DNA of 64,000 bases from a virus (Duplodnaviria; Caudoviricetes). Within the stretch, counting starts at the first letter, position 1; the number at the start of each line of letters is the position of its first letter. The stretch lies in IMG/VR virus record IMGVR_UViG_3300027819_000006. The stretch is one strand, 5' to 3'. Under the pieces are notes generated by a model, which did no database searches, was not told the origin of the DNA, and saw only the letters and a program-made list of their open reading frames with translations. A program made the position numbers and the translations under genes. Shown here in pieces: positions 1 through 64,000 of the stretch.

Positions 1-154
1 TTTCTATATGTCATGGTGGAGATGTTGTTGCATCAGAAGTAGTTTTTAAATGTGGTTTGAAAATTGAAGCAAAATTCATTAAAAACCTGTAAATCCAGTC
101 TTTTAATCTTCCAAACATGTCCTTTCTCTGAAATGGAGTTGATAGTAGTTATTG

Positions 155-439
155 CTATAGTTTTACTTCTTCAAATTTCACTTCTTCTGTATCTTTTGCT
201 TTATGCACGACTAATTCTGGACTTGATGTAGATGTTTTTACTTCAGGCTGCACTTCTGATTTTTCTAATTCGTCAATATATTTGTTAATTGTAAGCATTG
301 CACCATTATTTGTGCTATAGTCATTGTTCAACGTTTTGAGATTATTTTCTGCTCTATTGATCTGTAGTTCTAGATTTAATAGATAGTTAGTCAGATCATC
401 TCTGTCTTTTTTCAGTCTTTCTAATCCTATACTGCTCAT
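155..439 (-). CDS. hypothetical coiled-coil protein
   Basis: 94 aa ORF, heptad-like N-half, in operon orientation. Confidence 0.6.
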   Translation of the reverse strand: MSSIGLERLKKDRDDLTNYLLNLELQINRAENNLKTLNNDYSTNNGAMLTINKYIDELEKSEVQPEVKTSTSSPELVVHKAKDTEEVKFEEVKL

Positions 440-451
440 TGTTTCTCCTTT

Positions 452-1360
452 TTATAGTTTTGTTGTTAAAGCTATCTTATCTTGCATCTTATTGTTGACT
501 AATTGTGTTGTGCCTATAAATGTTGTGCTCATCGTTGCATATCTGTCTGCTGATTCTACATAGTCATGAATACTCTTTTTGTTTCTGTAAGCTGCTATGG
601 CTAGACCTGATAGAAATACATCACCAGCACCTATAGAGCATTTGAATTGCTTGGGAACATAGAACTTTTTAGAATATACATTTTTCCTGTCAGTATAAAT
701 AATATTATCAGATGAATTTGTGACTATTAAGTTAAAATTAAACTTTTGAGCTACATATAATATTTTAGCTTCTAGTTTAGAATCTGTATCATATTCTAAA
801 TATCTATTGAAAGTTTTAGCATTAACTTGCAAATATGTGCAGCCATTATAGCAATCATCTAATTCTATGGTATCTACAAAAATCTTACATTTATTCTTAT
901 TTCCTATAGCTACGATCTTCTTTACATCTTCAGCATTTAAAAAGCCTTTTCTATAGTCAGATATCACAATAATATCATTACTACTAATACATTCTGTCAG
1001 CTGTTTATGATTCACTTCAACATTCAGATATAGATCGTCAAATTTGTCGATTCTAAATCTCAACTGATCATTGAAGTAGAATCTATCTCTTTTGATAGTT
1101 GGATGTTTGTTATATTCTATTCTTGGCAGAGCTAAAATTTTAGATTGAGTTGTAGCATTGCAAGATGTGAAAAATAAAATATCAACATTTTCTTCCATCA
1201 AAAGACTTGTAATTGTATTTGCTACATTTCCAGCAGCTCCCAAAGAGAATACTTCTCTTTCTAATTTAGAAGCTTTGTTAATACTTTCATCTATTTCTTT
1301 GTAATCTCGACAAAAGTAGTAGTTGTCCTCTATAACATCTCCAACAATTATAATTTTCAT
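452..1360 (-). CDS. hldE: PfkB-family sugar kinase, HldE/RfaE kinase-domain-like (heptose-7-phosphate kinase); kinase domain only
   Basis: MKIIIVGDVIED start, GAAGNVAN, ISDYRKG, C-terminal GAGD anion-hole motif; start moved to ATG 1360 (ATGA overlap with upstream stop). Confidence 0.75.
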   Translation of the reverse strand: MKIIIVGDVIEDNYYFCRDYKEIDESINKASKLEREVFSLGAAGNVANTITSLLMEENVDILFFTSCNATTQSKILALPRIEYNKHPTIKRDRFYFNDQLRFRIDKFDDLYLNVEVNHKQLTECISSNDIIVISDYRKGFLNAEDVKKIVAIGNKNKCKIFVDTIELDDCYNGCTYLQVNAKTFNRYLEYDTDSKLEAKILYVAQKFNFNLIVTNSSDNIIYTDRKNVYSKKFYVPKQFKCSIGAGDVFLSGLAIAAYRNKKSIHDYVESADRYATMSTTFIGTTQLVNNKMQDKIALTTKL

Positions 1361-1545
1361 GAAGATGCCTGATAGATATAGTTTATTGGAACTGTCATAC
1401 ATTTTATGAGCTCTTTGTGCATGTATAGACAAAATATATTAAAATCTTGATCATTTTTTGCCACATCTATTCCTAGAATATATCTTTTACATTGACATCC
1501 ATTTAAACACAGATCTTCTATAGAGCATGTGCATTTATTATTCAT
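1357..1545 (-). CDS. small protein with N-terminal CxC-x4-L-x3-GCxC motif
   Basis: CTCSIEDLCLNGCQC; overlaps both neighbours as expected for translational coupling. Confidence 0.6.
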   Translation of the reverse strand: MNNKCTCSIEDLCLNGCQCKRYILGIDVAKNDQDFNIFCLYMHKELIKCMTVPINYIYQASS

Positions 1546-2149
1546 TTTTCAAATCCTCTTGAATCCAATGAGCTGCATCTAATAAATCATCACATACAAT
1601 TATAGAATAATTTGGATTTTCTATAACTCTATTTTTATATTCTTCATATGATTCTTTACCAAATCCTGTCAGTACAAGAATATTCTTTTTACATCCTGCA
1701 GCTTTACCAGCTTCAATATCTGTAATAGAATCTCCGATCATATAAGATTTAGATACATCTATATCATGTCTTCTTGCAGCTTCTCTGATAAGTCCAGGTT
1801 TTGGCTTTCTACAATTACATTCAAAATCATAAAGATGATTGCCACAACCTACAGAATGAGGACAGTGAAATACATCTGTGATCTTACCAGAATACCAGCC
1901 TACTTGTTTTCTCATCTTGTTATGAATTTTCAGCAAATCTTGTTCATTAAAATAGCCTTTGCCAATTCCAGCTTGATTTGTAACTACTATAACTTTGAAT
2001 CCAAGTTCGTTTAATAGATATACTGCTCTACCAACATCTGGAAGAAGTTCAAACTGAGAATGATCATTGACATATTTTCCTTTTTCAGCAATATTTACGC
2101 ATCCATCGCGATCTAAAAAACAGCAAGGGCTCAAATTTACTTTTGACAT
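1538..2149 (-). CDS. gmhB: D,D-heptose 1,7-bisphosphate phosphatase (HAD family)
   Basis: FLDRDG motif I, VVTNQAGIG, CPH...CNCRKPKPG, MIGDSITD; start moved to MSKVN. Confidence 0.9.
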   Translation of the reverse strand: MSKVNLSPCCFLDRDGCVNIAEKGKYVNDHSQFELLPDVGRAVYLLNELGFKVIVVTNQAGIGKGYFNEQDLLKIHNKMRKQVGWYSGKITDVFHCPHSVGCGNHLYDFECNCRKPKPGLIREAARRHDIDVSKSYMIGDSITDIEAGKAAGCKKNILVLTGFGKESYEEYKNRVIENPNYSIIVCDDLLDAAHWIQEDLKNE

Positions 2150-2544
2150 TGACAACCTTTCGTCATTAAAGTGTCTATGGAGCAATTACATAATTTAGCT
2201 TCATTAGCTGTAGAAACATTACAAAAAGCATTTTCTAATAGTTTAATATATAGATCATCTAAATTAGCTATGCAAAAATAAGTCTCATCAAATCCTCCTC
2301 TTCTAATGTGATTTCTGAACCACATTCCTGCACCAAAATGAAAATGATTTTGCGTATACCAAAATTTGCCGTATTGATTGTAGTAATCTTCTATAAGTTT
2401 CTGATCAGAAGGATTTGTTTTTTCTCTAAGATATTGTATGCATTTTTCCAGTTTAGGTACTTCAACAGAATTGTATAGTTTTTGTAGTTCTACATCTAAT
2501 TCTTCATCTGTCATAGTCAGTCTTCTCAGTTCAGTGTCTGTCAT
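2137..2544 (-). CDS. hypothetical protein with C-terminal CxC-x4-L-x3-GCxC motif
   Basis: ends CNCSIDTLMTKGCQCQK. Confidence 0.7.
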   Translation of the reverse strand: MTDTELRRLTMTDEELDVELQKLYNSVEVPKLEKCIQYLREKTNPSDQKLIEDYYNQYGKFWYTQNHFHFGAGMWFRNHIRRGGFDETYFCIANLDDLYIKLLENAFCNVSTANEAKLCNCSIDTLMTKGCQCQK

Positions 2545-3107
2545 TCTTTTTTAAATAGAAAGCTTTCTATCACTAATATGTCTAAATCTATTTTTTTGAA
2601 CGTATTTAATGCATCTGAAGGAGTTTCAACTATACTTTCTCCAGGCCCATTAAAAGATGTATTAACTAACAATGGAACTCCAGTCAGATTATAATAAGTC
2701 CACAACAAACTATAAACTTTATAATTCTGTTTTTCATTAACTGTTTGTATTCTTGCTGTATTATCTTTATGTACAATTCCCAACACTTTATTTTTCTGAT
2801 GTTCTAATATTTTAGCAGATAATAACATGTAGGGAGAAGGTCTGTCTATGTCAAACCAATTGCTAACTTCTGATTCTAATATTATTGGAGCGACAGGCCT
2901 GAACATCTCACGACCCTTGATTCTATTCAATCTATCTTTAATATTTGCTTGTCTAGCATCAGCTAAAATTGATCTGAAACCAAGACTGCGCGGGCCGAAC
3001 TCAGATTTATCTACGAACCAACCGCATATTTTGTCATTTGATATTTCTTGAGCAACTACATCACACAAAATACTAAACTCTTTGAATTCTGTAAATTTCA
3101 TTGTCAT
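2541..3107 (-). CDS. carbamoyltransferase C-terminal domain (NodU/CmcH family), stand-alone
   Basis: SEFGPRSLGFRSILAD, REMFRPVAP, HKDNTARIQTV, LVNTSFN. Confidence 0.9.
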   Translation of the reverse strand: MTMKFTEFKEFSILCDVVAQEISNDKICGWFVDKSEFGPRSLGFRSILADARQANIKDRLNRIKGREMFRPVAPIILESEVSNWFDIDRPSPYMLLSAKILEHQKNKVLGIVHKDNTARIQTVNEKQNYKVYSLLWTYYNLTGVPLLVNTSFNGPGESIVETPSDALNTFKKIDLDILVIESFLFKKE

Positions 3108-4222
3108 TTCATAGCTTTCAGAATATCTTCTCTAGTATAACTTTTTCCAAGTGAAGCTAAATTTTCTGGAAATATAGGCAATTCTTTTTCATGTTTAAGC
3201 ACAGAATATACTCCACTAGATATGGCTAGACCTGTGTCATTAGTCCAAGGTGTTACATGAATATCTTTGAATATATTTTTATCTATTAGTTTTCTATTTA
3301 CAAGTATATTCAAGCTACTTCCTCCAGAGAACACAAGATTCTCTGTCTTTAAAGTTGGATGTAAGCATTCAAAAAAATCTACTATAGCATCTTCAAAGCA
3401 TTTCTGTAACCAAGCCGCTATATCTTGAGGCTCATAACAATCTAATTTTTTGAATAAGTCAAAATTGTACATTCTATCATATATTGTAGGAAAATAGAAT
3501 TTATCATTTACAACTTCAAATAATGATTCTACATCAACATTATCAGCATTACCATATCCTGCAAGTCCCATGATCTTGCCAGGAGCAGTTTCCATAAATA
3601 GATATGGATTGGTAAACTTTTTAGATTTCTCCGGTTCTATTCTTGTGTAGATATATCTTGATATGTTATTGTAAACTTGTCCTAAATTAAATACATTTCT
3701 ATTATTTAGACCATTCTTGAAATGGTTTAAGACTGTAATGCCTTTTGCTCGATCATAGTAAGCAAACAATCCTGTTTCATATTCTGTAACTAATTGGTTA
3801 TTAACTATATGATTATAACTACAACCGGCTCCATCTGCTGAGAAAATACTAGATTTCTCAAAAGGTGAAGAATATGCTGAGCCTAAACTGTGTCCTTGAT
3901 GATGATCACAGAATTCTATTTCAGCATTTACAAATTCATTTTTCAGAATTTTAGTAATTTGCTGCTCTGAATTAATATTAGATGTATGTATATTGTGAGT
4001 ATAGCAAACTACGTCTATGTCTTCTTTTTTTAAGCTATTATTTTCTAATATGTAGTCTATAGATAGAGCAGGATATTCTCCAGAGTATTTTTTTCTGTCG
4101 AGTCGCTCCTCCAATATTGAGTTAATTAATTTGCTTTCAACCCATAAAGAAACACCAGATGAGTGAACATGTTTAATTTCAGTATTAAATCCTACTGCTC
4201 CGTATAATCCTAAAATTTTCAT
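3104..4222 (-). CDS. carbamoyltransferase N-terminal (Kae1-like) domain, stand-alone
   Basis: EERLDRKKY, DHHQGH, DGAG, GKIMGLAGYG, FSGGSSLN, NDTGLAI; start set at MKILG (ATGA overlap with upstream HEG stop). Confidence 0.88.
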   Translation of the reverse strand: MKILGLYGAVGFNTEIKHVHSSGVSLWVESKLINSILEERLDRKKYSGEYPALSIDYILENNSLKKEDIDVVCYTHNIHTSNINSEQQITKILKNEFVNAEIEFCDHHQGHSLGSAYSSPFEKSSIFSADGAGCSYNHIVNNQLVTEYETGLFAYYDRAKGITVLNHFKNGLNNRNVFNLGQVYNNISRYIYTRIEPEKSKKFTNPYLFMETAPGKIMGLAGYGNADNVDVESLFEVVNDKFYFPTIYDRMYNFDLFKKLDCYEPQDIAAWLQKCFEDAIVDFFECLHPTLKTENLVFSGGSSLNILVNRKLIDKNIFKDIHVTPWTNDTGLAISSGVYSVLKHEKELPIFPENLASLGKSYTREDILKAMK

Positions 4223-5160
4223 ATGATATGCCACAATTTATCTATTTCACATTCTCTTATTCTAATTAATATGTATCCATTTTTCTTTGCTAATTTATTT
4301 TTATATTCATCATTAATAACTCTTCCTTCTTGAATCTTATTTATGGGACCTTCAGTGTAACATATAGAGCAGCAGTGCCAATAACAACCATCTACTTCTA
4401 TAAGAATATTAAAATCGGGTAAATAAAAATCATATCGTTTCGTGTCTATTATAAATTCTTTTCTGTATTGTATATTTGAGTCTATAAAAATTTTTCTACT
4501 TTTAAATTAGGTTTAGTATTTGTAGTATTGCCAGTGAATTTTATTTTTCCCTGTCTGTGTTGTTCTTTAGTTAATTCACTTAATATTTTTTTAGTTTTAT
4601 CTGAATGTTTGTGCCCATAGTTAGGCTGTTCTTCTGTGCTTAACAGTGTTTGATAAGCTATTCTTTTGCCACTTTTATAGTTTTCATGAGCTGTTATTCC
4701 TGATTTAGTAGAAGCTTGTTTTACTCTATCATCGCTTTCGCTAGTTAATCCTGTATTCCAAGAAACATTTCCTTTTTTTAAATCGTCCTTTTTCACCCCA
4801 CTTTCTGTTACAAGATAATACTGCATCTTCAAATATAAACCTGTATTCTTTACTAGTCATGCTATGAAAATATTTTAAATGTCGGCTTAAATGTTTAAAT
4901 CTTTTTTCTTCTTTATCTTTTAAACATATCTGGCAAATAATATAATCAATATTTTCTATTCCTTCATAAGGTATTACATTTTTAATTCTGCATGGGATAC
5001 ACAAACCGCTTTTATGACTTCTTCTTAAAATATTACTGCATGTTTCAAAGTTTTTACATTTAACTTTTAAACACTGTATACAAGTCCCTCTTTTATTTTT
5101 TATACTTAAAAAATTATGACATGTTTCAAAGTTTTTACATTTTTTATCACTTTTTTGCAT
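4219..5160 (-). pseudogene. frameshifted homing-endonuclease-like gene (Zn-finger, NUMOD3-like, DUF559/Vsr-like PD-(D/E)xK); may be intact if the indels are sequencing errors
   Basis: three frames join at A7 (4773-4779) and A5T5 (4486-4495) runs; last frame gives YDFYLPDFNILIEVDGCYWH...EIDKLWHII*. Confidence 0.8.
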
Positions 5161-5181
5161 CTACTTTCTCCATAAATACAA

Positions 5182-5275
5182 AAGCTATTATCATATGGTA
5201 TAGACAATAAACAATGTTTATGTCTTACGATAATAGCTTCTGATTTATTAGAATTAGTAGTCTATTGTCTATACC
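5182..5275 (-). promoter_or_regulatory. structured HEG leader A (two interleaved inverted repeats)
   Basis: 5182-5192 pairs with 5229-5239 (11 bp perfect); 5197-5209 pairs with 5263-5275 (13 bp perfect). Confidence 0.65.
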
Positions 5276-5278
5276 AAT

Positions 5279-5288
5279 AATAAATATA
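5279..5288 (-). promoter_or_regulatory. putative late promoter (TATATTTATT variant)
   Basis: one-base variant of recurring TATATTTATA motif directly upstream of leader A. Confidence 0.4.
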
Positions 5289-5324
5289 CTTATAGAGAAA
5301 AATAATGCAATTCAGAGATCCTTT

Positions 5325-5387
5325 CTAAGATATTAATTGCTCTGTAGAAAATCCACAGCAGCCATACAAGCTAACAATTTTAGCCAT
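5325..5387 (-). pseudogene. orphan 5' end of carbamoyltransferase N-domain gene
   Basis: MAKIVSLYGCCGFSTEQLIS* resembles MKILGLYGAVGFNTE at 4222; ATG overlaps upstream TAA. Confidence 0.6.
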
Positions 5388-5653
5388 TAAATTCTAACTT
5401 CATAAACATATCTTTGCAATTCTTTTCTTTTCATCAATCTCTTAATTAATTTAGCTACTACTCTTCTATATCGCCATTCAAATAGCCAATCATATCTACT
5501 AATAAGTGATGTTTCGCATATACTGACTTCTTTTCTATTATTCATCGAATCATTATAGAATTTACTAGTATGAAATCTGACCACAACCATCAAATCTAGA
5601 TCTCCAGCATCACCAGAATATAGATATACATCAAACATTGAAAATCCTTTCAC
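5387..5653 (-). CDS. hypothetical protein
   Basis: 88 aa ORF coupled to neighbours. Confidence 0.6.
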   Translation of the reverse strand: MKGFSMFDVYLYSGDAGDLDLMVVVRFHTSKFYNDSMNNRKEVSICETSLISRYDWLFEWRYRRVVAKLIKRLMKRKELQRYVYEVRI

Positions 5654-6249
5654 ATGATTTCATCTACAAGACCTAAAGCCAAAGATTGTTTAGCATCAAA
5701 CCAAGAATCTCTTTTTAGTAACGATATGATTTTATTGACAGGCATTTTGCTATTATTTTTATAGAATGTAGTAATCTGTTTCATACACATTTCTAGCAAA
5801 TTCATATTATCTTTCAGTTCTTCGTAGCGTCCCCAATTAAATCCAACTAACTGATGAACTAGCATAAATGAGCTTGGTGTAATATATCTTTTATTGCAGC
5901 TACAACTAATTATAGTTCCTGCTGAAGCACAAACACCTTCTATTATAGAATAAATTGGAGTTTTGGTTCTTTTAATTTGATCTGCTACACTGAAAGCAGA
6001 TAATAAATCTCCACCAAAGCTTTGAATGTGTAACCAAATTGGAGTATGTTCAAAACTATCCGGTATATCTCTAGATAATCTTTCATTTCTTAAATTAGTG
6101 TCGATTTGCTTAATCTGTTTTATCAAAGATAGACATCTGTCAGAATCTACTCCTGAATAGAAATAGATATGGTTATCTATAGATTCAACAGTTAATTTTG
6201 GAGTTTCTGTAGTTGCAATAGGAGTAGCCTCTGCATCAAACTTAATCAT
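5650..6249 (-). CDS. clpP: ClpP-like serine protease
   Basis: LHIQSFGGD, GVCASAGT (Ser), MLVHQ (His), RDSWFDAKQSLALGLVD. Confidence 0.8.
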   Translation of the reverse strand: MIKFDAEATPIATTETPKLTVESIDNHIYFYSGVDSDRCLSLIKQIKQIDTNLRNERLSRDIPDSFEHTPIWLHIQSFGGDLLSAFSVADQIKRTKTPIYSIIEGVCASAGTIISCSCNKRYITPSSFMLVHQLVGFNWGRYEELKDNMNLLEMCMKQITTFYKNNSKMPVNKIISLLKRDSWFDAKQSLALGLVDEIM

Positions 6250-7148
6250 TGAGATTTTCTTTCTTCTAAATTGATCCAGTTATCTAAGAAATTAATGTGT
6301 CCCATATTGAAAGCTAAATTGAATCTTGGAGGTTCGTAAAGGTATTCTACTCCACAGTTAAAAAACTCTACTCCGAATTTCGGCACATATAATTCATTTA
6401 TTCTGTAATTCGGTTCTAAATGTTTTATTAGATCAGTTCTTACAAAGAATGCATCTGTACCAGCTATAGAGCACCCAACTAGAACATAGTCTTTTTTAAT
6501 AGCAATATCATTCAAAGCTTTCAATGAAGTTCCATAATACGCACTACCATCCCATACTGCATCATCATTTCTTGGCACAGTTAAAGATATATTTGGAGGA
6601 ATATGAGAATTGTATTCTATGACTATGATCTGAGGTTTGAAATTTAAAGCTTCAAATAGATAATAATCATTCCAATCAGTATCTATAGACAGTAGATCTA
6701 AATCTGAATCTTTAGCTTTTAAATATTCTAAAATTACATCATTTATATTATCTACTGTTACTTTTTTATATAGTACATCTAAATTTGCATTAGTAAATTT
6801 ATCTCTAATAAACCTTACTTTCTCTGAGTCAGAATCAAGCCATAATCCTTTCCAGCCTTTAAGATTCAGATATCTAGTATTATTCTCCATTCCATCACCA
6901 CAACCAAATTCTATGAATGTACCTTTGCTGATATCTAATATTTCACATAGTTTTTCTATAATGCCATCTTGATCATTCTGTGAATACACTTTGAAACCAA
7001 ATCTGTTCAGTTTATTAGCATATTCTGATGATTTAATTAGAGATTGCCATAGCTTATATCTTTCAATTTTAGATATTTCTAAAACATTCTTCTCTAAAGA
7101 TATGATTCTTTTAGCTAAATTGTTTAAGTAATCTACATCAAGATTCAT
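6246..7148 (-). CDS. SAM-dependent methyltransferase, FkbM-like
   Basis: YSQNDQDGII, FIEFGCGDG, LSIDTDWND, PQIIVIEYN. Confidence 0.75.
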   Translation of the reverse strand: MNLDVDYLNNLAKRIISLEKNVLEISKIERYKLWQSLIKSSEYANKLNRFGFKVYSQNDQDGIIEKLCEILDISKGTFIEFGCGDGMENNTRYLNLKGWKGLWLDSDSEKVRFIRDKFTNANLDVLYKKVTVDNINDVILEYLKAKDSDLDLLSIDTDWNDYYLFEALNFKPQIIVIEYNSHIPPNISLTVPRNDDAVWDGSAYYGTSLKALNDIAIKKDYVLVGCSIAGTDAFFVRTDLIKHLEPNYRINELYVPKFGVEFFNCGVEYLYEPPRFNLAFNMGHINFLDNWINLEERKSQ

Positions 7149-8953
7149 TTATTTTCCTTTGCTAAAATATAATTATGCAACACTAAAATATCTATCTTGC
7201 TATTAATAAACATTTTAATAGCATCTTCTGGTGTTTCGATTACTGGCTGATCTAAACCATTAAAACTCGTATTTAACAGCATTGGAACTTCTGTCAGTTC
7301 ATAGAATTTCTTGATCAGTTTATAGTATAGTCTATTATTTGTTTCATCAACTGTCTGTATTCTAGATGTATTATCTATATGAATTACTGCAGGCACAGAC
7401 TCTGGTTTTAAGCATTTAATAGAAAACAGCATGAATGGAGATTCTATATTGCAATCAAACCATTCTGCTGCATGTTCTTTCAAGCAAGAGGGTGAAAAAG
7501 GGCGGAAAAATTCTCTATGTTTAATTTCTCTATTAATAAAATCTTTTACAGTTATAATTCTTGGATCAGCTAAAATAGATCTATGTCCTAATGATCGAGG
7601 GCCGGCCTCGCTACCATTTTGAAACCATCCAACAATTTTAGTCTCTGACAAATATTTTGCCACAGTTTCGCATAAAGAATCTTCATCTTTGAACTTAGTT
7701 ATTTCTATTCCTTTTAATTTATCTTTATATGCAGTTAAACTTTCTTTTATATCTTCTTCTGTATAAGTGATTCCACCTTCAAATATTTCTCTATTGCTGT
7801 GTTCTTTCTTTGGTAATTCATTATTAACTAACTCATTCTTCTTATTCTTTGTCAGTTTATCTGATAAAAATAGAGCTGCTCCAATAGATAGACCATCATC
7901 TCCACAAGCTGGTGCAATGAAATAGTTTTTGAACTTACATTCTTTCAATATTCTACCATTCATTGTGCAGTTCAGAAATGTTCCACCTGAGAATGTTATA
8001 TTTTCTGTTACGTTGTGCACTGAATCATAAAGCTGGTTGACAAAATTGATGACAGAATTTTCCAATATCTTCTGAGCAGTTGCAGCTATATTCTTATTTA
8101 GATCATTATTCCAATCTTCTTTTTTCAGCCAGAATGGATCTACTTTGCTACCCTCTTTTTTGAGCTGAGGATAGAATACTCTTGAGTCGGGAATCTTTTT
8201 TATACCAGCATCAAATAGAGTCTCTAAATATAAATCATTTCTTAGAGGTACAGCTTGATCAAATACAAAAGGATATATTAATTTTTCAGCAATTTTAGAA
8301 GGAGTGCCATAAGCAGCAAGAGCCATCACACTGCCAGCTTTAGCCAAACTGGGCGCAAATGAGAGAAAATCGCATATCTGCCCATAATAAGATCCAAAAA
8401 AGAAATCAGATCCTCTTCTTAGTGGTCTGAATATTTTTAGGTCATCATTGAAATAATAGACAGAGTGATTGTTAGCTATATTATCTGAAAAATCACAAGA
8501 GAATGAAACACATTCTTTATATGGAGACATGTAGTAAGAATAGAAAGAATGAGCAAAATGATGATCTACATGAAAAGCTTTTACAGTCTTGTCTCCAATG
8601 TGGAGATTAAAGAGACCTGCGGCTACTTGCCCAACATTATTATAGAAACTGATATAATCTTCAAAACTATACTCTATTCCATTATCATTTGTCAAGCTTA
8701 TTTCATGTTTCGATTTATCAAATAGTTCTTTGCCTTCATAAGAATCAGCAAACCAGTTAACAATAGCAGCTAAATCTATGTCCTCCCACTTTAAATTAGC
8801 TTTTTTGAGAACATATTTTATACATTCTTTGCTGATACCTCTTTCATACTTATTTTTAGTCAATCTCTCATGAGCAATATAAGCTAATAACTTGCCATCT
8901 CTAACAAGACAGCAACTGCCTCCGTGAGAAAAATTTATTCCTAAAACTAGCAA
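7145..8953 (-). CDS. full-length carbamoyltransferase (NodU/CmcH/TobZ family)
   Basis: GINFSHGGS, HERLTKNK, DHHFAH, SGGTFLN, GDDG, EAGPRSLGHRS, FRPFSP, NTSFN; start likely TTG 8953 after AAGGAA. Confidence 0.92.
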   Translation of the reverse strand: MLVLGINFSHGGSCCLVRDGKLLAYIAHERLTKNKYERGISKECIKYVLKKANLKWEDIDLAAIVNWFADSYEGKELFDKSKHEISLTNDNGIEYSFEDYISFYNNVGQVAAGLFNLHIGDKTVKAFHVDHHFAHSFYSYYMSPYKECVSFSCDFSDNIANNHSVYYFNDDLKIFRPLRRGSDFFFGSYYGQICDFLSFAPSLAKAGSVMALAAYGTPSKIAEKLIYPFVFDQAVPLRNDLYLETLFDAGIKKIPDSRVFYPQLKKEGSKVDPFWLKKEDWNNDLNKNIAATAQKILENSVINFVNQLYDSVHNVTENITFSGGTFLNCTMNGRILKECKFKNYFIAPACGDDGLSIGAALFLSDKLTKNKKNELVNNELPKKEHSNREIFEGGITYTEEDIKESLTAYKDKLKGIEITKFKDEDSLCETVAKYLSETKIVGWFQNGSEAGPRSLGHRSILADPRIITVKDFINREIKHREFFRPFSPSCLKEHAAEWFDCNIESPFMLFSIKCLKPESVPAVIHIDNTSRIQTVDETNNRLYYKLIKKFYELTEVPMLLNTSFNGLDQPVIETPEDAIKMFINSKIDILVLHNYILAKENK

Positions 8954-8969
8954 ATATAATTCCTTTCTA

Positions 8970-9311
8970 TCATAAACTAAAACTTTCTCCGCAGCCACAA
9001 GATGATTTAGCATTGGGATTAATTACTGCAAAGCCACTACCATCTAGTCCATCTTTATAGTCTAATACTGATCCCACTAAGAATAACAAACTTTTATTGT
9101 CTATTATAACTTCGACTCCATTTTCTTCTATTTTATTATCATCTTTTTCTATACTTTCTTTGTGCATAAATGACAACTTATAATTTAGTCCGCTACACCC
9201 TCCCCCAACTACAGCTATTCTTAATCGATAGTCGGCAGCCTCTTCATTTCCAAACTCTTTTTCAAGAAGCTCTTTAATTTTACTTGCTGCTTTTTCAGTT
9301 GCAGTTATCAT
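8970..9311 (-). CDS. iscA: A-type Fe-S carrier (IscA/ErpA/HesB family)
   Basis: LRIAVVGGGCSGLNY, NPNAKSSCGCGESF. Confidence 0.93.
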   Translation of the reverse strand: MITATEKAASKIKELLEKEFGNEEAADYRLRIAVVGGGCSGLNYKLSFMHKESIEKDDNKIEENGVEVIIDNKSLLFLVGSVLDYKDGLDGSGFAVINPNAKSSCGCGESFSL

Positions 9312-9520
9312 TTCTTAACTTCTGTTTCAGTTTTCTTTTTAGAATGTTTCTCTTTCAGCACATTGATGAACTTGTCTAGATCATTGCTGAACTCTTTCAA
9401 TCCATCTCTTGCTGATTCTAAATGTGATTCTACTATGTCTGCAGCAAGTTTCTTGTTCTCCATAAGCTTGTTAGCTATAGCTGTTATTTCATCAAGTAGT
9501 TCTGCAAATTTTTCTTTCAT
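9308..9520 (-). CDS. hypothetical coiled-coil protein
   Basis: 70 aa helical ORF, ATGA overlap with iscA. Confidence 0.6.
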   Translation of the reverse strand: MKEKFAELLDEITAIANKLMENKKLAADIVESHLESARDGLKEFSNDLDKFINVLKEKHSKKKTETEVKK

Positions 9521-9537
9521 TTTGATATTCTCCTTTT

Positions 9538-9738
9538 TTAAATTTTGCTACACTGGCATCCAATTGTCATAAGAGTGTTTAAATCGCAAGAACATTTATT
9601 GTTACTGAAATCTATTTTAATTAAAGCTTTAAATATATTAAACATGCAATCCTGACATATATCTAATTCTTCTCTATTGCTATTTATTATTTTCAATCCA
9701 GACATCTGTAAAGCTGTATTGCATCGAGAGCAGATCAT
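9538..9738 (-). CDS. zinc-ribbon protein with C-terminal CxC-x4-L-x3-GCxC motif
   Basis: CSRC...CQDC; CSCDLNTLMTIGCQC. Confidence 0.65.
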   Translation of the reverse strand: MICSRCNTALQMSGLKIINSNREELDICQDCMFNIFKALIKIDFSNNKCSCDLNTLMTIGCQCSKI

Positions 9739-9765
9739 TTAGAATTCTCTTTGCAGATGAGCATG

Positions 9766-9948
9766 TCATTTTCTCCCTGTATTATGTTGTTTCATAGCAC
9801 TCAAGCATTTCATGCAAGCAAACCAAGTAGGTTTATTAAAATAGATTAGATTGATGAAAAATAGATCATTAATTTCCATTTCTTCTTTACAGATTAGACA
9901 TATGAGCTTATGAACATTCTCTACTAAGTTCATATCTACTTTTTGCAA
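9766..9948 (-). CDS. small zinc-ribbon protein
   Basis: CLIC...CMKC. Confidence 0.55.
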   Translation of the reverse strand: MQKVDMNLVENVHKLICLICKEEMEINDLFFINLIYFNKPTWFACMKCLSAMKQHNTGRK

Positions 9949-10418
9949 TTACATCCAAAATTAGTTAGCTGATCAATAGAGCAAGAACATTTTTTGATAC
10001 TACTGCATCCTAAATCTTTACCAGTATTTGGAGCATTAAAATCGAATCTTAAAGTATTCCATTTATCTTCAAGTTTCCAATCTATTTTTTGAAAATATTG
10101 TTTCACGAAATTTTCATTTTTAATGATATTATTAGAAGATTTTTCATCTGTATCTCTCATATGTTTTAATATATCTAAATTGAGAACTGATTCTTTTTCA
10201 CTACAGATTTTAGCTGTAGTGTATGTAGAAGAAGTGTTATTCTGTGTAGCTCTAAATTTAATAGCTTCTTTTAATGTTTCTTTAGCTGTAATACAGCATA
10301 TAGCACACATTTTCATTTCTAAAAATGATTTAATGGCAAATACATCATCTGACTCTTTGTTGCAAATTTCACATTTCCAAGTCGATGTAGATTTAAATTC
10401 TTTTTCTTCAGACATCAA
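9936..10418 (-). CDS. zinc-ribbon protein with C-terminal CxC-x4-L-x3-GCxC motif
   Basis: CEIC...CAIC; CSCSIDQLTNFGCNC. Confidence 0.7.
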   Translation of the reverse strand: MMSEEKEFKSTSTWKCEICNKESDDVFAIKSFLEMKMCAICCITAKETLKEAIKFRATQNNTSSTYTTAKICSEKESVLNLDILKHMRDTDEKSSNNIIKNENFVKQYFQKIDWKLEDKWNTLRFDFNAPNTGKDLGCSSIKKCSCSIDQLTNFGCNCKK

Positions 10419-10495
10419 ATTCCTCCATAAAATATAAAATTTTTAGACACTGTTATTTAGTTCATTTTTAATAAACAGACTGTCAAATTTAAAAT

Positions 10496-10813
10496 TTATT
10501 TTCTTAATAGTGTGTTTTTATTGCACTGACAGCCAGAGTTCAGTAGTGTTTCTAAATTGCATTTGCAGCCAGTAGTATGATTGGCTAAACTGTCAATAGC
10601 ATTATGCATAGCTGTTTCGTAACAAGAGATGCAAAAGTATTTAGCTTCATGAGACAAGAATAGTTCAGATTCTTTGTTGCAGATAGAGCATTTTTGCTTT
10701 TCTTCAGGACAGAATGTATGCCCGACAGTTTTCATAGAGCTGCAATAAGGAATAATAGATGTGATTGTTGGGCTATATGTAACGCAGCCAGGGTTGTTGC
10801 AGATTATGTTCAT
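10496..10813 (-). CDS. zinc-ribbon protein with C-terminal CxC-x4-L-x3-GCxC motif
   Basis: CSIC...CISC; CKCNLETLLNSGCQC. Confidence 0.65.
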   Translation of the reverse strand: MNIICNNPGCVTYSPTITSIIPYCSSMKTVGHTFCPEEKQKCSICNKESELFLSHEAKYFCISCYETAMHNAIDSLANHTTGCKCNLETLLNSGCQCNKNTLLRK

Positions 10814-10821
10814 ATGTATTC

Positions 10822-11973
10822 CTAAAATGTTATCTGATTAGAGTTTTTGTTTTCTTCAATGTGAGCTTCAACTTTTTTGACTTCACGAAGAACTTGGTCT
10901 ACGGAAATGGATTGTCCACAGTTATATTCAAAAGGGCACATCCAATTGCGAGAATTAGCGTCAATATCTCCAGTACCAGGACGACGACAATAAATTTCGG
11001 GACAGCTGTATTGATTTGTAATGTGAAAGTGGGGCGTGCCGTGCCACTGTTGTGCCCACCCCCAAACATGAGGGCTTGTTGAGGTCCACAGAACAAGAGA
11101 TGGCTTCTTAATTGCTGCCGAGAGGTGGTGGAGATAATTATCTATTGACAATGTAAACGCACATTTTTTATTTTCCATTAGTTGCAATACAGGGTTTAAA
11201 TCTGTAACTTTTACACTTTTCATTCCAGGTATATCTACATTAAATTTATTAGCATACACCTGTACAAACTCATATTTATTCCCCAATTTAGCAACTATTT
11301 CTGCCCATCTAGCAATAGAAAATGTTTTAAAGAATCTATAGTTTATTGGGCTCATCATATCACCGTCATTTAAATCGACACCAAGATGGCATAATATATA
11401 CGGTCGAGATAATCCTTTAATAAAACTATCCAGTTCTTTATTATATTGAGTAACTTTTAGCATGGGTGTATTTCCCAAGTACTCAAGCGACGCTATCTTC
11501 CCATAATGATACGCAACAAATGACTCTTTCGATTTTTTTAGTCTATGCTGATGTAATAGCTTATCTAGAGAAAAGCAATAATCTATAGAATAGCATCTAT
11601 CCCAATTATTTCTAATTATATCGTGTAAATTTTTATTTTCTGTCTTATATAGATCTCTATAACTTTTTAGCCACACTGGATGTTCTACATTTCCATTTTC
11701 GTCTTTTAGTAATGATGGATGATGTGGCCAACTATTTGGATTATCATTTATAGTTATATGATGAATGTTTTGTGTCTTCATAGATTCTGAGCACATAGGC
11801 CCAACTATAGCATTGTCCACAATAATTATTGGAGCAGAATGATTATTATCTAATTTTCTTAATTTCTGTAATGTTGCAATAAATGCGCTAGAAATTATTC
11901 TTGCACCGATTCCCCCATTTAATATTAAGAGATAATAAGTAGTATTAAGATCCAATTGTATTGGTTGATTCAT
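10822..11973 (-). CDS. GT-B glycosyltransferase, GT9 (heptosyltransferase)-like
   Basis: GGIGARI, SIDNYLHHLSAAIKKPSLVLWTSTSPHVWGW, C-terminal Cys cluster. Confidence 0.7.
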   Translation of the reverse strand: MNQPIQLDLNTTYYLLILNGGIGARIISSAFIATLQKLRKLDNNHSAPIIIVDNAIVGPMCSESMKTQNIHHITINDNPNSWPHHPSLLKDENGNVEHPVWLKSYRDLYKTENKNLHDIIRNNWDRCYSIDYCFSLDKLLHQHRLKKSKESFVAYHYGKIASLEYLGNTPMLKVTQYNKELDSFIKGLSRPYILCHLGVDLNDGDMMSPINYRFFKTFSIARWAEIVAKLGNKYEFVQVYANKFNVDIPGMKSVKVTDLNPVLQLMENKKCAFTLSIDNYLHHLSAAIKKPSLVLWTSTSPHVWGWAQQWHGTPHFHITNQYSCPEIYCRRPGTGDIDANSRNWMCPFEYNCGQSISVDQVLREVKKVEAHIEENKNSNQITF

Positions 11974-11974
11974 T

Positions 11975-13267
11975 TTACATTATCCTCCAACTTAAATCTA
12001 TCTCATCATCCCATACTCTTATTAATTTATAATTTAATCTTTTGGCTAATTTATTTTTTTGTTTATCTATTTCTATTTTTTCTTTCTGTACAATATTAAT
12101 GGGACCATTTGGATATCTTTCTGGTTTACAATGATAATATGTTCCATCTACTTCTATTAAAATATTATATTTTGGCAAATAGAAATCAAATAACCTTGAT
12201 TTTTTATTTTCCTCATCATATATTCTATATTGATGAATATAGTCTATATTTAAATTTTTTAGGTACTCTTTTAATTGTAATTCACCTTTAGTGTCTTTAA
12301 ATTTTTTATATTTACCATCTATAATATTTTGACAGTGAGTTTTACTCATTTTAGCTTTTGATTCTTCAGAGTGTTTTTGACCCCATCGAGGATTTTTTTC
12401 TCCAATTAAAGTTTTTCTATATTCAGATTGTTTTTTCTTTGTCTCATCAGTAACTATTCTGCCTATTTTACACTTAGACATTTTTTCTAAAGATTCTTCT
12501 GAATATACATTTGTTCTACCATCATGCCATGTTTTACCACCATTTTTATAAAATGTTTTTCTGCTCTCTGATATTTTCTTTTTTGTTTCTTCTGAGTGTT
12601 TATTAGTACCATTTTTTATTTTTGTTTCTTGAGCTTTAATATATGATTCTTTATAGAAAATTTGTTTTTTAGTACAATCACTCAATACATTTCTAAGATT
12701 TTCTGCAATAAAAGTAGAAACATTATATTTTTTTGAATACTCTTCTTTAGTAATACCATGATCAGATAGTAAGTGTTTAGAGTTTATACTTATTTTTATA
12801 TATTTTGTGAAACCTTTATTTTCATTAAAACACTCTTTACATATTACATAGTCTATGTTTTCTTTACCATTTTGATATAAATTTAAAATAAATTTACACT
12901 TTTCATGATCAGTATTTTTGTATATTTTTTTGTTACACACATCGCATATTTTACAATATTCAAAAGATTCAACATTACATGCTTTGCAAATACCTTTCAA
13001 ATTACTTGGACCAAGTCTATTATTACAATTTTCATTTATGCAATATTTAACTCTATTTTTAGTTTGTTTTTTTCTACATTTTTTACAATAGCCACTAAAA
13101 TTGTTACTTTTCAATTTTTCTTTACAGTTTTCTTCTTTACAATACTTTGCGTTTTTAATATCTTTGTCGCTATCTTTCTTTTGACAATCTTTACAAATGC
13201 CATATTTATTCATATTGCCTAATTTCTTTCCACACCCTTCTCTGCTACAATATCTTGCTTCTGCCAT
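11975..13267 (-). CDS. homing-endonuclease-like protein: Cys repeats, NUMOD3 repeats, DUF559/Vsr-like nuclease
   Basis: HSEETKKKIS, HSEESKAKMS; FDFYLPKYNILIEVDGTYYH...IRVWDDEI. Confidence 0.85.
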   Translation of the reverse strand: MAEARYCSREGCGKKLGNMNKYGICKDCQKKDSDKDIKNAKYCKEENCKEKLKSNNFSGYCKKCRKKQTKNRVKYCINENCNNRLGPSNLKGICKACNVESFEYCKICDVCNKKIYKNTDHEKCKFILNLYQNGKENIDYVICKECFNENKGFTKYIKISINSKHLLSDHGITKEEYSKKYNVSTFIAENLRNVLSDCTKKQIFYKESYIKAQETKIKNGTNKHSEETKKKISESRKTFYKNGGKTWHDGRTNVYSEESLEKMSKCKIGRIVTDETKKKQSEYRKTLIGEKNPRWGQKHSEESKAKMSKTHCQNIIDGKYKKFKDTKGELQLKEYLKNLNIDYIHQYRIYDEENKKSRLFDFYLPKYNILIEVDGTYYHCKPERYPNGPINIVQKEKIEIDKQKNKLAKRLNYKLIRVWDDEIDLSWRIM

Positions 13268-13291
13268 CTCTTCAGACCTCCAAAAATAAAT

Positions 13292-13400
13292 ATAGGGTAA
13301 AAAGAGATGGTTTAAACAAGACTGCTCAAGTTTAACTTTTTACCCTATTTTTGTTATATCAATTTTATGAACGAGCACAAAAGTCTTATTTAATCCATCT
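13292..13400 (-). promoter_or_regulatory. structured HEG leader B (two interleaved inverted repeats)
   Basis: 13292-13304 pairs with 13336-13348 (13 bp perfect); 13305-13327 pairs with 13373-13400 (about 21 bp, interrupted). Confidence 0.65.
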
Positions 13401-13402
13401 AC

Positions 13403-13412
13403 TATAAATATA
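13403..13412 (-). promoter_or_regulatory. putative late promoter TATATTTATA
   Basis: recurring intergenic motif upstream of minus-strand genes. Confidence 0.5.
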
Positions 13413-13466
13413 CTATTACTTTGCTCAAAAAACATTTCAATGATCAAATCTAACCTATATAAAAAT

Positions 13467-15014
13467 TTATTTTGCTGTTGCTTCTTTCTTAACTTCTGTC
13501 TCTACCTTCTTCTTCTTAGCTTCCATAACAGCTTTTAACAAATTATTTTTACTCATCTTCTCTGGCTCTCTGATTCCCATATCATCTACTACGTCTTCTC
13601 TGTCTACATGCTGTTTTCTTTGACTGTAGTTTACCCAAGCTAATAATTCATCTTTAGTTAGAGCTTTCAGAACATTTTCTACATTTTCTATCTGTTCATA
13701 TTTCTTGAATTGCTCTACTTCTAGCAACCCGAGATGGTTAGTTTGAGTCCCGTCTTTAATAACATACTCATCCCCTCTGCTTGCAGATAGTCTCCAGTCA
13801 AATTCAGCATCTTTTATTCCATCTGAAGTTGTGCAAATCCAGAAACAATTACCGCATACTTTACAATCATCTTTAAACATAATTACTAATGGAGACCAAG
13901 ATTTCATGTTTGTAAGCTGTATATATATTCCATCATTTCTATTGACTAACTTGTCAAAATATTCTGGAAGACTGACCATTGCAATTCCATCACATAATTT
14001 AGCTTCACCCTCATAAAATATTCCATATTTCGGACCTTCTTCGAATCCATGAATTAAGTTCATTGCATTATATACATTTGGATTATCTTTTGAGCAACAA
14101 ACATGGGGTATAACGAAAGAACCAGCAAATTTGCCTAATGTGCCTCCTACACAAACATTACCTGTAGTACATATACAAGTTCCCTGAAATAAAACTGTAT
14201 ATATGCAAGTTACAGCACAAATAACTCCTGCTGAATTTAATCTACATGTAATTACAAAACCCCCTGAAGCATCAATGCTACTCCCAAAAGTAGCTGCACC
14301 GATTTGACAAGAAGTAGTTCCAATAACAAGAGTTCCAGTAGAACATAAAATAGGAGTAGATATTTGTGTTGCTCCACATAATTGTGGTGAGGTAACAGAA
14401 GTGATAGCACACAAAGTAGAGCCTAAAGTTGCAGCATTTGGTACACAAACAACTCCTCCAGCAGTTATGCAAATTTGTGCTGCATTATTCGTTCCAATCT
14501 GCAATCCCGTATTTGTCTGTGTTCCAATGAATCCAGATGTAGACCCGGCACGTATGTCTACAACAATGTTGTCAGATGTATCTTGAACACGAATCCAGGC
14601 AGGACCAGCCGATGAGGCATGCAAAACTGCAGAGCCGACAGGGCTTGTAGGGCCAAAGCCGAATGACCCAGAATTTGAAAACTGAACTATAGCAGCTGCA
14701 GGAGCAGCAGAGTTAGAGATGATTAGAGAACCTGGAGCTCCAGTGCCTGACCCTCGTATAGCCCATTGAGCATTAGTATTTTTAATGATAATAGTAGAAT
14801 CACCATTTGCACTCGTACTTTCAAATATCGCATTACTGTTGTTAGATGACTGTAGATCGAAACAATATCTATTAGCATGATCTACTCCAACGTTGATCAC
14901 GCAGGCAGATAAGCCAGAAATGCTAAATGTGCCTGCATTATCGAGGACATTTCTCGTCACCTCGTTATTGCGAAAACTCAAATGTGTCGCGAAACTCAAC
15001 TTATTAATCTCCAA
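13467..15014 (-). CDS. probable virion fibre/spike protein with Cys-rich repeat region and C-terminal chaperone-like domain
   Basis: G/S/T/A-rich beta-type N-half; FVIPH...LIHG..EGP...EGEAKL..G...LPEYF..LV...IQLT segment typical of phage fibre C-termini. Confidence 0.6.
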   Translation of the reverse strand: MEINKLSFATHLSFRNNEVTRNVLDNAGTFSISGLSACVINVGVDHANRYCFDLQSSNNSNAIFESTSANGDSTIIIKNTNAQWAIRGSGTGAPGSLIISNSAAPAAAIVQFSNSGSFGFGPTSPVGSAVLHASSAGPAWIRVQDTSDNIVVDIRAGSTSGFIGTQTNTGLQIGTNNAAQICITAGGVVCVPNAATLGSTLCAITSVTSPQLCGATQISTPILCSTGTLVIGTTSCQIGAATFGSSIDASGGFVITCRLNSAGVICAVTCIYTVLFQGTCICTTGNVCVGGTLGKFAGSFVIPHVCCSKDNPNVYNAMNLIHGFEEGPKYGIFYEGEAKLCDGIAMVSLPEYFDKLVNRNDGIYIQLTNMKSWSPLVIMFKDDCKVCGNCFWICTTSDGIKDAEFDWRLSASRGDEYVIKDGTQTNHLGLLEVEQFKKYEQIENVENVLKALTKDELLAWVNYSQRKQHVDREDVVDDMGIREPEKMSKNNLLKAVMEAKKKKVETEVKKEATAK

Positions 15015-15027
15015 TAATTTATATAAA

Positions 15028-16005
15028 TTAACATATTATTCTCCAAACTAAATCTACTTCATTGTCCCAAACTCTTACTAATTTGTAACCTTGCATTTTT
15101 GCAAGTTTATTTTTAAAATCATCATTATACAGTTTGGCATCTATGTTTGAAGGTTTTCTTTCTGATCCTCCATGCCAATATCTGCCGTCTACTTCTATCA
15201 ACATATTATACTTCGGAAGATAAAAGTCATAAAATCTATTTTTAAAATCTATACTTGTTAACTTATATTGTTTAATATATTCTATATTTAATTCATCAAA
15301 ATGTTTTGCTACTGCTAATTCACATTTCGTATCTTTACTATTATTTTTGCAATTTTTAAAGTTGTCTATTGGATTATATTCACCAGCAGCTATTTTCTTT
15401 CTTCTTGTTTCTGACCCTTTTATACCACCATTTTTCAAGCTTTCACATGTATCTTTAGTGAGCCCTTTACACCAACAAGACTTTCCTTTATTGGCATTAC
15501 TTATTTTATTTTTTGTTTCTTGTGTTATTATTCTACCTTTAAGGGATTTAGACAATTTTTGTCTAGTTTCTATAGAAGCTGGTAATCTATTTTTACCTGC
15601 ATCACTTAATTTTTTAGAAGTAATAGCTTTTTCTTCATCTGTTCTATTATTTAATCCATTTTTTATAGCCAATTTTGTTTCTTTTGTTGATATTCTACCA
15701 CTATTTGTATTAGATATCATTTCTCTTGTTTTAAGAGAATGTTTTCTACCATAAAACGGATTATTTTCTCCAGTAGTACCTAATGAAATTGCTTTCTTGT
15801 GTGATTCAGATAAAGGTTTACCAACTTTACTTTTGCTTATCTTTTGTTTTGTTTTTTCTGATTGACCATTTATTTGAGTAGCAGTAAATATTAAATTATA
15901 GTCATAAAATGTTATTCTCATTTCTGCTTGAGACGTTTGATGCGATTTTGCATGCGTACTAGTAATAGTTTTAAAATATTTACCACATATTGGACATTGA
16001 GTCAT
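15028..16005 (-). CDS. homing-endonuclease-like protein (C2H2-like, NUMOD3, DUF559/Vsr-like nuclease)
   Basis: CPICGKYF..ITSTH, HSLKTREMIS, YDFYLPKYNMLIEVDGRYWH. Confidence 0.85.
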   Translation of the reverse strand: MTQCPICGKYFKTITSTHAKSHQTSQAEMRITFYDYNLIFTATQINGQSEKTKQKISKSKVGKPLSESHKKAISLGTTGENNPFYGRKHSLKTREMISNTNSGRISTKETKLAIKNGLNNRTDEEKAITSKKLSDAGKNRLPASIETRQKLSKSLKGRIITQETKNKISNANKGKSCWCKGLTKDTCESLKNGGIKGSETRRKKIAAGEYNPIDNFKNCKNNSKDTKCELAVAKHFDELNIEYIKQYKLTSIDFKNRFYDFYLPKYNMLIEVDGRYWHGGSERKPSNIDAKLYNDDFKNKLAKMQGYKLVRVWDNEVDLVWRIIC

Positions 16006-16039
16006 CTACTTTCTCCTCTTGCTAAAAGATTTTATATAC

Positions 16040-16114
16040 TGGAGCTCCTATAGAGCAAGCTATAGAATTAACTGCTGGCCAAGGCAGAGACTCCATTTAT
16101 TTCATTCAATTCTA
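16040..16114 (-). promoter_or_regulatory. structured HEG leader C (weaker example)
   Basis: 16040-16047 with 16087-16095; 16063-16069 with 16108-16114; internal hairpins. Confidence 0.4.
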
Positions 16115-16124
16115 CTATAAATAT
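16115..16124 (-). promoter_or_regulatory. putative late promoter (ATATTTATAG)
   Basis: TATTTATA core immediately upstream of leader C. Confidence 0.45.
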
Positions 16125-16133
16125 TCACCAGAA

Positions 16134-16835
16134 CTAACTTTTGTCTAATATCTCTTTTAACTCTATATTACTATTTGGTGCTTGAGACTGCCCAAGATCT
16201 GTTACTTTGTAGATTCCATTCTTTTGCATAATATTACCAGAACCAATCCAATCATAAAATTTGATTTTATATTTGCTTAAGTGTTCTGCAGCACATATTA
16301 ATTGTAATACTTCTTTATATCCTAAATGGTTTTTTATCCAATCAATCTTTTCTTTTTCTAAATAATTGTCAGTAATATATCCAAGCAAATTATCTATATT
16401 ACATCTACCATCAAAAATCATTTTTAAATCTTTTTCTACTATATAATCATCTTCATTTTTTAATTTCAAATCCATAAACCAATCTGTAAAATACATATAA
16501 GAATTAACTTTATCTAACTTCTCTTGTTCTATGAACCAGATATCTTTAAATGCTGCATATTTCCACACTCTGAATACTTGTACAATATTAGGGTGTGGAT
16601 GCTGCATAACAATATTCATAGCATTTGCTTCAGTTTTATCAGCAGTAATTTTAAGAACCCGGTCATTTCCGATATAAATTACTACTCCATAAGAACCAGA
16701 GTCTATGAATCTTAGTAAATCATATCCATCAGATTCTAATCTATCTAATACTTGTAGCATTTTGCCTTCTGAATAGTTGAATAATTCTTTAGCAAAAAGC
16801 ATTACTTTGTCTTTTGTTTTAACAGAAGAATCCAT
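16134..16835 (-). CDS. protein-kinase-like fold protein, paralogue K1
   Basis: GSGSYG, VLK, TEA, DWIGSGN, TDLG. Confidence 0.85.
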   Translation of the reverse strand: MDSSVKTKDKVMLFAKELFNYSEGKMLQVLDRLESDGYDLLRFIDSGSYGVVIYIGNDRVLKITADKTEANAMNIVMQHPHPNIVQVFRVWKYAAFKDIWFIEQEKLDKVNSYMYFTDWFMDLKLKNEDDYIVEKDLKMIFDGRCNIDNLLGYITDNYLEKEKIDWIKNHLGYKEVLQLICAAEHLSKYKIKFYDWIGSGNIMQKNGIYKVTDLGQSQAPNSNIELKEILDKS

Positions 16836-16836
16836 T

Positions 16837-17169
16837 TTAATTTTTACCTATTGTAAGCAATATATCATCTATAGTAGTATTTTCATCTAATGTTGATTCT
16901 ATTTCTGTAGCAAATTGAAACTCGCTAGTAGTTCTATTAACAGATATTTCTGCTTTGTCTACCAAATAGCCCTCAACTGTCAAATTATATGTAGTCAAAA
17001 GAATTCTCGGACCATCAGAAAAATCTTGGAGATTATTTTCGTCTGTTGCACTGTCAAATATAGCATAGAAATAGAAACCACCATCTGTCATTATATTTCC
17101 AGGCTGATATTGCTTCCAGATACGCTGCGAGAACAGATTGTTGCTATATTTTATTAGATTTTTTTTCAT
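16837..17169 (-). pseudogene. orphan duplicate of the 3' third of the gp15-like gene
   Basis: about 73 of 102 aa identical (manual alignment) to C-terminus of 17963..18769. Confidence 0.85.
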
Positions 17170-17285
17170 GTTCTAATATTATATCATCAATGGTTATATT
17201 GCTATTTTTATAGAAATTCAATCTAAACTTCATCATTAAAGAATTACAATATATTTCTGCTGATAAACTTTTATTAATCAACTGT

Positions 17286-17828
17286 TCAAGATTTGGAGTA
17301 TATCCTTTTATTTCTTCTATCATCAGTATCTTTAGTGAGACCATCAATCCAAGTCTTTCCGCCATTTGCAAAAAATTTTTTACGTGATTCAGACATGTTG
17401 TGTCTAGCTTTGTCTGACATTTTTCTACCCTTTAAAGCTTTAGATATTTTTTCTCCAAAACTTTTAGGTCTTTTCGTTCCTTTTCTTTTTCTATTACATT
17501 CTATAAGTATAGCTTGAGTTCTGGGATGCATTTTTCTACCTTTTTTGCTTTTAGAAATTTTTGCTCTATGTTCCTTAGAAAGTTTTCTGCCCTTATTAGC
17601 TGCTGATATTTTCTTTTTGTGTTCTTCTGTAATTTTGCAACCTTTTCTAGTCATAGAATGAGCATGAAAAGAGCAGCGGACATTTTCTCCTATTGTCTGC
17701 ACATTACATCCTTCTTCTATACAATGATGAACTATTTTGTCTCTACATGGTTTGCAAACAGTTCCTCCAACATGAATAGTTTTAGCTTGCAATTTATTTA
17801 TTCCACATTCTGAACATAATTTACTCAT
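17286..17828 (-). pseudogene. truncated HEG (Cys N-terminus and NUMOD3 repeats, no nuclease domain seen)
   Basis: ITEEHKKKIS, LSKEHRAKIS, MSDKARHNMS; stops after GGKTWIDGLTKDTDDR. Confidence 0.65.
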
Positions 17829-17838
17829 TTATATCTCC

Positions 17839-17928
17839 ATAAAATAAAAAGCTGAATAGATCGGTCTGCAATGAATTATAATTCAGCAGCTATTCAGCTT
17901 CCTATTTTATGTATCATTGCCAACCGAT
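17839..17928 (-). promoter_or_regulatory. structured HEG leader D (two interleaved inverted repeats)
   Basis: 17849-17859 with 17890-17900 (11 bp) plus 17839-17846 with 17903-17910; 17860-17874 with 17914-17928 (13 of 15). Confidence 0.65.
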
Positions 17929-17930
17929 AT

Positions 17931-17940
17931 TATAAATATA
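17931..17940 (-). promoter_or_regulatory. putative late promoter TATATTTATA
   Basis: recurring motif. Confidence 0.5.
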
Positions 17941-17962
17941 AATGAACGAGATAAATATGTCA

Positions 17963-18769
17963 TTAATTTTTACCTAAAGATATTAAAATATCATCAATAG
18001 TTGTATTTTCGTCTAAAGTTGATTCCACTTCAGTAGAAAATTGAAATTCAGATGTAGTTCTATTGACTTCTATATCTGATTTGCTTATTAAATATCCTTC
18101 TATTGTTAAATTATAGATAGTCTTGTATGTTCTTGCACCCTCTGAAAAATCTTCTTCAGTATTATCTTCATTTGAACTGTCAAATATTGCATAAAAATAA
18201 AATCCCCCATCAGTTTTTATATTTCCTGGCTGATAATTGTTCCAAATTCGTTGATGAAATAAATTGCTACTGGAAACATAAGAACTCCAAAACGAGACAT
18301 AATATTGTATATTAATAAACATGGGATATGGCAATTTATATACTTCATAAACTGGCAAATTCTTCCTATATTGCCCAGCTGGCCCTACATTCCATTTATC
18401 TGAAAAGGGTACTCTTTGAGTGTCATCAAATTTACTTTGTGCTATTCTTTTATGAAATGTAATATAGGGTTTGCCATTTTCACTTCTAACATATCTAGTA
18501 GGATTTGGAGAAATATCTCCTCTTCTAATAGAAATGAGTGGTAATTTTAGCATACCCTTGTGATCTCGAAGTTCATTCAAATTTTTGTCATCAGATCCTT
18601 GTAATTGTACCCATCGCTCCCATGCACCAAATAGAACAGGGACTTTTCTGTCTCTAATTATTAGATTTGTTTTATTTTGAAGAAAAGAAAATACAGATCG
18701 ATCAATTGCTAATAAATCTACACCTTCTATTGGAATATTCATTACATATGGATCTTTAGGTTGAGCCAT
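17963..18769 (-). CDS. gp15: tail terminator / sheath stabiliser (T4 gp15-like)
   Basis: VPVLFG..ERW, LKLPLISIRR, LPYPMFINIQY; position after neck genes. Confidence 0.6.
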   Translation of the reverse strand: MAQPKDPYVMNIPIEGVDLLAIDRSVFSFLQNKTNLIIRDRKVPVLFGAWERWVQLQGSDDKNLNELRDHKGMLKLPLISIRRGDISPNPTRYVRSENGKPYITFHKRIAQSKFDDTQRVPFSDKWNVGPAGQYRKNLPVYEVYKLPYPMFINIQYYVSFWSSYVSSSNLFHQRIWNNYQPGNIKTDGGFYFYAIFDSSNEDNTEEDFSEGARTYKTIYNLTIEGYLISKSDIEVNRTTSEFQFSTEVESTLDENTTIDDILISLGKN

Positions 18770-18777
18770 TTTGATTT

Positions 18778-19653
18778 CTACTCTATTTTAAGTATATTGA
18801 ATTTCTTATATTTTAAATATTGCTCTATTTCGTGATTTGTAGAGGGTATTATTCTATCAAACTGTTTTATATTCTTTTCTATAGCTCTTTCTCTTGGATT
18901 TCTATCTGCTCTAACTCTAAATACTATTCTCTTATCATTTGCCCAAGATCCATACTCTGCAGTATAAAATTTAAATTTACCATCTTTGAAAGTATATGTT
19001 TTTTGTTCTAATATTGTTTTTAATTTCAATTGCTCTAATATATCAGTAACAACTCCACTTGATATAGACATACTTAAATCGATAATTTTATAATATCCAT
19101 TCTTTTGCATTATATTTGATGAATGCCAATCTTTAAAAATTATTTTCATTTCTTTTAAATCATTTGCTGCATCTATCATATTTTTCAAAAATTTTGCTTC
19201 ATTCGGTGCTATATTATTATCGCAGTATAAATTTTTTAATAACTGTTTTGCATTATTTTTATTAACTATACTTAAAGATATAAAGTCATCTGTTATATGC
19301 TCTAACAATTTCCATAATGGCAAAGCAAAATCATTATTATTTCTGAATTTAAATAGCCAATCATCAATGATATCTTTATTTATAGATTTTAACTTTTCTT
19401 GTTCTATAAACCATACATCATTTATTGAATTGAGTTTAAATACTCTAAAAATTTTTACAATATTTTTAAAATTTTTCCCAATTATAATAGAAGACGAATT
19501 AGCTTCTCTTTCATCAGAAGTTATTTTTAGAACTCTGTCGTTGCCTATATCATAAGCATATCCAAATTCTCCTCTACCTATAAATTTTATTAAAACATAA
19601 TTATTTCTTAATAATTTATTTTCTACATCTTTAAAATTTTTAATATTGTACAT
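18778..19653 (-). CDS. protein-kinase-like paralogue K2 with C-terminal extension
   Basis: GRGEFG, VLK, DWHSSN, IDLS. Confidence 0.85.
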   Translation of the reverse strand: MYNIKNFKDVENKLLRNNYVLIKFIGRGEFGYAYDIGNDRVLKITSDEREANSSSIIIGKNFKNIVKIFRVFKLNSINDVWFIEQEKLKSINKDIIDDWLFKFRNNNDFALPLWKLLEHITDDFISLSIVNKNNAKQLLKNLYCDNNIAPNEAKFLKNMIDAANDLKEMKIIFKDWHSSNIMQKNGYYKIIDLSMSISSGVVTDILEQLKLKTILEQKTYTFKDGKFKFYTAEYGSWANDKRIVFRVRADRNPRERAIEKNIKQFDRIIPSTNHEIEQYLKYKKFNILKIE

Positions 19654-19661
19654 AATTTTTA

Positions 19662-20357
19662 TTAATTGAGTAATGTTTTCAATTTAAATTGCTCTAATAT
19701 GTCTGTCACTTTTCCAGTAGATTTAGAAACACCTAAATCTGTTATTTTATAGTTGCCGTCTTTCCATAGAATATTTCCTTCATGCCAATCTCTGAAACTT
19801 ATCCCTACTTTTTCTAAATGCTTTGCAGCATCAAACATGTCTATAATAAAATTGTACTCATCAGATTTCATTTTATGTCTCATGAATGAGCCATAAAATC
19901 TATCTGCCGAAATATAACTCATTTCACGCTTTACAATCATGTCGATTAATTTTTCTGCATCTGTTTGCAATAAACTGTGAAAATGAGAATTGAAATAAGC
20001 TGTATCAGAAATATAAGTTAGTAGCTTTTGAAGTGTGCCTCCAATACTTCTATTTTCATATGATCTTTTGTCTTCTAAATACTGCTCTATCTTATCTTCA
20101 TCTATATGCTTTAATTTTTCTTGCTCAATGAACCAGAGATAGTCTACATTTTTCAACTTAAATACTTTATATATCTGTACAATGTTTTTATGCGGATGCT
20201 TTTGTATCACAGTAGAAGAATTAGCTTCAGACTCATCTTTGGTAATTTTAAGAACTCTGTCATTGCCAATGTCATAGGCTGTGCCATATGTGCCACTGCC
20301 AAGTTTATGATCAAGACTGTAGCCATGTTTAGCTAATCTTTCTTTAATATCAGACAT
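19662..20357 (-). CDS. protein-kinase-like paralogue K3
   Basis: GSGTYG, VLK, DWHEGN, TDLG. Confidence 0.88.
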   Translation of the reverse strand: MSDIKERLAKHGYSLDHKLGSGTYGTAYDIGNDRVLKITKDESEANSSTVIQKHPHKNIVQIYKVFKLKNVDYLWFIEQEKLKHIDEDKIEQYLEDKRSYENRSIGGTLQKLLTYISDTAYFNSHFHSLLQTDAEKLIDMIVKREMSYISADRFYGSFMRHKMKSDEYNFIIDMFDAAKHLEKVGISFRDWHEGNILWKDGNYKITDLGVSKSTGKVTDILEQFKLKTLLN

Positions 20358-20362
20358 TCTAT

Positions 20363-21283
20363 TTATACTATTTCAAATTTTGATAGTTTCAAAGTGCTGT
20401 AATTAGCATCCCATTTAATGGTGCAATTGTGTTTACTATCAGCTTGCATCCATTGACTAAATATTTGCTCTACTAATTCATCTTGAGCCATCATTAGAGG
20501 AGGATCAAATTTAACTCCAGCATCAATCATTCTTTTAACTTGCTGATAGCGATCTTTCTGATCTTCTTTGATTATCTGCTTTAGTTTCATTTCACGCTCC
20601 AATATTTCAATTTTTTGTTGAGGAGATATAGATGCTCCAAGATCTATAAGCATATATCTTCCATTTTTCTGCATTATATTGCCAGAATGCCAATCATGAA
20701 AACGAATTCCATTTTCATAAATATGTTTTGCTGCAGACAACATATCTACAAAAAAAGAGTGAAATCCTTTAGACATTTTTTCTACTTTATATTTTCTATT
20801 TATAAACTCATGTTTATCAACCATTCTCTTTACTATTCCCTCTATATCATAATTTTTAGTTACTGTTCTGCTTTGAGAATAATATGTAAGAATAGATAAA
20901 ATATTTTTATAATATGGAGAATCTTCTGCTTCTTGTATTATTGTGTATAGCAACCATTTGTTTATTTTGTTTTCATCTATGGGCTCTAATAATTCCTCTT
21001 CTTCAAAATAGCAATCTTTTTCACTACTAAATTTAAATACTCTATATACTTTTACTATATTTGGATGTGGATGGTACATAATTATATTCATTGCATCTGC
21101 TTCTGAGTCATCGTCTGTTATTTTTAGAACTCTATCAGAAGATATTTTAAATGCTTTGCCACAAACGCCTGCACCTAAATAGTTACTTAGATGGTAGCCT
21201 AATTTGTTTAGCTTGCTTTCTACTGCACCTATATCTACATGTTCTTTAATTATTTTCATTATGGAACTATTATTCTCCAACAT
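20363..21283 (-). CDS. protein-kinase-like paralogue K4 with C-terminal extension
   Basis: GAGVCG, VLK, HDWHSGN, IDLG; internal MKLKQIIKE. Confidence 0.88.
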   Translation of the reverse strand: MLENNSSIMKIIKEHVDIGAVESKLNKLGYHLSNYLGAGVCGKAFKISSDRVLKITDDDSEADAMNIIMYHPHPNIVKVYRVFKFSSEKDCYFEEEELLEPIDENKINKWLLYTIIQEAEDSPYYKNILSILTYYSQSRTVTKNYDIEGIVKRMVDKHEFINRKYKVEKMSKGFHSFFVDMLSAAKHIYENGIRFHDWHSGNIMQKNGRYMLIDLGASISPQQKIEILEREMKLKQIIKEDQKDRYQQVKRMIDAGVKFDPPLMMAQDELVEQIFSQWMQADSKHNCTIKWDANYSTLKLSKFEIV

Positions 21284-22182
21284 GTGTCAATCTCATCTTC
21301 CCAAACTCTAATTAATCTGTATCCATTATCTTCTGCTAACTTGTTTTTTTCTATATCATTTATAACGACATATTTTTGAGTTTCATTTATGTGACCATTT
21401 ACATATATAGAGGGCTTACAGTGCCAATAACAACCATCTACTTCTATAAGAATATTATATTCTGGTAAATAGAAATCATAAAATTTATTTTTACTACTCT
21501 TTATAACAAATTGTTGTATATATTTTATGTTGTTTTCTTCTAATATTTGCTTTAATTTTAATTCAGGTTTTGTATTTCTGCCGCAAAACATTTTATGTCT
21601 ATTATTTTTCATTCTTATGCTGCTTTCTATAGCTGCTTCAGGATGCTCTAAATAATAAGCTTTTTTTGTTTTTGATATAAGATTTTTCGTTTCTTTTGTA
21701 TGTTTTTTACCATAGAATGGATTTTTATCTCCAATTTTAAGTTTTTGTTTTTCAGACATTTTAAATCTAGTTTCAGCAGTATGGTGTTTACCATACAGAG
21801 GATGATTTTCTCCCTTAATACTATCACTGATTTTTTTCTTATGTTCTTCTGTCAGAGGTTTTCTTTCGCTATTATATATTTCTTTAAATCTATCTTCTCC
21901 AAGATATTCTTTCATGTCGAGGTTTTTATTCCATGTTTCATTTTCAGAATAATATTGTTTATTGCTCTCAGATATAAGATCTTTAGTTTCTTTTGTATGT
22001 TTCTTATTATAAAAACCATTACCTGCGCCCATCTTAGAAAGTCTAAGTTCTTCAGAAAATATTGGAGCATCTGGAAATCTTGTTCTGTATTCAAGAGTTG
22101 TAATGCTATGTTTACTTTTCAAGTGAGATGGCGTGATAAAATTAAATTTTTTATCTTTCGGACATAGTTCGCAATTTATCAT
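21259..22182 (-). CDS. homing-endonuclease-like protein (NUMOD3, DUF559/Vsr-like nuclease)
   Basis: HTKETK repeats; YDFYLPEYNILIEVDGCYWH. Confidence 0.85.
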   Translation of the reverse strand: MINCELCPKDKKFNFITPSHLKSKHSITTLEYRTRFPDAPIFSEELRLSKMGAGNGFYNKKHTKETKDLISESNKQYYSENETWNKNLDMKEYLGEDRFKEIYNSERKPLTEEHKKKISDSIKGENHPLYGKHHTAETRFKMSEKQKLKIGDKNPFYGKKHTKETKNLISKTKKAYYLEHPEAAIESSIRMKNNRHKMFCGRNTKPELKLKQILEENNIKYIQQFVIKSSKNKFYDFYLPEYNILIEVDGCYWHCKPSIYVNGHINETQKYVVINDIEKNKLAEDNGYRLIRVWEDEIDTCWRIIVP

Positions 22183-22196
22183 ATACCTCTAAAAAA

Positions 22197-22751
22197 TCAA
22201 TAAGGATTTTGGGAATCGTGCTCTATTTCATTATTATTTTCATCAATATTAGATCTAGGATTGAAGACATCTTGTCTTACACTATAAGCTTTTAATAAGA
22301 CTGATACTTTTCCCTGCGGGACACCAAAAAAGAATTTAGGTACACCGGCATAGTTTATTTCGAAAAAAGCTCCGTCATATTCTAAATAGTCACCCACTTT
22401 AGGATCTATACCTAATTCTGTCATTCTGTCTTTGTGTGCGCTTACTTCAATTGTGCGAGGGCTTTCTGTTGTAAATGCTCCAGTAGTATTTTCTACTCTG
22501 TCTAGCATTACCCATGCATAGAACATCACTGGCTGTCTAGATATTTTCTTTTCTGCCTCTCCATAGATATCATTACCATCTGTTAAAGTTCTATCAATCA
22601 TCCAATAATTAAGATTTTGCAATTGTACTATTTCTAATAGAGAAGTATTAACATAGTTCACATAAGCCATGGTGCGAGCATCAAAAAATAGAGAATATTT
22701 AGGATCTGACGTTGTAGAAGAAAAAAGCGAAGCCATTATATTATTCTCCAA
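22197..22751 (-). CDS. gp14: neck / head-completion protein (T4 gp14-like)
   Basis: DIYGEA..K, PKVGDYLEYDGAFFEI; between gp13- and gp15-like genes. Confidence 0.55.
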   Translation of the reverse strand: MENNIMASLFSSTTSDPKYSLFFDARTMAYVNYVNTSLLEIVQLQNLNYWMIDRTLTDGNDIYGEAEKKISRQPVMFYAWVMLDRVENTTGAFTTESPRTIEVSAHKDRMTELGIDPKVGDYLEYDGAFFEINYAGVPKFFFGVPQGKVSVLLKAYSVRQDVFNPRSNIDENNNEIEHDSQNPY

Positions 22752-23447
22752 ACTATATCTATTTCATCTTCCCAAATACGAATTGGTCTATAACCATTGT
22801 CTTCAGCAAGCTTATTTTTATATTCATCATTTTCTGTTCCATATGGATAATTATGCCAATATTTACCGTCAACTTCTATTAACAGATTATGTTCGATAAT
22901 ATAAAAATCAAAAAATTTACCTTCTACATTGAATTGTTTTACATATGATAAATTCATACTTTGTAAAATTTTTTCTACTTTTTTCTCTGGTTTTGTATCA
23001 AAAAATTGTCTACTATTATTTCTTCTACCTTCATTATAAGCTACTTTCAATGAAGAGCTTATTTTTTGTTTCATTTTTTCAGGCAAATGTATATTGCTAT
23101 TCCAGGGTTTTCTTCCTTTACCAGCTTTACTGAGATTATTTTTATGACTTTCTGTTAGATGTTTTCCTTTATTTTTCTTTCCTATGTTTCTAATTTTTTC
23201 TCTTTTTTCTTCAGTATATGCTTCTTTCATTTTATTTTTAGTTTCTTCAGACCTTGTACTGCCTGTCTGAGCTATAGAAGCTCTATTTCTAAGACCTATA
23301 GATTTTAAACAACATAAATTATATTCAGTTTTATACTCTACCAATGTCATTTCATGCTTTTTCAAATGAGTATGTTATTTCTTCAAAAAATTTGTGACAA
23401 ATTTGGCATTCTATTTTTAATTGATTGTTGTCTAATAAATCAGCCAT
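22736..23447 (-). pseudogene. HEG with frameshift near 23370 (NUMOD3, DUF559-like)
   Basis: ATG 23447 gives MADLL...CQICHKFFEEIT; second frame continues THLKKHEM...FDFYIIEHNLLIEVDGKYWH. Confidence 0.7.
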
Positions 23448-24084
23448 TTTGTAATATCTCTTTTAATTCTATATTAGCTTTTTTTGCTACTTCTGAAAAC
23501 CCTAAATCTATTAGCTTATAACATGAAGCATCTTTCATAACATTTCCAATATGATAATCGTGAAATTTTATTCCAACTTTATGCAAATGTCTAGCAGCTT
23601 GTACCATATCTTCTAAAAATCTCTTTGATATAGCAGATAAATTCTCTAATATTCTGAGCTCTTTGTTATAGAAATATCCATTTAACAATATTTTATCTAT
23701 GACATCAAATCTTCCCTGATATAATAGATCTGCTATTCTGATATCTGGTCCTTTTTCTTCTAATTTAATAAAGTTTTCTAATAGGTCGTCTATTGTAATT
23801 TCTTCTTCATCGCTCAGTTTCTGCAATCTTCCCTCTACAATATAGTATAAATCCTTGTCACTCTTGAACTGAAATACTTTATAGACTTTGACTATATAGT
23901 CTGAAGGATATTCTTTTATGATAGCCATTGAATTAGCCTCAGATTCATCACTTGTAATTTTTAGTATTAGAGCATTGTTAATTCTATAAGCTACTCCTCT
24001 AGTATCAAAACCTAACATTGATTTAATGTCAATATTCTCTTTTGATAGTTTCTTTCTCAACTCTTTGTTAACTACTATTTTCAT
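23440..24084 (-). CDS. protein-kinase-like paralogue K5 (degenerate Gly loop)
   Basis: GFDTRG, ILK, SEA, HDYHIGN, IDLG. Confidence 0.8.
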   Translation of the reverse strand: MKIVVNKELRKKLSKENIDIKSMLGFDTRGVAYRINNALILKITSDESEANSMAIIKEYPSDYIVKVYKVFQFKSDKDLYYIVEGRLQKLSDEEEITIDDLLENFIKLEEKGPDIRIADLLYQGRFDVIDKILLNGYFYNKELRILENLSAISKRFLEDMVQAARHLHKVGIKFHDYHIGNVMKDASCYKLIDLGFSEVAKKANIELKEILQNG

Positions 24085-24712
24085 TGTAATTCTAAATATT
24101 TTAACATATATGTTAGAAATTTTTTATATATAATACCACCTATTTCATGATATATTTTACTTGTATTATTTACTTCATATAAATGTTCTGTAATATGCAA
24201 AGAATGATTATTTTCTAATTCATCTACTACCATATCTCCTATTTCATCTATATCATAATCTTTTACTAAAACTTGTATTGCATCATTAGCTTGTGCCTCT
24301 ATTTCATTTTCTCTCGAATAATAAGTCTTATCATCTAACTGAGTAACTGTTTCGTGGTTATTTTGTTTAGCATGAATCAATTCATGCTTATAGATAGATT
24401 CAAATTCATCAATAAATTCTTGTAAATTGTTTTCATTTATTTTTGTATATTTGTCTATAAAGATTATGATTTTTTTCTTATTATATTCATACCCTCCACC
24501 TGCTAAAATTTTATCATATTTTCTTTTTTTATTTGTATACATAAATTTTATATTGTATTTTTCAAGCAAATCGTTTAGATTATCTATAAGCCCCTGATTG
24601 TCGAAAGTTTGAATAATACACCTTTTTTCTTTAAAAATAATATCTTTAATATAAAATCTTTAAATATATTTTCTTTTAATAATAATTTCAATTTCATGTT
24701 GTCTGTTTCCAT
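24081..24712 (-). CDS. HExxH metalloprotease-like protein with MKLKLLLKE leader; one-base frameshift at 24653-24656
   Basis: HELIHAKQ...ENEIEAQA; 5' frame METDNMKLKLLLKE joins by adding one T. Confidence 0.55.
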
Positions 24713-24787
24713 TTTAATTTGTATTGTAGAATTCAATCTAAGGTCATTAGATGAATTCTAGACTCCTCTAATTTGTAGTATCATATA

Positions 24788-25186
24788 CTATATGGACTTC
24801 TTATTCTCTACTATATACAAATTTTTACTTTTGTAAATATTAGAATATTTTTTAGACAATGCCTCCCATATACCTGTAGAATATTCATTCAGACTAATAC
24901 TACTCTTCACTGTTATATTTCTGTCTATATGCAATATTTTTGATATGCACAGTTCATAGAAAAACATCCCGAGTCCTCTGCCACGAAGTTCTTTATTCAG
25001 TTCAGATGTTGTAACTTGAAAACATTTTCTATTTAAACTATCTCTAGATATGTCTCCTTCGATAGTTCCTAAATTGTTTGCTTTTATTTTATGAACAGGT
25101 TTATACAGATCTCTTAAATAACAGATCCATCTATTATCTTCAAAGTTTATATCTAGTGAAATATCTAAACATTGTTCGAAGTTCAT
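24788..25186 (-). CDS. GNAT-like acetyltransferase
   Basis: LRGRGLG acetyl-CoA loop, S..IWEAL. Confidence 0.55.
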   Translation of the reverse strand: MNFEQCLDISLDINFEDNRWICYLRDLYKPVHKIKANNLGTIEGDISRDSLNRKCFQVTTSELNKELRGRGLGMFFYELCISKILHIDRNITVKSSISLNEYSTGIWEALSKKYSNIYKSKNLYIVENKKSI

Positions 25187-25218
25187 AGAATTAATGTTAT
25201 ATTAAGTAATACTATTTA

Positions 25219-26371
25219 TTAATATATTGTCCATTTCTCATCTATTTCATCTTCCCAAACTCTGACTATTTTGTAACCATTATCTTTAGCAACAAAATTT
25301 TTATATTTATCTCTTTTCCATATCTCTTCAGCTGTAGTTTTCATGTATGGGTGTATATACTCAGCAGAATATTTGCTGGGCTTACAATGCCAATAACAAC
25401 CGTCAACTTCTAAAAGTATATTAAAATCTGGCAAATAGAAATCATAAAATCGACATCTTTTATTTTTTCTATCATATACTACCCACTGTTTTTCATAATT
25501 TATGTTGTTTTTTAATAGTATTTTTTCAATTTTAATTTCGCAAGATGTATTAAATCTAACATTTTTAGCTTTAATGTTTGTATATTTTCTTTCCACATTT
25601 TTAAAGCTTCTTCTTCTCCATACGCATCAATCCACAAGTCTAAACGTTTATTCCATACATTGGATTACCAGAACCAGATATTCTTTCTGACATATCTTCA
25701 TATTTTTTTTTCCACATTTCTTCAGCAATTTCAGGACCATGTTTTTCAGTCCAAATTTCTTTAACAGATGTACCAAACCAAGCATTTTTTGAACCACTTA
25801 CAGAAGCGGAAATTTTATCATGTCTTATTTCAGCTAATCTATTAGCTTCTTCTATACCATGTATATCAACCCAATGTTCATAAACCGATTTACCAAACAT
25901 TCCATTCATAGAACCTGTCAAACTCCAAGTACCATTTTCTATTCTAGTTTCTTTAGCTTTTTTAGCTATATCTTGATAAAATAGTTCTTTCTCTTCTCCC
26001 GATACAGATTGAGTATAGCTAATAAAATCATCTCTAAAATAATTTGGGAAATGTTCATATCTTGTTTTTACTATCTTGTCACTTAATTCTTTTATTTGTT
26101 CTTCTGTAAATGTTCTAGCCCAATGTTTAGTTTCCATAGCTTCTTTTGTGGAATCAGAAGTTATTTTTCTCATTTCATCACTCCAACATTTAGCTTCTGG
26201 AAATTCTTTCATATATTCTTCTTTGGTACTGTCATGACTACTTTTGAAATGTCTATTATCTATTTTTAAATATTCTGTTCTTTCATTATCATCTCTTACA
26301 CACCAAAAACAAGTCACCATAATGTTTTCTCCAATTTTTAAATTTTGATTGATAATATAAATATCAACCAA
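25219..26371 (-). pseudogene. HEG split by two one-base deletions (25642-25644, 25590-25592)
   Basis: repeat unit GxxNxxxG.SV.E.W...HG.EEA upstream; FYDFYLPDFNILLEVDGCYWH downstream. Confidence 0.7.
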
Positions 26372-26386
26372 TTATTAAAATTGGCA

Positions 26387-27613
26387 TTATCCCATTATAT
26401 AAATACCCCCTCCAGCAAAAGGAATAAATTGCATCTGTCTACTTATAGCTTCTGCCATTTCTGCATTTCTCTTATATATTTCTATATCTGATGTTTCTTC
26501 TAATCCAGCTTTCAACTCTTCTCTTAATTCTGTCTGTCTAGTCAAAGCTTCTGAAACCAACTGTTCTCCATCCATAGTTATATCACCATTAGGAATTGGA
26601 ATGCTAGAGAATCTTCTTCTGATTTTACCAAGCATCTCATTAGACAGAGCTAATGTATATTGTCTAATCCATCTTCTACCAAATGCATTTATCTTGTCAT
26701 AGGTTATGTCTGTAAATGGAACATTTGTAATATTAGTTACACCAGAGATTGATGGATCCCCGCCGGTTGTTGAATAGTCTGCATTTAAGGGATTATAGTC
26801 GTAGAATGTATATTCTATCCATATCTTCAAATTTTTAGAAGGTTTAGGCAGAAGCCTAATTCTGTCTCCATAGATATTATATGTATGATTACTTCTTCTA
26901 ACTCTGTCATTTGTCTCTAACATTCCAGCTCTTAGAATGTCTGTCCATATGGGCATTATATAGAATATAGTTTCCATATTCATCGATTCATATTGAAACT
27001 CTTGAGATAATGTATTAACAGAAGAATATGGATCATAAAACCTGTATAGTGAAGATGGTTCGGAATGCCATACTTTTCTAACTTCTATTCTTGCTGAAGA
27101 TACAGATTGTAAATATGATCCTATAGAACTTCCTGATAATTCATCTGTAAAATTATTTAGTAAACTATAATCCATGCTTGTTGAATTTATTGTGACATAA
27201 GCTCGTCTCATATTTTGAAAACCACCAGCACCGGCTTCTGTGCCATATTGAGCAGTAGATCTCATTAGATAATCCATAGTTTCTTGAGGTAGTTTGTCTG
27301 TAACATTTATATTTCTGTCCATTCCTAAATAATTGTCAATCCAGTTTTTAGCTTGGAATTGATTGACAATAGCAGAATATTCCATATTAGATTCTTCAAA
27401 TGCAGCAAATATTTGTAGATTGTCAATTTCACTAGGTAAACGAGGTTCATTTTGTCTATACCTGACCCAAGTAATAATAGACTGAGCTTCAGCTGATAAT
27501 ATATTTAGATTAATAGACATCGGAAGAGTTTGTGCTGATGCAGAAAATACAGACTGGAAACTAGAATTAGATGCTGTCTGAGATAATGTTGCGAAAAAAT
27601 TTTCAAAAGCCAT
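26387..27613 (-). CDS. gp13: neck protein (T4 gp13-like)
   Basis: C-terminal WIRQYTLALSNEMLGKIRRRFSSIPIPNGDITMDGEQLVSEA motif. Confidence 0.8.
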   Translation of the reverse strand: MAFENFFATLSQTASNSSFQSVFSASAQTLPMSINLNILSAEAQSIITWVRYRQNEPRLPSEIDNLQIFAAFEESNMEYSAIVNQFQAKNWIDNYLGMDRNINVTDKLPQETMDYLMRSTAQYGTEAGAGGFQNMRRAYVTINSTSMDYSLLNNFTDELSGSSIGSYLQSVSSARIEVRKVWHSEPSSLYRFYDPYSSVNTLSQEFQYESMNMETIFYIMPIWTDILRAGMLETNDRVRRSNHTYNIYGDRIRLLPKPSKNLKIWIEYTFYDYNPLNADYSTTGGDPSISGVTNITNVPFTDITYDKINAFGRRWIRQYTLALSNEMLGKIRRRFSSIPIPNGDITMDGEQLVSEALTRQTELREELKAGLEETSDIEIYKRNAEMAEAISRQMQFIPFAGGGIYIMG

Positions 27614-28563
27614 TACTTTTCTCCATATAGTATATCTTGATCCCAGACAGAAAATTTCATATTATTTAGTTTGCAAAATTCTTCAGCTTTTTCTATTTTT
27701 AGCACAGTATTGTCTAAATCATATTTTATTTTCCATTTGGGCTTTACTTCTATCACTTCTTTTGAATTATCTAGATGAATTATTAGAAAATCAGGTACAT
27801 AATGTTTAGTATGTGTTATAGGGATTATGATTTTATGTTTTCTTTCTTGTTTAAAATCAATGATTTTTCCATCAAACATCATTTCAGACAGTATTTTGAT
27901 AGCGTCTAATTCCATAGATGATCTATAGTATATTACTTCATTTTTTATTCCGCAATAGTAGTGTCCACTCTTGCCATAACTATACACCTTTTGAGGATTT
28001 TTTATATTTCTTTCACACTGACTTATTGACATTTTTCTTTTAGCTTCTTCTGAATGTACATATCCCTTTTTTATGCCCCAAATTTTACCAGAATCTATAG
28101 TTCTTTTTCTGACTGCTTTAATGTTGGCACTTAGTTTAGCTTTTACTTCTGGAGTATTTAATCCTTTCATCATCTTATCACGGACTTCAGGTCTAGCCAT
28201 AGCTTTTGTAGTGTTTTCAGAAATTAATTTTCTTTCTTCTTTTGTATATGTCTTATCCAGTGTAGAAAATGTAGCTAATCTTATTTTAGTAGCTTCTGTT
28301 AAAATTTTTGAACCTGGAAACTCTTTTTTGTATTCTGCAGTTGAAATTTTATGATATCTGCTTATATGAAAAGCTAAACTTTTAAATTTCTTTTCTTCTA
28401 TTTCATTAATTTTAGTGCACAGACAACATGATATCCTTTCTGTCAAGTCCACATCTTTCAGCAGCCTTTCTTTGACCATTTTTATGAATGATTTCTTTTC
28501 TTCTTTGCCAGCCAGACTTTTCAGATGCTCTATTTCTTGTGCTGTAAATTTGTCAAATGCCAA
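27613..28563 (-). CDS. NUMOD3 plus TnsA/gp4-like PD-(D/E)xK endonuclease
   Basis: HSEEAKRKMS; YRSSMEL...YVPDFLI...EVKP. Confidence 0.75.
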   Translation of the reverse strand: MAFDKFTAQEIEHLKSLAGKEEKKSFIKMVKERLLKDVDLTERISCCLCTKINEIEEKKFKSLAFHISRYHKISTAEYKKEFPGSKILTEATKIRLATFSTLDKTYTKEERKLISENTTKAMARPEVRDKMMKGLNTPEVKAKLSANIKAVRKRTIDSGKIWGIKKGYVHSEEAKRKMSISQCERNIKNPQKVYSYGKSGHYYCGIKNEVIYYRSSMELDAIKILSEMMFDGKIIDFKQERKHKIIIPITHTKHYVPDFLIIHLDNSKEVIEVKPKWKIKYDLDNTVLKIEKAEEFCKLNNMKFSVWDQDILYGEK

Positions 28564-28605
28564 GTAATTTACCTCTTTTTCTTAAATGTTTACACATTAT
28601 TCTAT

Positions 28606-28615
28606 TATAAATATA
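28606..28615 (-). promoter_or_regulatory. putative late promoter TATATTTATA
   Basis: heads the neck operon. Confidence 0.55.
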
Positions 28616-28627
28616 CAAACAAAAGCA

Positions 28628-28662
28628 AATAAAAATGCTACTGACATTTCTATCAGCAGCAT
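28628..28662 (-). terminator. intrinsic terminator
   Basis: AUGCUGCUGA/UCAGUAGCAU stem followed by U tract. Confidence 0.7.
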
Positions 28663-28723
28663 CAATCAATTCTACTTTTATTTTTATAATTGCCAGCACC
28701 ACCTCCTCATGTGAATATTAAAT

Positions 28724-28969
28724 TTACGAGGCTGCAACTACAGGCTCTGCTACCTTCTTCGTATAACTCCGCAGAACCTTTACTGTTACAGTCTTGTCTG
28801 CTACTGCAGTTTCAAATGCCGCTACATCTGAAACAGCTGAACGAGTCCAAACAGTGACTGTTGAATCATCAAAATTTACATAAACAGCAGGAACTCCAGT
28901 CTTCTCAGTGAACAGAGTCTTGACCTGCTTAACATTCATATCCGCAGAACCGACAGTTAGCTTCTTCAT
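28724..28969 (-). CDS. hypothetical protein
   Basis: 81 aa ORF with AGGAGG RBS and own promoter. Confidence 0.75.
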   Translation of the reverse strand: MKKLTVGSADMNVKQVKTLFTEKTGVPAVYVNFDDSTVTVWTRSAVSDVAAFETAVADKTVTVKVLRSYTKKVAEPVVAAS

Positions 28970-29022
28970 TTTGAAACCTCCTTAAAATAAATATTGGTTT
29001 AATTACCTAATTTGTATAGTTT

Positions 29023-29051
29023 AATATAAACAATTTTTGTTAAGAAGTAAA
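29023..29051 (-). promoter_or_regulatory. early-type promoter TTTACT-N17-TATATT
   Basis: one of seven copies. Confidence 0.7.
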
Positions 29052-29054
29052 TAG

Positions 29055-29354
29055 TTATTTTCGAATTCCCATCATTTTTTGAGCTCGACCTCGAGCAATA
29101 TGAATACCTATCTTTTTGTTGTAGTTATCATTAAGACTACAATCTGCACTTCCTTCTGCAACTACATTTCCAGAATCATCTACAAACTGAAAGATTGTCT
29201 CTCCACCGAGAGGATCTACAACTGACTTGTCACCAAAGATATCATAAAGCTCTCGATGGCTGTAACTGCGAAAAGCTTCTCCTAAAACAATCTTATATTG
29301 AACCCTTGGATTGTCTAGATTGAGATATCTATGGTGATAAATATTTGTCTTCAT
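29055..29354 (-). CDS. conserved phage hypothetical protein
   Basis: CS..DNYNKKIG..IARGRA motif. Confidence 0.65.
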   Translation of the reverse strand: MKTNIYHHRYLNLDNPRVQYKIVLGEAFRSYSHRELYDIFGDKSVVDPLGGETIFQFVDDSGNVVAEGSADCSLNDNYNKKIGIHIARGRAQKMMGIRK

Positions 29355-29407
29355 GATAATATCTCCTTGTTTCGATTGTTTTTATTAACCACAGCCATTT
29401 TGTAATA

Positions 29408-29436
29408 AATATAAACAATTTATGAGCAAATGTAAA
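29408..29436 (-). promoter_or_regulatory. early-type promoter TTTACA-N17-TATATT
   Basis: one of seven copies. Confidence 0.7.
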
Positions 29437-29439
29437 CAA

Positions 29440-29691
29440 CTATTTTGATTTCTTTTTAGCAGATGAATATGATTTTGTTACATCTTTTGCAACTGAAATG
29501 TCTCTCAGTCTAATTGATACTATTTCTCCGTCTGAAACATCTTCAAAGTCAAACCATCCAGTGCCTATGGTAGAACTACTCTTTTCATATACATTGTTCA
29601 TAAAAATTTCTCTATTTACTGGAGACTTGACACATATTTTACAACCATAGACATTGATTTCTATAATATAGCTGCTTGTTTCTTCCACCAT
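29440..29691 (-). CDS. hypothetical protein
   Basis: ORF track, coupled to upstream stop. Confidence 0.55.
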   Translation of the reverse strand: MVEETSSYIIEINVYGCKICVKSPVNREIFMNNVYEKSSSTIGTGWFDFEDVSDGEIVSIRLRDISVAKDVTKSYSSAKKKSK

Positions 29692-29924
29692 TAGCTCTGT
29701 TCATTCATCAAGTTATCATCTGTAATGCTATGATCTATCATCCATTGAAACATTATAAAGTTGTCTATTACCATCTGTACCATTCTTCTTCTATCTCTCA
29801 TTTTGTTTATGTGGCGCATAGAATTTGGCTGTGCCATATACATCTGATCTTCAGATAGTAGATTGATTCTTCTGTCTAGACTGTTACCTAATCTCATGAA
29901 TTCTTGAATTGGTCTTAACTGCAT
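29691..29924 (-). CDS. hypothetical protein
   Basis: ORF with AAGGAG RBS. Confidence 0.6.
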   Translation of the reverse strand: MQLRPIQEFMRLGNSLDRRINLLSEDQMYMAQPNSMRHINKMRDRRRMVQMVIDNFIMFQWMIDHSITDDNLMNEQS

Positions 29925-29995
29925 GTACTTTACTCTCCTTATATAGTTTTTTAATTGTTATTATTTTTAATCAATTCTAATGAATTTTTAAACTG

Positions 29996-30781
29996 CTATT
30001 TATTGAATATTTCTATTGCTTGCATCCATCTACTAAATTCTCCAATGTCAATCCAATAGTCTCTAATTTTATATGTGGCAATTTTTAGATCATATTTTAG
30101 CAATACATTTATGATGTCTCCAAACTCTTTATAGTTTTCTTCCATATAAGAATTTAGATATGACATTACAAAACTGTAATAGTTGGCTGGAATATAATAC
30201 AATGAGCATGCTACTTTTTTAGATAGTATTTTGCCTGGTTTCTCATGTAGATTGTATACAAATTCTTCACCATATGATTTGTCAGAATTCATGAATAGCT
30301 GTCCAGCATTCAGAATATGATTTTCATCATTATCTTTTATATAAGCTATTCTAGCATAATCAAAATTTTTATGAGGTATAGTTTTAGAATGTTGCAAAGA
30401 TTGATTGACAAAATTGAATAAATCTTGTCTAGATATTAAATGATCTGCTGATAGAATGAATACATCTTCATTTTTACCATATTTCTTGTACATCTCTATC
30501 AGATCATTAAATCCCGAATGTTCATAGCCAGACAATTTATCACTATACAAATACATTCTGGGACTATTAATAGGTGATCTATCAGTAAATTTTATATAAT
30601 CTTCACTTTTTATACCTACAACTATATCATCAAATTTAATAAGCTTAATAGACAGAAGATTGTTAATTATATTATCTAATACAGTTGTATAGCTATCTAA
30701 TGGAAGCAATGGTTTAGGAATATATTTAGTTATTGGATAAAGTCTTGTACCTAAACCTGCAGCAGGAATTAATACTTTCAT
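29996..30781 (-). CDS. sugar-phosphate nucleotidyltransferase
   Basis: LIPAAGLGTRLYPITKYIPKPLLP, HEKP, WIDIG. Confidence 0.88.
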   Translation of the reverse strand: MKVLIPAAGLGTRLYPITKYIPKPLLPLDSYTTVLDNIINNLLSIKLIKFDDIVVGIKSEDYIKFTDRSPINSPRMYLYSDKLSGYEHSGFNDLIEMYKKYGKNEDVFILSADHLISRQDLFNFVNQSLQHSKTIPHKNFDYARIAYIKDNDENHILNAGQLFMNSDKSYGEEFVYNLHEKPGKILSKKVACSLYYIPANYYSFVMSYLNSYMEENYKEFGDIINVLLKYDLKIATYKIRDYWIDIGEFSRWMQAIEIFNK

Positions 30782-30792
30782 ATGCTTACTTT

Positions 30793-30993
30793 CTATTGCA
30801 AGATTTCTCTGTCATAATTCAGTCCCACTTTCTTGGCACAATTAATACACAACCATTTACGATATCTTTCAGAATATTTTGTTATGTTGAAAGTTCTTTT
30901 GCACATTTCACAGAAATAACCATCTATGTTCAGATCTTCTATTTCTTTCTTGTCTTCAAATAGTTTTGGAAATAAACCTAAAAATTTAATCAT
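30793..30993 (-). CDS. small zinc-finger protein
   Basis: CEMC...CINC. Confidence 0.55.
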   Translation of the reverse strand: MIKFLGLFPKLFEDKKEIEDLNIDGYFCEMCKRTFNITKYSERYRKWLCINCAKKVGLNYDREILQ

Positions 30994-31232
30994 TTATGTA
31001 CAAAATGAATACAGCCAAAATTTTCACCAATATTTAATTCCACTCTATAGCGTTCATGATCTTTATAGCCTATGCCATCTAATGGTATTTCTCTATCGCT
31101 CTCTCCATATTCTTCAGCTACAAGATAGATGATTTTATCAGATTTGCAATCTCCATATTTTTCTGACACTATGCTTCCATCATGTTTTTCCCACACAAAT
31201 CTTTCCCAAAATTTGCATTTGCTGCATGTCAT
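30990..31232 (-). CDS. small Cys-containing phage protein
   Basis: CSKCKFW...GDC...ENFGCIHF. Confidence 0.6.
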   Translation of the reverse strand: MTCSKCKFWERFVWEKHDGSIVSEKYGDCKSDKIIYLVAEEYGESDREIPLDGIGYKDHERYRVELNIGENFGCIHFVHK

Positions 31233-31849
31233 TTTAGCATATCTCCAAGAAAAGGTTTCAGCTTATCTTTTGCTCTTTCAATTGCCTTCCATACTCCCAT
31301 CGCTGTCATATCTAATTTTGCAGCTATATCTTCAAGAATCTTGTCTTCTCCGTCATCCAATCCGAATCTCATGATAATACATTTAGACTCTACTTCTGAT
31401 AAATCTGACATTTCAATCATCTTAAGAATATGATCCTTGTCATCTGTATTCTTTTGTCTAGTTCTTAGAGCATCTACTACATAATGAGTTTCTGTATTAT
31501 CTTGAATAGTCTGTAAATATAGCTCTTTATGTACAACTCTGTCTTTGTCAGAGTTGTCTCTGTTTAATCTGTATTGCTGGTTGATCCGATTCCAAGGAAT
31601 ATGCACATTCCTATTTTCATAAATGCTTTTTCTAATTTCTGCATTGATCCACCAAAACAAGTGTGTTTCAAACTTCACGCCTCTAGTTTCATCCCATTTC
31701 TGTGCACCAATTACGAGACCGAGGTTTCCAGATGCTACTAATTCTGATTCGTCTAAATTTGGATTTTTTCTAACATATATTTGAGCACATTTTCTTGATA
31801 ACCACTGATAGTCTTTACAAATTTTTTCTATAGTTTTGTCATTATTCAT
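31229..31849 (-). CDS. RNA polymerase sigma70-family factor (regions 2 and 4)
   Basis: ELVASGNLGLVIGAQKWDETRGVKFETHLFWWI; RFGLDDGEDKILEDIAAKLDMT. Confidence 0.88.
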   Translation of the reverse strand: MNNDKTIEKICKDYQWLSRKCAQIYVRKNPNLDESELVASGNLGLVIGAQKWDETRGVKFETHLFWWINAEIRKSIYENRNVHIPWNRINQQYRLNRDNSDKDRVVHKELYLQTIQDNTETHYVVDALRTRQKNTDDKDHILKMIEMSDLSEVESKCIIMRFGLDDGEDKILEDIAAKLDMTAMGVWKAIERAKDKLKPFLGDMLK

Positions 31850-31861
31850 AGATGTCCTTAT

Positions 31862-32062
31862 TCAGATTGTATTATTACTTTCTACAATATCGAAATCTTC
31901 TGTACTATCTACAAACATCGGAGTTCCTACTCCTAAATCTTTGCACTTGTCAAATACTCCAAATGGGTCTCTGCTAATAAATCGATACACCTGTGTCTCA
32001 TTAACTTCCCATCGATTTGGAGCATAGTAGCCTGAACCATTCCAGTAAATAACTGTTTTCAT
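31862..32062 (-). CDS. hypothetical protein
   Basis: ORF track. Confidence 0.55.
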   Translation of the reverse strand: MKTVIYWNGSGYYAPNRWEVNETQVYRFISRDPFGVFDKCKDLGVGTPMFVDSTEDFDIVESNNTI

Positions 32063-32066
32063 TTTT

Positions 32067-33371
32067 TCAATCCTCCACTTTACAGTGTGTAATGATTGTC
32101 TGTTTGCAACCCTTGAATTCAGAATGATCTTTTACAGTTCCTTTAACTTTGTAGAATTTTCCTTCATCAAGATTGTTTGAAGAAGCAAACCAATTAACTT
32201 TATTTCCACTCATATCTTCAAAGATGTGTAGATGAGAAATTCCATAAGCTGTTTCAAAGCTTGTAACTTTATTTAGTTTCAGCTCAAAGATTTCTCTCTT
32301 TCCAATTGTCCCAACATGGTTTGAAATCTTTGCTTCTTTTGCAATCTTCTCATAATGTTCAACTTCTCTGTTATATGCAGGAACCAGACAAGCTGCAAGA
32401 TTGACCATTTTATGATCAATCATCTCTGAAGAAGTTATGACTCTCAGATTAAAATCGAAATCTGAAAGAGTGTCAACATCTGCATTGACAAATTTATTTG
32501 TAGCCCAGTCAATGACTTTGACAATCTTTTCTCTGTTCTTTGTAGTAATCTCTACCTTGTCTCTCGAATCAAGTTTGAATCCACGGAGGCCATAATAGAA
32601 ATTGTCAAATGCCCTGCTTGAAGTTGTAGGAATGTAGTAATCTGTCTTACCAGAATCATAGAGTTCATTAGACTTCTTCTTACTCATCCAACCAAACTTT
32701 TCAATGCAAGCATCTACATAGACAAGAAACTGATCAAGAGGGATGTATCTACTTTCTCTGTGACCGTAATAAGAACCTTCACATTCATCAAAAGTAGCAG
32801 CAATTGTATGCCAAAATTCAGCATATGCCAAGAAATATTCAGGATTGGGATGACCCAAAAAATCTCGAATACAGCTTCTGCCAACCTGCTTATAGTCATT
32901 CAAATCATTCTTGACTACAAAAGTTTCTCTACGATAGATTCCTTTGTGGCAATGATCACAATTGTAACGATTAGCATCTCTATACTGAAGAGGAACTTCT
33001 TCTCCAGGAACTTTCTTGATCAGCACTGCATTTGCTTCATCAGAAACATGCTGAAGTTCTGCAACAAGATGCCATCCATTGATTACTGGAGAGTCTCCAA
33101 CAACTTTTACATCTAACGTCTTGATCATTCCAAGAGACTCTCCAGTAGTTTCATCCTTCTTTTCTACAAAATGTTCAGAAACTACCACAATCTCAAGAGT
33201 ATTGCATCCTAACTTCACAGCTTTCTTGTTTATCTTTTCAATCTTCTCTTTCAGAATGAACATATTAGATTCAGGAATGCTTCTAACTTCTGTCTCTTTG
33301 AGTTCCATTTTAGAGCTCCTGAATTGAGATTGTCTATTTTGTATGGTTAAATATAAACAATCTATGTTCAA
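32067..33371 (-). CDS. conserved phage protein with CxxC and C-terminal OB-fold-like domain (start probably MELKE at 33308)
   Basis: CDHC...VGRSCIRDF; HVGTIGKRE...YG...HIFED..GN...WFAS. Confidence 0.65.
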   Translation of the reverse strand: MNIDCLYLTIQNRQSQFRSSKMELKETEVRSIPESNMFILKEKIEKINKKAVKLGCNTLEIVVVSEHFVEKKDETTGESLGMIKTLDVKVVGDSPVINGWHLVAELQHVSDEANAVLIKKVPGEEVPLQYRDANRYNCDHCHKGIYRRETFVVKNDLNDYKQVGRSCIRDFLGHPNPEYFLAYAEFWHTIAATFDECEGSYYGHRESRYIPLDQFLVYVDACIEKFGWMSKKKSNELYDSGKTDYYIPTTSSRAFDNFYYGLRGFKLDSRDKVEITTKNREKIVKVIDWATNKFVNADVDTLSDFDFNLRVITSSEMIDHKMVNLAACLVPAYNREVEHYEKIAKEAKISNHVGTIGKREIFELKLNKVTSFETAYGISHLHIFEDMSGNKVNWFASSNNLDEGKFYKVKGTVKDHSEFKGCKQTIITHCKVED

Positions 33372-33378
33372 AAGTAAA
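33350..33378 (-). promoter_or_regulatory. early-type promoter TTTACT-N17-TATATT
   Basis: 33346-33381 is identical (36 nt) to 43204-43239. Confidence 0.75.
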
Positions 33379-33386
33379 GGACTTTT

Positions 33387-33686
33387 TTAAAACTCTTCTG
33401 GAGGTCCCCAATCCATCATATCATCAGTATCTAATCCAGAATACATGCTATATCCATAGATAGGGTCTTTGCTATAGTATGCTTTGTATTCATGTCTTTT
33501 TCTATCCAATGGACACTTAACATGAATCCACCAATTTTTGCAAGAATTGTCAATTAGCGTAGTTCTTATCTCATCCCCTATATAAATATCTCTTTGACAA
33601 GCTCTGCATATACCAGAATATCTTGCTATAGCTGTCTTTTTAACGTGCTTAGCTATTGATTCATTAATTTTATTGATGTTGATCAT
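33387..33686 (-). CDS. small zinc-binding hypothetical protein
   Basis: ARYSGICRAC...HVKC. Confidence 0.6.
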   Translation of the reverse strand: MININKINESIAKHVKKTAIARYSGICRACQRDIYIGDEIRTTLIDNSCKNWWIHVKCPLDRKRHEYKAYYSKDPIYGYSMYSGLDTDDMMDWGPPEEF

Positions 33687-33833
33687 TTTATTCTTCTACA
33701 GCATAATAAATTGTGAAGGCTGAAAGATTAAAAAATATGAAACATGCATTTACTAAATCTTTAGCTATGACAAAACACATAGCATTTATGATAGCTAAAA
33801 TTAAGTGAAAGTTTCTTCTAAAATGAATGCTGT

Positions 33834-34982
33834 TCACTGTGAAATCCTCTCAAGAAACTTGACAGCATCGCCTAAAGTATTAGTCTGTTTTCTAATGAAA
33901 ATTTTGATATTATTTTCTATATCTTCATATTTTAGATCGTTCTTCTGCTCTATAATAGAATAGCACTGCATGATTACAGGAAACAGAAACTCTGATTTAT
34001 TAGCAATTGCTAAATCTTTCCTGCTTCCTTCAAAGACCATAAACTTCATTTCTATTTCATCGATCGATTTAATCATCCAATGCAGTATTTTATGTGTAAT
34101 ATCTTCAATTTTTGTTCTTGCAGGATCATCTTTATCAATTGCAGAAACTGCATCGTCAACATTCTCATTTAAAATTGCTGAAATAATCCAATTCTCTTTT
34201 CCAATATCTTCTGTGAGTAATTTATGATTATCAAGATACCACTGAGTTTTGATCTTCATCATCTGTCCATCTTCAAAAGTAACAACCCAACCTTCTGTAT
34301 CTTTTAAATCTTTAGTCAAATACATGAGATAGTCTAAATTATTAGACAGAGGAGTGAAATATGGAACAGTTTTGATGCCAAATCTATCTTCATATTTATA
34401 GACATCTAAATACTTGCCAGTGTCTTCTTCTCTTAGTTGCAACAACTGCAATTCACTTTTCCTATATCGTAGAACAATTCTATTTGCAGGGCTAATGTAT
34501 TCAAAAATTGCTGCCAAATTGTTGTCTAATGTGTAATCAATGAAATATTTGAATTCTTTATCTGAATTATAGACACTTTCAGCAAATGTAGTCTGATCAT
34601 TTCCAAAATCATATTTAGTTTTTGCAATAACTCTACCATTTGGAAGACGAATAAAACGAATCATTGTCCCATCTAACTTGTCCTGAATTCTGATAATCTT
34701 CTTATATTTTACGTCTGAATAATGATAACCTTCAGTTTGTCCAAGGTTAAAGAATTTATGAAGCATTATATACCTCATATTTCTATAATTAATATAAGAT
34801 AATCCTCTGAGTTCAAAAGCTTTATAATCTTCATCGCGCAAAGGTTTTTCAAAATCAGAATAACTTGCAAGTCTATAATTGAACACATGAATATCATAGC
34901 CATCAACATTGACAATCTTTTTAAGAAAAGCATCATTATTTCTGACTATTTCTAGAGCTTGATTATAGTTTGGTATAAACAT
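33834..34982 (-). CDS. RNA ligase (T4 Rnl1-like)
   Basis: AFELRG, KFFN, motif I KLDG, FEY, EGWVV, MKIK. Confidence 0.88.
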   Translation of the reverse strand: MFIPNYNQALEIVRNNDAFLKKIVNVDGYDIHVFNYRLASYSDFEKPLRDEDYKAFELRGLSYINYRNMRYIMLHKFFNLGQTEGYHYSDVKYKKIIRIQDKLDGTMIRFIRLPNGRVIAKTKYDFGNDQTTFAESVYNSDKEFKYFIDYTLDNNLAAIFEYISPANRIVLRYRKSELQLLQLREEDTGKYLDVYKYEDRFGIKTVPYFTPLSNNLDYLMYLTKDLKDTEGWVVTFEDGQMMKIKTQWYLDNHKLLTEDIGKENWIISAILNENVDDAVSAIDKDDPARTKIEDITHKILHWMIKSIDEIEMKFMVFEGSRKDLAIANKSEFLFPVIMQCYSIIEQKNDLKYEDIENNIKIFIRKQTNTLGDAVKFLERISQ

Positions 34983-35893
34983 TTATTTTATTTCTTTTAT
35001 CGACCATCCATTAGTGTTGTTTCGCAATTCTGTTTTTCTATTACATCTGCTTTCTGATATGATGCCCTTGTCTATATGAATTCTTATAGTATTATATGAA
35101 AGTTTATTCTCTTTACAAAATTCTGTTAATCTGCCGTGCACCATATAATAATTATCAGATCTATCTATTAAAACATAAGTTTTTGCATTGCTTTTTACTC
35201 CATTTCTTTTTCTTGTTTCTTGAATTTTGTTTATATGCTCTTTAGTAAGTTTGCATCCAGTTTTATGTTTTTTAGTAGATATAGATATCTTTTCTCTCGT
35301 TTCTAAGCTGTGAGTTCTTCCATAGAAACTATTTCCTTCTCCAGTTTGAGATTTACTAATTTTATCTTTATTTTCTTGTTTATATAGAGGATTGTCTTTT
35401 TTAAATCTTTCAGATGCTTCTTTTTTTCTTTTTTCTATTTCTGAACTATCTTTCATTATTTCTTCATAAGACTTTCCTTTAAAAGCATCAGAAAGTTTTT
35501 TTTTTGTTTCTGGTAGGGTTTCATGTCCCGTAAGAGATTTTGATATTTTTGATTTTATATCGTCAGATCTTTTTATACCAAAATTTACACTATCTTCTCC
35601 AGCGCCCCAGCCATCTCCTCCAGGAGTTATGTTATATCCATCTTTCTGACTATTATAGAATTTAATATAAAACATTTCTTTGTTTTTTATTTCATTTATG
35701 TCATCTGATTCATCTAAAAGCTTTACTTCAAAATTTTCTTTTGAATATTTTTTAATAGCTGAAGCTATAATACTTCTACCCCTTTTACAATCATTGTTGC
35801 AATGTTCTTCAAATCTTTCTTGTATAGTTTTAGAAGTATATCCTATGTAGCATTTATTGTTATACATGTTATTTTATATATTTTATATTTCAT
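34983..35893 (-). pseudogene. GIY-YIG homing endonuclease with NUMOD3/NUMOD1-like tail; one-base frameshift at about 35860
   Basis: MKYKIYKITC in one frame, NNKCYIGYT..RF.EH...E..YI...GYN in the next. Confidence 0.8.
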
Positions 35894-35914
35894 TTAAAAG
35901 CTCCTTAAAGTTAT

Positions 35915-35924
35915 AATAAATATA
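35915..35924 (-). promoter_or_regulatory. putative late promoter variant (TATATTTATT)
   Basis: upstream of GIY-YIG gene. Confidence 0.4.
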
Positions 35925-35962
35925 ACTCTCAAGAGCTTATTGTTTGGTTTATTATAAAAAAA

Positions 35963-36199
35963 TTACCATTTGTTGAGCATTAAATATCTTGCATTTCTAA
36001 AATGTGTGAATGAAATTCCTCTCAATTCAAATGCATCAATGTCATCATTGTCAGAAATTGGATGCACAAAATCATTCAATGAAGCAAGTCTGTAGTTATA
36101 AATGGTGATAGGATAACCATCAATAGTTACAGTCTTCTTCATGAATGCTTCGTTATTTTTGACTATTTGATCGCAATCATTTTGAGTTGGGATGAACAT
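35963..36199 (-). pseudogene. orphan duplicate of RNA ligase 5' end
   Basis: about 43 of 78 aa identical (manual) to N-terminus of 33834..34982. Confidence 0.85.
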
Positions 36200-36304
36200 T
36201 TAGTATCTTTTAAAAATTAAATATCTCTATGCAGTATATCAGCATTCTAAACATTTCTGACATGATAGTTAGATAGCTGCATAGAGCCTTTATATAAGGA
36301 GATT

Positions 36305-36520
36305 TTAACATTTTTGTGACAAACCATACTTTATAGCAAAAAGAAAAGTAACTAAGCACATGCTAAAAACAAAACATATTAAATTTATAGAAATTCTATC
36401 AACATAGATATTAATAAAAAGACTTAGTGCTGCTGCAAACATGTTGATAGCAATAGCAAGATTTAAATATTTCATGATGCACTCCTTAAAAAATCCAATT
36501 GATTTCATCAAACTCATCAT
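36305..36520 (-). CDS. small membrane protein
   Basis: two hydrophobic stretches; start probably MKYLN. Confidence 0.55.
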   Translation of the reverse strand: MMSLMKSIGFFKECIMKYLNLAIAINMFAAALSLFINIYVDRISINLICFVFSMCLVTFLFAIKYGLSQKC

Positions 36521-37553
36521 AAGCAGGAACCATGAATTGTCTCATCTTATTCACGATTACATCTTTAGCCAATGTTTTCTTCACTCTGTTACCATTTCTT
36601 TCCATGATCGTATTGTATCCTGTAGCAAAAACAATTGCTATTGTATTATAGATATTCTTAGGAATATTGCTCAAATACTTCCTCCTAAACTTTCTTGTCA
36701 TATTCGTCATATCTATAACAAAAGTCTTATTCTTGTTCAGCAATTCTTTAAATTTAGCACTGACAATTTTGTCTATTGCATCATGATCAACATTTCTGAA
36801 ACATTCATTGTAGTCTGTATCTACAGGAAATATGGAAGTAACCACATCGTCTCTGCTTAATACATTGCAATTTGCATAATTGGCCAATTGATATGTAGTC
36901 TTGCCACAATTGGGTGGTCCAACCATGAACACTACTTCTGCTTTCTTTTTGACATATTGCTTTGAATTGCTTGCTGTTTGAAAAAGTATGTCATTAAATA
37001 TAGCATTATTTAGAACTTCTTTGTCAAATACTTCATCTGTAATTCTGCCAAGATGATCACATAAGATGTGTCTAAAAACATAATCCATCAAATGTATCTG
37101 ATTTGTGAATCTTTCTGCTACTTTTTTGATAAACTTTGTAGTCATAACTTCTGGATTTAAAATTCCATAGAATTCTCCATGCAGAGATATGATATTGAGA
37201 ATCATCTTTTTGTCAGCAACAGATATTTCATCTCCTAATTTATTCAAGACATCAATAGCTAAATAGAAAGATAGACCAGCATGCCCAATGAAATTTTTCC
37301 TACCATTATTTTCATTGTATCCTGTAGCCATGGGCTTGCCAAGATCATGCAAAAGTATAGCAGATTGCAAAATATCATCTTTTGGATACATCTCTTTTGC
37401 ACAGTCATATACCATCATTGTATGCTTAAGAATATCTCCCTCCATGTGAAACGGAGATATCACAGTCTCAGAATGATGAGAGCAGTTGCTCATCAAATCT
37501 TTTAAACTAGAAAATTCTGTATTCAGAAGATCTAAAATTTTAGTGTTTAGCAT
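36486..37553 (-). CDS. HD-domain phosphohydrolase fused to P-loop polynucleotide kinase
   Basis: HMEGDI..HT, LLHDLGK, GHA; GPPNCGKTT, SRDD, IDMTN. Confidence 0.85.
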   Translation of the reverse strand: MLNTKILDLLNTEFSSLKDLMSNCSHHSETVISPFHMEGDILKHTMMVYDCAKEMYPKDDILQSAILLHDLGKPMATGYNENNGRKNFIGHAGLSFYLAIDVLNKLGDEISVADKKMILNIISLHGEFYGILNPEVMTTKFIKKVAERFTNQIHLMDYVFRHILCDHLGRITDEVFDKEVLNNAIFNDILFQTASNSKQYVKKKAEVVFMVGPPNCGKTTYQLANYANCNVLSRDDVVTSIFPVDTDYNECFRNVDHDAIDKIVSAKFKELLNKNKTFVIDMTNMTRKFRRKYLSNIPKNIYNTIAIVFATGYNTIMERNGNRVKKTLAKDVIVNKMRQFMVPAYDEFDEINWIF

Positions 37554-37559
37554 TTAAAT

Positions 37560-37754
37560 TTAGTTCACCTTTGTAAAATTCATTTCTGTCAATCTGTACA
37601 TATAAGACGTGTCACGACTATTTAAATATTTTACTTCTTTTACTCCATTTTTATAATGCTGTTCAAAAAACAAAGTATTCGCATATGGAGAATTCATTTT
37701 CCAATTTGCATCTGGATTTTGTCTGGTTTTTATTTCTACAACATAAATTTTCAT
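37560..37754 (-). CDS. hypothetical protein
   Basis: downstream of early promoter. Confidence 0.55.
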   Translation of the reverse strand: MKIYVVEIKTRQNPDANWKMNSPYANTLFFEQHYKNGVKEVKYLNSRDTSYMYRLTEMNFTKVN

Positions 37755-37788
37755 AATGTCTCCTTTGTGAGAACCATTTTATAGTTTA

Positions 37789-37817
37789 AATATAACAAAT
37801 TAAATTGCTAAAGTAAA
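37789..37817 (-). promoter_or_regulatory. early-type promoter TTTACT-N17-TATATT
   Basis: one of seven copies. Confidence 0.65.
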
Positions 37818-37833
37818 GGAGTTTTGTTCATGT

Positions 37834-38088
37834 TCAATCTTTTTTATCTTTATCTATTTGCCAGAATGCCCAGCAAGTTATGATTATTGCATCTCTTTCA
37901 GTTTCATCTTCTGCTAAATTGAATTTATCGTAGTTTTCCTGATACTCTGATTCCTTTATGCTTCCTTGTTCGATACTTTTTGTAAGTATAAAATCTATAT
38001 AGTAGTGCCTCTGTTCTTCTGTTAATTTTGGAGGATCAGTTTTACTTACTAGAATGTCCATATTTATCCAATCTTTGACATGTACCAT
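37834..38088 (-). CDS. hypothetical protein
   Basis: ORF track. Confidence 0.5.
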   Translation of the reverse strand: MVHVKDWINMDILVSKTDPPKLTEEQRHYYIDFILTKSIEQGSIKESEYQENYDKFNLAEDETERDAIIITCWAFWQIDKDKKD

Positions 38089-38321
38089 CTACTGGCTGCT
38101 TCATCAAGAATTGCTGCCTCAACAAGCATCAGAGCTGTTTGATGGCAGTGTTCTTTTGCTATTTCTGTATACAATTTGAAAATGTGAGTATTTTCTTTTA
38201 TGATGTTAGTGTTTCTGAGAATATAAAGTTCATTTATCAAAGTTAGCAAGTTTTCATCTGTGCATCTTGACATGTACCAAGAGTTAATATCATTGAGTGT
38301 CATCTTAAACCCTTTCAGCAT
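38064..38321 (-). CDS. hypothetical protein, paralogue of 39149..39411
   Basis: DENLLTLINEL...AASRW. Confidence 0.6.
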   Translation of the reverse strand: MLKGFKMTLNDINSWYMSRCTDENLLTLINELYILRNTNIIKENTHIFKLYTEIAKEHCHQTALMLVEAAILDEAASRWYMSKIG

Positions 38322-38872
38322 ATAGTACTATAGTTTACTGTGTGCCCTTTTATAGTTTCTAAATAGTTCAATCCACCAATCGTAATACTTCTGTTCTTTT
38401 TCATCAATTTCTTTGAGATCAAACTTTCATATACAACATCTTCAAATTTTGGTCTAAATGCTGCAATTAAAGCTCTTGAATAATATAGAGCTTTCTTTTC
38501 ATCTTCTGTAAGTTCAAAATTGTTATGCTGTGGTAAAAACTGAGTAGCATCTGAAGATGTATAGATTGTACAAGACTCAGGATATGTACTAATTTTTACA
38601 ACTATGCAACTTGCCGGTACTTCAATATCATTCTGCTCACCTTTGTAGTTGTAATCTAAACCCGAATAATATAAATCTTTGTCATTGAGTTCAACAAATT
38701 TGTCATTTTTTAAAGCAAAAACTTTATAGAAATTAGAGCAACCATCATGCCAAGGAGCATGAATTGAAAACTTTCCCTTCTGATCAATTGCAAACTTTCT
38801 CAAATCTTTTTGAAGCTTTGACTTGACATAAGTTCTGATTTCATATGGAACTTCAGAAGATTTGATGATCAT
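38315..38872 (-). CDS. hypothetical protein
   Basis: 185 aa ORF with GGAG RBS. Confidence 0.7.
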   Translation of the reverse strand: MIIKSSEVPYEIRTYVKSKLQKDLRKFAIDQKGKFSIHAPWHDGCSNFYKVFALKNDKFVELNDKDLYYSGLDYNYKGEQNDIEVPASCIVVKISTYPESCTIYTSSDATQFLPQHNNFELTEDEKKALYYSRALIAAFRPKFEDVVYESLISKKLMKKNRSITIGGLNYLETIKGHTVNYSTIC

Positions 38873-38893
38873 GTTTTTTAATCTCCATTATTA

Positions 38894-39094
38894 TCAAGCT
38901 TCTGTATAAAGCCCTTGAATGCCAGCCTTCTTCATCTCTGGAATTGTATAAATCTTTGTGAGCTGAGGATCTGAAACAATCCAGACGATATGATCAGTGT
39001 CAAACTTCTTCGTCTTTGATTCGATATCCCTAGCATCTTGGAAGTTTGTAATCCATTTCATTGTAGTTCTCCATTTTAGAAGTGGAGGAACCAT
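38894..39094 (-). CDS. hypothetical protein (start probably MKWIT)
   Basis: downstream of promoter. Confidence 0.55.
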   Translation of the reverse strand: MVPPLLKWRTTMKWITNFQDARDIESKTKKFDTDHIVWIVSDPQLTKIYTIPEMKKAGIQGLYTEA

Positions 39095-39111
39095 ATTTTA
39101 TTTAATGATTA

Positions 39112-39140
39112 AATATAAACAATCTACGATGAAAAGTAAA
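39112..39140 (-). promoter_or_regulatory. early-type promoter TTTACT-N17-TATATT
   Basis: one of seven copies. Confidence 0.72.
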
Positions 39141-39148
39141 GGACTATT

Positions 39149-39411
39149 TTAACTATTGTCAAAACCATTATCTCTGACCCATCTTGATGTGCATTCTTTA
39201 TATAATGTCAATTCTATTAAATTAACCCAATTTAAAATTCCAACTGATCCATAAGAACTGTAGATAAATAGTCTAATACTGGAGAAAGTTTAACATTTTT
39301 ATATTTTAAAAAACAGTGTAGTTCAAGCACTAACTCATTCAGTCTTTCATCGTCTAAATTGTAAATAAAATTGTCAAAAACTTCTTTGGTGGAGCTAAAT
39401 TTATAGTTCAT
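39149..39411 (-). pseudogene. frameshifted paralogue of 38064..38321
   Basis: MNYKF...DDERLNELVLEL in one frame, LIELTLYKECTSRW in another. Confidence 0.45.
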
Positions 39412-39671
39412 TTTAACATCTCCAAAGCTTTTTTAGTTGCTTTAATAGCTTGTTCGTAAGCAGCAATTTTCACTTCTAACTCTATTTCGTCAGCAAAATA
39501 TTTTGTTCCATGTGTAGATAAGATTAAAACAGTCTTATTCTTATGTCTTGCAACATATCCTTTATAGTCACATTCCCATCCGCTCCATAATATAGGAAAT
39601 TCATACAATATTTCTATATTATCATCTTTGTTCACATATTTTAATTTAGAATAACTTCTCATGTTGCTCAT
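39408..39671 (-). CDS. hypothetical phage protein
   Basis: LWSGWECD motif; coupled starts and stops. Confidence 0.65.
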   Translation of the reverse strand: MSNMRSYSKLKYVNKDDNIEILYEFPILWSGWECDYKGYVARHKNKTVLILSTHGTKYFADEIELEVKIAAYEQAIKATKKALEMLK

Positions 39672-40285
39672 ATGTCAATAAACTCTAACTCATTCAAGCA
39701 TATAAACTTACAATTTTTCAAAGTCCATTCTCTACACTGATGATGATGACCAAAAACCCACAACCTGGGCTGATGAGCATCAAACATGTTGGTTAGAAGA
39801 TTCCTTGTCAAACTCTTGTCATCAAAATGATGACTTATCATACCTTCTAAAGCTTGCTGAGGACAGTCATGAGACAGAACAATTGAAGGCTTTGTCTTGA
39901 CATATAGATCAAAACAATCTATAGCTTGCTGATAATTTAGTTCTTCATTTCTCCACCAAGATTTATCTTCTGTTCTAAGATGCTTATCTATACTTAAAGC
40001 ACCGCTGACATAAAAGAAATCTGTGTTTCCAACATTTGCATTTCCATATCGGCCAAGATAGAAGCTTCCAAGAATATCAAGATCATCTTGAGAATCGTGA
40101 TTTCCACAGAAAAATTTATGATCATCAAAATTGAAATCAAGCAGAGCATTATTCTTATACTGTAGCAGCTCTAAATATGTTTTCTTGAATCCCATGTCTC
40201 CGATCTGTACAGAATTATTTGCTCCACAGACTAAAAATATGTAACCTTCGACTTTTGCATGCACATCGCCTACCACGCGGAGCAT
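39668..40285 (-). CDS. calcineurin-like metallophosphoesterase
   Basis: GDVH, GDMG, GNHD, SHDCP, GHHH. Confidence 0.9.
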   Translation of the reverse strand: MLRVVGDVHAKVEGYIFLVCGANNSVQIGDMGFKKTYLELLQYKNNALLDFNFDDHKFFCGNHDSQDDLDILGSFYLGRYGNANVGNTDFFYVSGALSIDKHLRTEDKSWWRNEELNYQQAIDCFDLYVKTKPSIVLSHDCPQQALEGMISHHFDDKSLTRNLLTNMFDAHQPRLWVFGHHHQCREWTLKNCKFICLNELEFIDI

Positions 40286-40512
40286 TATAGACCTTTCATG
40301 AGCTCTTTTAACAGAGCTGGGTGATCTTTAAGAATATCTTTTGCTTGATTGAACTTATCTTCACCTAATACTTTCAGATCATCCAAAGATCTTACTTTTA
40401 ACAAGTCAATGAAAGAATCATTTAGCAATTTCTTAAGTTTCAATACAGCATATATTTCTGACATAGTAACCATTTTTATTCTCCTCCTGACGAACCAGAG
40501 TCTGATGATCAT
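40285..40512 (-). CDS. hypothetical protein
   Basis: ORF track. Confidence 0.5.
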   Translation of the reverse strand: MIIRLWFVRRRIKMVTMSEIYAVLKLKKLLNDSFIDLLKVRSLDDLKVLGEDKFNQAKDILKDHPALLKELMKGL

Positions 40513-40925
40513 GAGTCGCTTGAACTTCCGTTGTCGCTAGATGAAGAGCTATCAGAACTATAATCTGAAGAAGAGCTCTGATCTTGCTGAGATGAATCAT
40601 CTTTATCCCAAGAGCTAGATGCTCCTGCTCCAGAAAATTCTCCATCTTCCGGAACAATATTATCTACTGCTGCTGGCTGATCATTATTCTGTTGACTTGA
40701 AAGTAGTTCCGCCAGAACAATTGTGCTCAGCAATGAACTAGAATCATCTTCTTTAACTACTGTATTAGCTCTTTTGTCTTCTGATCTATTAAGATTATAC
40801 TGAGTTTTCAAAGCTTTAAATCTGTTCCTATCTACATCACTCAATTCAATATTAGGTGGTGTATCTACTGATCTGTCAACTTTTTTCTTCCAGAACTTTA
40901 AAAATTCAAACATGTTAATCTCCAT
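40509..40925 (-). CDS. protein with Ser/Asp-rich tail and GEFSGAGASSSW motif
   Basis: translation. Confidence 0.65.
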   Translation of the reverse strand: MEINMFEFLKFWKKKVDRSVDTPPNIELSDVDRNRFKALKTQYNLNRSEDKRANTVVKEDDSSSLLSTIVLAELLSSQQNNDQPAAVDNIVPEDGEFSGAGASSSWDKDDSSQQDQSSSSDYSSDSSSSSDNGSSSDS

Positions 40926-41184
40926 TAAAAATTGTCAAGCACCTGTCTCCACCCATTTCAAATTTTCTACATGCTATAGGTCTGCTCTCATGAATTGTAC
41001 ATAGACCGTCTTTGAAAGCTATACAGTCACCATTTTTCTTCTTTTTCAGAATACATATTTTTAAAAAATGATTCTTCTCAATCATCTCTTCTGGAATGTT
41101 CTTATCTGCAAATGGAGCTAATTGGATGTATAATCTATTAGACTTGCAGCATTTGCCACCACACTGCTCACATAGAGTTTTCAT
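40915..41184 (-). CDS. YkgJ-family Cys-cluster (Zn/Fe-chelating) protein
   Basis: CEQCGGKCC...CIAF...CTIHESRPIACRKF. Confidence 0.8.
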   Translation of the reverse strand: MKTLCEQCGGKCCKSNRLYIQLAPFADKNIPEEMIEKNHFLKICILKKKKNGDCIAFKDGLCTIHESRPIACRKFEMGGDRCLTIFNGD

Positions 41185-41334
41185 TCAGATTCCATAGAAA
41201 CAAAAATATCATAACCCACTATAAAAAATAAAGCTGTTGTAGGAATCGCTGCAAATATAGGGTGAAAATTTTCACAAATAGCAGCAACTAAAAGACTTGT
41301 CAGTCCTACAACAATAATGTTATAATAAATCCTT

Positions 41335-41535
41335 TCACACATCTGAATACTCCTTTCTCGATTTTTCTGCTAGTTCACATATCATTTGTTCTACATATTG
41401 AGAATATGACTTGTTTACTATAACAATAGCTTTTCTCAATCCTTTTATTTCATCATAAGAAGCAGTTAGACCAAGTATCACTTCTCTATTTATATTGTCG
41501 ATGATCATTTGAACTAATGTATCTTCTTGGCACAT
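41335..41535 (-). CDS. hypothetical protein
   Basis: ORF track. Confidence 0.5.
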   Translation of the reverse strand: MCQEDTLVQMIIDNINREVILGLTASYDEIKGLRKAIVIVNKSYSQYVEQMICELAEKSRKEYSDV

Positions 41536-41648
41536 AGAAATTATTCCTCCACTGTAATTTCTGAATATTTAGAAGCTCCAATACAAACACCATAAATATA
41601 ACATAAAAGAATATCTTGCAGTGAAGGCTCTATATATTATTTCGATTT

Positions 41649-41852
41649 TTAAAAAGAAACATATTTTTTGTTAATTCTATCAAGAAATGTATTTGCTTCT
41701 TCTAAAAATGTTATTGCTCTGCTAGCATTCGAAAAATAATAATTATGATCATAGAAGTCATCTTGATTTTTTGGAGTATTTTCTTTGTTTATGCTATTGA
41801 TAATGTTTTTTATGTTATCAATATGGCTGATAATCTGATCTTCACTTAGCAT
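41649..41852 (-). CDS. hypothetical protein
   Basis: ORF track. Confidence 0.5.
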   Translation of the reverse strand: MLSEDQIISHIDNIKNIINSINKENTPKNQDDFYDHNYYFSNASRAITFLEEANTFLDRINKKYVSF

Positions 41853-41865
41853 TGTAGTATAACCT

Positions 41866-42120
41866 TTAAAGTTTAAATACTTTTGTAATTTTAATTAGAT
41901 CAATGTCTCCACCTACTCCCCAAGTTTCCCATCCTTCGAGAGTGGTAGCTTTTTCATAAACATTCATATATGTGCCCTCAAAATACCCGAGAGTTGGCTG
42001 ATGCTGTGATCCACTGAAATCACAATTAGAATCTTCACCTTTTACAATCCAAGTTCCATAAATATGAGGCTGATACTTATGTATATGAACAATCTTTCCA
42101 TCTATAAATTTACGTTCCAT
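41866..42120 (-). CDS. conserved phage hypothetical protein
   Basis: GTWIVKGED..CDF.G..HQPTLGYFEG motif. Confidence 0.6.
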   Translation of the reverse strand: MERKFIDGKIVHIHKYQPHIYGTWIVKGEDSNCDFSGSQHQPTLGYFEGTYMNVYEKATTLEGWETWGVGGDIDLIKITKVFKL

Positions 42121-42135
42121 TATAATAACCTTTCT

Positions 42136-42639
42136 TTATTTAATTCCCGCTATCAATTCCTTATATCTTTCATAAAGAACTGGACCCCATTCTTGAGCAC
42201 TCTTTTCTGCATCTGCTTCTTTCGGGTTATGATAATATGTAGAGTTAAAATGCTTTGAATAATCCTGCTGAGAAATATTATGCATGATAGTTGGAATACT
42301 GAAATGCATATCAAACTGAATAACATGCTGAAGTTCATGAGCAAGAATATGAAAGAAAGCAGAAAATCTATTAACTTCCATATACAGATCTACCATTCTC
42401 CAAACATGTTCTTTGTTTCCGAGTTTATCAACAATGTCGATCTGAAAAGGAGAGATTGTAACCTTACGTTTTGTATATGATCTACGATACCTTCCTGCAA
42501 TATGCTTGAGTTTACCGTCCATAGCAATAATGAAACTGCTTTTAATCTTGTCTCCGTAAAACTCTTCAACAATTTGCTTGATGTAATCAGGATTGAAACC
42601 ATACTTTATAACATTTTTTATTGTAACTTCCATTTTCAA
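42136..42639 (-). CDS. SprT-like HExxH metalloprotease
   Basis: AHELQHVIQ...NPKEADA. Confidence 0.7.
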   Translation of the reverse strand: MKMEVTIKNVIKYGFNPDYIKQIVEEFYGDKIKSSFIIAMDGKLKHIAGRYRRSYTKRKVTISPFQIDIVDKLGNKEHVWRMVDLYMEVNRFSAFFHILAHELQHVIQFDMHFSIPTIMHNISQQDYSKHFNSTYYHNPKEADAEKSAQEWGPVLYERYKELIAGIK

Positions 42640-42681
42640 AGCTCCTGATTAATTTTTGAAAATGTTTATTTTGTATAATAT

Positions 42682-42710
42682 AATATAAACAATTTGCTTC
42701 AAAATGTAAA
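42682..42710 (-). promoter_or_regulatory. early-type promoter TTTACA-N17-TATATT
   Basis: one of seven copies. Confidence 0.7.
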
Positions 42711-42713
42711 GGT

Positions 42714-42968
42714 TTATTGTGAATCTTCTACAATTTCTTGTTCAACTTCAATTGTATCAATATCTTTTAAACGTACATAGAATGGATTGCCAAGAAATTC
42801 ATCGTTTTCTTGATCTCTACCAGTAAGGAAAACCCATTCTGAATTCACATCAATTCCTAAAAATATGTAATTATGCCAATCACTTCTACTATCTTTCCAA
42901 GTAATTATTACATTTTCTCCAACTGGCCAAAAATTGTTCTCTATAGAGACTGTATCAATCTTATACAT
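42714..42968 (-). CDS. hypothetical protein
   Basis: ORF track. Confidence 0.55.
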   Translation of the reverse strand: MYKIDTVSIENNFWPVGENVIITWKDSRSDWHNYIFLGIDVNSEWVFLTGRDQENDEFLGNPFYVRLKDIDTIEVEQEIVEDSQ

Positions 42969-42991
42969 TTTTGTTTACTCTTTCTTTGTTT

Positions 42992-43180
42992 TCACCAATT
43001 GTAATATTCAACAAATTCAAGAGCTTCTGTAAGCTTTGTAAATATTTTAAGTTCATTGTTTTTCTTAACTTCAAAACCATCTTGAATCTTTTTGATAAAA
43101 GAGAATTTTGAAAATGTCATAATCTTTCCAGCTGCAGCTGTTTTAAACTTATTGATCTGATGCATTGTGTGATTTTCCAT
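42992..43180 (-). CDS. hypothetical protein
   Basis: AAGGAG RBS after promoter. Confidence 0.6.
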   Translation of the reverse strand: MENHTMHQINKFKTAAAGKIMTFSKFSFIKKIQDGFEVKKNNELKIFTKLTEALEFVEYYNW

Positions 43181-43207
43181 TTTGTTCTCCTTTATTTTGT
43201 ATAGTTA

Positions 43208-43236
43208 AATATAAACAATCTATGTTCAAAAGTAAA
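43208..43236 (-). promoter_or_regulatory. early-type promoter TTTACT-N17-TATATT
   Basis: 36-nt identity with the copy at 33346. Confidence 0.75.
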
Positions 43237-43248
43237 GGAGAATTTGAA

Positions 43249-43968
43249 CTATTTATATTTAATCAGAGGATTAACCTGCTCTACTGTATCTTGTGCATTA
43301 TCTGCTCCAGCAGGTTCTTTATCTTCCAAATTTTCTTTAAACTCGTTGATCACGTCTTGAATGAAGTCATGTCTTGCTTCTCTGTAATTCTTTAAACAGT
43401 CTTCGCACATTACATAACCAGCATATACATCTTCATGTTCAATTCTTGGTTTCTTGTCCAGCATTACAGACTCAATAAAATACTTCACACAACACTGAGG
43501 ATAAGAAAATAAAATTCCCAACCACATCTCTCTTTCATTTGTTCTATCAATTTCATTTAATACTCTATTTGCAGCATGAGCACAGTCTAAATCTTTGATA
43601 CCTGTCCAGATGTCATCAACTATCTTTCCATCGCAGACATCTTTAAAGTACTTTTTATAATCTTTGATCTCAGAATCTTTGAATATCTCAGAACACTTGA
43701 TGTCAGGAGCCAAGAATATCTCAAATAGATGTGTATCCCATTCTTCATCTTCATCTGCTTCATAAAATTCTTCATTCTCTACTGTCTGTAACCCAAACAT
43801 CTTTGCCAATTCCATGATCTCATGCTTCTCATTGTAATAGCAAAATAGTTCTGGAGGATAGTCTTCATCAATAGCTACTTCAGAAGATACTAGAGTGACT
43901 AGCTTGTTGCCATTGAGAACTTTGATGATATTGGTATAGTCAACTTTGTCGATGTAGTCTGTGAACAT
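43249..43968 (-). CDS. hypothetical protein with G.L.SYPQCC motif (DUF483-like)
   Basis: LGILFSYPQCCVKYF...GYVMCEDC. Confidence 0.55.
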   Translation of the reverse strand: MFTDYIDKVDYTNIIKVLNGNKLVTLVSSEVAIDEDYPPELFCYYNEKHEIMELAKMFGLQTVENEEFYEADEDEEWDTHLFEIFLAPDIKCSEIFKDSEIKDYKKYFKDVCDGKIVDDIWTGIKDLDCAHAANRVLNEIDRTNEREMWLGILFSYPQCCVKYFIESVMLDKKPRIEHEDVYAGYVMCEDCLKNYREARHDFIQDVINEFKENLEDKEPAGADNAQDTVEQVNPLIKYK

Positions 43969-43982
43969 TAGAAAATCCTTTC

Positions 43983-46289
43983 TTATATTGTTGGTTTGTG
44001 AAAAATTAATAGCTTTTCTTCATGAGTCTTTTTAATTTTAGAGAAATGAGAACCTTGAGAAGATATGACAAAAACATCTTTTAATTTAAATCCTACTTGT
44101 TCATATATTTTAATAAAATCATTTGACAATTTATTCGATACTACTAAAATACATAACTGAGGGTCTAAATTTAATTTGCTATAAATGTTAATTGCTGTTT
44201 TTCTGACATATTTATCTAGCCAGTTTTCATATGTTTTATAATTTTCAGCAATATCGTAATCATAAGTTTCTGTATTCCAATATGGAGGACATGTAAATGA
44301 AAAATTTATATCTTTGTTAAGTTCTAAATTTTCAGATTTTTCAGAATACATTTCAACATTTGTATCCTCTAATGTTTTAACTAGCAACTGATTGTTTTTG
44401 AAAGTTTCTGTATCAGGATCTGTGCCAATATAATATGAATTATTAACTACTTTAGAAGACAAGTATCGAGACCCAAACCCCATAGACGGATCATATATGT
44501 ATAACTTATCAAATTTATCTTCATATTCTTTCAAAAATAGTTTATAAACCATAGAAGCTAAATTTGGTTTAAAAAAAGACACTGATTTTTGTTTAACGAT
44601 TAAACCTCTAATTATATTTTTCACAGATATATCAAATGTTTCTTTAGTATTTATAATATCACCATTTCTAAGAGTATAAGAATACATTTTAGAATTATTA
44701 ACTCCACATCTATATATAATACTTTCCATCATGTCTTTATCATTTTCAAACATTTCTATTACTGATTTGCAATTATTTCTTTTACAGTTATAAAAATTAG
44801 CAAAATGATGTTTTAATTCTTTACAACCAAAATTATTATAATTTTTTATTATTTTGTCTTCTATATCTATATATTTTTCTAATTTTGTATTTGAAAATGT
44901 ATTTATATGGTCATTTATAATTTCTCTAGTCATCAATTGTTGTTTATATGGAAATTGTGGAAAAAATGCTCGTACATATTCTAATATAGACGGAGCATAA
45001 TTCATTATTACCTGTCGTTCGTAATCAGTATTTTTAAGTTTAGATTTTAGAAGTTTCTCTTTTGTCATGAATATGTTGTTAATATCCTGTATAATATCTA
45101 AATATGGAGATTGTTTTATTACATTTCCATATTCATCTTGATAATAATAAGATATATCTTCTAGATCTTTTATATCTCTTATGATAAAATTTTCTAATTC
45201 TCTGGTTTTATTGTCTAATATTCTAAATATTTTTCTTTTTATTAGAATAGCTTCTTTGTTTTTTTCATAATCATTTGTAATTCTATTATAGAAAATAGTA
45301 GAATCTTTTATTGGTATATGGAAAATTCCATCAATTTCTACTATACAATTAAATTTCTCTATAATAAAATCCCATCTATTTATTCTGTTAACTCCTTCAT
45401 ATTTTTGTTCTAAAAAATCAATATTAGAGTGTATTAGTATATTTCTAAATCTTTCTTCAGATTTATAACTCTTTTTCCAGATAAAATTTGCATTTACTTT
45501 ATCAATATTTTCCGATTTTAATTTATTTGTATGCTGAGAAGTTATTTGAGCTCTTGGAAATCTAATTTTAAATTCTTCTATAGTAATGTTATGTTTAAGA
45601 TTAAGATGTTTATTATTTATATGAAGAAGTTTTATATTACACAAAGGACATTCTATTCCATATTGTTCTATGAGTTTAAGTTTTTCTATTTCACCAGCTC
45701 TTAAAAATATATTTTCTTTTTCTTTGTCATATTCATTTATATAATCTACTGTATCTATATGATGAAAACTACCCAGATGTGTTCCAAAAGACTCTTTAAG
45801 GGTTTCAATTGAATCAGCAGAAAAATCTTTAGTACATATTTTACATGTGTAGTTGAATTCTTTTTTAATACTATTTAAATATTCTTTTTTGTCTAATATA
45901 TCAAAATATTCTTTTACATTGTTTTCATTTACTTTTATAATTGCGATTTGTATACAATTGTGATTTTTATGTTGAGAAAGAGCTCCACCAACATTGCTGT
46001 CAGATATAAAATCACAATATTTGCATTTCCATAATTGTTCTTTCAATTTCAAAGCTTCACTAGATCTATTTTTTCTATATTCTCTATATTCTTCATCTTT
46101 AAATTTACAACTATTAGAACAATATACTCTGCTACTATGTATTATATTCGGACATATTTTACATTTTATTCCAAATTTCTCTATTTCATAATCATGTAAA
46201 GAAATCAAATGTTTCATAGACATATGATATGATAAAGATTTATTATTAAAACATTCTTTTTTGCAATCATCAAATGGGCATATTTCCAT
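43983..46289 (-). CDS. C2H2 zinc-finger repeats, DUF559-like nuclease and amino-type DNA methyltransferase fusion
   Basis: multiple CxxC..HxxxxH; WDFIIEKFNCIVEIDG; YDPSMGFGSR (motif I), FTCPPY (motif IV). Confidence 0.72.
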   Translation of the reverse strand: MEICPFDDCKKECFNNKSLSYHMSMKHLISLHDYEIEKFGIKCKICPNIIHSSRVYCSNSCKFKDEEYREYRKNRSSEALKLKEQLWKCKYCDFISDSNVGGALSQHKNHNCIQIAIIKVNENNVKEYFDILDKKEYLNSIKKEFNYTCKICTKDFSADSIETLKESFGTHLGSFHHIDTVDYINEYDKEKENIFLRAGEIEKLKLIEQYGIECPLCNIKLLHINNKHLNLKHNITIEEFKIRFPRAQITSQHTNKLKSENIDKVNANFIWKKSYKSEERFRNILIHSNIDFLEQKYEGVNRINRWDFIIEKFNCIVEIDGIFHIPIKDSTIFYNRITNDYEKNKEAILIKRKIFRILDNKTRELENFIIRDIKDLEDISYYYQDEYGNVIKQSPYLDIIQDINNIFMTKEKLLKSKLKNTDYERQVIMNYAPSILEYVRAFFPQFPYKQQLMTREIINDHINTFSNTKLEKYIDIEDKIIKNYNNFGCKELKHHFANFYNCKRNNCKSVIEMFENDKDMMESIIYRCGVNNSKMYSYTLRNGDIINTKETFDISVKNIIRGLIVKQKSVSFFKPNLASMVYKLFLKEYEDKFDKLYIYDPSMGFGSRYLSSKVVNNSYYIGTDPDTETFKNNQLLVKTLEDTNVEMYSEKSENLELNKDINFSFTCPPYWNTETYDYDIAENYKTYENWLDKYVRKTAINIYSKLNLDPQLCILVVSNKLSNDFIKIYEQVGFKLKDVFVISSQGSHFSKIKKTHEEKLLIFHKPTI

Positions 46290-46333
46290 AATATTTTATC
46301 CTCCAAATAGGTTGATTATTATATTTACTATTT

Positions 46334-46343
46334 AATAAATATA
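46334..46343 (-). promoter_or_regulatory. putative late promoter variant (TATATTTATT)
   Basis: downstream of MCP terminator, upstream of fusion gene. Confidence 0.4.
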
Positions 46344-46399
46344 TTTAAGTTTATAAATTGTAATCCTTATTTAAGGATAAAATATTATAAATTTGTGTA

Positions 46400-46435
46400 T
46401 AAAAATATAGGGCCATATAAAAATATGACCCTATA
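46400..46435 (-). terminator. intrinsic terminator after major capsid gene
   Basis: 13-bp stem UAUAGGGUCAUAU/AUAUGGCCCUAUA plus U tract. Confidence 0.8.
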
Positions 46436-46457
46436 AATTGATATAACTTATTATTTA

Positions 46458-48197
46458 TTATACACTTGAGGGTGAACCTAAAAATCCGAGATCCGACACT
46501 GTAACTGTCCCATAATAGTCTGCTCTGACCATGGCTAGAGCCGATCTTTGCATAACGCCTTTCCGTGGAGTAAAGTCATTTGGCTCGAATATTGTCGGTG
46601 TAACAATTAACGGTACATAGGGTGCATATACGAATCCTGCATCTAGTGCTCCCGAACCCTTATACCCTAACAGAATCTTATTGACTGGGAAATAAGGATC
46701 TTTGTATACAGTAAATCTATTTACAAGTGTTCCAACTTTCTCAATACCAAGACTATATTGAACCTCTGAAGGGTCAAATGTAGCATTTGGTTTGAATGTA
46801 GCAATGCTTTCAATAATTGAGCAGACATCTGGAGATGTTACCATCCAGTTTGCACCTGATCTCATATTTCTCTTGTGGATCTCATTGCTTACAGTTGTAA
46901 CAGTTTCGCCTAATGTTTGATACCATTCTTGCTGAGTTCCGAAGAATGCTTGATAGGTGAATGATGTATTTGCAGAACCAGCAGGAATTACTGTAGAAAC
47001 TACATCATTAGCATTCCATTTTACATATCTACCGATAACTCTTGACCATGCAGCTCTTACTGCGGCACCTGAAAGTAGCATTGCAAGAATATTTCTGTCT
47101 ATTTCTGTGGTGATTACTTCAGATAGAATTGTTGTCAATTCTACTTCTGCATCAAGAGCATGATAGGCATTTAGATCTTGTGCTAGTTCAGGAGTCCAGA
47201 TAGCTTTTAGTTTTCTTGTCTCAGCATTTACAGCAATTGAAGAAACTGATATATTGATTTCTGGAATTGCAGATGTTGATTCAAAATCACCTAAACTATT
47301 TGAGCCAGAGTCTACTGACACAACAGTTCTTCCTGGACCAACTATTACTCCTGCAGTTACTGAACCGTCAGACCATGATTTGTCTGGTCCTGGCCAGTTT
47401 GCATTAGGTCTCTTTAAGAATACTTGGATTAGAGCTCCTGTTAGTACAGTCATTGTATGATCCATGTCTCCGAAGAAAGATCCACCTGTTAGTGAGTGCA
47501 GAGCTCTTAGAGTTCTGAATGTTTTTGTACCATCTTCATTTAGCTCACCAGATGCAGCACCTCTGATTTCCATAAGAGAACCAATATCTGTTGCAGCTGA
47601 AGAAGCTAGTGTAAAGTTATAGCCTGAAACAGTTACAGAACCTAACATTTCTGAAGTAGCTGTTACACCAGAGTATGTAGGAGCTGCTGTAGATAGAAGA
47701 AACATTCTTTTTGAATAACCAGTTTGCATGTTGTAGAATCCACCGGATGCGTTCTGTTCACCTACGGCATGTAACTGTGCATTATTATTTGGAGGACCAT
47801 TTTCAAAGTTACCATAGACAGATCCACCACCAGTGAATCCTGCTCTTGTACGATCAAATTTGAAATCAAGATAGAAAATCAAACCTGATGGCAAGCTCAT
47901 CGGTTGTACAGATACTAGTTCGTTGGCTAATAGCTGTCCGAATACTCTTCTTACTAGTGGGAATGCAATCTTTTGAAAGTTTGCGATATCTCCAACTTGC
48001 GAAGCAGATTCGTTCATGGTTCTTCTTAGTTCAATTGCTTGGTTTTCAAGCAATCTTGCCATAATAGGAACTTTGTTGTCAGGTAGCTTTTTTAGCAGTC
48101 CTGTTCTTGACCATTTGGCAACGAGTCTTTTTGCTTCCTCGTTCATGTTTCTTTCATGATGGTCTCTAGTCATTTCTAGAATAAGTTTGTCGTTCAT
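46458..48197 (-). CDS. gp23: major capsid protein (T4 gp23-like)
   Basis: RLLENQ, LVRR...LANELVSVQPM..PSGLIFY, AETRKLKA.WT.ELAQDL, FVYAPYVPL, F.PRKGVM.R. Confidence 0.97.
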   Translation of the reverse strand: MNDKLILEMTRDHHERNMNEEAKRLVAKWSRTGLLKKLPDNKVPIMARLLENQAIELRRTMNESASQVGDIANFQKIAFPLVRRVFGQLLANELVSVQPMSLPSGLIFYLDFKFDRTRAGFTGGGSVYGNFENGPPNNNAQLHAVGEQNASGGFYNMQTGYSKRMFLLSTAAPTYSGVTATSEMLGSVTVSGYNFTLASSAATDIGSLMEIRGAASGELNEDGTKTFRTLRALHSLTGGSFFGDMDHTMTVLTGALIQVFLKRPNANWPGPDKSWSDGSVTAGVIVGPGRTVVSVDSGSNSLGDFESTSAIPEINISVSSIAVNAETRKLKAIWTPELAQDLNAYHALDAEVELTTILSEVITTEIDRNILAMLLSGAAVRAAWSRVIGRYVKWNANDVVSTVIPAGSANTSFTYQAFFGTQQEWYQTLGETVTTVSNEIHKRNMRSGANWMVTSPDVCSIIESIATFKPNATFDPSEVQYSLGIEKVGTLVNRFTVYKDPYFPVNKILLGYKGSGALDAGFVYAPYVPLIVTPTIFEPNDFTPRKGVMQRSALAMVRADYYGTVTVSDLGFLGSPSSV

Positions 48198-48241
48198 TTG
48201 TTGCTGTCTCCTGAGTTTATTTTAGTCTCCCTTTATTTAGA

Positions 48242-48499
48242 CTAAAGTTGTTTATGTACTGCTTTTTGAAGTGTTTTACCTATTTCTTCTAAATGCTCGC
48301 CTATTTCTAAAATATATTCTGCATCTTCCTCGCTTATTGAGCTAACTTGTTGAAAATACATATCAAAACCTATAATATCTTTATCTATTTCCATCAGTTT
48401 TTGAAGTTTATTTTTGGTTGTGACAGAACTTTCATTTTCTAAAAGTTGGTTAGATTTTATTTCTTCTTTAATCAATTTTCTTAGTTGTTTTATAGTCAT
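48242..48499 (-). CDS. small head-associated protein with MTIKQLRKLIKEE leader
   Basis: shared N-terminal motif. Confidence 0.7.
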   Translation of the reverse strand: MTIKQLRKLIKEEIKSNQLLENESSVTTKNKLQKLMEIDKDIIGFDMYFQQVSSISEEDAEYILEIGEHLEEIGKTLQKAVHKQL

Positions 48500-48505
48500 T
48501 GAAAT
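48462..48505. repeat. 44-nt exact direct repeat (second copy 49044-49087) encoding MTIKQLRKLIKEE
   Basis: direct comparison. Confidence 0.9.
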
Positions 48506-48540
48506 TGAAATTTCCTTATTCAGACTAAAGTTGTTTTTGT

Positions 48541-48849
48541 TTATTTTAGTAAATTCTTTACTTTGATTTTGAAATTATTACCTTTTGATACTTCTTTTAT
48601 TAAATCTGTTATTTGCTCTGCTGCATAATTAGATGCAGCTCCTGGAGTATATACATTTTTACCAACATCTCTTGCTAACATTTCGTGAAGAATTAGAGCA
48701 ACATTTTCTAATGCTATGTCTAAATCATCAAATATTTTTGTGCTTATTTCTTCTTTAATAATTTTTTTCAATTCTGTTTTTGTTATAGTCATTGTATCTC
48801 TATTTATTAAAATGGCTTGTATATCTTTTAAGAAAAGATATTGCACCAT
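48541..48849 (-). CDS. small protein with MTITKTELKKIIKEE leader (start probably internal Met)
   Basis: shared motif. Confidence 0.65.
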   Translation of the reverse strand: MVQYLFLKDIQAILINRDTMTITKTELKKIIKEEISTKIFDDLDIALENVALILHEMLARDVGKNVYTPGAASNYAAEQITDLIKEVSKGNNFKIKVKNLLK

Positions 48850-49081
48850 TCCCTACTTTGTAATTAGTTTTAAATTGTTCAAACATATGGCTTAATACAG
48901 AAAACATTAATTCATCTCTTTTATCGCCATCTTGTATTTTTGGAATATTAATTTTTAAAGCTTTTACAAATTCATCAGCTTTTTCATTAATTATATCAGA
49001 AACTCCAGCTTCCCAGCTTTCATTGCCAGGTTCTTTACCAAGCTCTTCTTTAATCAATTTTCTTAGTTGTTTTATAGTCAT
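48800..49081 (-). CDS. small protein with MTIKQLRKLIKEE leader
   Basis: shared motif. Confidence 0.7.
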   Translation of the reverse strand: MTIKQLRKLIKEELGKEPGNESWEAGVSDIINEKADEFVKALKINIPKIQDGDKRDELMFSVLSHMFEQFKTNYKVGNGAISFLKRYTSHFNK

Positions 49082-49149
49082 TGAAATCTCTTTTGTTTTA
49101 GAATGTTTGAGCAGTAGTTTTTTAAAGTACTGCTCAAGTTTGATTCACT

Positions 49150-50208
49150 TTATTTAATCCCTGCCAATTCTTCTAGTCTAGAACCTTCAGATTGTCTGTC
49201 TTCATTCATTTGAGATCTTGTTGACTGTACATTTCTTGAAACTTTTTTGTCTCTTCTTACTGCTGGTCTTACAGAAGCAATACCTTCTTTCAGTGCACTG
49301 TATACTTTCTTCACTTCTAGAATTGTAGAAGCCTCATCAAATCTGTCAATTACTCTTTCTTGTTGTTTTCTGCTCATGGGAGTAGCTTTCAGAAGTTTTG
49401 TAGCATATACAAGTCTTGCATTGAATAGGTTGACCTCATCAATTCTTTTCTTTAGAATTGTCAGAGCTCTTTTGTGTTCAGATAAACTTCTTTTCATCTT
49501 TCTGCTGTTTCTGTATTCTAGTCTTAGTTTTCTGCGAAGAGATTCTTCAACCTTGTCTTCTTCCTCTTCATCATCCTCATCTTTGGTTTCAGATACTGGA
49601 TGTGGTCGCGGTTTGTTTCTACCTCTTCTGCATCTTTCTTCTAGCTCTTCTTTGTCGTCATCATCATCTACAACTTCAATGACTTCATCGTCCTCATCTT
49701 CATCATCCTTTGCTTCATCCATGTCTTCTTCATCATCATCTACTTCCATCATCTCATCAAGATCATCTTCATCTTCGTCTTTTGCCTCTTCCATATCCTC
49801 ATCTTCCTCATCGTCAACTTCTAAAGTAAGAGCTTCATCCATGTCGTCTTCATCATCTTCTTCGTCTTTGTCTTCTGTAACTTCTACTTCGTCATCATCT
49901 TCATCGTCTACAGAAGCTTCCACTACATGATAAGGACCTGGATCACCGTCACCTTCTTTTGAAAGATGTTCTTGAGCTTCTGCATCTTCAGGATCACCAT
50001 CTTTTGGATTTTTTCTCTTCTGCTCGCCATCTGCATCATAACCCTTAGGTTGGTCTGCATTAATAGCAAGTTCTTCATTGATAGTTCTTGATAGTTTTGA
50101 TTGAAGTTGGCTTTTCATAGCTTCGGCTAAAGTTGATTTAGCTGATTCTAGAGCTACTTCTTTCATTTTCTTTGCTGATCTGATTGCATCTTTTACGATA
50201 TCTGCCAT
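49150..50208 (-). CDS. gp22: prohead scaffold protein (T4 gp22-like), very acidic centre
   Basis: immediately upstream of MCP; A..AK..L.EA N-terminus, EVNLFNARLVY...FDEA..I.EVK C-terminus, ends ELAGIK. Confidence 0.8.
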   Translation of the reverse strand: MADIVKDAIRSAKKMKEVALESAKSTLAEAMKSQLQSKLSRTINEELAINADQPKGYDADGEQKRKNPKDGDPEDAEAQEHLSKEGDGDPGPYHVVEASVDDEDDDEVEVTEDKDEEDDEDDMDEALTLEVDDEEDEDMEEAKDEDEDDLDEMMEVDDDEEDMDEAKDDEDEDDEVIEVVDDDDDKEELEERCRRGRNKPRPHPVSETKDEDDEEEEDKVEESLRRKLRLEYRNSRKMKRSLSEHKRALTILKKRIDEVNLFNARLVYATKLLKATPMSRKQQERVIDRFDEASTILEVKKVYSALKEGIASVRPAVRRDKKVSRNVQSTRSQMNEDRQSEGSRLEELAGIK

Positions 50209-50270
50209 CTGTTAAATCTCCATTTGTTTTTGTTTAAATTGTTATACTTGAAACAGTTACATTTTCATAA

Positions 50271-50280
50271 TATAAATATA
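50271..50280 (-). promoter_or_regulatory. putative late promoter TATATTTATA
   Basis: upstream of scaffold and MCP. Confidence 0.6.
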
Positions 50281-50310
50281 CATGAATTTTAAGAAAAGAC
50301 ATTTTATAGT

Positions 50311-50569
50311 TTAAAATTTATTATCTGGATGGTTTATTTTAATATTCAAAAATCCTTCTAATTTATCCATAGATTCTACTGCGGTTTTATAAAATTTGTC
50401 TGCTGTAGATCTATCATTTGGACCAAGTTTAGCAACAAAGTCTTCTATCAAATCATAATATTCGTTTTTTACATCTTCTAATCTGTCATAAAGTGTATAT
50501 TCTTTTAAAACTTTCTTTGATTTGTTCAACTCTTCTTTTATCAGCTCTCTCAGTTCTTTTTTTTGTCAT
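50311..50569 (-). CDS. small protein with MTKKELRELIKEE leader; apparent +1 indel in A8 run (50557-50564)
   Basis: removing one A joins ATG 50569 to ORF 50311..50529. Confidence 0.55.
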
Positions 50570-50573
50570 TATT

Positions 50574-51101
50574 CTATTCTCCATTAATTATTATTGTTGC
50601 CACAGTTCCCAAATATTTTACTTTGATCTGAATATCGTCATAGTACCGTAATAATTTATTTCTCATCAATTTTGTCAAATCTTTCATAAAGCTCAAATCT
50701 GATTTAGATCTTGTCTTCTGTTTCTGTTCTTTAAAATCTATTATATAATCATCACACAACCACATGCCTTTGTTGAATGCTGGCATATCTGTTTTGAATT
50801 TTACAATTTTCTTTTTAGGTGCATTATAAACATGTCTCTTCCAACTCTTTACTTTTTTGAATGCTTCTATAGCTTGTACTAATTTGAATTGAACTAATTT
50901 TCTAATTATTCCTCTATGTATTGGCTTGAAGTCATTTCTGTGAAAGTAGAAAGATAGTTCTATATTAGCATCGCTACTACCAAAATATTTAGTACGCACC
51001 TCGATGTGAAAAGGAACATTTATGTCCGATAACTGAAAATCTTCTTTGTCACCTTTTCTGTCAAGAAATAAATCTCTTTTTGCTTCTGATAAATTGATCA
51101 C
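50574..51101 (-). CDS. hypothetical protein
   Basis: 175 aa ORF. Confidence 0.65.
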   Translation of the reverse strand: MINLSEAKRDLFLDRKGDKEDFQLSDINVPFHIEVRTKYFGSSDANIELSFYFHRNDFKPIHRGIIRKLVQFKLVQAIEAFKKVKSWKRHVYNAPKKKIVKFKTDMPAFNKGMWLCDDYIIDFKEQKQKTRSKSDLSFMKDLTKLMRNKLLRYYDDIQIKVKYLGTVATIIINGE

Positions 51102-51286
51102 ATTAGTTCTCTGCCATCTGATGTTTTACGTCTTCTTCTTTTTAGTCTTCTTTTCTGAGATTTTGTAAGGTAAAAATCTGATTTACGTATTTCTTGCATG
51201 CGCCCCTCAAACTTCATCTGTCTTTTAAATCTTTTCAGCAATCCTTCTGCTGATTCATTGTCATATGCTTTTATGTATAAGCTCAT
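51098..51286 (-). CDS. rpsU: ribosomal protein bS21 homologue
   Basis: NESAEGLLKRFKRQ...EIRKSDFYLTKSQKRRLKRRR pattern; location in head module. Confidence 0.8.
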   Translation of the reverse strand: MSLYIKAYDNESAEGLLKRFKRQMKFEGRMQEIRKSDFYLTKSQKRRLKRRRRKTSDGRELM

Positions 51287-51296
51287 TTAGTTCTTT

Positions 51297-51752
51297 CTAT
51301 TGTTTCTTTTTTGGACCATACATCGCATTTGAGATCGCGAATGGATTTGTAGGTTTGGTTTGGCCTGTCTTTTTATCTTTATATGTCTTTGGTATTTGTC
51401 CAGTCTGTACTCCTTTTTTGATTCCTTTTATCATTTTTTCTCTGTCAGCTTCTACATCTTCAGATATTTCTGTATCGCATTCTTCTACAGCATGAGTATG
51501 ATGCATTGCATTTTCCTGAATAAAAGTTTTTATTTCTTCATCTGATATTCCTTGTCTAATTTTTTTATTGAATGCAATTTTTACCATGTTTAGAAGCTCA
51601 TCTTTATCTAATATCCCATTTTCCATATGTAAAGCTATAAATTGAGATATGGCTGATTCTGCCATTTTTCTGAGATTGGGAGATGTAGCTTCTGCAATAG
51701 ATATTTTCGATACTTCTTCTTTTATAATTTGTTTTAATTGTTTTATTGTCAT
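51297..51752 (-). CDS. protein with MTIKQLKQIIKEE leader
   Basis: shared motif; NPFAIS C-terminus. Confidence 0.7.
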   Translation of the reverse strand: MTIKQLKQIIKEEVSKISIAEATSPNLRKMAESAISQFIALHMENGILDKDELLNMVKIAFNKKIRQGISDEEIKTFIQENAMHHTHAVEECDTEISEDVEADREKMIKGIKKGVQTGQIPKTYKDKKTGQTKPTNPFAISNAMYGPKKKQ

Positions 51753-51763
51753 TCATATTTCTC

Positions 51764-52180
51764 TTAATTAAATTTGAACTTGCTTAATGCTTCACATATT
51801 TCTAGTATTTTATCATTCGAATATCCCTTGAGAAATCCGTGCAAATCAATCCAATTACCAGGTCCACCCATAGCATTTGGCGTGATTTTAATGTAACTAT
51901 TTATTCCCAATTTTATAATAACTTCTCCTTTTTCTTTGTATCTGTTTTCATCTACTTTAAATCCCAAAGATGCAAAATGTTCAATAGTATCTGATATTTT
52001 TGCTTCGTCTTTATCTTTTTCTAGAGCATTTATACCAGCTTGATCACCAGCTTTATATAGCTCTTTTTCTTTATTTTTAAGATTTTCTTGTCTAGGTCCA
52101 TTTACAGAAAAATTTACATATTCTTTGAGATTTTTCTTCAATTCTTGTCTTATAGTTTCTCTTAATTGCTTTATTGTCAT
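51764..52180 (-). CDS. protein with MTIKQLRETIRQE leader
   Basis: shared motif. Confidence 0.7.
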   Translation of the reverse strand: MTIKQLRETIRQELKKNLKEYVNFSVNGPRQENLKNKEKELYKAGDQAGINALEKDKDEAKISDTIEHFASLGFKVDENRYKEKGEVIIKLGINSYIKITPNAMGGPGNWIDLHGFLKGYSNDKILEICEALSKFKFN

Positions 52181-52181
52181 T

Positions 52182-52838
52182 CTATTTATCCAAGCTTGCG
52201 ATCAACACATTAGCTTCTTTTTTAACAGCGTCCATAGCTTTTTCTGCTACTCTTGACATTTTTACAAGATTTGCAACTTTGATCCTAAACTCTTTCAAAT
52301 TGTCTGGATCCATTTTCTCTATCTTTTCTGCTATAGCACTCTGAGAAGATCCCACATACCAGTATCCGCTTTTGCTAGTGAGAAGATTAGCTATATTATT
52401 AAATTGTTTTAACCAAGCTTGCCAAGTATTTGCTACTTTTTTAGCTTCTTCTTTGCTCAATCCTTTTGTTTCTAGTCCTGGATCTTTATAAATAGCTTCT
52501 TGTATCATTTTCTTTAATTCTGATCTTGTTATCTGCATTACTTTATTCTCCATAGTTTGTTTGTTTTCTAATTGTATCCATTCAGGTTTCACTCTTATCA
52601 CATCATTACTACCTTCAAAATTTATAAGAGTAGGATCATTATCTACTAGATAAGCTTGTCCATTTCTACTCATATTTTGCAATTGTTGAGGTGCTTTTGC
52701 TGTAATCATAACTTGTCTTTCATTTCTCTTTCGATAATCTTCTCTTCTTCTAAATTGCATTTCTTTAATCTCTTCTGTCTCATATATGTCTAGAAGTCCA
52801 GGTTCGTAGTAGACGTACTTTTTCTTCTTTTTCATCAT
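52182..52838 (-). CDS. protein with internal MQITRSELKKMIQEA motif (possible fusion or internal start)
   Basis: motif at about residue 100. Confidence 0.6.
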   Translation of the reverse strand: MMKKKKKYVYYEPGLLDIYETEEIKEMQFRRREDYRKRNERQVMITAKAPQQLQNMSRNGQAYLVDNDPTLINFEGSNDVIRVKPEWIQLENKQTMENKVMQITRSELKKMIQEAIYKDPGLETKGLSKEEAKKVANTWQAWLKQFNNIANLLTSKSGYWYVGSSQSAIAEKIEKMDPDNLKEFRIKVANLVKMSRVAEKAMDAVKKEANVLIASLDK

Positions 52839-53146
52839 GTTTGTTTGTCAAATAAAATCACAGAATATACTAGTTTTTTATCAAGTAATATTTCTCCTAA
52901 TCCTTTATTTGTTTCTTTTACTACTAATGTTTTTCTATTCACTTTCAATATTTCACCAAAAGAACCATCCATACCTCCTCGAACTGGTATTCCAAATGTA
53001 ACTCTAGTTCCAACTTGATAGTCAAAATTTAATTTATCTTGAACAGAATTAAGTTTAGTTTCATCAATTCCATGATCTTTTGGATTATATTCTTTCAAGC
53101 TTTTAACTTCTTCTTTAATCAGTAATTTAAGTTCTTTTATTGTCAT
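52835..53146 (-). CDS. protein with MTIKELKLLIKEE leader
   Basis: shared motif. Confidence 0.7.
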   Translation of the reverse strand: MTIKELKLLIKEEVKSLKEYNPKDHGIDETKLNSVQDKLNFDYQVGTRVTFGIPVRGGMDGSFGEILKVNRKTLVVKETNKGLGEILLDKKLVYSVILFDKQT

Positions 53147-53156
53147 TTTATATTCC

Positions 53157-53669
53157 TCATTCTAAATAGCGGCTAAAATCTATATTTTCAGGATCTATTT
53201 TTCCAGTAGCTACATCTTCTGCTTTAATTTCTGATACATCTACTACTGGTGTAGACAGTATTCTATTTTCTCTTTCTAATATTTTATTATTTATTCTTTC
53301 TGCTGGATCAACTGCATCCATTACGAGATCAGCAAGCATGTCATTGCCAAACAGTTTCTTGGCTACAGCAGCGCCTTTTTGTCTTGCTGCCATTTCATGC
53401 TGTCTTCTAGCTACAGCTTCTTTTGCTTCTGAAACATTATTGCTACTTGTTTTTTTTGCAGGAACTCTTTCTGAAGGTTCATCATCTTCAAGTTCATCAT
53501 TTTCATATAATGATCTGACTTTCTTACTTCTACTGATAACAGATTCATAGACTAAATCTTTGACTGTAGCTTGGACTTCTTCTTTGATAATTTTTTTTAT
53601 TCTTGGTAACAGAAGTTTTGCTACTTCCAATGCTATATTTTTTGATAATTGTTCTGTACTAACTTTCAT
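53157..53669 (-). CDS. conserved head-module hypothetical protein
   Basis: IKKIIKEEV...LVYES. Confidence 0.7.
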   Translation of the reverse strand: MKVSTEQLSKNIALEVAKLLLPRIKKIIKEEVQATVKDLVYESVISRSKKVRSLYENDELEDDEPSERVPAKKTSSNNVSEAKEAVARRQHEMAARQKGAAVAKKLFGNDMLADLVMDAVDPAERINNKILERENRILSTPVVDVSEIKAEDVATGKIDPENIDFSRYLE

Positions 53670-53676
53670 GTTTATC

Positions 53677-53883
53677 CTATATTAGTATATCTTCTAATGT
53701 TTTCTTCATATCTTGCAACTTATGAAATATATTTATAGCTTTATTATTGTCATTTTCTGCCATTTCTATCATTTTATCTTTGAATTTAGATTCATTTTCC
53801 ATAATTATCGAATGCAAATCTTCTATAGCTTTTATATATTGCTTTGCAAAATGATTCATTTCAAGCAGTTGTCTAAGTTTCAT
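53677..53883 (-). CDS. small protein with MKLRQLLE leader
   Basis: short variant of motif. Confidence 0.6.
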   Translation of the reverse strand: MKLRQLLEMNHFAKQYIKAIEDLHSIIMENESKFKDKMIEMAENDNNKAINIFHKLQDMKKTLEDILI

Positions 53884-53938
53884 TATTTATGCTCTATATA
53901 TTTGTAAATGCTGAATCTATAGCTGCCAATAATGACTG

Positions 53939-54295
53939 CTATACTTCTAATTTTACTACATCTTTATCAGTTATTCTAGAAATAGCTCCTTTATATTTAT
54001 TAATTAGAGAAACTACTGACTTGCTAGTTGCTGCATATAAAGTTTCTAAATCTGTTGGAAAATTATTTTTAAATGTTTCATCTTGCGATTTAGCCAATTC
54101 TGTTGCAAAACTTTGCTGAATCTTTGTACCGGTAGTAACTATTTTTTGTGCAGCAATTTTGACAGCAGATGTACCAACTTTCTGTCCAAGTCTTCCAATA
54201 GCTTTTAAATAATCCATTGGACCTTCTTGAAGCTGATCTTGCAACTCTTTTCTTACAACCTTTCTTAATTCTTGTTCAGTTATAGTTTTCTTCAT
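53939..54295 (-). CDS. protein with TITEQELRKVVRKE leader
   Basis: shared motif. Confidence 0.65.
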   Translation of the reverse strand: MKKTITEQELRKVVRKELQDQLQEGPMDYLKAIGRLGQKVGTSAVKIAAQKIVTTGTKIQQSFATELAKSQDETFKNNFPTDLETLYAATSKSVVSLINKYKGAISRITDKDVVKLEV

Positions 54296-54546
54296 CTCTT
54301 TTTAGCTCCAATTATTTGCATGTTTTTTGCTTCGTGTTCCATGTCTCTAAGATTCTTGATCAGAATGTTAGAGTTCTCTTTATTTTTCAGCATTAAATTT
54401 GTTATAGTTTTATCTATTCTTCTCTTGCTTGAATCAAAAGTAGTTTTATCACATCTCATAATCATTCTAAAAACTTCTTTTATGTCGTTGTTTATAATGT
54501 TGTAGTTGTTGATGATTATATCTATAAGCTGATCAGTTGTTTTCAT
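54292..54546 (-). CDS. hypothetical protein
   Basis: ORF track. Confidence 0.55.
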   Translation of the reverse strand: MKTTDQLIDIIINNYNIINNDIKEVFRMIMRCDKTTFDSSKRRIDKTITNLMLKNKENSNILIKNLRDMEHEAKNMQIIGAKKR

Positions 54547-54838
54547 GTTTTTCTATAAAGTTTTTCACTGCATAAATATCATTTACGTCACCATCTTCAA
54601 TTGCTGAATTCAGTTCATTTGATAGCTCTCTAGACGTTTCTGATTCTCCGAATTTATTAAATATTAAGTCTATTCCCTGTTTCATCAAGTCTTTCTTCTG
54701 CTCATCTTCATAGTAGTCATTAGGGTCCGCTTTCCAATTAGATATACCAGTTACTTGCAAGTATCCAGATGTATTCCATGTAGAGAAAGTTGGAGTATCT
54801 TCTTTGAGCAAAAGTTTTATGACTTGTCTAAGCAGCAT
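54533..54838 (-). CDS. protein with MLLRQVIKLLLKE leader
   Basis: shared motif. Confidence 0.6.
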   Translation of the reverse strand: MLLRQVIKLLLKEDTPTFSTWNTSGYLQVTGISNWKADPNDYYEDEQKKDLMKQGIDLIFNKFGESETSRELSNELNSAIEDGDVNDIYAVKNFIEKHENN

Positions 54839-55256
54839 CTTCTTGTTTCTCCAAATCTATATTTATGTATTTCTTAGAAATTGCAATCACTTTCTTCAAG
54901 TCTCTAAAACTCTCTACTCCATCAAAAACCATGTTGCCTCTGTCTACAGGCTTCTTCTCATTCTTAAATTTAATTAGTGCCCATGCATATACATGTTTAT
55001 ATTTTGCTACTTGAAATTCATATCTGATCATAGAATCTTCTGAATACCATTTCCATAACATGATACCAGGATGCTGTTCAGTGTTTAAGTTAGTCATTTT
55101 ACTGCCAGCAGCATGTAGAAGTCTGTATTCTTCTTTTGTGAACATGAGCTGATGGCCAAATTTAGCATCTATAACTTTGAAGTAGAGAATTTGTCCAGAT
55201 AATATAGCTGAAGATAGTTTTAATTCATTGACAAAATACAGGATTTTTAGTTTCAT
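54828..55256 (-). CDS. hypothetical protein
   Basis: ORF track. Confidence 0.6.
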   Translation of the reverse strand: MKLKILYFVNELKLSSAILSGQILYFKVIDAKFGHQLMFTKEEYRLLHAAGSKMTNLNTEQHPGIMLWKWYSEDSMIRYEFQVAKYKHVYAWALIKFKNEKKPVDRGNMVFDGVESFRDLKKVIAISKKYINIDLEKQEDAA

Positions 55257-55630
55257 TTCTTTTTTGGCTCCATAATTTCGTACACTGCTACATTTCCTGA
55301 TTTTAATATTTCTGCATCTAGTGGCATTGTTTCTTTTTCTGTGGGATCATTTAAGTCCCAGTATTGAAGCATGGGTTGACCTTTGACATTCACAAACCCT
55401 AGAGCTCTGATTTCATAGTAGTAGCCGCCTTTCTTGGGATTTTGTACAATTAAATAGTTGAGATCTTTGGCAATGTGATAGACAGAGTGGATACGTTTGA
55501 GACGAGATTTGTTGATATGGATGTCGTAGGATGAGATCCACGAAGAAGCGTCGTCATAAGCAATTTCAGATAAATTTGTAGGTAAAAGAGATTTTAAAGT
55601 AGTCATCATTAATTTTATATTATTCTCCAA
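55253..55630 (-). CDS. hypothetical protein (TLKSLL...LSE leader-like)
   Basis: ORF track. Confidence 0.6.
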   Translation of the reverse strand: MENNIKLMMTTLKSLLPTNLSEIAYDDASSWISSYDIHINKSRLKRIHSVYHIAKDLNYLIVQNPKKGGYYYEIRALGFVNVKGQPMLQYWDLNDPTEKETMPLDAEILKSGNVAVYEIMEPKKK

Positions 55631-56563
55631 GAAAAATCAACTTCATCTTGCCAGATACGGACAATTCTGTAGCCCAAATCTTTGGCAATATCATTTTTAT
55701 GTTCATCACATTTAATTCTCATTTCTGCATTAGGAGGGTGTTTTCTTCCAGGTTTACAATGCCAATAGACCCCATCAACTTCCACCAATATGTTAAAATC
55801 TGGCAAATAGAAATCATAATATCTGTTCTCTTCGGGGTAGACTGATCTTAAATTGCTTCTGATATCTTATATTGCTGTCAATGAAATGTTGCTCTACTTG
55901 TTTTTCGCATGTAGTTTCTTTGAATATTTTAACATTTTTGCCAAACATTGGATTGCCAGAACCTTTTCGAGCTTCAGACATTCTAGCTATTCTTTCATCT
56001 GTTTCTTTTGTCAATCCATTATTCCACGATTTAGTTTTTCCAGATGCTAAATTTTCTTTTCTGGTTTTTATTGATTTATCTATAGAATTTTTTAATTTGG
56101 GACTAGTTTCGACAGTCAATCCAGTTTGCCAAGGTTTATTACCTTTTGGAAATCTATAATTTATTCCATTTTCATTATTGTATTTTAAAGAACATGGATG
56201 ACCACAAAATTTATGACATTTATTGTTTTTGATATTTGCAACATTCTCAAACCAATTATTACAATTTAAACATTTAGTGTAGCATTCAAACCATCTTTTA
56301 GCTTTACTAGGTTTTCCTCTTAAAGTATAAGATGTTGAGCAACTAGAAGAGCAACACTTACTATAATTTCCGTTAATATGTATAGTATTATCAAACCATT
56401 TATTACAATTCAAGCATTTTGTAGAGCAGTAAAAACTTTTATTTTTTGTGGGATAATATGGAAACATTTCTTTATATTGTTCATTTGTTATCTGGTGTTT
56501 ATCTCTTAAATGACTATTAGTTAGCGATTTAAATTCTTTTCTACATATAGCACATTCTATCAT
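55615..56563 (-). pseudogene. HEG (Cys repeats, DUF559-like nuclease) split by +1 C in CCCC (55834-55837)
   Basis: removing one C gives LPEENRYYDFYLPDFNILVEVDGVYWH. Confidence 0.78.
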
Positions 56564-56570
56564 TTTATTT

Positions 56571-56643
56571 CTCCTGTTAGATTTTTAAGGGAGTCAGATT
56601 AAACAGGTAATCTGATTAAGAGGTAATTAGTCTCAGCTCCCTT
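56571..56643 (-). promoter_or_regulatory. structured intergenic RNA upstream of HEG
   Basis: AAGGGAG/CUCCCUU outer stem, UCAGAUUA/UAAUCUGA inner hairpin, loop CCUGUU complementary to AACAGG at the RBS. Confidence 0.5.
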
Positions 56644-56649
56644 GTTTAT

Positions 56650-57264
56650 TTATTTTAAGTTCAGTATTTCATTTAGAATTTCGTCTAGTAAGATTAGACG
56701 ATTTGATTCTGTAAGTATTCTATAATCTTTTGATTCTCTTAAATTCATAAATGCTCCAGATGTTGATGGATTTCCTACTGCATCAAATGCTATTAAGCTT
56801 AAAGATTCATCAACAACATCAATACCATTAGAATTTCTTTTTGTTTCTCCAAGACATCTACTAGATATTCCCAATTTTATGTTTCTTTCTACTAATTTAG
56901 CCAATATATTTCCTTTGGGAGTATCTAATACTTCTAATTCTCCATATAAATTGTCGCCTTCCCAGAATGTCTTTGTAAATAAATGCGAAACATTCTGCAA
57001 TTCTACACAAGAACTAGAGGGATGATCAAGTTCTCCTAAAGCTCGTCTGTCCTTGATCAACTCCTGATATTTCTTATCCTCCCGTTCCAAGATGCTGCGA
57101 GGATATAGACGCCCATTAGCATTTACTTTATTGGCTATTTGAATAATCCCTTCCATCTTTAAAATCCCATCAGAACTAGTTGAAGGGTGTATGTCGCCAT
57201 GTTCAAATAACATGAACTCTCTCAATAGCTTTCTACTATCTGCTGTATTTTTTTTATCTTCCAT
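56650..57264 (-). CDS. gp21: prohead core protease (T4 gp21-like)
   Basis: NANGRLYP, ALGELDHP, VSH, DTPKG, LGISSR..G, FDAVGNPS. Confidence 0.96.
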   Translation of the reverse strand: MEDKKNTADSRKLLREFMLFEHGDIHPSTSSDGILKMEGIIQIANKVNANGRLYPRSILEREDKKYQELIKDRRALGELDHPSSSCVELQNVSHLFTKTFWEGDNLYGELEVLDTPKGNILAKLVERNIKLGISSRCLGETKRNSNGIDVVDESLSLIAFDAVGNPSTSGAFMNLRESKDYRILTESNRLILLDEILNEILNLK

Positions 57265-57282
57265 ATATTATTCTCCTTTTTC

Positions 57283-57561
57283 TTAATGTAATGTCTTTGC
57301 AACATTTTCAAATTCCTCTATTGCCAGTGCTAACTGATTATTTGCTTCACTCATATGACCAGTAGCTTTTAAAGTAGCATCTTTTCCTTTTTCTGTTGCT
57401 TGCCACATGAGAAATTTGATTTCTTTTAAATGCTTGTTCAGTTCTCTGATATAGTGATTGCAGTCATCTTTTGTAAATGGTATAGGATTGCTGAACATTA
57501 TAGCTTCTTTGATAAGCTTTCTAAGTTCCGATTTAGTTATTTTCATTGTATTATATCTCAT
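57283..57561 (-). CDS. protein with MKITKSELRKLIKEA leader
   Basis: shared motif. Confidence 0.7.
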   Translation of the reverse strand: MRYNTMKITKSELRKLIKEAIMFSNPIPFTKDDCNHYIRELNKHLKEIKFLMWQATEKGKDATLKATGHMSEANNQLALAIEEFENVAKTLH

Positions 57562-57839
57562 TTCACCACATGTATATTATAGCTTGTCTTTTCATTTACA
57601 TCTATGACTAAATCATACATCTTACTTTTATCATTTGCATCGGTAAGATGAGCAGTAATTATTATTTGCTGAGGACCTTGATAGTTAAGTGTGAAATCTC
57701 CATTTGTTACCATTTTGCCAAGATCTTCTACTTTTATAGATTTCCATGTATGCTGAGACTTTTCTTTTGCTTTGCTTTTATCTGCTTGTTTGAGCTCAGC
57801 TTCTACAAGCTGTCGTATTTGTTTTCTAGTTATTGTCAT
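57558..57839 (-). CDS. protein with MTITRKQIRQLVEAE leader
   Basis: shared motif. Confidence 0.7.
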   Translation of the reverse strand: MTITRKQIRQLVEAELKQADKSKAKEKSQHTWKSIKVEDLGKMVTNGDFTLNYQGPQQIIITAHLTDANDKSKMYDLVIDVNEKTSYNIHVVK

Positions 57840-58249
57840 CTTATTCTCGCCATTACATTTTGCAAATGTTTCAAATCTTGATTTATTAAATCTATATTTA
57901 CAAAATTAAATTTAGTTCTATGTTTTATTTTCAGCAATTCATGCTCAGCATTCATCAAATCATTATGAGCTGTTTCTAATATTTTCTCATCTGCAAAATT
58001 ATCTTCTTCATTTAATATATTCTTCAATGTCATATCTTTGTTCTCCAAATAATTCCAACCTCTTGGCTCTGATTTACTTCTTCCTACAGCATTCTGTGCA
58101 GCTTTTTGTTTGCTTCTTCGAACTACATTTGGGTCTTTTCTGACATCATATATTCCAAGAGGCAGAGCAAAACCAGCAACATTGCCAGTTACAGAAGTTT
58201 CTTTTTTGAGTTTTTTCTTCTTGCGTTTCTTTTTATCAGGTGTTTTCAT
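57836..58249 (-). CDS. basic head-module hypothetical protein
   Basis: KETSVTGNVAGFALP; internal MTLKNILNE. Confidence 0.65.
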   Translation of the reverse strand: MKTPDKKKRKKKKLKKETSVTGNVAGFALPLGIYDVRKDPNVVRRSKQKAAQNAVGRSKSEPRGWNYLENKDMTLKNILNEEDNFADEKILETAHNDLMNAEHELLKIKHRTKFNFVNIDLINQDLKHLQNVMARIR

Positions 58250-58674
58250 TATTTTGGCAGCACATCTTTACCATAAGCATTCGATCCATCTTTTTTGGCA
58301 TTATATGTGTCTGCTCCACCAAGCAATGGATTTCGATTTGCATTCTGTCCAGGTGACAGAGTTGTAATCCCCTCTAAAATTAAGCCTGATGATCTAAATC
58401 TATTATACAGAGCTATATGCTCTCCTTGATCATTTTTGTCTCCAAGATATAGATCTTTGTCATAAGCTACTTCTGGAGTCCATACATCTATAAGTTGTGT
58501 TAGAGCCATTTTGTCGTCTAATTTTTCTGTTTTGCTTGGTGTCTTGTCTGTTACTTTGTGAAATGGTTTATTTACAGTTATATCATTGAGCACATTTATT
58601 CCGTCTGCTACACCATTGGCATCAGAATTTCTGTCTGCAAATACTTTTCCTTGCTGATCTATGATTGCTGGCAT
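58249..58674 (-). CDS. hypothetical protein
   Basis: GGAG RBS, 141 aa. Confidence 0.7.
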   Translation of the reverse strand: MPAIIDQQGKVFADRNSDANGVADGINVLNDITVNKPFHKVTDKTPSKTEKLDDKMALTQLIDVWTPEVAYDKDLYLGDKNDQGEHIALYNRFRSSGLILEGITTLSPGQNANRNPLLGGADTYNAKKDGSNAYGKDVLPK

Positions 58675-58684
58675 TTTTATACTC

Positions 58685-58987
58685 CTATTTTAATTCGCCA
58701 ATAATTTCGTCTATCAAATCTATAACTTCATTCATTTTTTCTTCTATAGAGCCTGCTAATTTGGTAATTTTTCTTTTATCAATGTGTTCTACATTGTTCA
58801 ATACATTGTCTAGAGCTTGTTCTAAATCTGCAGGACCAAAAGAATCTTCAAATTGCTGTTTGAGTTTTTGTATTTTATCTTTTGCTTCAGAAATATGTTT
58901 AGTATTAGCTCTTCTATCATCCATAGACAGAGCTGGTTTCATAGCTTCTTGTATCATCTGTTTAAGTTGTGTTCTAGTTATTTTCAT
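58685..58987 (-). CDS. protein with MKITRTQLKQMIQEA leader
   Basis: shared motif. Confidence 0.7.
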   Translation of the reverse strand: MKITRTQLKQMIQEAMKPALSMDDRRANTKHISEAKDKIQKLKQQFEDSFGPADLEQALDNVLNNVEHIDKRKITKLAGSIEEKMNEVIDLIDEIIGELK

Positions 58988-58998
58988 TCTATTGTTCT

Positions 58999-59868
58999 CT
59001 AAAATAATTTTAAGTTTTCTTTAAGCTCAATAGCTTTCATAACAACATAGATGTTATCTTCAGTCAATTCTTCTTTCAAGACATTTTTCAGCTTCTGTTC
59101 AGTCATTTCTAGTTTGTCATAGACTGTATCATCTTCTACAAATTCTTTCTTTGATTCGATCTCAACAAGAATCTTTTCTACTTTCTTTTCTAGCCATCTC
59201 TTATATAACTTGTCTGAAGCTGTAGTCAAGTATTTTTCCAAACACTCATTCTGCTCTTTCAGTAAAGTATTTGAATACTGTTTGCTAAATTCATCATAAG
59301 CAAGTACTAAAGCTAAATTATTAGTAGATAACTTTTCTTCATTGTGTTCCATACTATTTAAGTATTCTGCATCTTTCAGAACTTTGACATTTTCTCTGTT
59401 TTCTAGTAAATGCTTGACAATAGTTCTTTCACAATTTAGCTTGTCAATCTGTGTCAATGATACTTTCTTCAGCTTTTCATCTACTAGAGTCTTAAAGCTT
59501 GCAAATAATAGATAATTGTCTACTTTCTCTTTGATAAGTTTCTTATGATCAGTTACTCTGTCAATTCTATTGATCATTCTATCTATTTCTGTATTCACTT
59601 TTGAATAATCTATTTTAGCAGCTTCATCTATCAAGCTGTTGGCATAATTCATTGCTTGATTCTCACCAGCAGCATTACCATATAATACTTGAGAATATAG
59701 TTTCCAAGTTTTAGAAATCTCAGTATTATTTAAATAATGTTCTTTTATAACTCGAAGCAATCTTGAGCTGATATCATTATTGCTGCTGTTGTTCAAATTA
59801 TGAGTTATAGTACTATTCAAAGTTTCAAATAGGACTCCAACATTTCTTAGTTTGTTATGTTTTACCAT
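58999..59868 (-). CDS. conserved helical protein downstream of portal
   Basis: KHNKLRNVGVLFE N-terminus; position. Confidence 0.7.
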   Translation of the reverse strand: MVKHNKLRNVGVLFETLNSTITHNLNNSSNNDISSRLLRVIKEHYLNNTEISKTWKLYSQVLYGNAAGENQAMNYANSLIDEAAKIDYSKVNTEIDRMINRIDRVTDHKKLIKEKVDNYLLFASFKTLVDEKLKKVSLTQIDKLNCERTIVKHLLENRENVKVLKDAEYLNSMEHNEEKLSTNNLALVLAYDEFSKQYSNTLLKEQNECLEKYLTTASDKLYKRWLEKKVEKILVEIESKKEFVEDDTVYDKLEMTEQKLKNVLKEELTEDNIYVVMKAIELKENLKLF

Positions 59869-59888
59869 GTCTTTTTCTCTTTTGTTAG

Positions 59889-62800
59889 TTATAATTTAAT
59901 TTCTGTTGATGCTGCTAAAATTTGTTTCACTGCCATTGGACCATCAGTACCCTCATATTCATCTACAGACTTACTACCATCAGCATTCTCAGCATTTGCA
60001 AAGTCTTTCAAACCCTCAATAATATTTTTAGTGAATCTATCATGTTGCATTACATCAGTGATATAGCGGTCAAATACATCAGTCTTCTTTCTATTCTTAA
60101 TTATATCTCTTGCTTTTGCTCTTTTTCTAGATATTATTTCTGAGTTAGAAGTTTTTGCTTTTGACAATCCTACATTAGATTCTTTCTTTTTGCCTACAGA
60201 TCTAACACCTGGAGTTCCTTTTGTACCAGCAGGATCAGCAACTTTCATTGGATTCTTGTCTGTATCTGTGAATGTTTCTCCGTCCTTCTTTTTAGGCTTG
60301 CCTCTAGTAGATTCTTTGTCAGAATCTTCATCTTCAGTAGGTTTTTCTTTATTTTCATCTGAAAAATCTGGCATGTCTGAATCTGCAGATTCTCCATCTT
60401 TCCCTTCAGCACCAGAATCATCAGCAGGTTCTTCTGTCTGCTCTTCTTCTTCTAGTTTGCCATTCTGTTCAATCTGTCCAAGCTCCCATTTCTTCTTAGC
60501 GTCAAGTCTTAACTGCTCATTGATCTCTTCGATTTCATCATCTGTTAGACCAAGTACATGTTTCTGTGTATAAGGTTCGGAAACAAGATGAGAATCACCC
60601 ATTCTAGTAGATATATCAAATCTCTTCTCTACTAGTTCAAGATGCATAAGATCCATCACAGTAGAGGGGTTGGTCAGTTTAAGCTCGAAGTTATAAATAT
60701 CATCTTCATCAAAACCTTTTAAAAATAGATGGATTAGACCAATTTTAGATAGTTCAGATATAACAGCTTTTTGTACACGCTGAATTGTGCGAGCGAATCT
60801 AATGTCTTCTTGAGAATTTGCGATAAAAATTCCAGCATCTATAGCAAAATTATGGAATTCATTATCAACAGTTATACATCCAACATCTACAGTATAGGGC
60901 AATAACTTTACTATTTTAATTTTCCAACTAGATAATTCATATGTTTCAAAATTTATTGGATTAAAATCTATAAATCCTTTTACTGGTTCTGATAAATCAT
61001 AATCTTCTAATTTTATTTTTTTACCTTCAAAAGTAACTAACTCGTGATTTTTAGTACAATCTAAATATTTACCATTTTCGAAGTGAACTCTATATATAGT
61101 AGCATTTCTTTGAGTAATACCTGCCCATTTTATTAGGGATGAAATAATTCTATTTTTATTAGAATCATAAGATATAATTGTATCTTTTAATTCATTTTTA
61201 TTGAATAAGTCAATAATTTCTTTTAGGGTTTTAGTTTTACTATGAGCTAAAACAATTTTAGTATTTAAATCTATACATAGAGTCTGCTTGCCACCTAAAG
61301 ATTCCATATTTTGAAGATAAGCTTTAGGTACTCCGAGCGAAGTAAAGAGCTGGTTCTGGATAAACTCGACATCCGCAATCGCGTCTTGATTTGTCCCTCC
61401 TGGAAGTTGTTCTATAGAAGAACCTCTATCTCCACGAATTGGGATGTAGAAATTTTCTAGAATGGAATTCTTAATTATTATTCCGCTTTCATTTCCAGTA
61501 ATATGTTCATAACAATCTCTACTACCTATAGTTGCAAAATTTCCATATTTTTCTACTGTTATACAACCTACATCTTGTTTTTCTTCTAATAATTCAATTC
61601 TGGTTACTTTGTGATTTAATATTCTATTACCTCTTATAGTATCTATATTACAATCAGTTTTTATTTTAAGAAACTCCGGATATTTATGAGATAGAGTTTT
61701 TATTAATAATTTTATAGTTGTATTATTCAAATCAAATTTTCTTTCAATTTGTCGAAAAGTTATAATATCTTTTTTACTACAATAATTAACTATTTTATTT
61801 ATATCTATTTTATTTTTTAAGAGCCAAATAGATTTGTATTCTGTAAATCCAGAATATCCTAAAGTTTTAAATAGACTACTAAATCTTCCTCTACCCAATT
61901 TATCTTTAAAACCATTATTGAATGTAATATTTTTATCTATTAAATAATTTGTAAAATCTTTGTTTTCATTTATCTGTTTCATAGCTTCATGAGCTTTTAT
62001 ATTAACAGTAGAATTATCTAATATAGTATCAATAAATTTTATAAATATATTTTCATCTATAACTAATGACAGCAATTCACTTACATTTTTATAGTGTTTA
62101 TTTTTTTTATCTTTGTCATTCCAGTGATTAGTAAAATGATATAATTTTCCTTCTTTCCAACTTTTTGTCATTCTATTTTTAGAATTTTCTCTACCAATCT
62201 CTGATTTATTATATTCTAAAATTGCATCACCATGAAGTTTTTGATGATCGTGCCAACTCATTACTTGCAGATTGTCTGGATTATTGTTTCTTTTATTATT
62301 TTTGTCTTTTAGAAAATTTTTGTGATGAACAACTGCTCTTCTATTTTTTTCTACTTTGCAATAGTCATCTTGAAATAGTTTACCAGCAACAATTTTATGT
62401 GTATAATCAAATGCATTTGTATTTGGGTCATAAATCATTTCATATCCATTTGTAGATAAATTTTTATATAATGGCATCAAACTATCATTCTCTTTTAAGT
62501 GTTGAGCTTCAATATATTCTCCGATTCTTAATAAAAACTTATGATCTAAAGTTGTATCTATGTAAGTATTATTGTCTAAATGAATACGTATTATTTGCTC
62601 ATTTTTTCTTGTCATTTTAGCATTTATTACTCTTCCTGGAACTATAGCATTATTGTTTTCTCTATCTATCGAATAAACCCATTGATTTTTTTTGCCATTA
62701 TTTCTTTCATTTATTATTTCTTCTAAAGTAAGAGTTCTTCCATCTAATAATTGAACTAAGTTGTTTGCCAGTATACAAGTTGGATTGTATCTCATATCTA

Positions 62801-63617
62801 ACCCTCCAGTACTTTCTGTCACTAGCGGTGTCCTTAACATTTTGTCTCTTACATTGTTCATGTAAGAATCCACATCTTTTGGAGGAATATTTCCAACATC
62901 AACTTTAAACACTAATCTTTCTGGAGCTCTCGATATCCTATAAATTAACATTGCATCAATTGCAAGTATTAGCTGCTTCCAAGCTCTTCTACCAGAATCA
63001 AGAATTGATCTACCATAGGGCAAAAACCTGTCATCTCCAAGAAGTCTAAAATGAGCAATTTGATAAGGCTCGAATGCTTGGTTTGACTGAGTCATCCATC
63101 TAAATCTAACAGATGCAGGATCACCATCGTAGCCTTCTTCTCTCGACATTTCCAACAATGGTAAAGGAATGGCTCCTAAAACTCCATATTTATTTTCTAT
63201 ATCTAATAATGTAAAAACGTCTCCATATTTTACGAGGTTCCTGACCCACAACCATAAGTTAAAATCTATATCTAGTATGTCAAAGTATAATTCTTCTAAA
63301 GTCTTAACTATAGTTTCTTCTTCCGATCTAATATCTAGTATTTTACCTTCATAATTATATGTGGTCGAATCATCCGCATAAATATTACAAGCCGTACTAA
63401 TCTCTGGACTCTGATCCATCTGTTCATAGTCTCTTACTCTTTCAGTTCTTTCAGCTCCACCAGCCAATGCTTGCAAATACAGAGAACTAGCCGATTTTTG
63501 GAAACTGTCATACGGGCGTCTTCCACCCGCACGATTTGCAGGAGAGTCAGTTGGAATTTTTTCTGAAGCTCTCCTCCCGCGAAGTATGCGCTTGAGCAAG
63601 CTGATCTTATCGGCCAT
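59889..63617 (-). CDS. gp20: portal vertex protein (T4 gp20-like) with two inteins and acidic C-tail; predicted spliced length 651 aa
   Basis: YGRSIL...WKQL....DAMLIYRISRAPERLVFKVDVGNIP; FYIP.RG....I..LPGG; LF..LGVPK; EDIRFARTIQRVQ. Confidence 0.95.
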   Translation of the reverse strand: MADKISLLKRILRGRRASEKIPTDSPANRAGGRRPYDSFQKSASSLYLQALAGGAERTERVRDYEQMDQSPEISTACNIYADDSTTYNYEGKILDIRSEEETIVKTLEELYFDILDIDFNLWLWVRNLVKYGDVFTLLDIENKYGVLGAIPLPLLEMSREEGYDGDPASVRFRWMTQSNQAFEPYQIAHFRLLGDDRFLPYGRSILDSGRRAWKQLILAIDAMLIYRISRAPERLVFKVDVGNIPPKDVDSYMNNVRDKMLRTPLVTESTGGLDMRYNPTCILANNLVQLLDGRTLTLEEIINERNNGKKNQWVYSIDRENNNAIVPGRVINAKMTRKNEQIIRIHLDNNTYIDTTLDHKFLLRIGEYIEAQHLKENDSLMPLYKNLSTNGYEMIYDPNTNAFDYTHKIVAGKLFQDDYCKVEKNRRAVVHHKNFLKDKNNKRNNNPDNLQVMSWHDHQKLHGDAILEYNKSEIGRENSKNRMTKSWKEGKLYHFTNHWNDKDKKNKHYKNVSELLSLVIDENIFIKFIDTILDNSTVNIKAHEAMKQINENKDFTNYLIDKNITFNNGFKDKLGRGRFSSLFKTLGYSGFTEYKSIWLLKNKIDINKIVNYCSKKDIITFRQIERKFDLNNTTIKLLIKTLSHKYPEFLKIKTDCNIDTIRGNRILNHKVTRIELLEEKQDVGCITVEKYGNFATIGSRDCYEHITGNESGIIIKNSILENFYIPIRGDRGSSIEQLPGGTNQDAIADVEFIQNQLFTSLGVPKAYLQNMESLGGKQTLCIDLNTKIVLAHSKTKTLKEIIDLFNKNELKDTIISYDSNKNRIISSLIKWAGITQRNATIYRVHFENGKYLDCTKNHELVTFEGKKIKLEDYDLSEPVKGFIDFNPINFETYELSSWKIKIVKLLPYTVDVGCITVDNEFHNFAIDAGIFIANSQEDIRFARTIQRVQKAVISELSKIGLIHLFLKGFDEDDIYNFELKLTNPSTVMDLMHLELVEKRFDISTRMGDSHLVSEPYTQKHVLGLTDDEIEEINEQLRLDAKKKWELGQIEQNGKLEEEEQTEEPADDSGAEGKDGESADSDMPDFSDENKEKPTEDEDSDKESTRGKPKKKDGETFTDTDKNPMKVADPAGTKGTPGVRSVGKKKESNVGLSKAKTSNSEIISRKRAKARDIIKNRKKTDVFDRYITDVMQHDRFTKNIIEGLKDFANAENADGSKSVDEYEGTDGPMAVKQILAASTEIKL
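60816..61277 (-). mobile_element. mini-intein (154 aa) in portal
   Basis: TL|CIDLNT...CTKNHEL...DVGCITV...HNFAI..GIFIAN|SQ. Confidence 0.92.
61467..62777 (-). mobile_element. intein (437 aa) with HNH endonuclease in portal
   Basis: PT|CILANN...TTLDHKF; VVHHKN...NNNPDNL; DVGCITV...NF...IIKN|SI. Confidence 0.92.
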
Positions 63618-63682
63618 AATATTCTATTACCTCTGTTACAACTATTCTATTTCTATCTATCATCTATATTCTTTCTTTATAA

Positions 63683-63922
63683 TTATCTAAGTTTTAATAC
63701 TACTTCTATGACTAAATATATCAATACTGGTATCAGTCCGCCCATCAAACCCCAGATACCAGATTTAACTTTCAGTATTGCTACTTCTAATCTCAATTCA
63801 TTTATTCTTTTTTCAGCAGATTCTAACCAATCAGATAATCTCTCTAATTCAGATAACACCAACTTTTGATATTCACTCCATCCATTTATTGTAGTTTCTT
63901 TATTGCTATTGTTATGATTCAT
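63683..63922 (-). CDS. holin-like / XhlA-like coiled coil with C-terminal transmembrane helix
   Basis: coiled coil then GIWGLMGGLIPVLIYLVI. Confidence 0.55.
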   Translation of the reverse strand: MNHNNSNKETTINGWSEYQKLVLSELERLSDWLESAEKRINELRLEVAILKVKSGIWGLMGGLIPVLIYLVIEVVLKLR

Positions 63923-64000
63923 TCAGTTTTATCTCTATATTTCTATGTTAACTTTGAAAAATTCCCCGTGCAAAACTTTTCAATTCACCATTTCAATATG

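Follow-up and report, generated by a model that had tools for sequence, protein, structure and literature searches.

The question raised by this locus is how a complete tail-terminator gene of an uncultured groundwater jumbo phage came to be followed by a broken homing-endonuclease gene (HEG) and then by a second copy of its own 3′ end. The locus lies in a 64,000-nucleotide stretch of DNA, which is referred to as the window. Every gene at the locus is encoded on the minus strand, and on that strand the complete tail-terminator gene is followed by a spacer, a NUMOD3 open reading frame (ORF), ∼140 nt of DNA, an orphan copy of the gene end and the K1 gene (Table 1). The ORFs and alignments reproduce the order of full gene, spacer, NUMOD3 remnant and end copy that an initial annotation had read from the sequence alone, as well as the abutment of the orphan's stop codon on the K1 start with a gap of 1 nt.

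Table 1. Positions of the features at the tail-terminator locus and at the parallel cases in the window
Feature	Position	Strand	Basis or remark
Tail-terminator (T4 gp15-like) gene, complete, 268 codons	17963-18769	-	ORF, homologues, PF16724, Foldseek
Repeated 3′ end inside the gene (codons 167-268 and stop)	17963-18271	-	Direct-repeat families D8/D10, DNA alignment
Spacer, 134 nt, structured	17829-17962	-	Fold energy, motif matches
NUMOD3 ORF, 180 codons, homing-endonuclease gene remnant	17286-17828	-	Pfam NUMOD3
DNA between remnant and orphan, ∼140 nt	17146-17285	-	Possible third-terminus relic at ∼17156-17200
Orphan copy, codons 167-268 and stop	16837-17145	-	BLASTP; inside ORF 16837-17169
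K1, protein-kinase-like gene	16134-16835	-	ORF; ATG 1 nt past the orphan's TAA
Mirror case, orphan 5′ end, 78 codons	35963-36199 (whole case 33834-36199)	-	ORFs
Mirror case, GIY-YIG endonuclease gene	34983-35867	-	Preceded by a spacer with TTTATAATA
Mirror case, complete RNA-ligase gene	33834-34982	-	Starts directly after the endonuclease stop
Third short case, carbamoyltransferase-start relic, 20 codons	5325-5387 (case 4219-5387)	-	LYG..GF

The 268-codon gene is a tail terminator of the T4 gp15 type, as judged from its homologues and its predicted fold. Sixty-four homologues with lengths of 262–334 aa were found, and the T4-gp15_tss family (PF16724) is matched by 16 of 34 homologues (best E value 3e-6), although the window protein does not itself reach the Pfam threshold. 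The AlphaFold model of the window protein (pLDDT 70, pTM 0.62) finds T4 gp15 as its best Foldseek match (9mkb_AB, E value 2.6e-8; 4huh), followed by other tail terminators, among them those of other contractile systems. The ‘gp15-like’ label of the initial annotation is thus upheld by the homologue family and the fold matches. T4 gp15, the tail terminator or tail sheath stabiliser (PDB 4hud, 4huh and 9mkb; PF16724), shares the fold of the window protein (Foldseek E values 2.6e-8 to 9e-6, probability 1.0) and has a similar length (272 aa, compared with 268 in the window), but the two sequences are only ∼12% identical. As further likeness to T4 gp15, gp13-like and head-closure genes lie near the window gene. 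These neck-module neighbours include a gp13-like gene at 26387-27613, and PF26809 is found in the nearest relative (L001).

The two gene ends align without gaps. From codon 167 to codon 268, 72 of 100 residues are identical (BLASTP E value 2e-53), in agreement with the ∼70% initially estimated for the last ∼102 codons, and the DNA is 74% identical; a repeat finder reports the pair as families D8 and D10 with a spacing of 1126 nt. The ends differ at 81 positions in 306 nt, which correspond to a dN of 0.19, a saturated dS of 1.45 and a dN/dS ratio of 0.14 (bootstrap range 0.05–0.26). When all 81 differences were simulated neutrally, the open frame was kept in 0.8% of cases and the amino-acid identity was 47%, not 72%. 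Both ends therefore diverged as working genes. The divergence is about as large as that between the window and L001 (dS 1.0–1.25), and the combination of saturated silent sites and purifying selection in these sequences fits two phage lineages rather than a recent local duplication.

The homology begins sharply at position 17145, which corresponds to codon 167. The junction (17145/17146) lies 1–2 codons past residues 154–165, whose mean conservation of 0.89 is tied for the highest in the protein. The orphan contains no stop codons or frameshifts, and it retains 15 of 25 highly conserved family sites (13 of 25 in the in-gene end). The orphan was first described as start-less, but an in-frame ATG (17169) precedes the homology, and the ORF at 16837-17169 adds this ATG and 8 unrelated codons upstream of the homology start. 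No Shine–Dalgarno-like sequence is observed ahead of the ATG at 17169, and a gene caller took an internal ATG that gives an 84-aa product.

The NUMOD3 ORF between the two ends encodes a Cys-rich N-terminus and NUMOD3 repeats (PF07460, E value 9e-7, two stretches) and matches phrog_314 and phrog_655, both annotated as ‘homing endonuclease’. A tblastn search with six paralogues located no nuclease domain for it in any frame of 16800-17900. Two intact neighbouring paralogues (15028-16005 and 21259-22182) combine NUMOD3 with a C-terminal Vsr-like domain (Vsr/DUF559-like PD-(D/E)xK), and the remnant probably once carried a Vsr-like nuclease domain as well. The databases searched contain no intact orthologue of the remnant, and its relatives match the NUMOD3 part only, so the original nuclease type is deduced from the paralogues. 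Because the remnant has neither a nuclease domain nor an intact relative, no cleavage activity or target site is claimed for it. The junction, which the initial annotation took for the target site, borders the most conserved block of the protein.

The spacer upstream of the remnant contains a promoter-like motif, TTTATAATA, at 17928-17936 (motif match) and a long hairpin (fold energy −39.4 kcal/mol, z −5.65) with a U-run after it. The hairpin pairs the GGAGAU ribosome-binding site of the endonuclease gene (17833-17838) with bases just past the gp15 stop, and this predicted structure hides the ribosome-binding site. A terminator scan of the spacer called nothing because the hairpin loop is long. 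Sequestration of the ribosome-binding site is a means of control of T4 homing-endonuclease genes. Both transcriptional and translational control have been reported for these genes (PMC2988022).

L001, the sole close relative found (gp15 79% identical in amino acids), contains gp15, a 128-nt spacer and a K1 orthologue without an endonuclease gene or a second copy. Relatives that lack the HEG but carry both copies would have spoken against the initial reading; L001 has neither HEG nor orphan, and the reading passes this check. The gp15 proteins of the window and L001 are 89% identical in the N-terminal part and 63% identical in the C-terminal part, and none of the other pairs in a set of 91 with comparable N-terminal identity shows so wide a gap (next largest 0.17). 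Faster C-terminal evolution in this clade may also account for the discordance. The in-gene end and the orphan are 64% and 60% identical in amino acids to L001, respectively. In a tree with 35 rows, the two ends are sisters (support 99/89), whereas in a tree with 15 rows the in-gene end groups with the relative. The polarised site pattern is a mosaic, in which derived states at residues 199–216 are common to the in-gene end and the relative. Identity, dN/dS, trees, the AU test and polarised site patterns give no consistent answer as to which end is native and which foreign, and the phylogeny of both 3′ ends that the initial annotation suggested flips with sampling. The idea of a replaced 3′ end keeps its architecture, the relative without both elements, the divergence, the place of the junction and the discordance in its favour, but not its assignment of old and new ends. 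The neighbouring genes compared with the relative also form a divergence mosaic (38–87%) without a clear breakpoint.

Searches for further alleles returned little. Phage GenBank records gave no DNA match, and tblastn found only Flavobacterium phages at 27% identity. No further relative was detected in IMG/VR (protein and degenerate DNA pattern), in JGI metagenome contigs (alignment and pattern) or in GTDB genome contigs (pattern). Among 5.8 billion proteins searched for longer proteins matching the orphan, only the window's own gene and the one close relative were found. Contigs of four groundwater runs contained the same sequence or low-depth pieces of the window and no endonuclease-free variant; joints in these contigs were rejected as variants, having very short sides within repeated endonuclease-gene sequence. 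These searches yielded no donor, unoccupied allele of the same phage or variant reads, and no RNA sequencing runs with this sequence are listed.

To the question of how the locus arose, an endonuclease-linked exchange of the terminator gene end with a related phage, resembling the WHO elements of yeasts and the mobile ORFs (mORFs) of mitochondria, is the best reading, and we give it an even chance of being correct. It builds on the anatomy of the locus, the relative without endonuclease gene and orphan, the purifying selection under which the ends diverged, the place of the junction and the recurrence of the topology in the window. The exchange would start in a related phage, where a free-standing HEG of the local zinc-finger/NUMOD3 type, with its own promoter and hairpin leader, was located just downstream of the terminator gene. 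During co-infection, the other phage's terminator gene would be broken at around codon 166/167, beside the most conserved motif, and the break would be repaired using the endonuclease-bearing genome as a template. The repaired gene would be a chimera of its own 5′ part and the donor 3′ end, followed by the donor spacer and endonuclease gene, and the recipient's own 3′ end, tightly coupled to K1, would be displaced downstream as the orphan. As expected in such elements, the diverged in-gene end would block re-cutting, and the orphan would supply downstream homology when the element next moves. The cut and where it fell, which phage was the donor and the protection given by the new end are our inference. 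With the later loss of the nuclease domain, the element would now be a fossil.

The same topology is observed twice more in the window, in each case with another endonuclease type and with 5′ gene ends in the same 64 kb. In the mirror case, the orphan start and the RNA-ligase gene are 56% identical in amino acids over 77 codons (dN/dS ∼0.11, self-BLASTP E value 8e-27). In the third, short case, the relic is followed by a broken Vsr/DUF559-type endonuclease gene and then by the carbamoyltransferase gene itself, and a six-frame translation of the window contains the LYG..GF pattern at just two places, the relic and the gene. A systematic self-BLASTP of the window revealed no other partial copies of non-endonuclease genes longer than 37 aa.

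The DNA between the remnant and the orphan contains a further candidate terminus. Positions 17181-17200 match 17988-18007 of the in-gene terminus at 18 of 20 nt, a pattern that occurs only twice in the window, and the local DNA score exceeds those of all 970 control segments of the window. The in-frame protein similarity is weak (z 3.5), and the profile search gave no significant match (E value 0.6). On this sequence similarity, the region at ∼17156-17200 is possibly a relic of yet another gp15 3′ terminus. Such a relic is not expected from one single event and counts against an exchange of ends. The orphan is a perfect open frame while the endonuclease gene is already broken, an observation that also counts against such an exchange, as do the conflicting signals on which end is native, the missing nuclease domain and the fruitless searches for an intact orthologue, a donor, an unoccupied allele or variant reads.

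Among the closest known systems are the WHO elements in Torulaspora and Lachancea yeasts (Coughlan et al. 2020, eLife, PMC7282813), which show the same order of host gene, endonuclease gene and 3′-end fragment and, likewise, a host gene whose 5′ and 3′ parts evolve discordantly. Cleavage and allele specificity have been demonstrated for WHO, and the WHO endonuclease genes and fragments decay afterwards (PMC7282813), whereas the fragment in the window is still an intact frame. The WHO nucleases are intein-derived LAGLIDADG/zinc-finger proteins acting on a nuclear gene of a diploid eukaryote, unlike the NUMOD3-type free-standing phage gene observed here. Mitochondrial mORFs form hybrid genes in Glomus (atp6, atp9, cox2 and nad3; Beaudet et al. 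2013, PMC3630166), and atp6 of Allomyces macrogynus is described there as an mORF hybrid (Paquin et al. 1994, via PMC3630166). As proposed for the window, a foreign C-terminal end and an endonuclease ORF are inserted and the native C-terminal end is duplicated downstream. In the mitochondrial cases, the inserted end is 64–81% and the native end 91–98% identical in nucleotides to the sister species (PMC3630166), whereas the two ends in the window are 68% and 71% identical to the relative and neither stands out. Several mitochondrial cases have the endonuclease ORF fused to the host gene in frame (PMC3630166), whereas a spacer, a promoter-like motif and a ribosome-binding site of its own precede the HEG in the window. 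Free-standing HEGs of T4-like phages (seg and mob; ‘intronless homing’; Edgell et al. 2010, PMC2988022) lie beside a conserved gene, as in the window, and spread when a break is repaired and the flanking sequence is co-converted. Their host gene is untouched or split into two working pieces, as by mobE in nrdA of Aeh1 and mobA in gene 39/60 of T4 (PMC2988022), and this 2010 review of T4 mobile DNA does not mention a duplicated or orphaned gene end.

Transfer in the reverse direction or a one-off accident, with a foreign orphan, a native in-gene end and no self-propagating cassette, is rather unlikely. A resident HEG would have lain between the spacer and K1 beforehand, and illegitimate (one-ended or end-joining) recombination would have fused the middle of the HEG to codon 167 of the terminator gene of a co-infecting relative. 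Such a fusion would have removed the nuclease domain and brought in the foreign gene end and K1, and its joining point would account for the loss of the nuclease domain right where the orphan begins. Together, the in-gene end and the spacer are colinear with L001: the two spacers show weak, colinear similarity (6 of 500 shuffles were as good), and the shared spacer follows the in-gene end, not the orphan. The derived residues common to the in-gene end and the relative, and the compact, native-looking orphan/K1 junction that is absent from the relative, also favour this direction. K1 is only 61% identical in amino acids to the gene after gp15 in L001, with its first 8 residues unaligned, but kinase-like genes across the locus diverge fast (49–61%), so the divergence of K1 is not special. 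Against this reading, the break adjoins the most conserved motif, as a nuclease target would, and accidents are unlikely to have recurred within 64 kb at two further genes beside different types of endonuclease.

We consider it improbable that the 3′ end was duplicated locally in tandem long ago and that the HEG later inserted between the copies, with the short ORF kept by selection as a small protein expressed on its own, such as a detached C-terminal part of the terminator. In favour of this origin, the orphan has an unbroken frame of 110 codons in DNA of 30% G+C and an in-frame ATG, it keeps the conserved residues of the family and the copies are sisters in the 35-row tree. Against this origin, the nearest relative lacks the second copy, the silent sites are as saturated as those between different phages and no ribosome-binding sequence precedes the ATG. 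The fold of the terminator also spans the junction, and alignments to small terminators cover 218–260 columns. Among 1.84 billion representative proteins, the matches to the orphan are full-length terminators (230–380 aa and one of 581 aa) or fragments, namely the orphan, one gene with a frameshift and an untraceable protein of 158 aa, and there is thus no family of free-standing orphan homologues. One candidate second orphan (P0159) was rejected, since it belongs to a full-length gene that a frame change interrupts on its 830-bp contig.

An assembly artefact or chance similarity is very improbable: the window derives from a metagenome assembly, but the copies match far beyond chance and are only 74% identical, so that an assembler could not confuse them, and the identical arrangement recurs in two contigs, one from ENA (271,885 bp) and one from Logan (17,067 bp), of which the latter covers 14500-21448 with 0 differences over 6.9 kb at ∼18× depth, both possibly from the source sample or closely related samples.

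Phage homing endonucleases ride in introns or inteins, sit between genes or split genes. If the exchange of ends is true, replacement by a diverged end would be a fourth way to occupy an essential phage gene without destroying it. Replacement of a gene end by an endonuclease is documented in yeast nuclei and fungal mitochondria (PMC7282813, PMC3630166), and a full-text literature search for phage precedents found no description of it in phages. We tentatively propose that free-standing HEGs of large phages can form self-propagating cassettes with a diverged target-gene end, similar to WHO elements and mORFs. In such a cassette, the carried end would keep the essential gene working and immune, and the displaced old end would be a homology arm. 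Over many such rounds, virion and replication genes would come to have mosaic ends that evolve rapidly, and the present locus, with its possible third-terminus relic, would show that the tail-terminator gene had been through more than one of them. For annotation, short ORFs that duplicate gene ends beside endonuclease genes are probably relics and not genes. If the mechanism is general, it would explain the mosaic, fast-evolving ends of conserved phage genes and the stray fragments near endonuclease genes, and it would provide natural pairs of sensitive and resistant targets for mapping nuclease specificity.

In this part of the window, every gene is carried on the minus strand. The gene order described in the initial annotation, including a second copy of the 3' end of the gp15-like gene, is present at the locus. 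The in-gene end (codons 167-268) and the orphan copy align without gaps over 102 codons at 72% amino acid identity (E 2e-53) and 74% DNA identity (81 differences in 306 nt). The edge of the homology is sharp. Position 17145 of the orphan corresponds to position 18271 of the complete gene (codon 167), and the sequences upstream of these positions are unrelated, which agrees with the annotated junction near 17146. The orphan stop also lies against the start of K1, a kinase-like gene, as described. The orphan is not strictly start-less, since an in-frame ATG is located 8 codons upstream of the homology.

Features of the terminator locus in transcription order, followed by two further loci with stranded gene ends
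Feature	Position	Strand	Remark
K2, kinase-like gene	18778-19653	minus	first in transcription order
Complete 268-codon gp15-like gene	17963-18769	minus	second
134-nt spacer	17829-17962	minus	third
180-codon ORF with NUMOD3 repeats	17286-17828	minus	fourth
DNA without assigned gene, ~140 nt	17146-17285	minus	fifth
Orphan copy of last 102 codons	16837-17145	minus	sixth; ATG of the ORF at 17169
K1, kinase-like gene	16134-16835	minus	ATG one base past the orphan TAA
RNA-ligase locus	33834-36199	minus	second partial copy, 5' end
Carbamoyltransferase locus	4219-5387		third, short case; 20-codon start relic upstream of a broken Vsr/DUF559-type endonuclease gene, then the gene itself

The same order (gp15, NUMOD3 ORF, short ORF and K1) is found in an ENA assembly of 271,885 bp, and a Logan contig of 17,067 bp covers positions 14500-21448 with zero differences at ~18x depth. 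Because the two copies are only 74% identical, an assembler would not mix them up, and an assembly artefact is practically excluded. The terminator protein of the window also occurs on ~272 kb contigs of groundwater metagenomes; a DNA search against sequenced phages gave no match to the window.

The window protein itself has no Pfam or PHROG match. The 268-codon gene is nevertheless assigned as the tail terminator gene in a neck and tail module of the T4-like type because PF16724 (T4 gp15 tail sheath stabiliser) is matched by 16 of 34 homologues, T4 gp15 is the best structural match and a gp13-like neck gene lies upstream. An AlphaFold model built from the family alignment (pLDDT 70, pTM 0.62) gave T4 gp15 as the best Foldseek match (9mkb_AB, E 2.6e-8; 4huh, 4hud), followed by the tail terminators of P1, cyanophage Pam3, PVC, pyocins and T5. 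The gp15-like label is thus borne out by domain matches in the homologues and by structure. The Foldseek alignments cover 218-260 columns, even against terminators of 150-200 residues, and the last 102 codons are therefore predicted to form part of the core fold rather than an appended domain. The one traceable short homologue that could have been a second free-standing copy is a frameshifted full-length gene.

The homology breaks between codons 166 and 167, where a predicted helix begins. Homing endonucleases typically recognise conserved coding sequence. Residues 154-165, which end 1-2 codons before the break, have a mean conservation of 0.89, a joint maximum for the protein. Over the ten codons that follow the junction, the two copies share 8 of 10 residues but only 19 of 30 bases. 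This pattern is compatible with a recoded target and no more than suggestive, because third-position identity is ~53% throughout the copies.

The divergence of the two ends bears the mark of purifying selection, with dN 0.19, dS 1.45 and dN/dS 0.14 (bootstrap 0.05-0.26). The silent-site saturation between the copies matches that between the window and L001 (dS 1.0-1.25), the longest contig carrying the terminator gene of the nearest relative. When 81 differences were simulated without selection, 0.8% of copies stayed stop-free and the expected amino acid identity was 47%, compared with 72% observed; with half of the differences neutral, 6% stayed open. At the 25 highly conserved sites of the family, the orphan keeps 15 residues and the in-gene end 13. 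Together, these values indicate that nearly all of the divergence arose while both ends sat in working genes. Such a pattern would be expected if two phage lineages had been brought together, and it speaks against a local duplication of recent date. In a three-way estimate of branches from the pairwise values, non-synonymous change on the orphan side is about double that on the in-gene side, with a ratio still near 0.2, so the time of the orphan as a relic was short at most. A local duplication of long standing whose short protein is functional is improbable, as no free-standing homologue family was found among 1.84 billion representative proteins.

The sole close relative in the databases searched (P0002, 79% identical) is present on several Logan and ENA contigs. 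The order in L001 is gp13, several small genes, an orthologue of the kinase-like gene K4, an 82-codon gene, gp15, a 128-nt spacer and a K1 orthologue, with neither an endonuclease gene nor a second gene end at the locus. The initial annotation had expected relatives that lack the endonuclease gene not to carry both copies, and L001 indeed has a single end. The L001 spacer shows weak, colinear similarity to that of the window (6 of 500 shuffles score equally), indicating that the in-gene end and its spacer, not the orphan, are arranged as in the relative. The orphan adjoins K1 directly, unlike the in-gene end, which is followed by a spacer. In a more distant relative (L009, 48% amino acid identity), kinase-like and endonuclease genes are both absent beside the terminator gene.

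The kinase array appears to be in the course of rebuilding, whether through fusion, duplication or loss. A separate 82-codon gene in L001 (4514-4762) corresponds to the final ~80 codons of K2 (78% amino acid identity). L001 has no clear counterpart of the kinase part of K2 or of the kinase-like gene K3, to which its 204-aa gene is just 34% identical.

The window and the relative are 89% identical over the N-terminal 166 residues and 63% identical over the C-terminal part. No difference larger than this 0.26 occurs among 91 homologue pairs of similar N-terminal identity (next 0.17). Such discordance is expected of exchanged gene ends and implies, from sequence comparison, that one lineage or the other, and possibly both, probably had its end replaced; faster C-terminal evolution in this clade is a possible alternative source. 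The relative is 64% identical to the in-gene end (71% in nucleotides) and 60% identical to the orphan (68%). A C-terminal tree of 35 rows groups the two window copies (support 99/89), a tree of 15 rows groups the in-gene end with the relative (77/65), and the third grouping was not rejected by an AU test on the C-terminal part (p-AU 0.10). Informative sites between the ends and the relative form a mosaic. The relative sides with the in-gene end at 11 consecutive sites in residues 199-216, and the two share derived states there at positions with 91-97% conservation elsewhere; at residues 177-178 and 218-265, its agreement is mostly with the orphan (8 of 9 informative sites).

The NUMOD3 ORF combines a Cys-rich N-terminus with NUMOD3 repeats (PF07460, E 9e-7). 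Intact paralogues at 15028-16005 and 21259-22182 additionally carry a Vsr/DUF559-like nuclease domain, and the window contains at least seven genes or fragments of this endonuclease family. A tblastn search of 16800-17900 in all frames with six paralogues yielded no nuclease-domain match. The similarity of the ORF to the paralogues stops near 17330, and its database relatives match the NUMOD3 part only; matches with at least 40% coverage reach at most 47% identity over about half the length. The ORF thus appears to be a remnant; alternatively, it may encode a DNA-binding protein that was retained for some other reason. With its nuclease domain missing, the element is unable to move by itself now. 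Another gene of the family (430 aa, 11975-13267) is kept at the same position in L001 (10437-11726, 81% amino acid identity), indicating that some family members are old residents rather than recent arrivals.

A long hairpin is predicted for the spacer behind the terminator gene (-39.4 kcal/mol, z -5.65). In this hairpin, the ribosome-binding sequence of the NUMOD3 ORF is paired with bases immediately past the gp15 stop codon, and the main stem is followed by a U-run. Between the two paired segments lies the motif TTTATAATA, which may be a promoter motif of this phage and is also present upstream of several minus-strand genes. The motif has 10 matches, compared with 5.2 expected; those in intergenic DNA of the minus strand include 4447, 17928, 28603, 35950 and 46383, several of them before endonuclease genes. 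Transcripts begun at TTTATAATA would be without the masking arm. Endonuclease genes can be controlled by hiding of the ribosome-binding site, as for I-TevI, and by analogy such masking may operate at this locus. For homing endonuclease genes of T4-like phages, transcriptional and translational control has been described (PMC2988022).

An endonuclease-linked exchange of the terminator gene end with a related phage is the preferred reading and is given about an even chance. During a mixed infection, the terminator gene would have been broken near codon 166/167 and repaired from a related genome bearing an endonuclease gene behind its own terminator gene. The gene end, spacer and endonuclease gene would have been copied in from this donor, stranding the resident end in front of K1. 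With the roles reversed, an illegitimate join of a foreign fragment (codon 167 onward plus K1) would have truncated a resident endonuclease gene, making the orphan the newcomer. This reversal, the main rival reading, likewise involves an endonuclease gene and accounts for both the missing nuclease domain and the spacer common to the window and the relative; it is considered less likely than the exchange described first.

The DNA upstream of the orphan may hold a further piece. Positions 17181-17200 match 17988-18007, at the very end of the in-gene copy, in 18 of 20 bases, a pattern found nowhere else in the window. The local alignment score of this DNA tops all 970 of 970 control segments of the window, and the same frame shows a weak colinear likeness to the last 45 terminator residues (z 3.5); a profile search of 17146-17330 for a terminator end was not significant (E 0.6). 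The match could be what remains of a third gene terminus after an earlier round; alternatively, repair may have copied it in as filler. A simple WHO-type array, as in the yeast end-replacing endonuclease elements, has its newest pieces nearest the gene, and a relic upstream of the better-preserved orphan does not fit it.

For WHO elements, the new end is proposed to give resistance and the fragment to serve as a homology arm (PMC7282813). End exchange is likewise proposed for mobile endonuclease ORFs of fungal mitochondria, in four Glomus genes (PMC3630166); the cases treated there include Allomyces atp6. The terminator locus resembles these systems in its architecture, in the existence of occupied and unoccupied forms and in the discordant evolution of the two parts of the gene, but differs in having no present-day nuclease. 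A 2010 review of mobile DNA in T4-like phages describes intron-borne, free-standing and gene-splitting endonuclease genes and no duplicated or orphaned gene ends (PMC2988022), and a full-text literature search for phage precedents of end replacement returned no phage example. The significance of the locus is bounded in that the case rests on a single lineage with one relative and on an endonuclease gene that is dead.

Two side observations concern other genes. A 316-aa ORF (27613-28563) joins an N-terminal part like that of the endonuclease family (phrog_22215) to a C-terminal head-closure domain (phrog_218) and may have arisen when an endonuclease remnant became fused with a neck gene. Between a 37-aa frame (43152-43262) and the start of a 434-aa protein (32070-33386, N-terminus), 17 of 20 residues are identical, which may reflect a common leader peptide or another stranded gene start.

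A self-BLASTP search of all minus-strand frames revealed only two clear partial copies outside the endonuclease and kinase paralogues, each of them beside an endonuclease gene. One is the terminator end, and the other is arranged as its mirror image. A 78-codon copy of the RNA-ligase start (35963-36199; 56% amino acid identity, dN/dS about 0.11) is followed by a spacer with TTTATAATA, a GIY-YIG gene (34983-35867) and the complete ligase gene, which begins directly after the GIY-YIG stop. In the carbamoyltransferase case, the pattern LYG..GF occurs at two places only in the six-frame translation of the window, the gene start and its relic. The three cases involve three endonuclease genes, which belong to at least two families, and affect both 3' and 5' ends. 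This recurrence argues that stranded gene ends arise regularly from endonuclease-induced repair and not from one accident.
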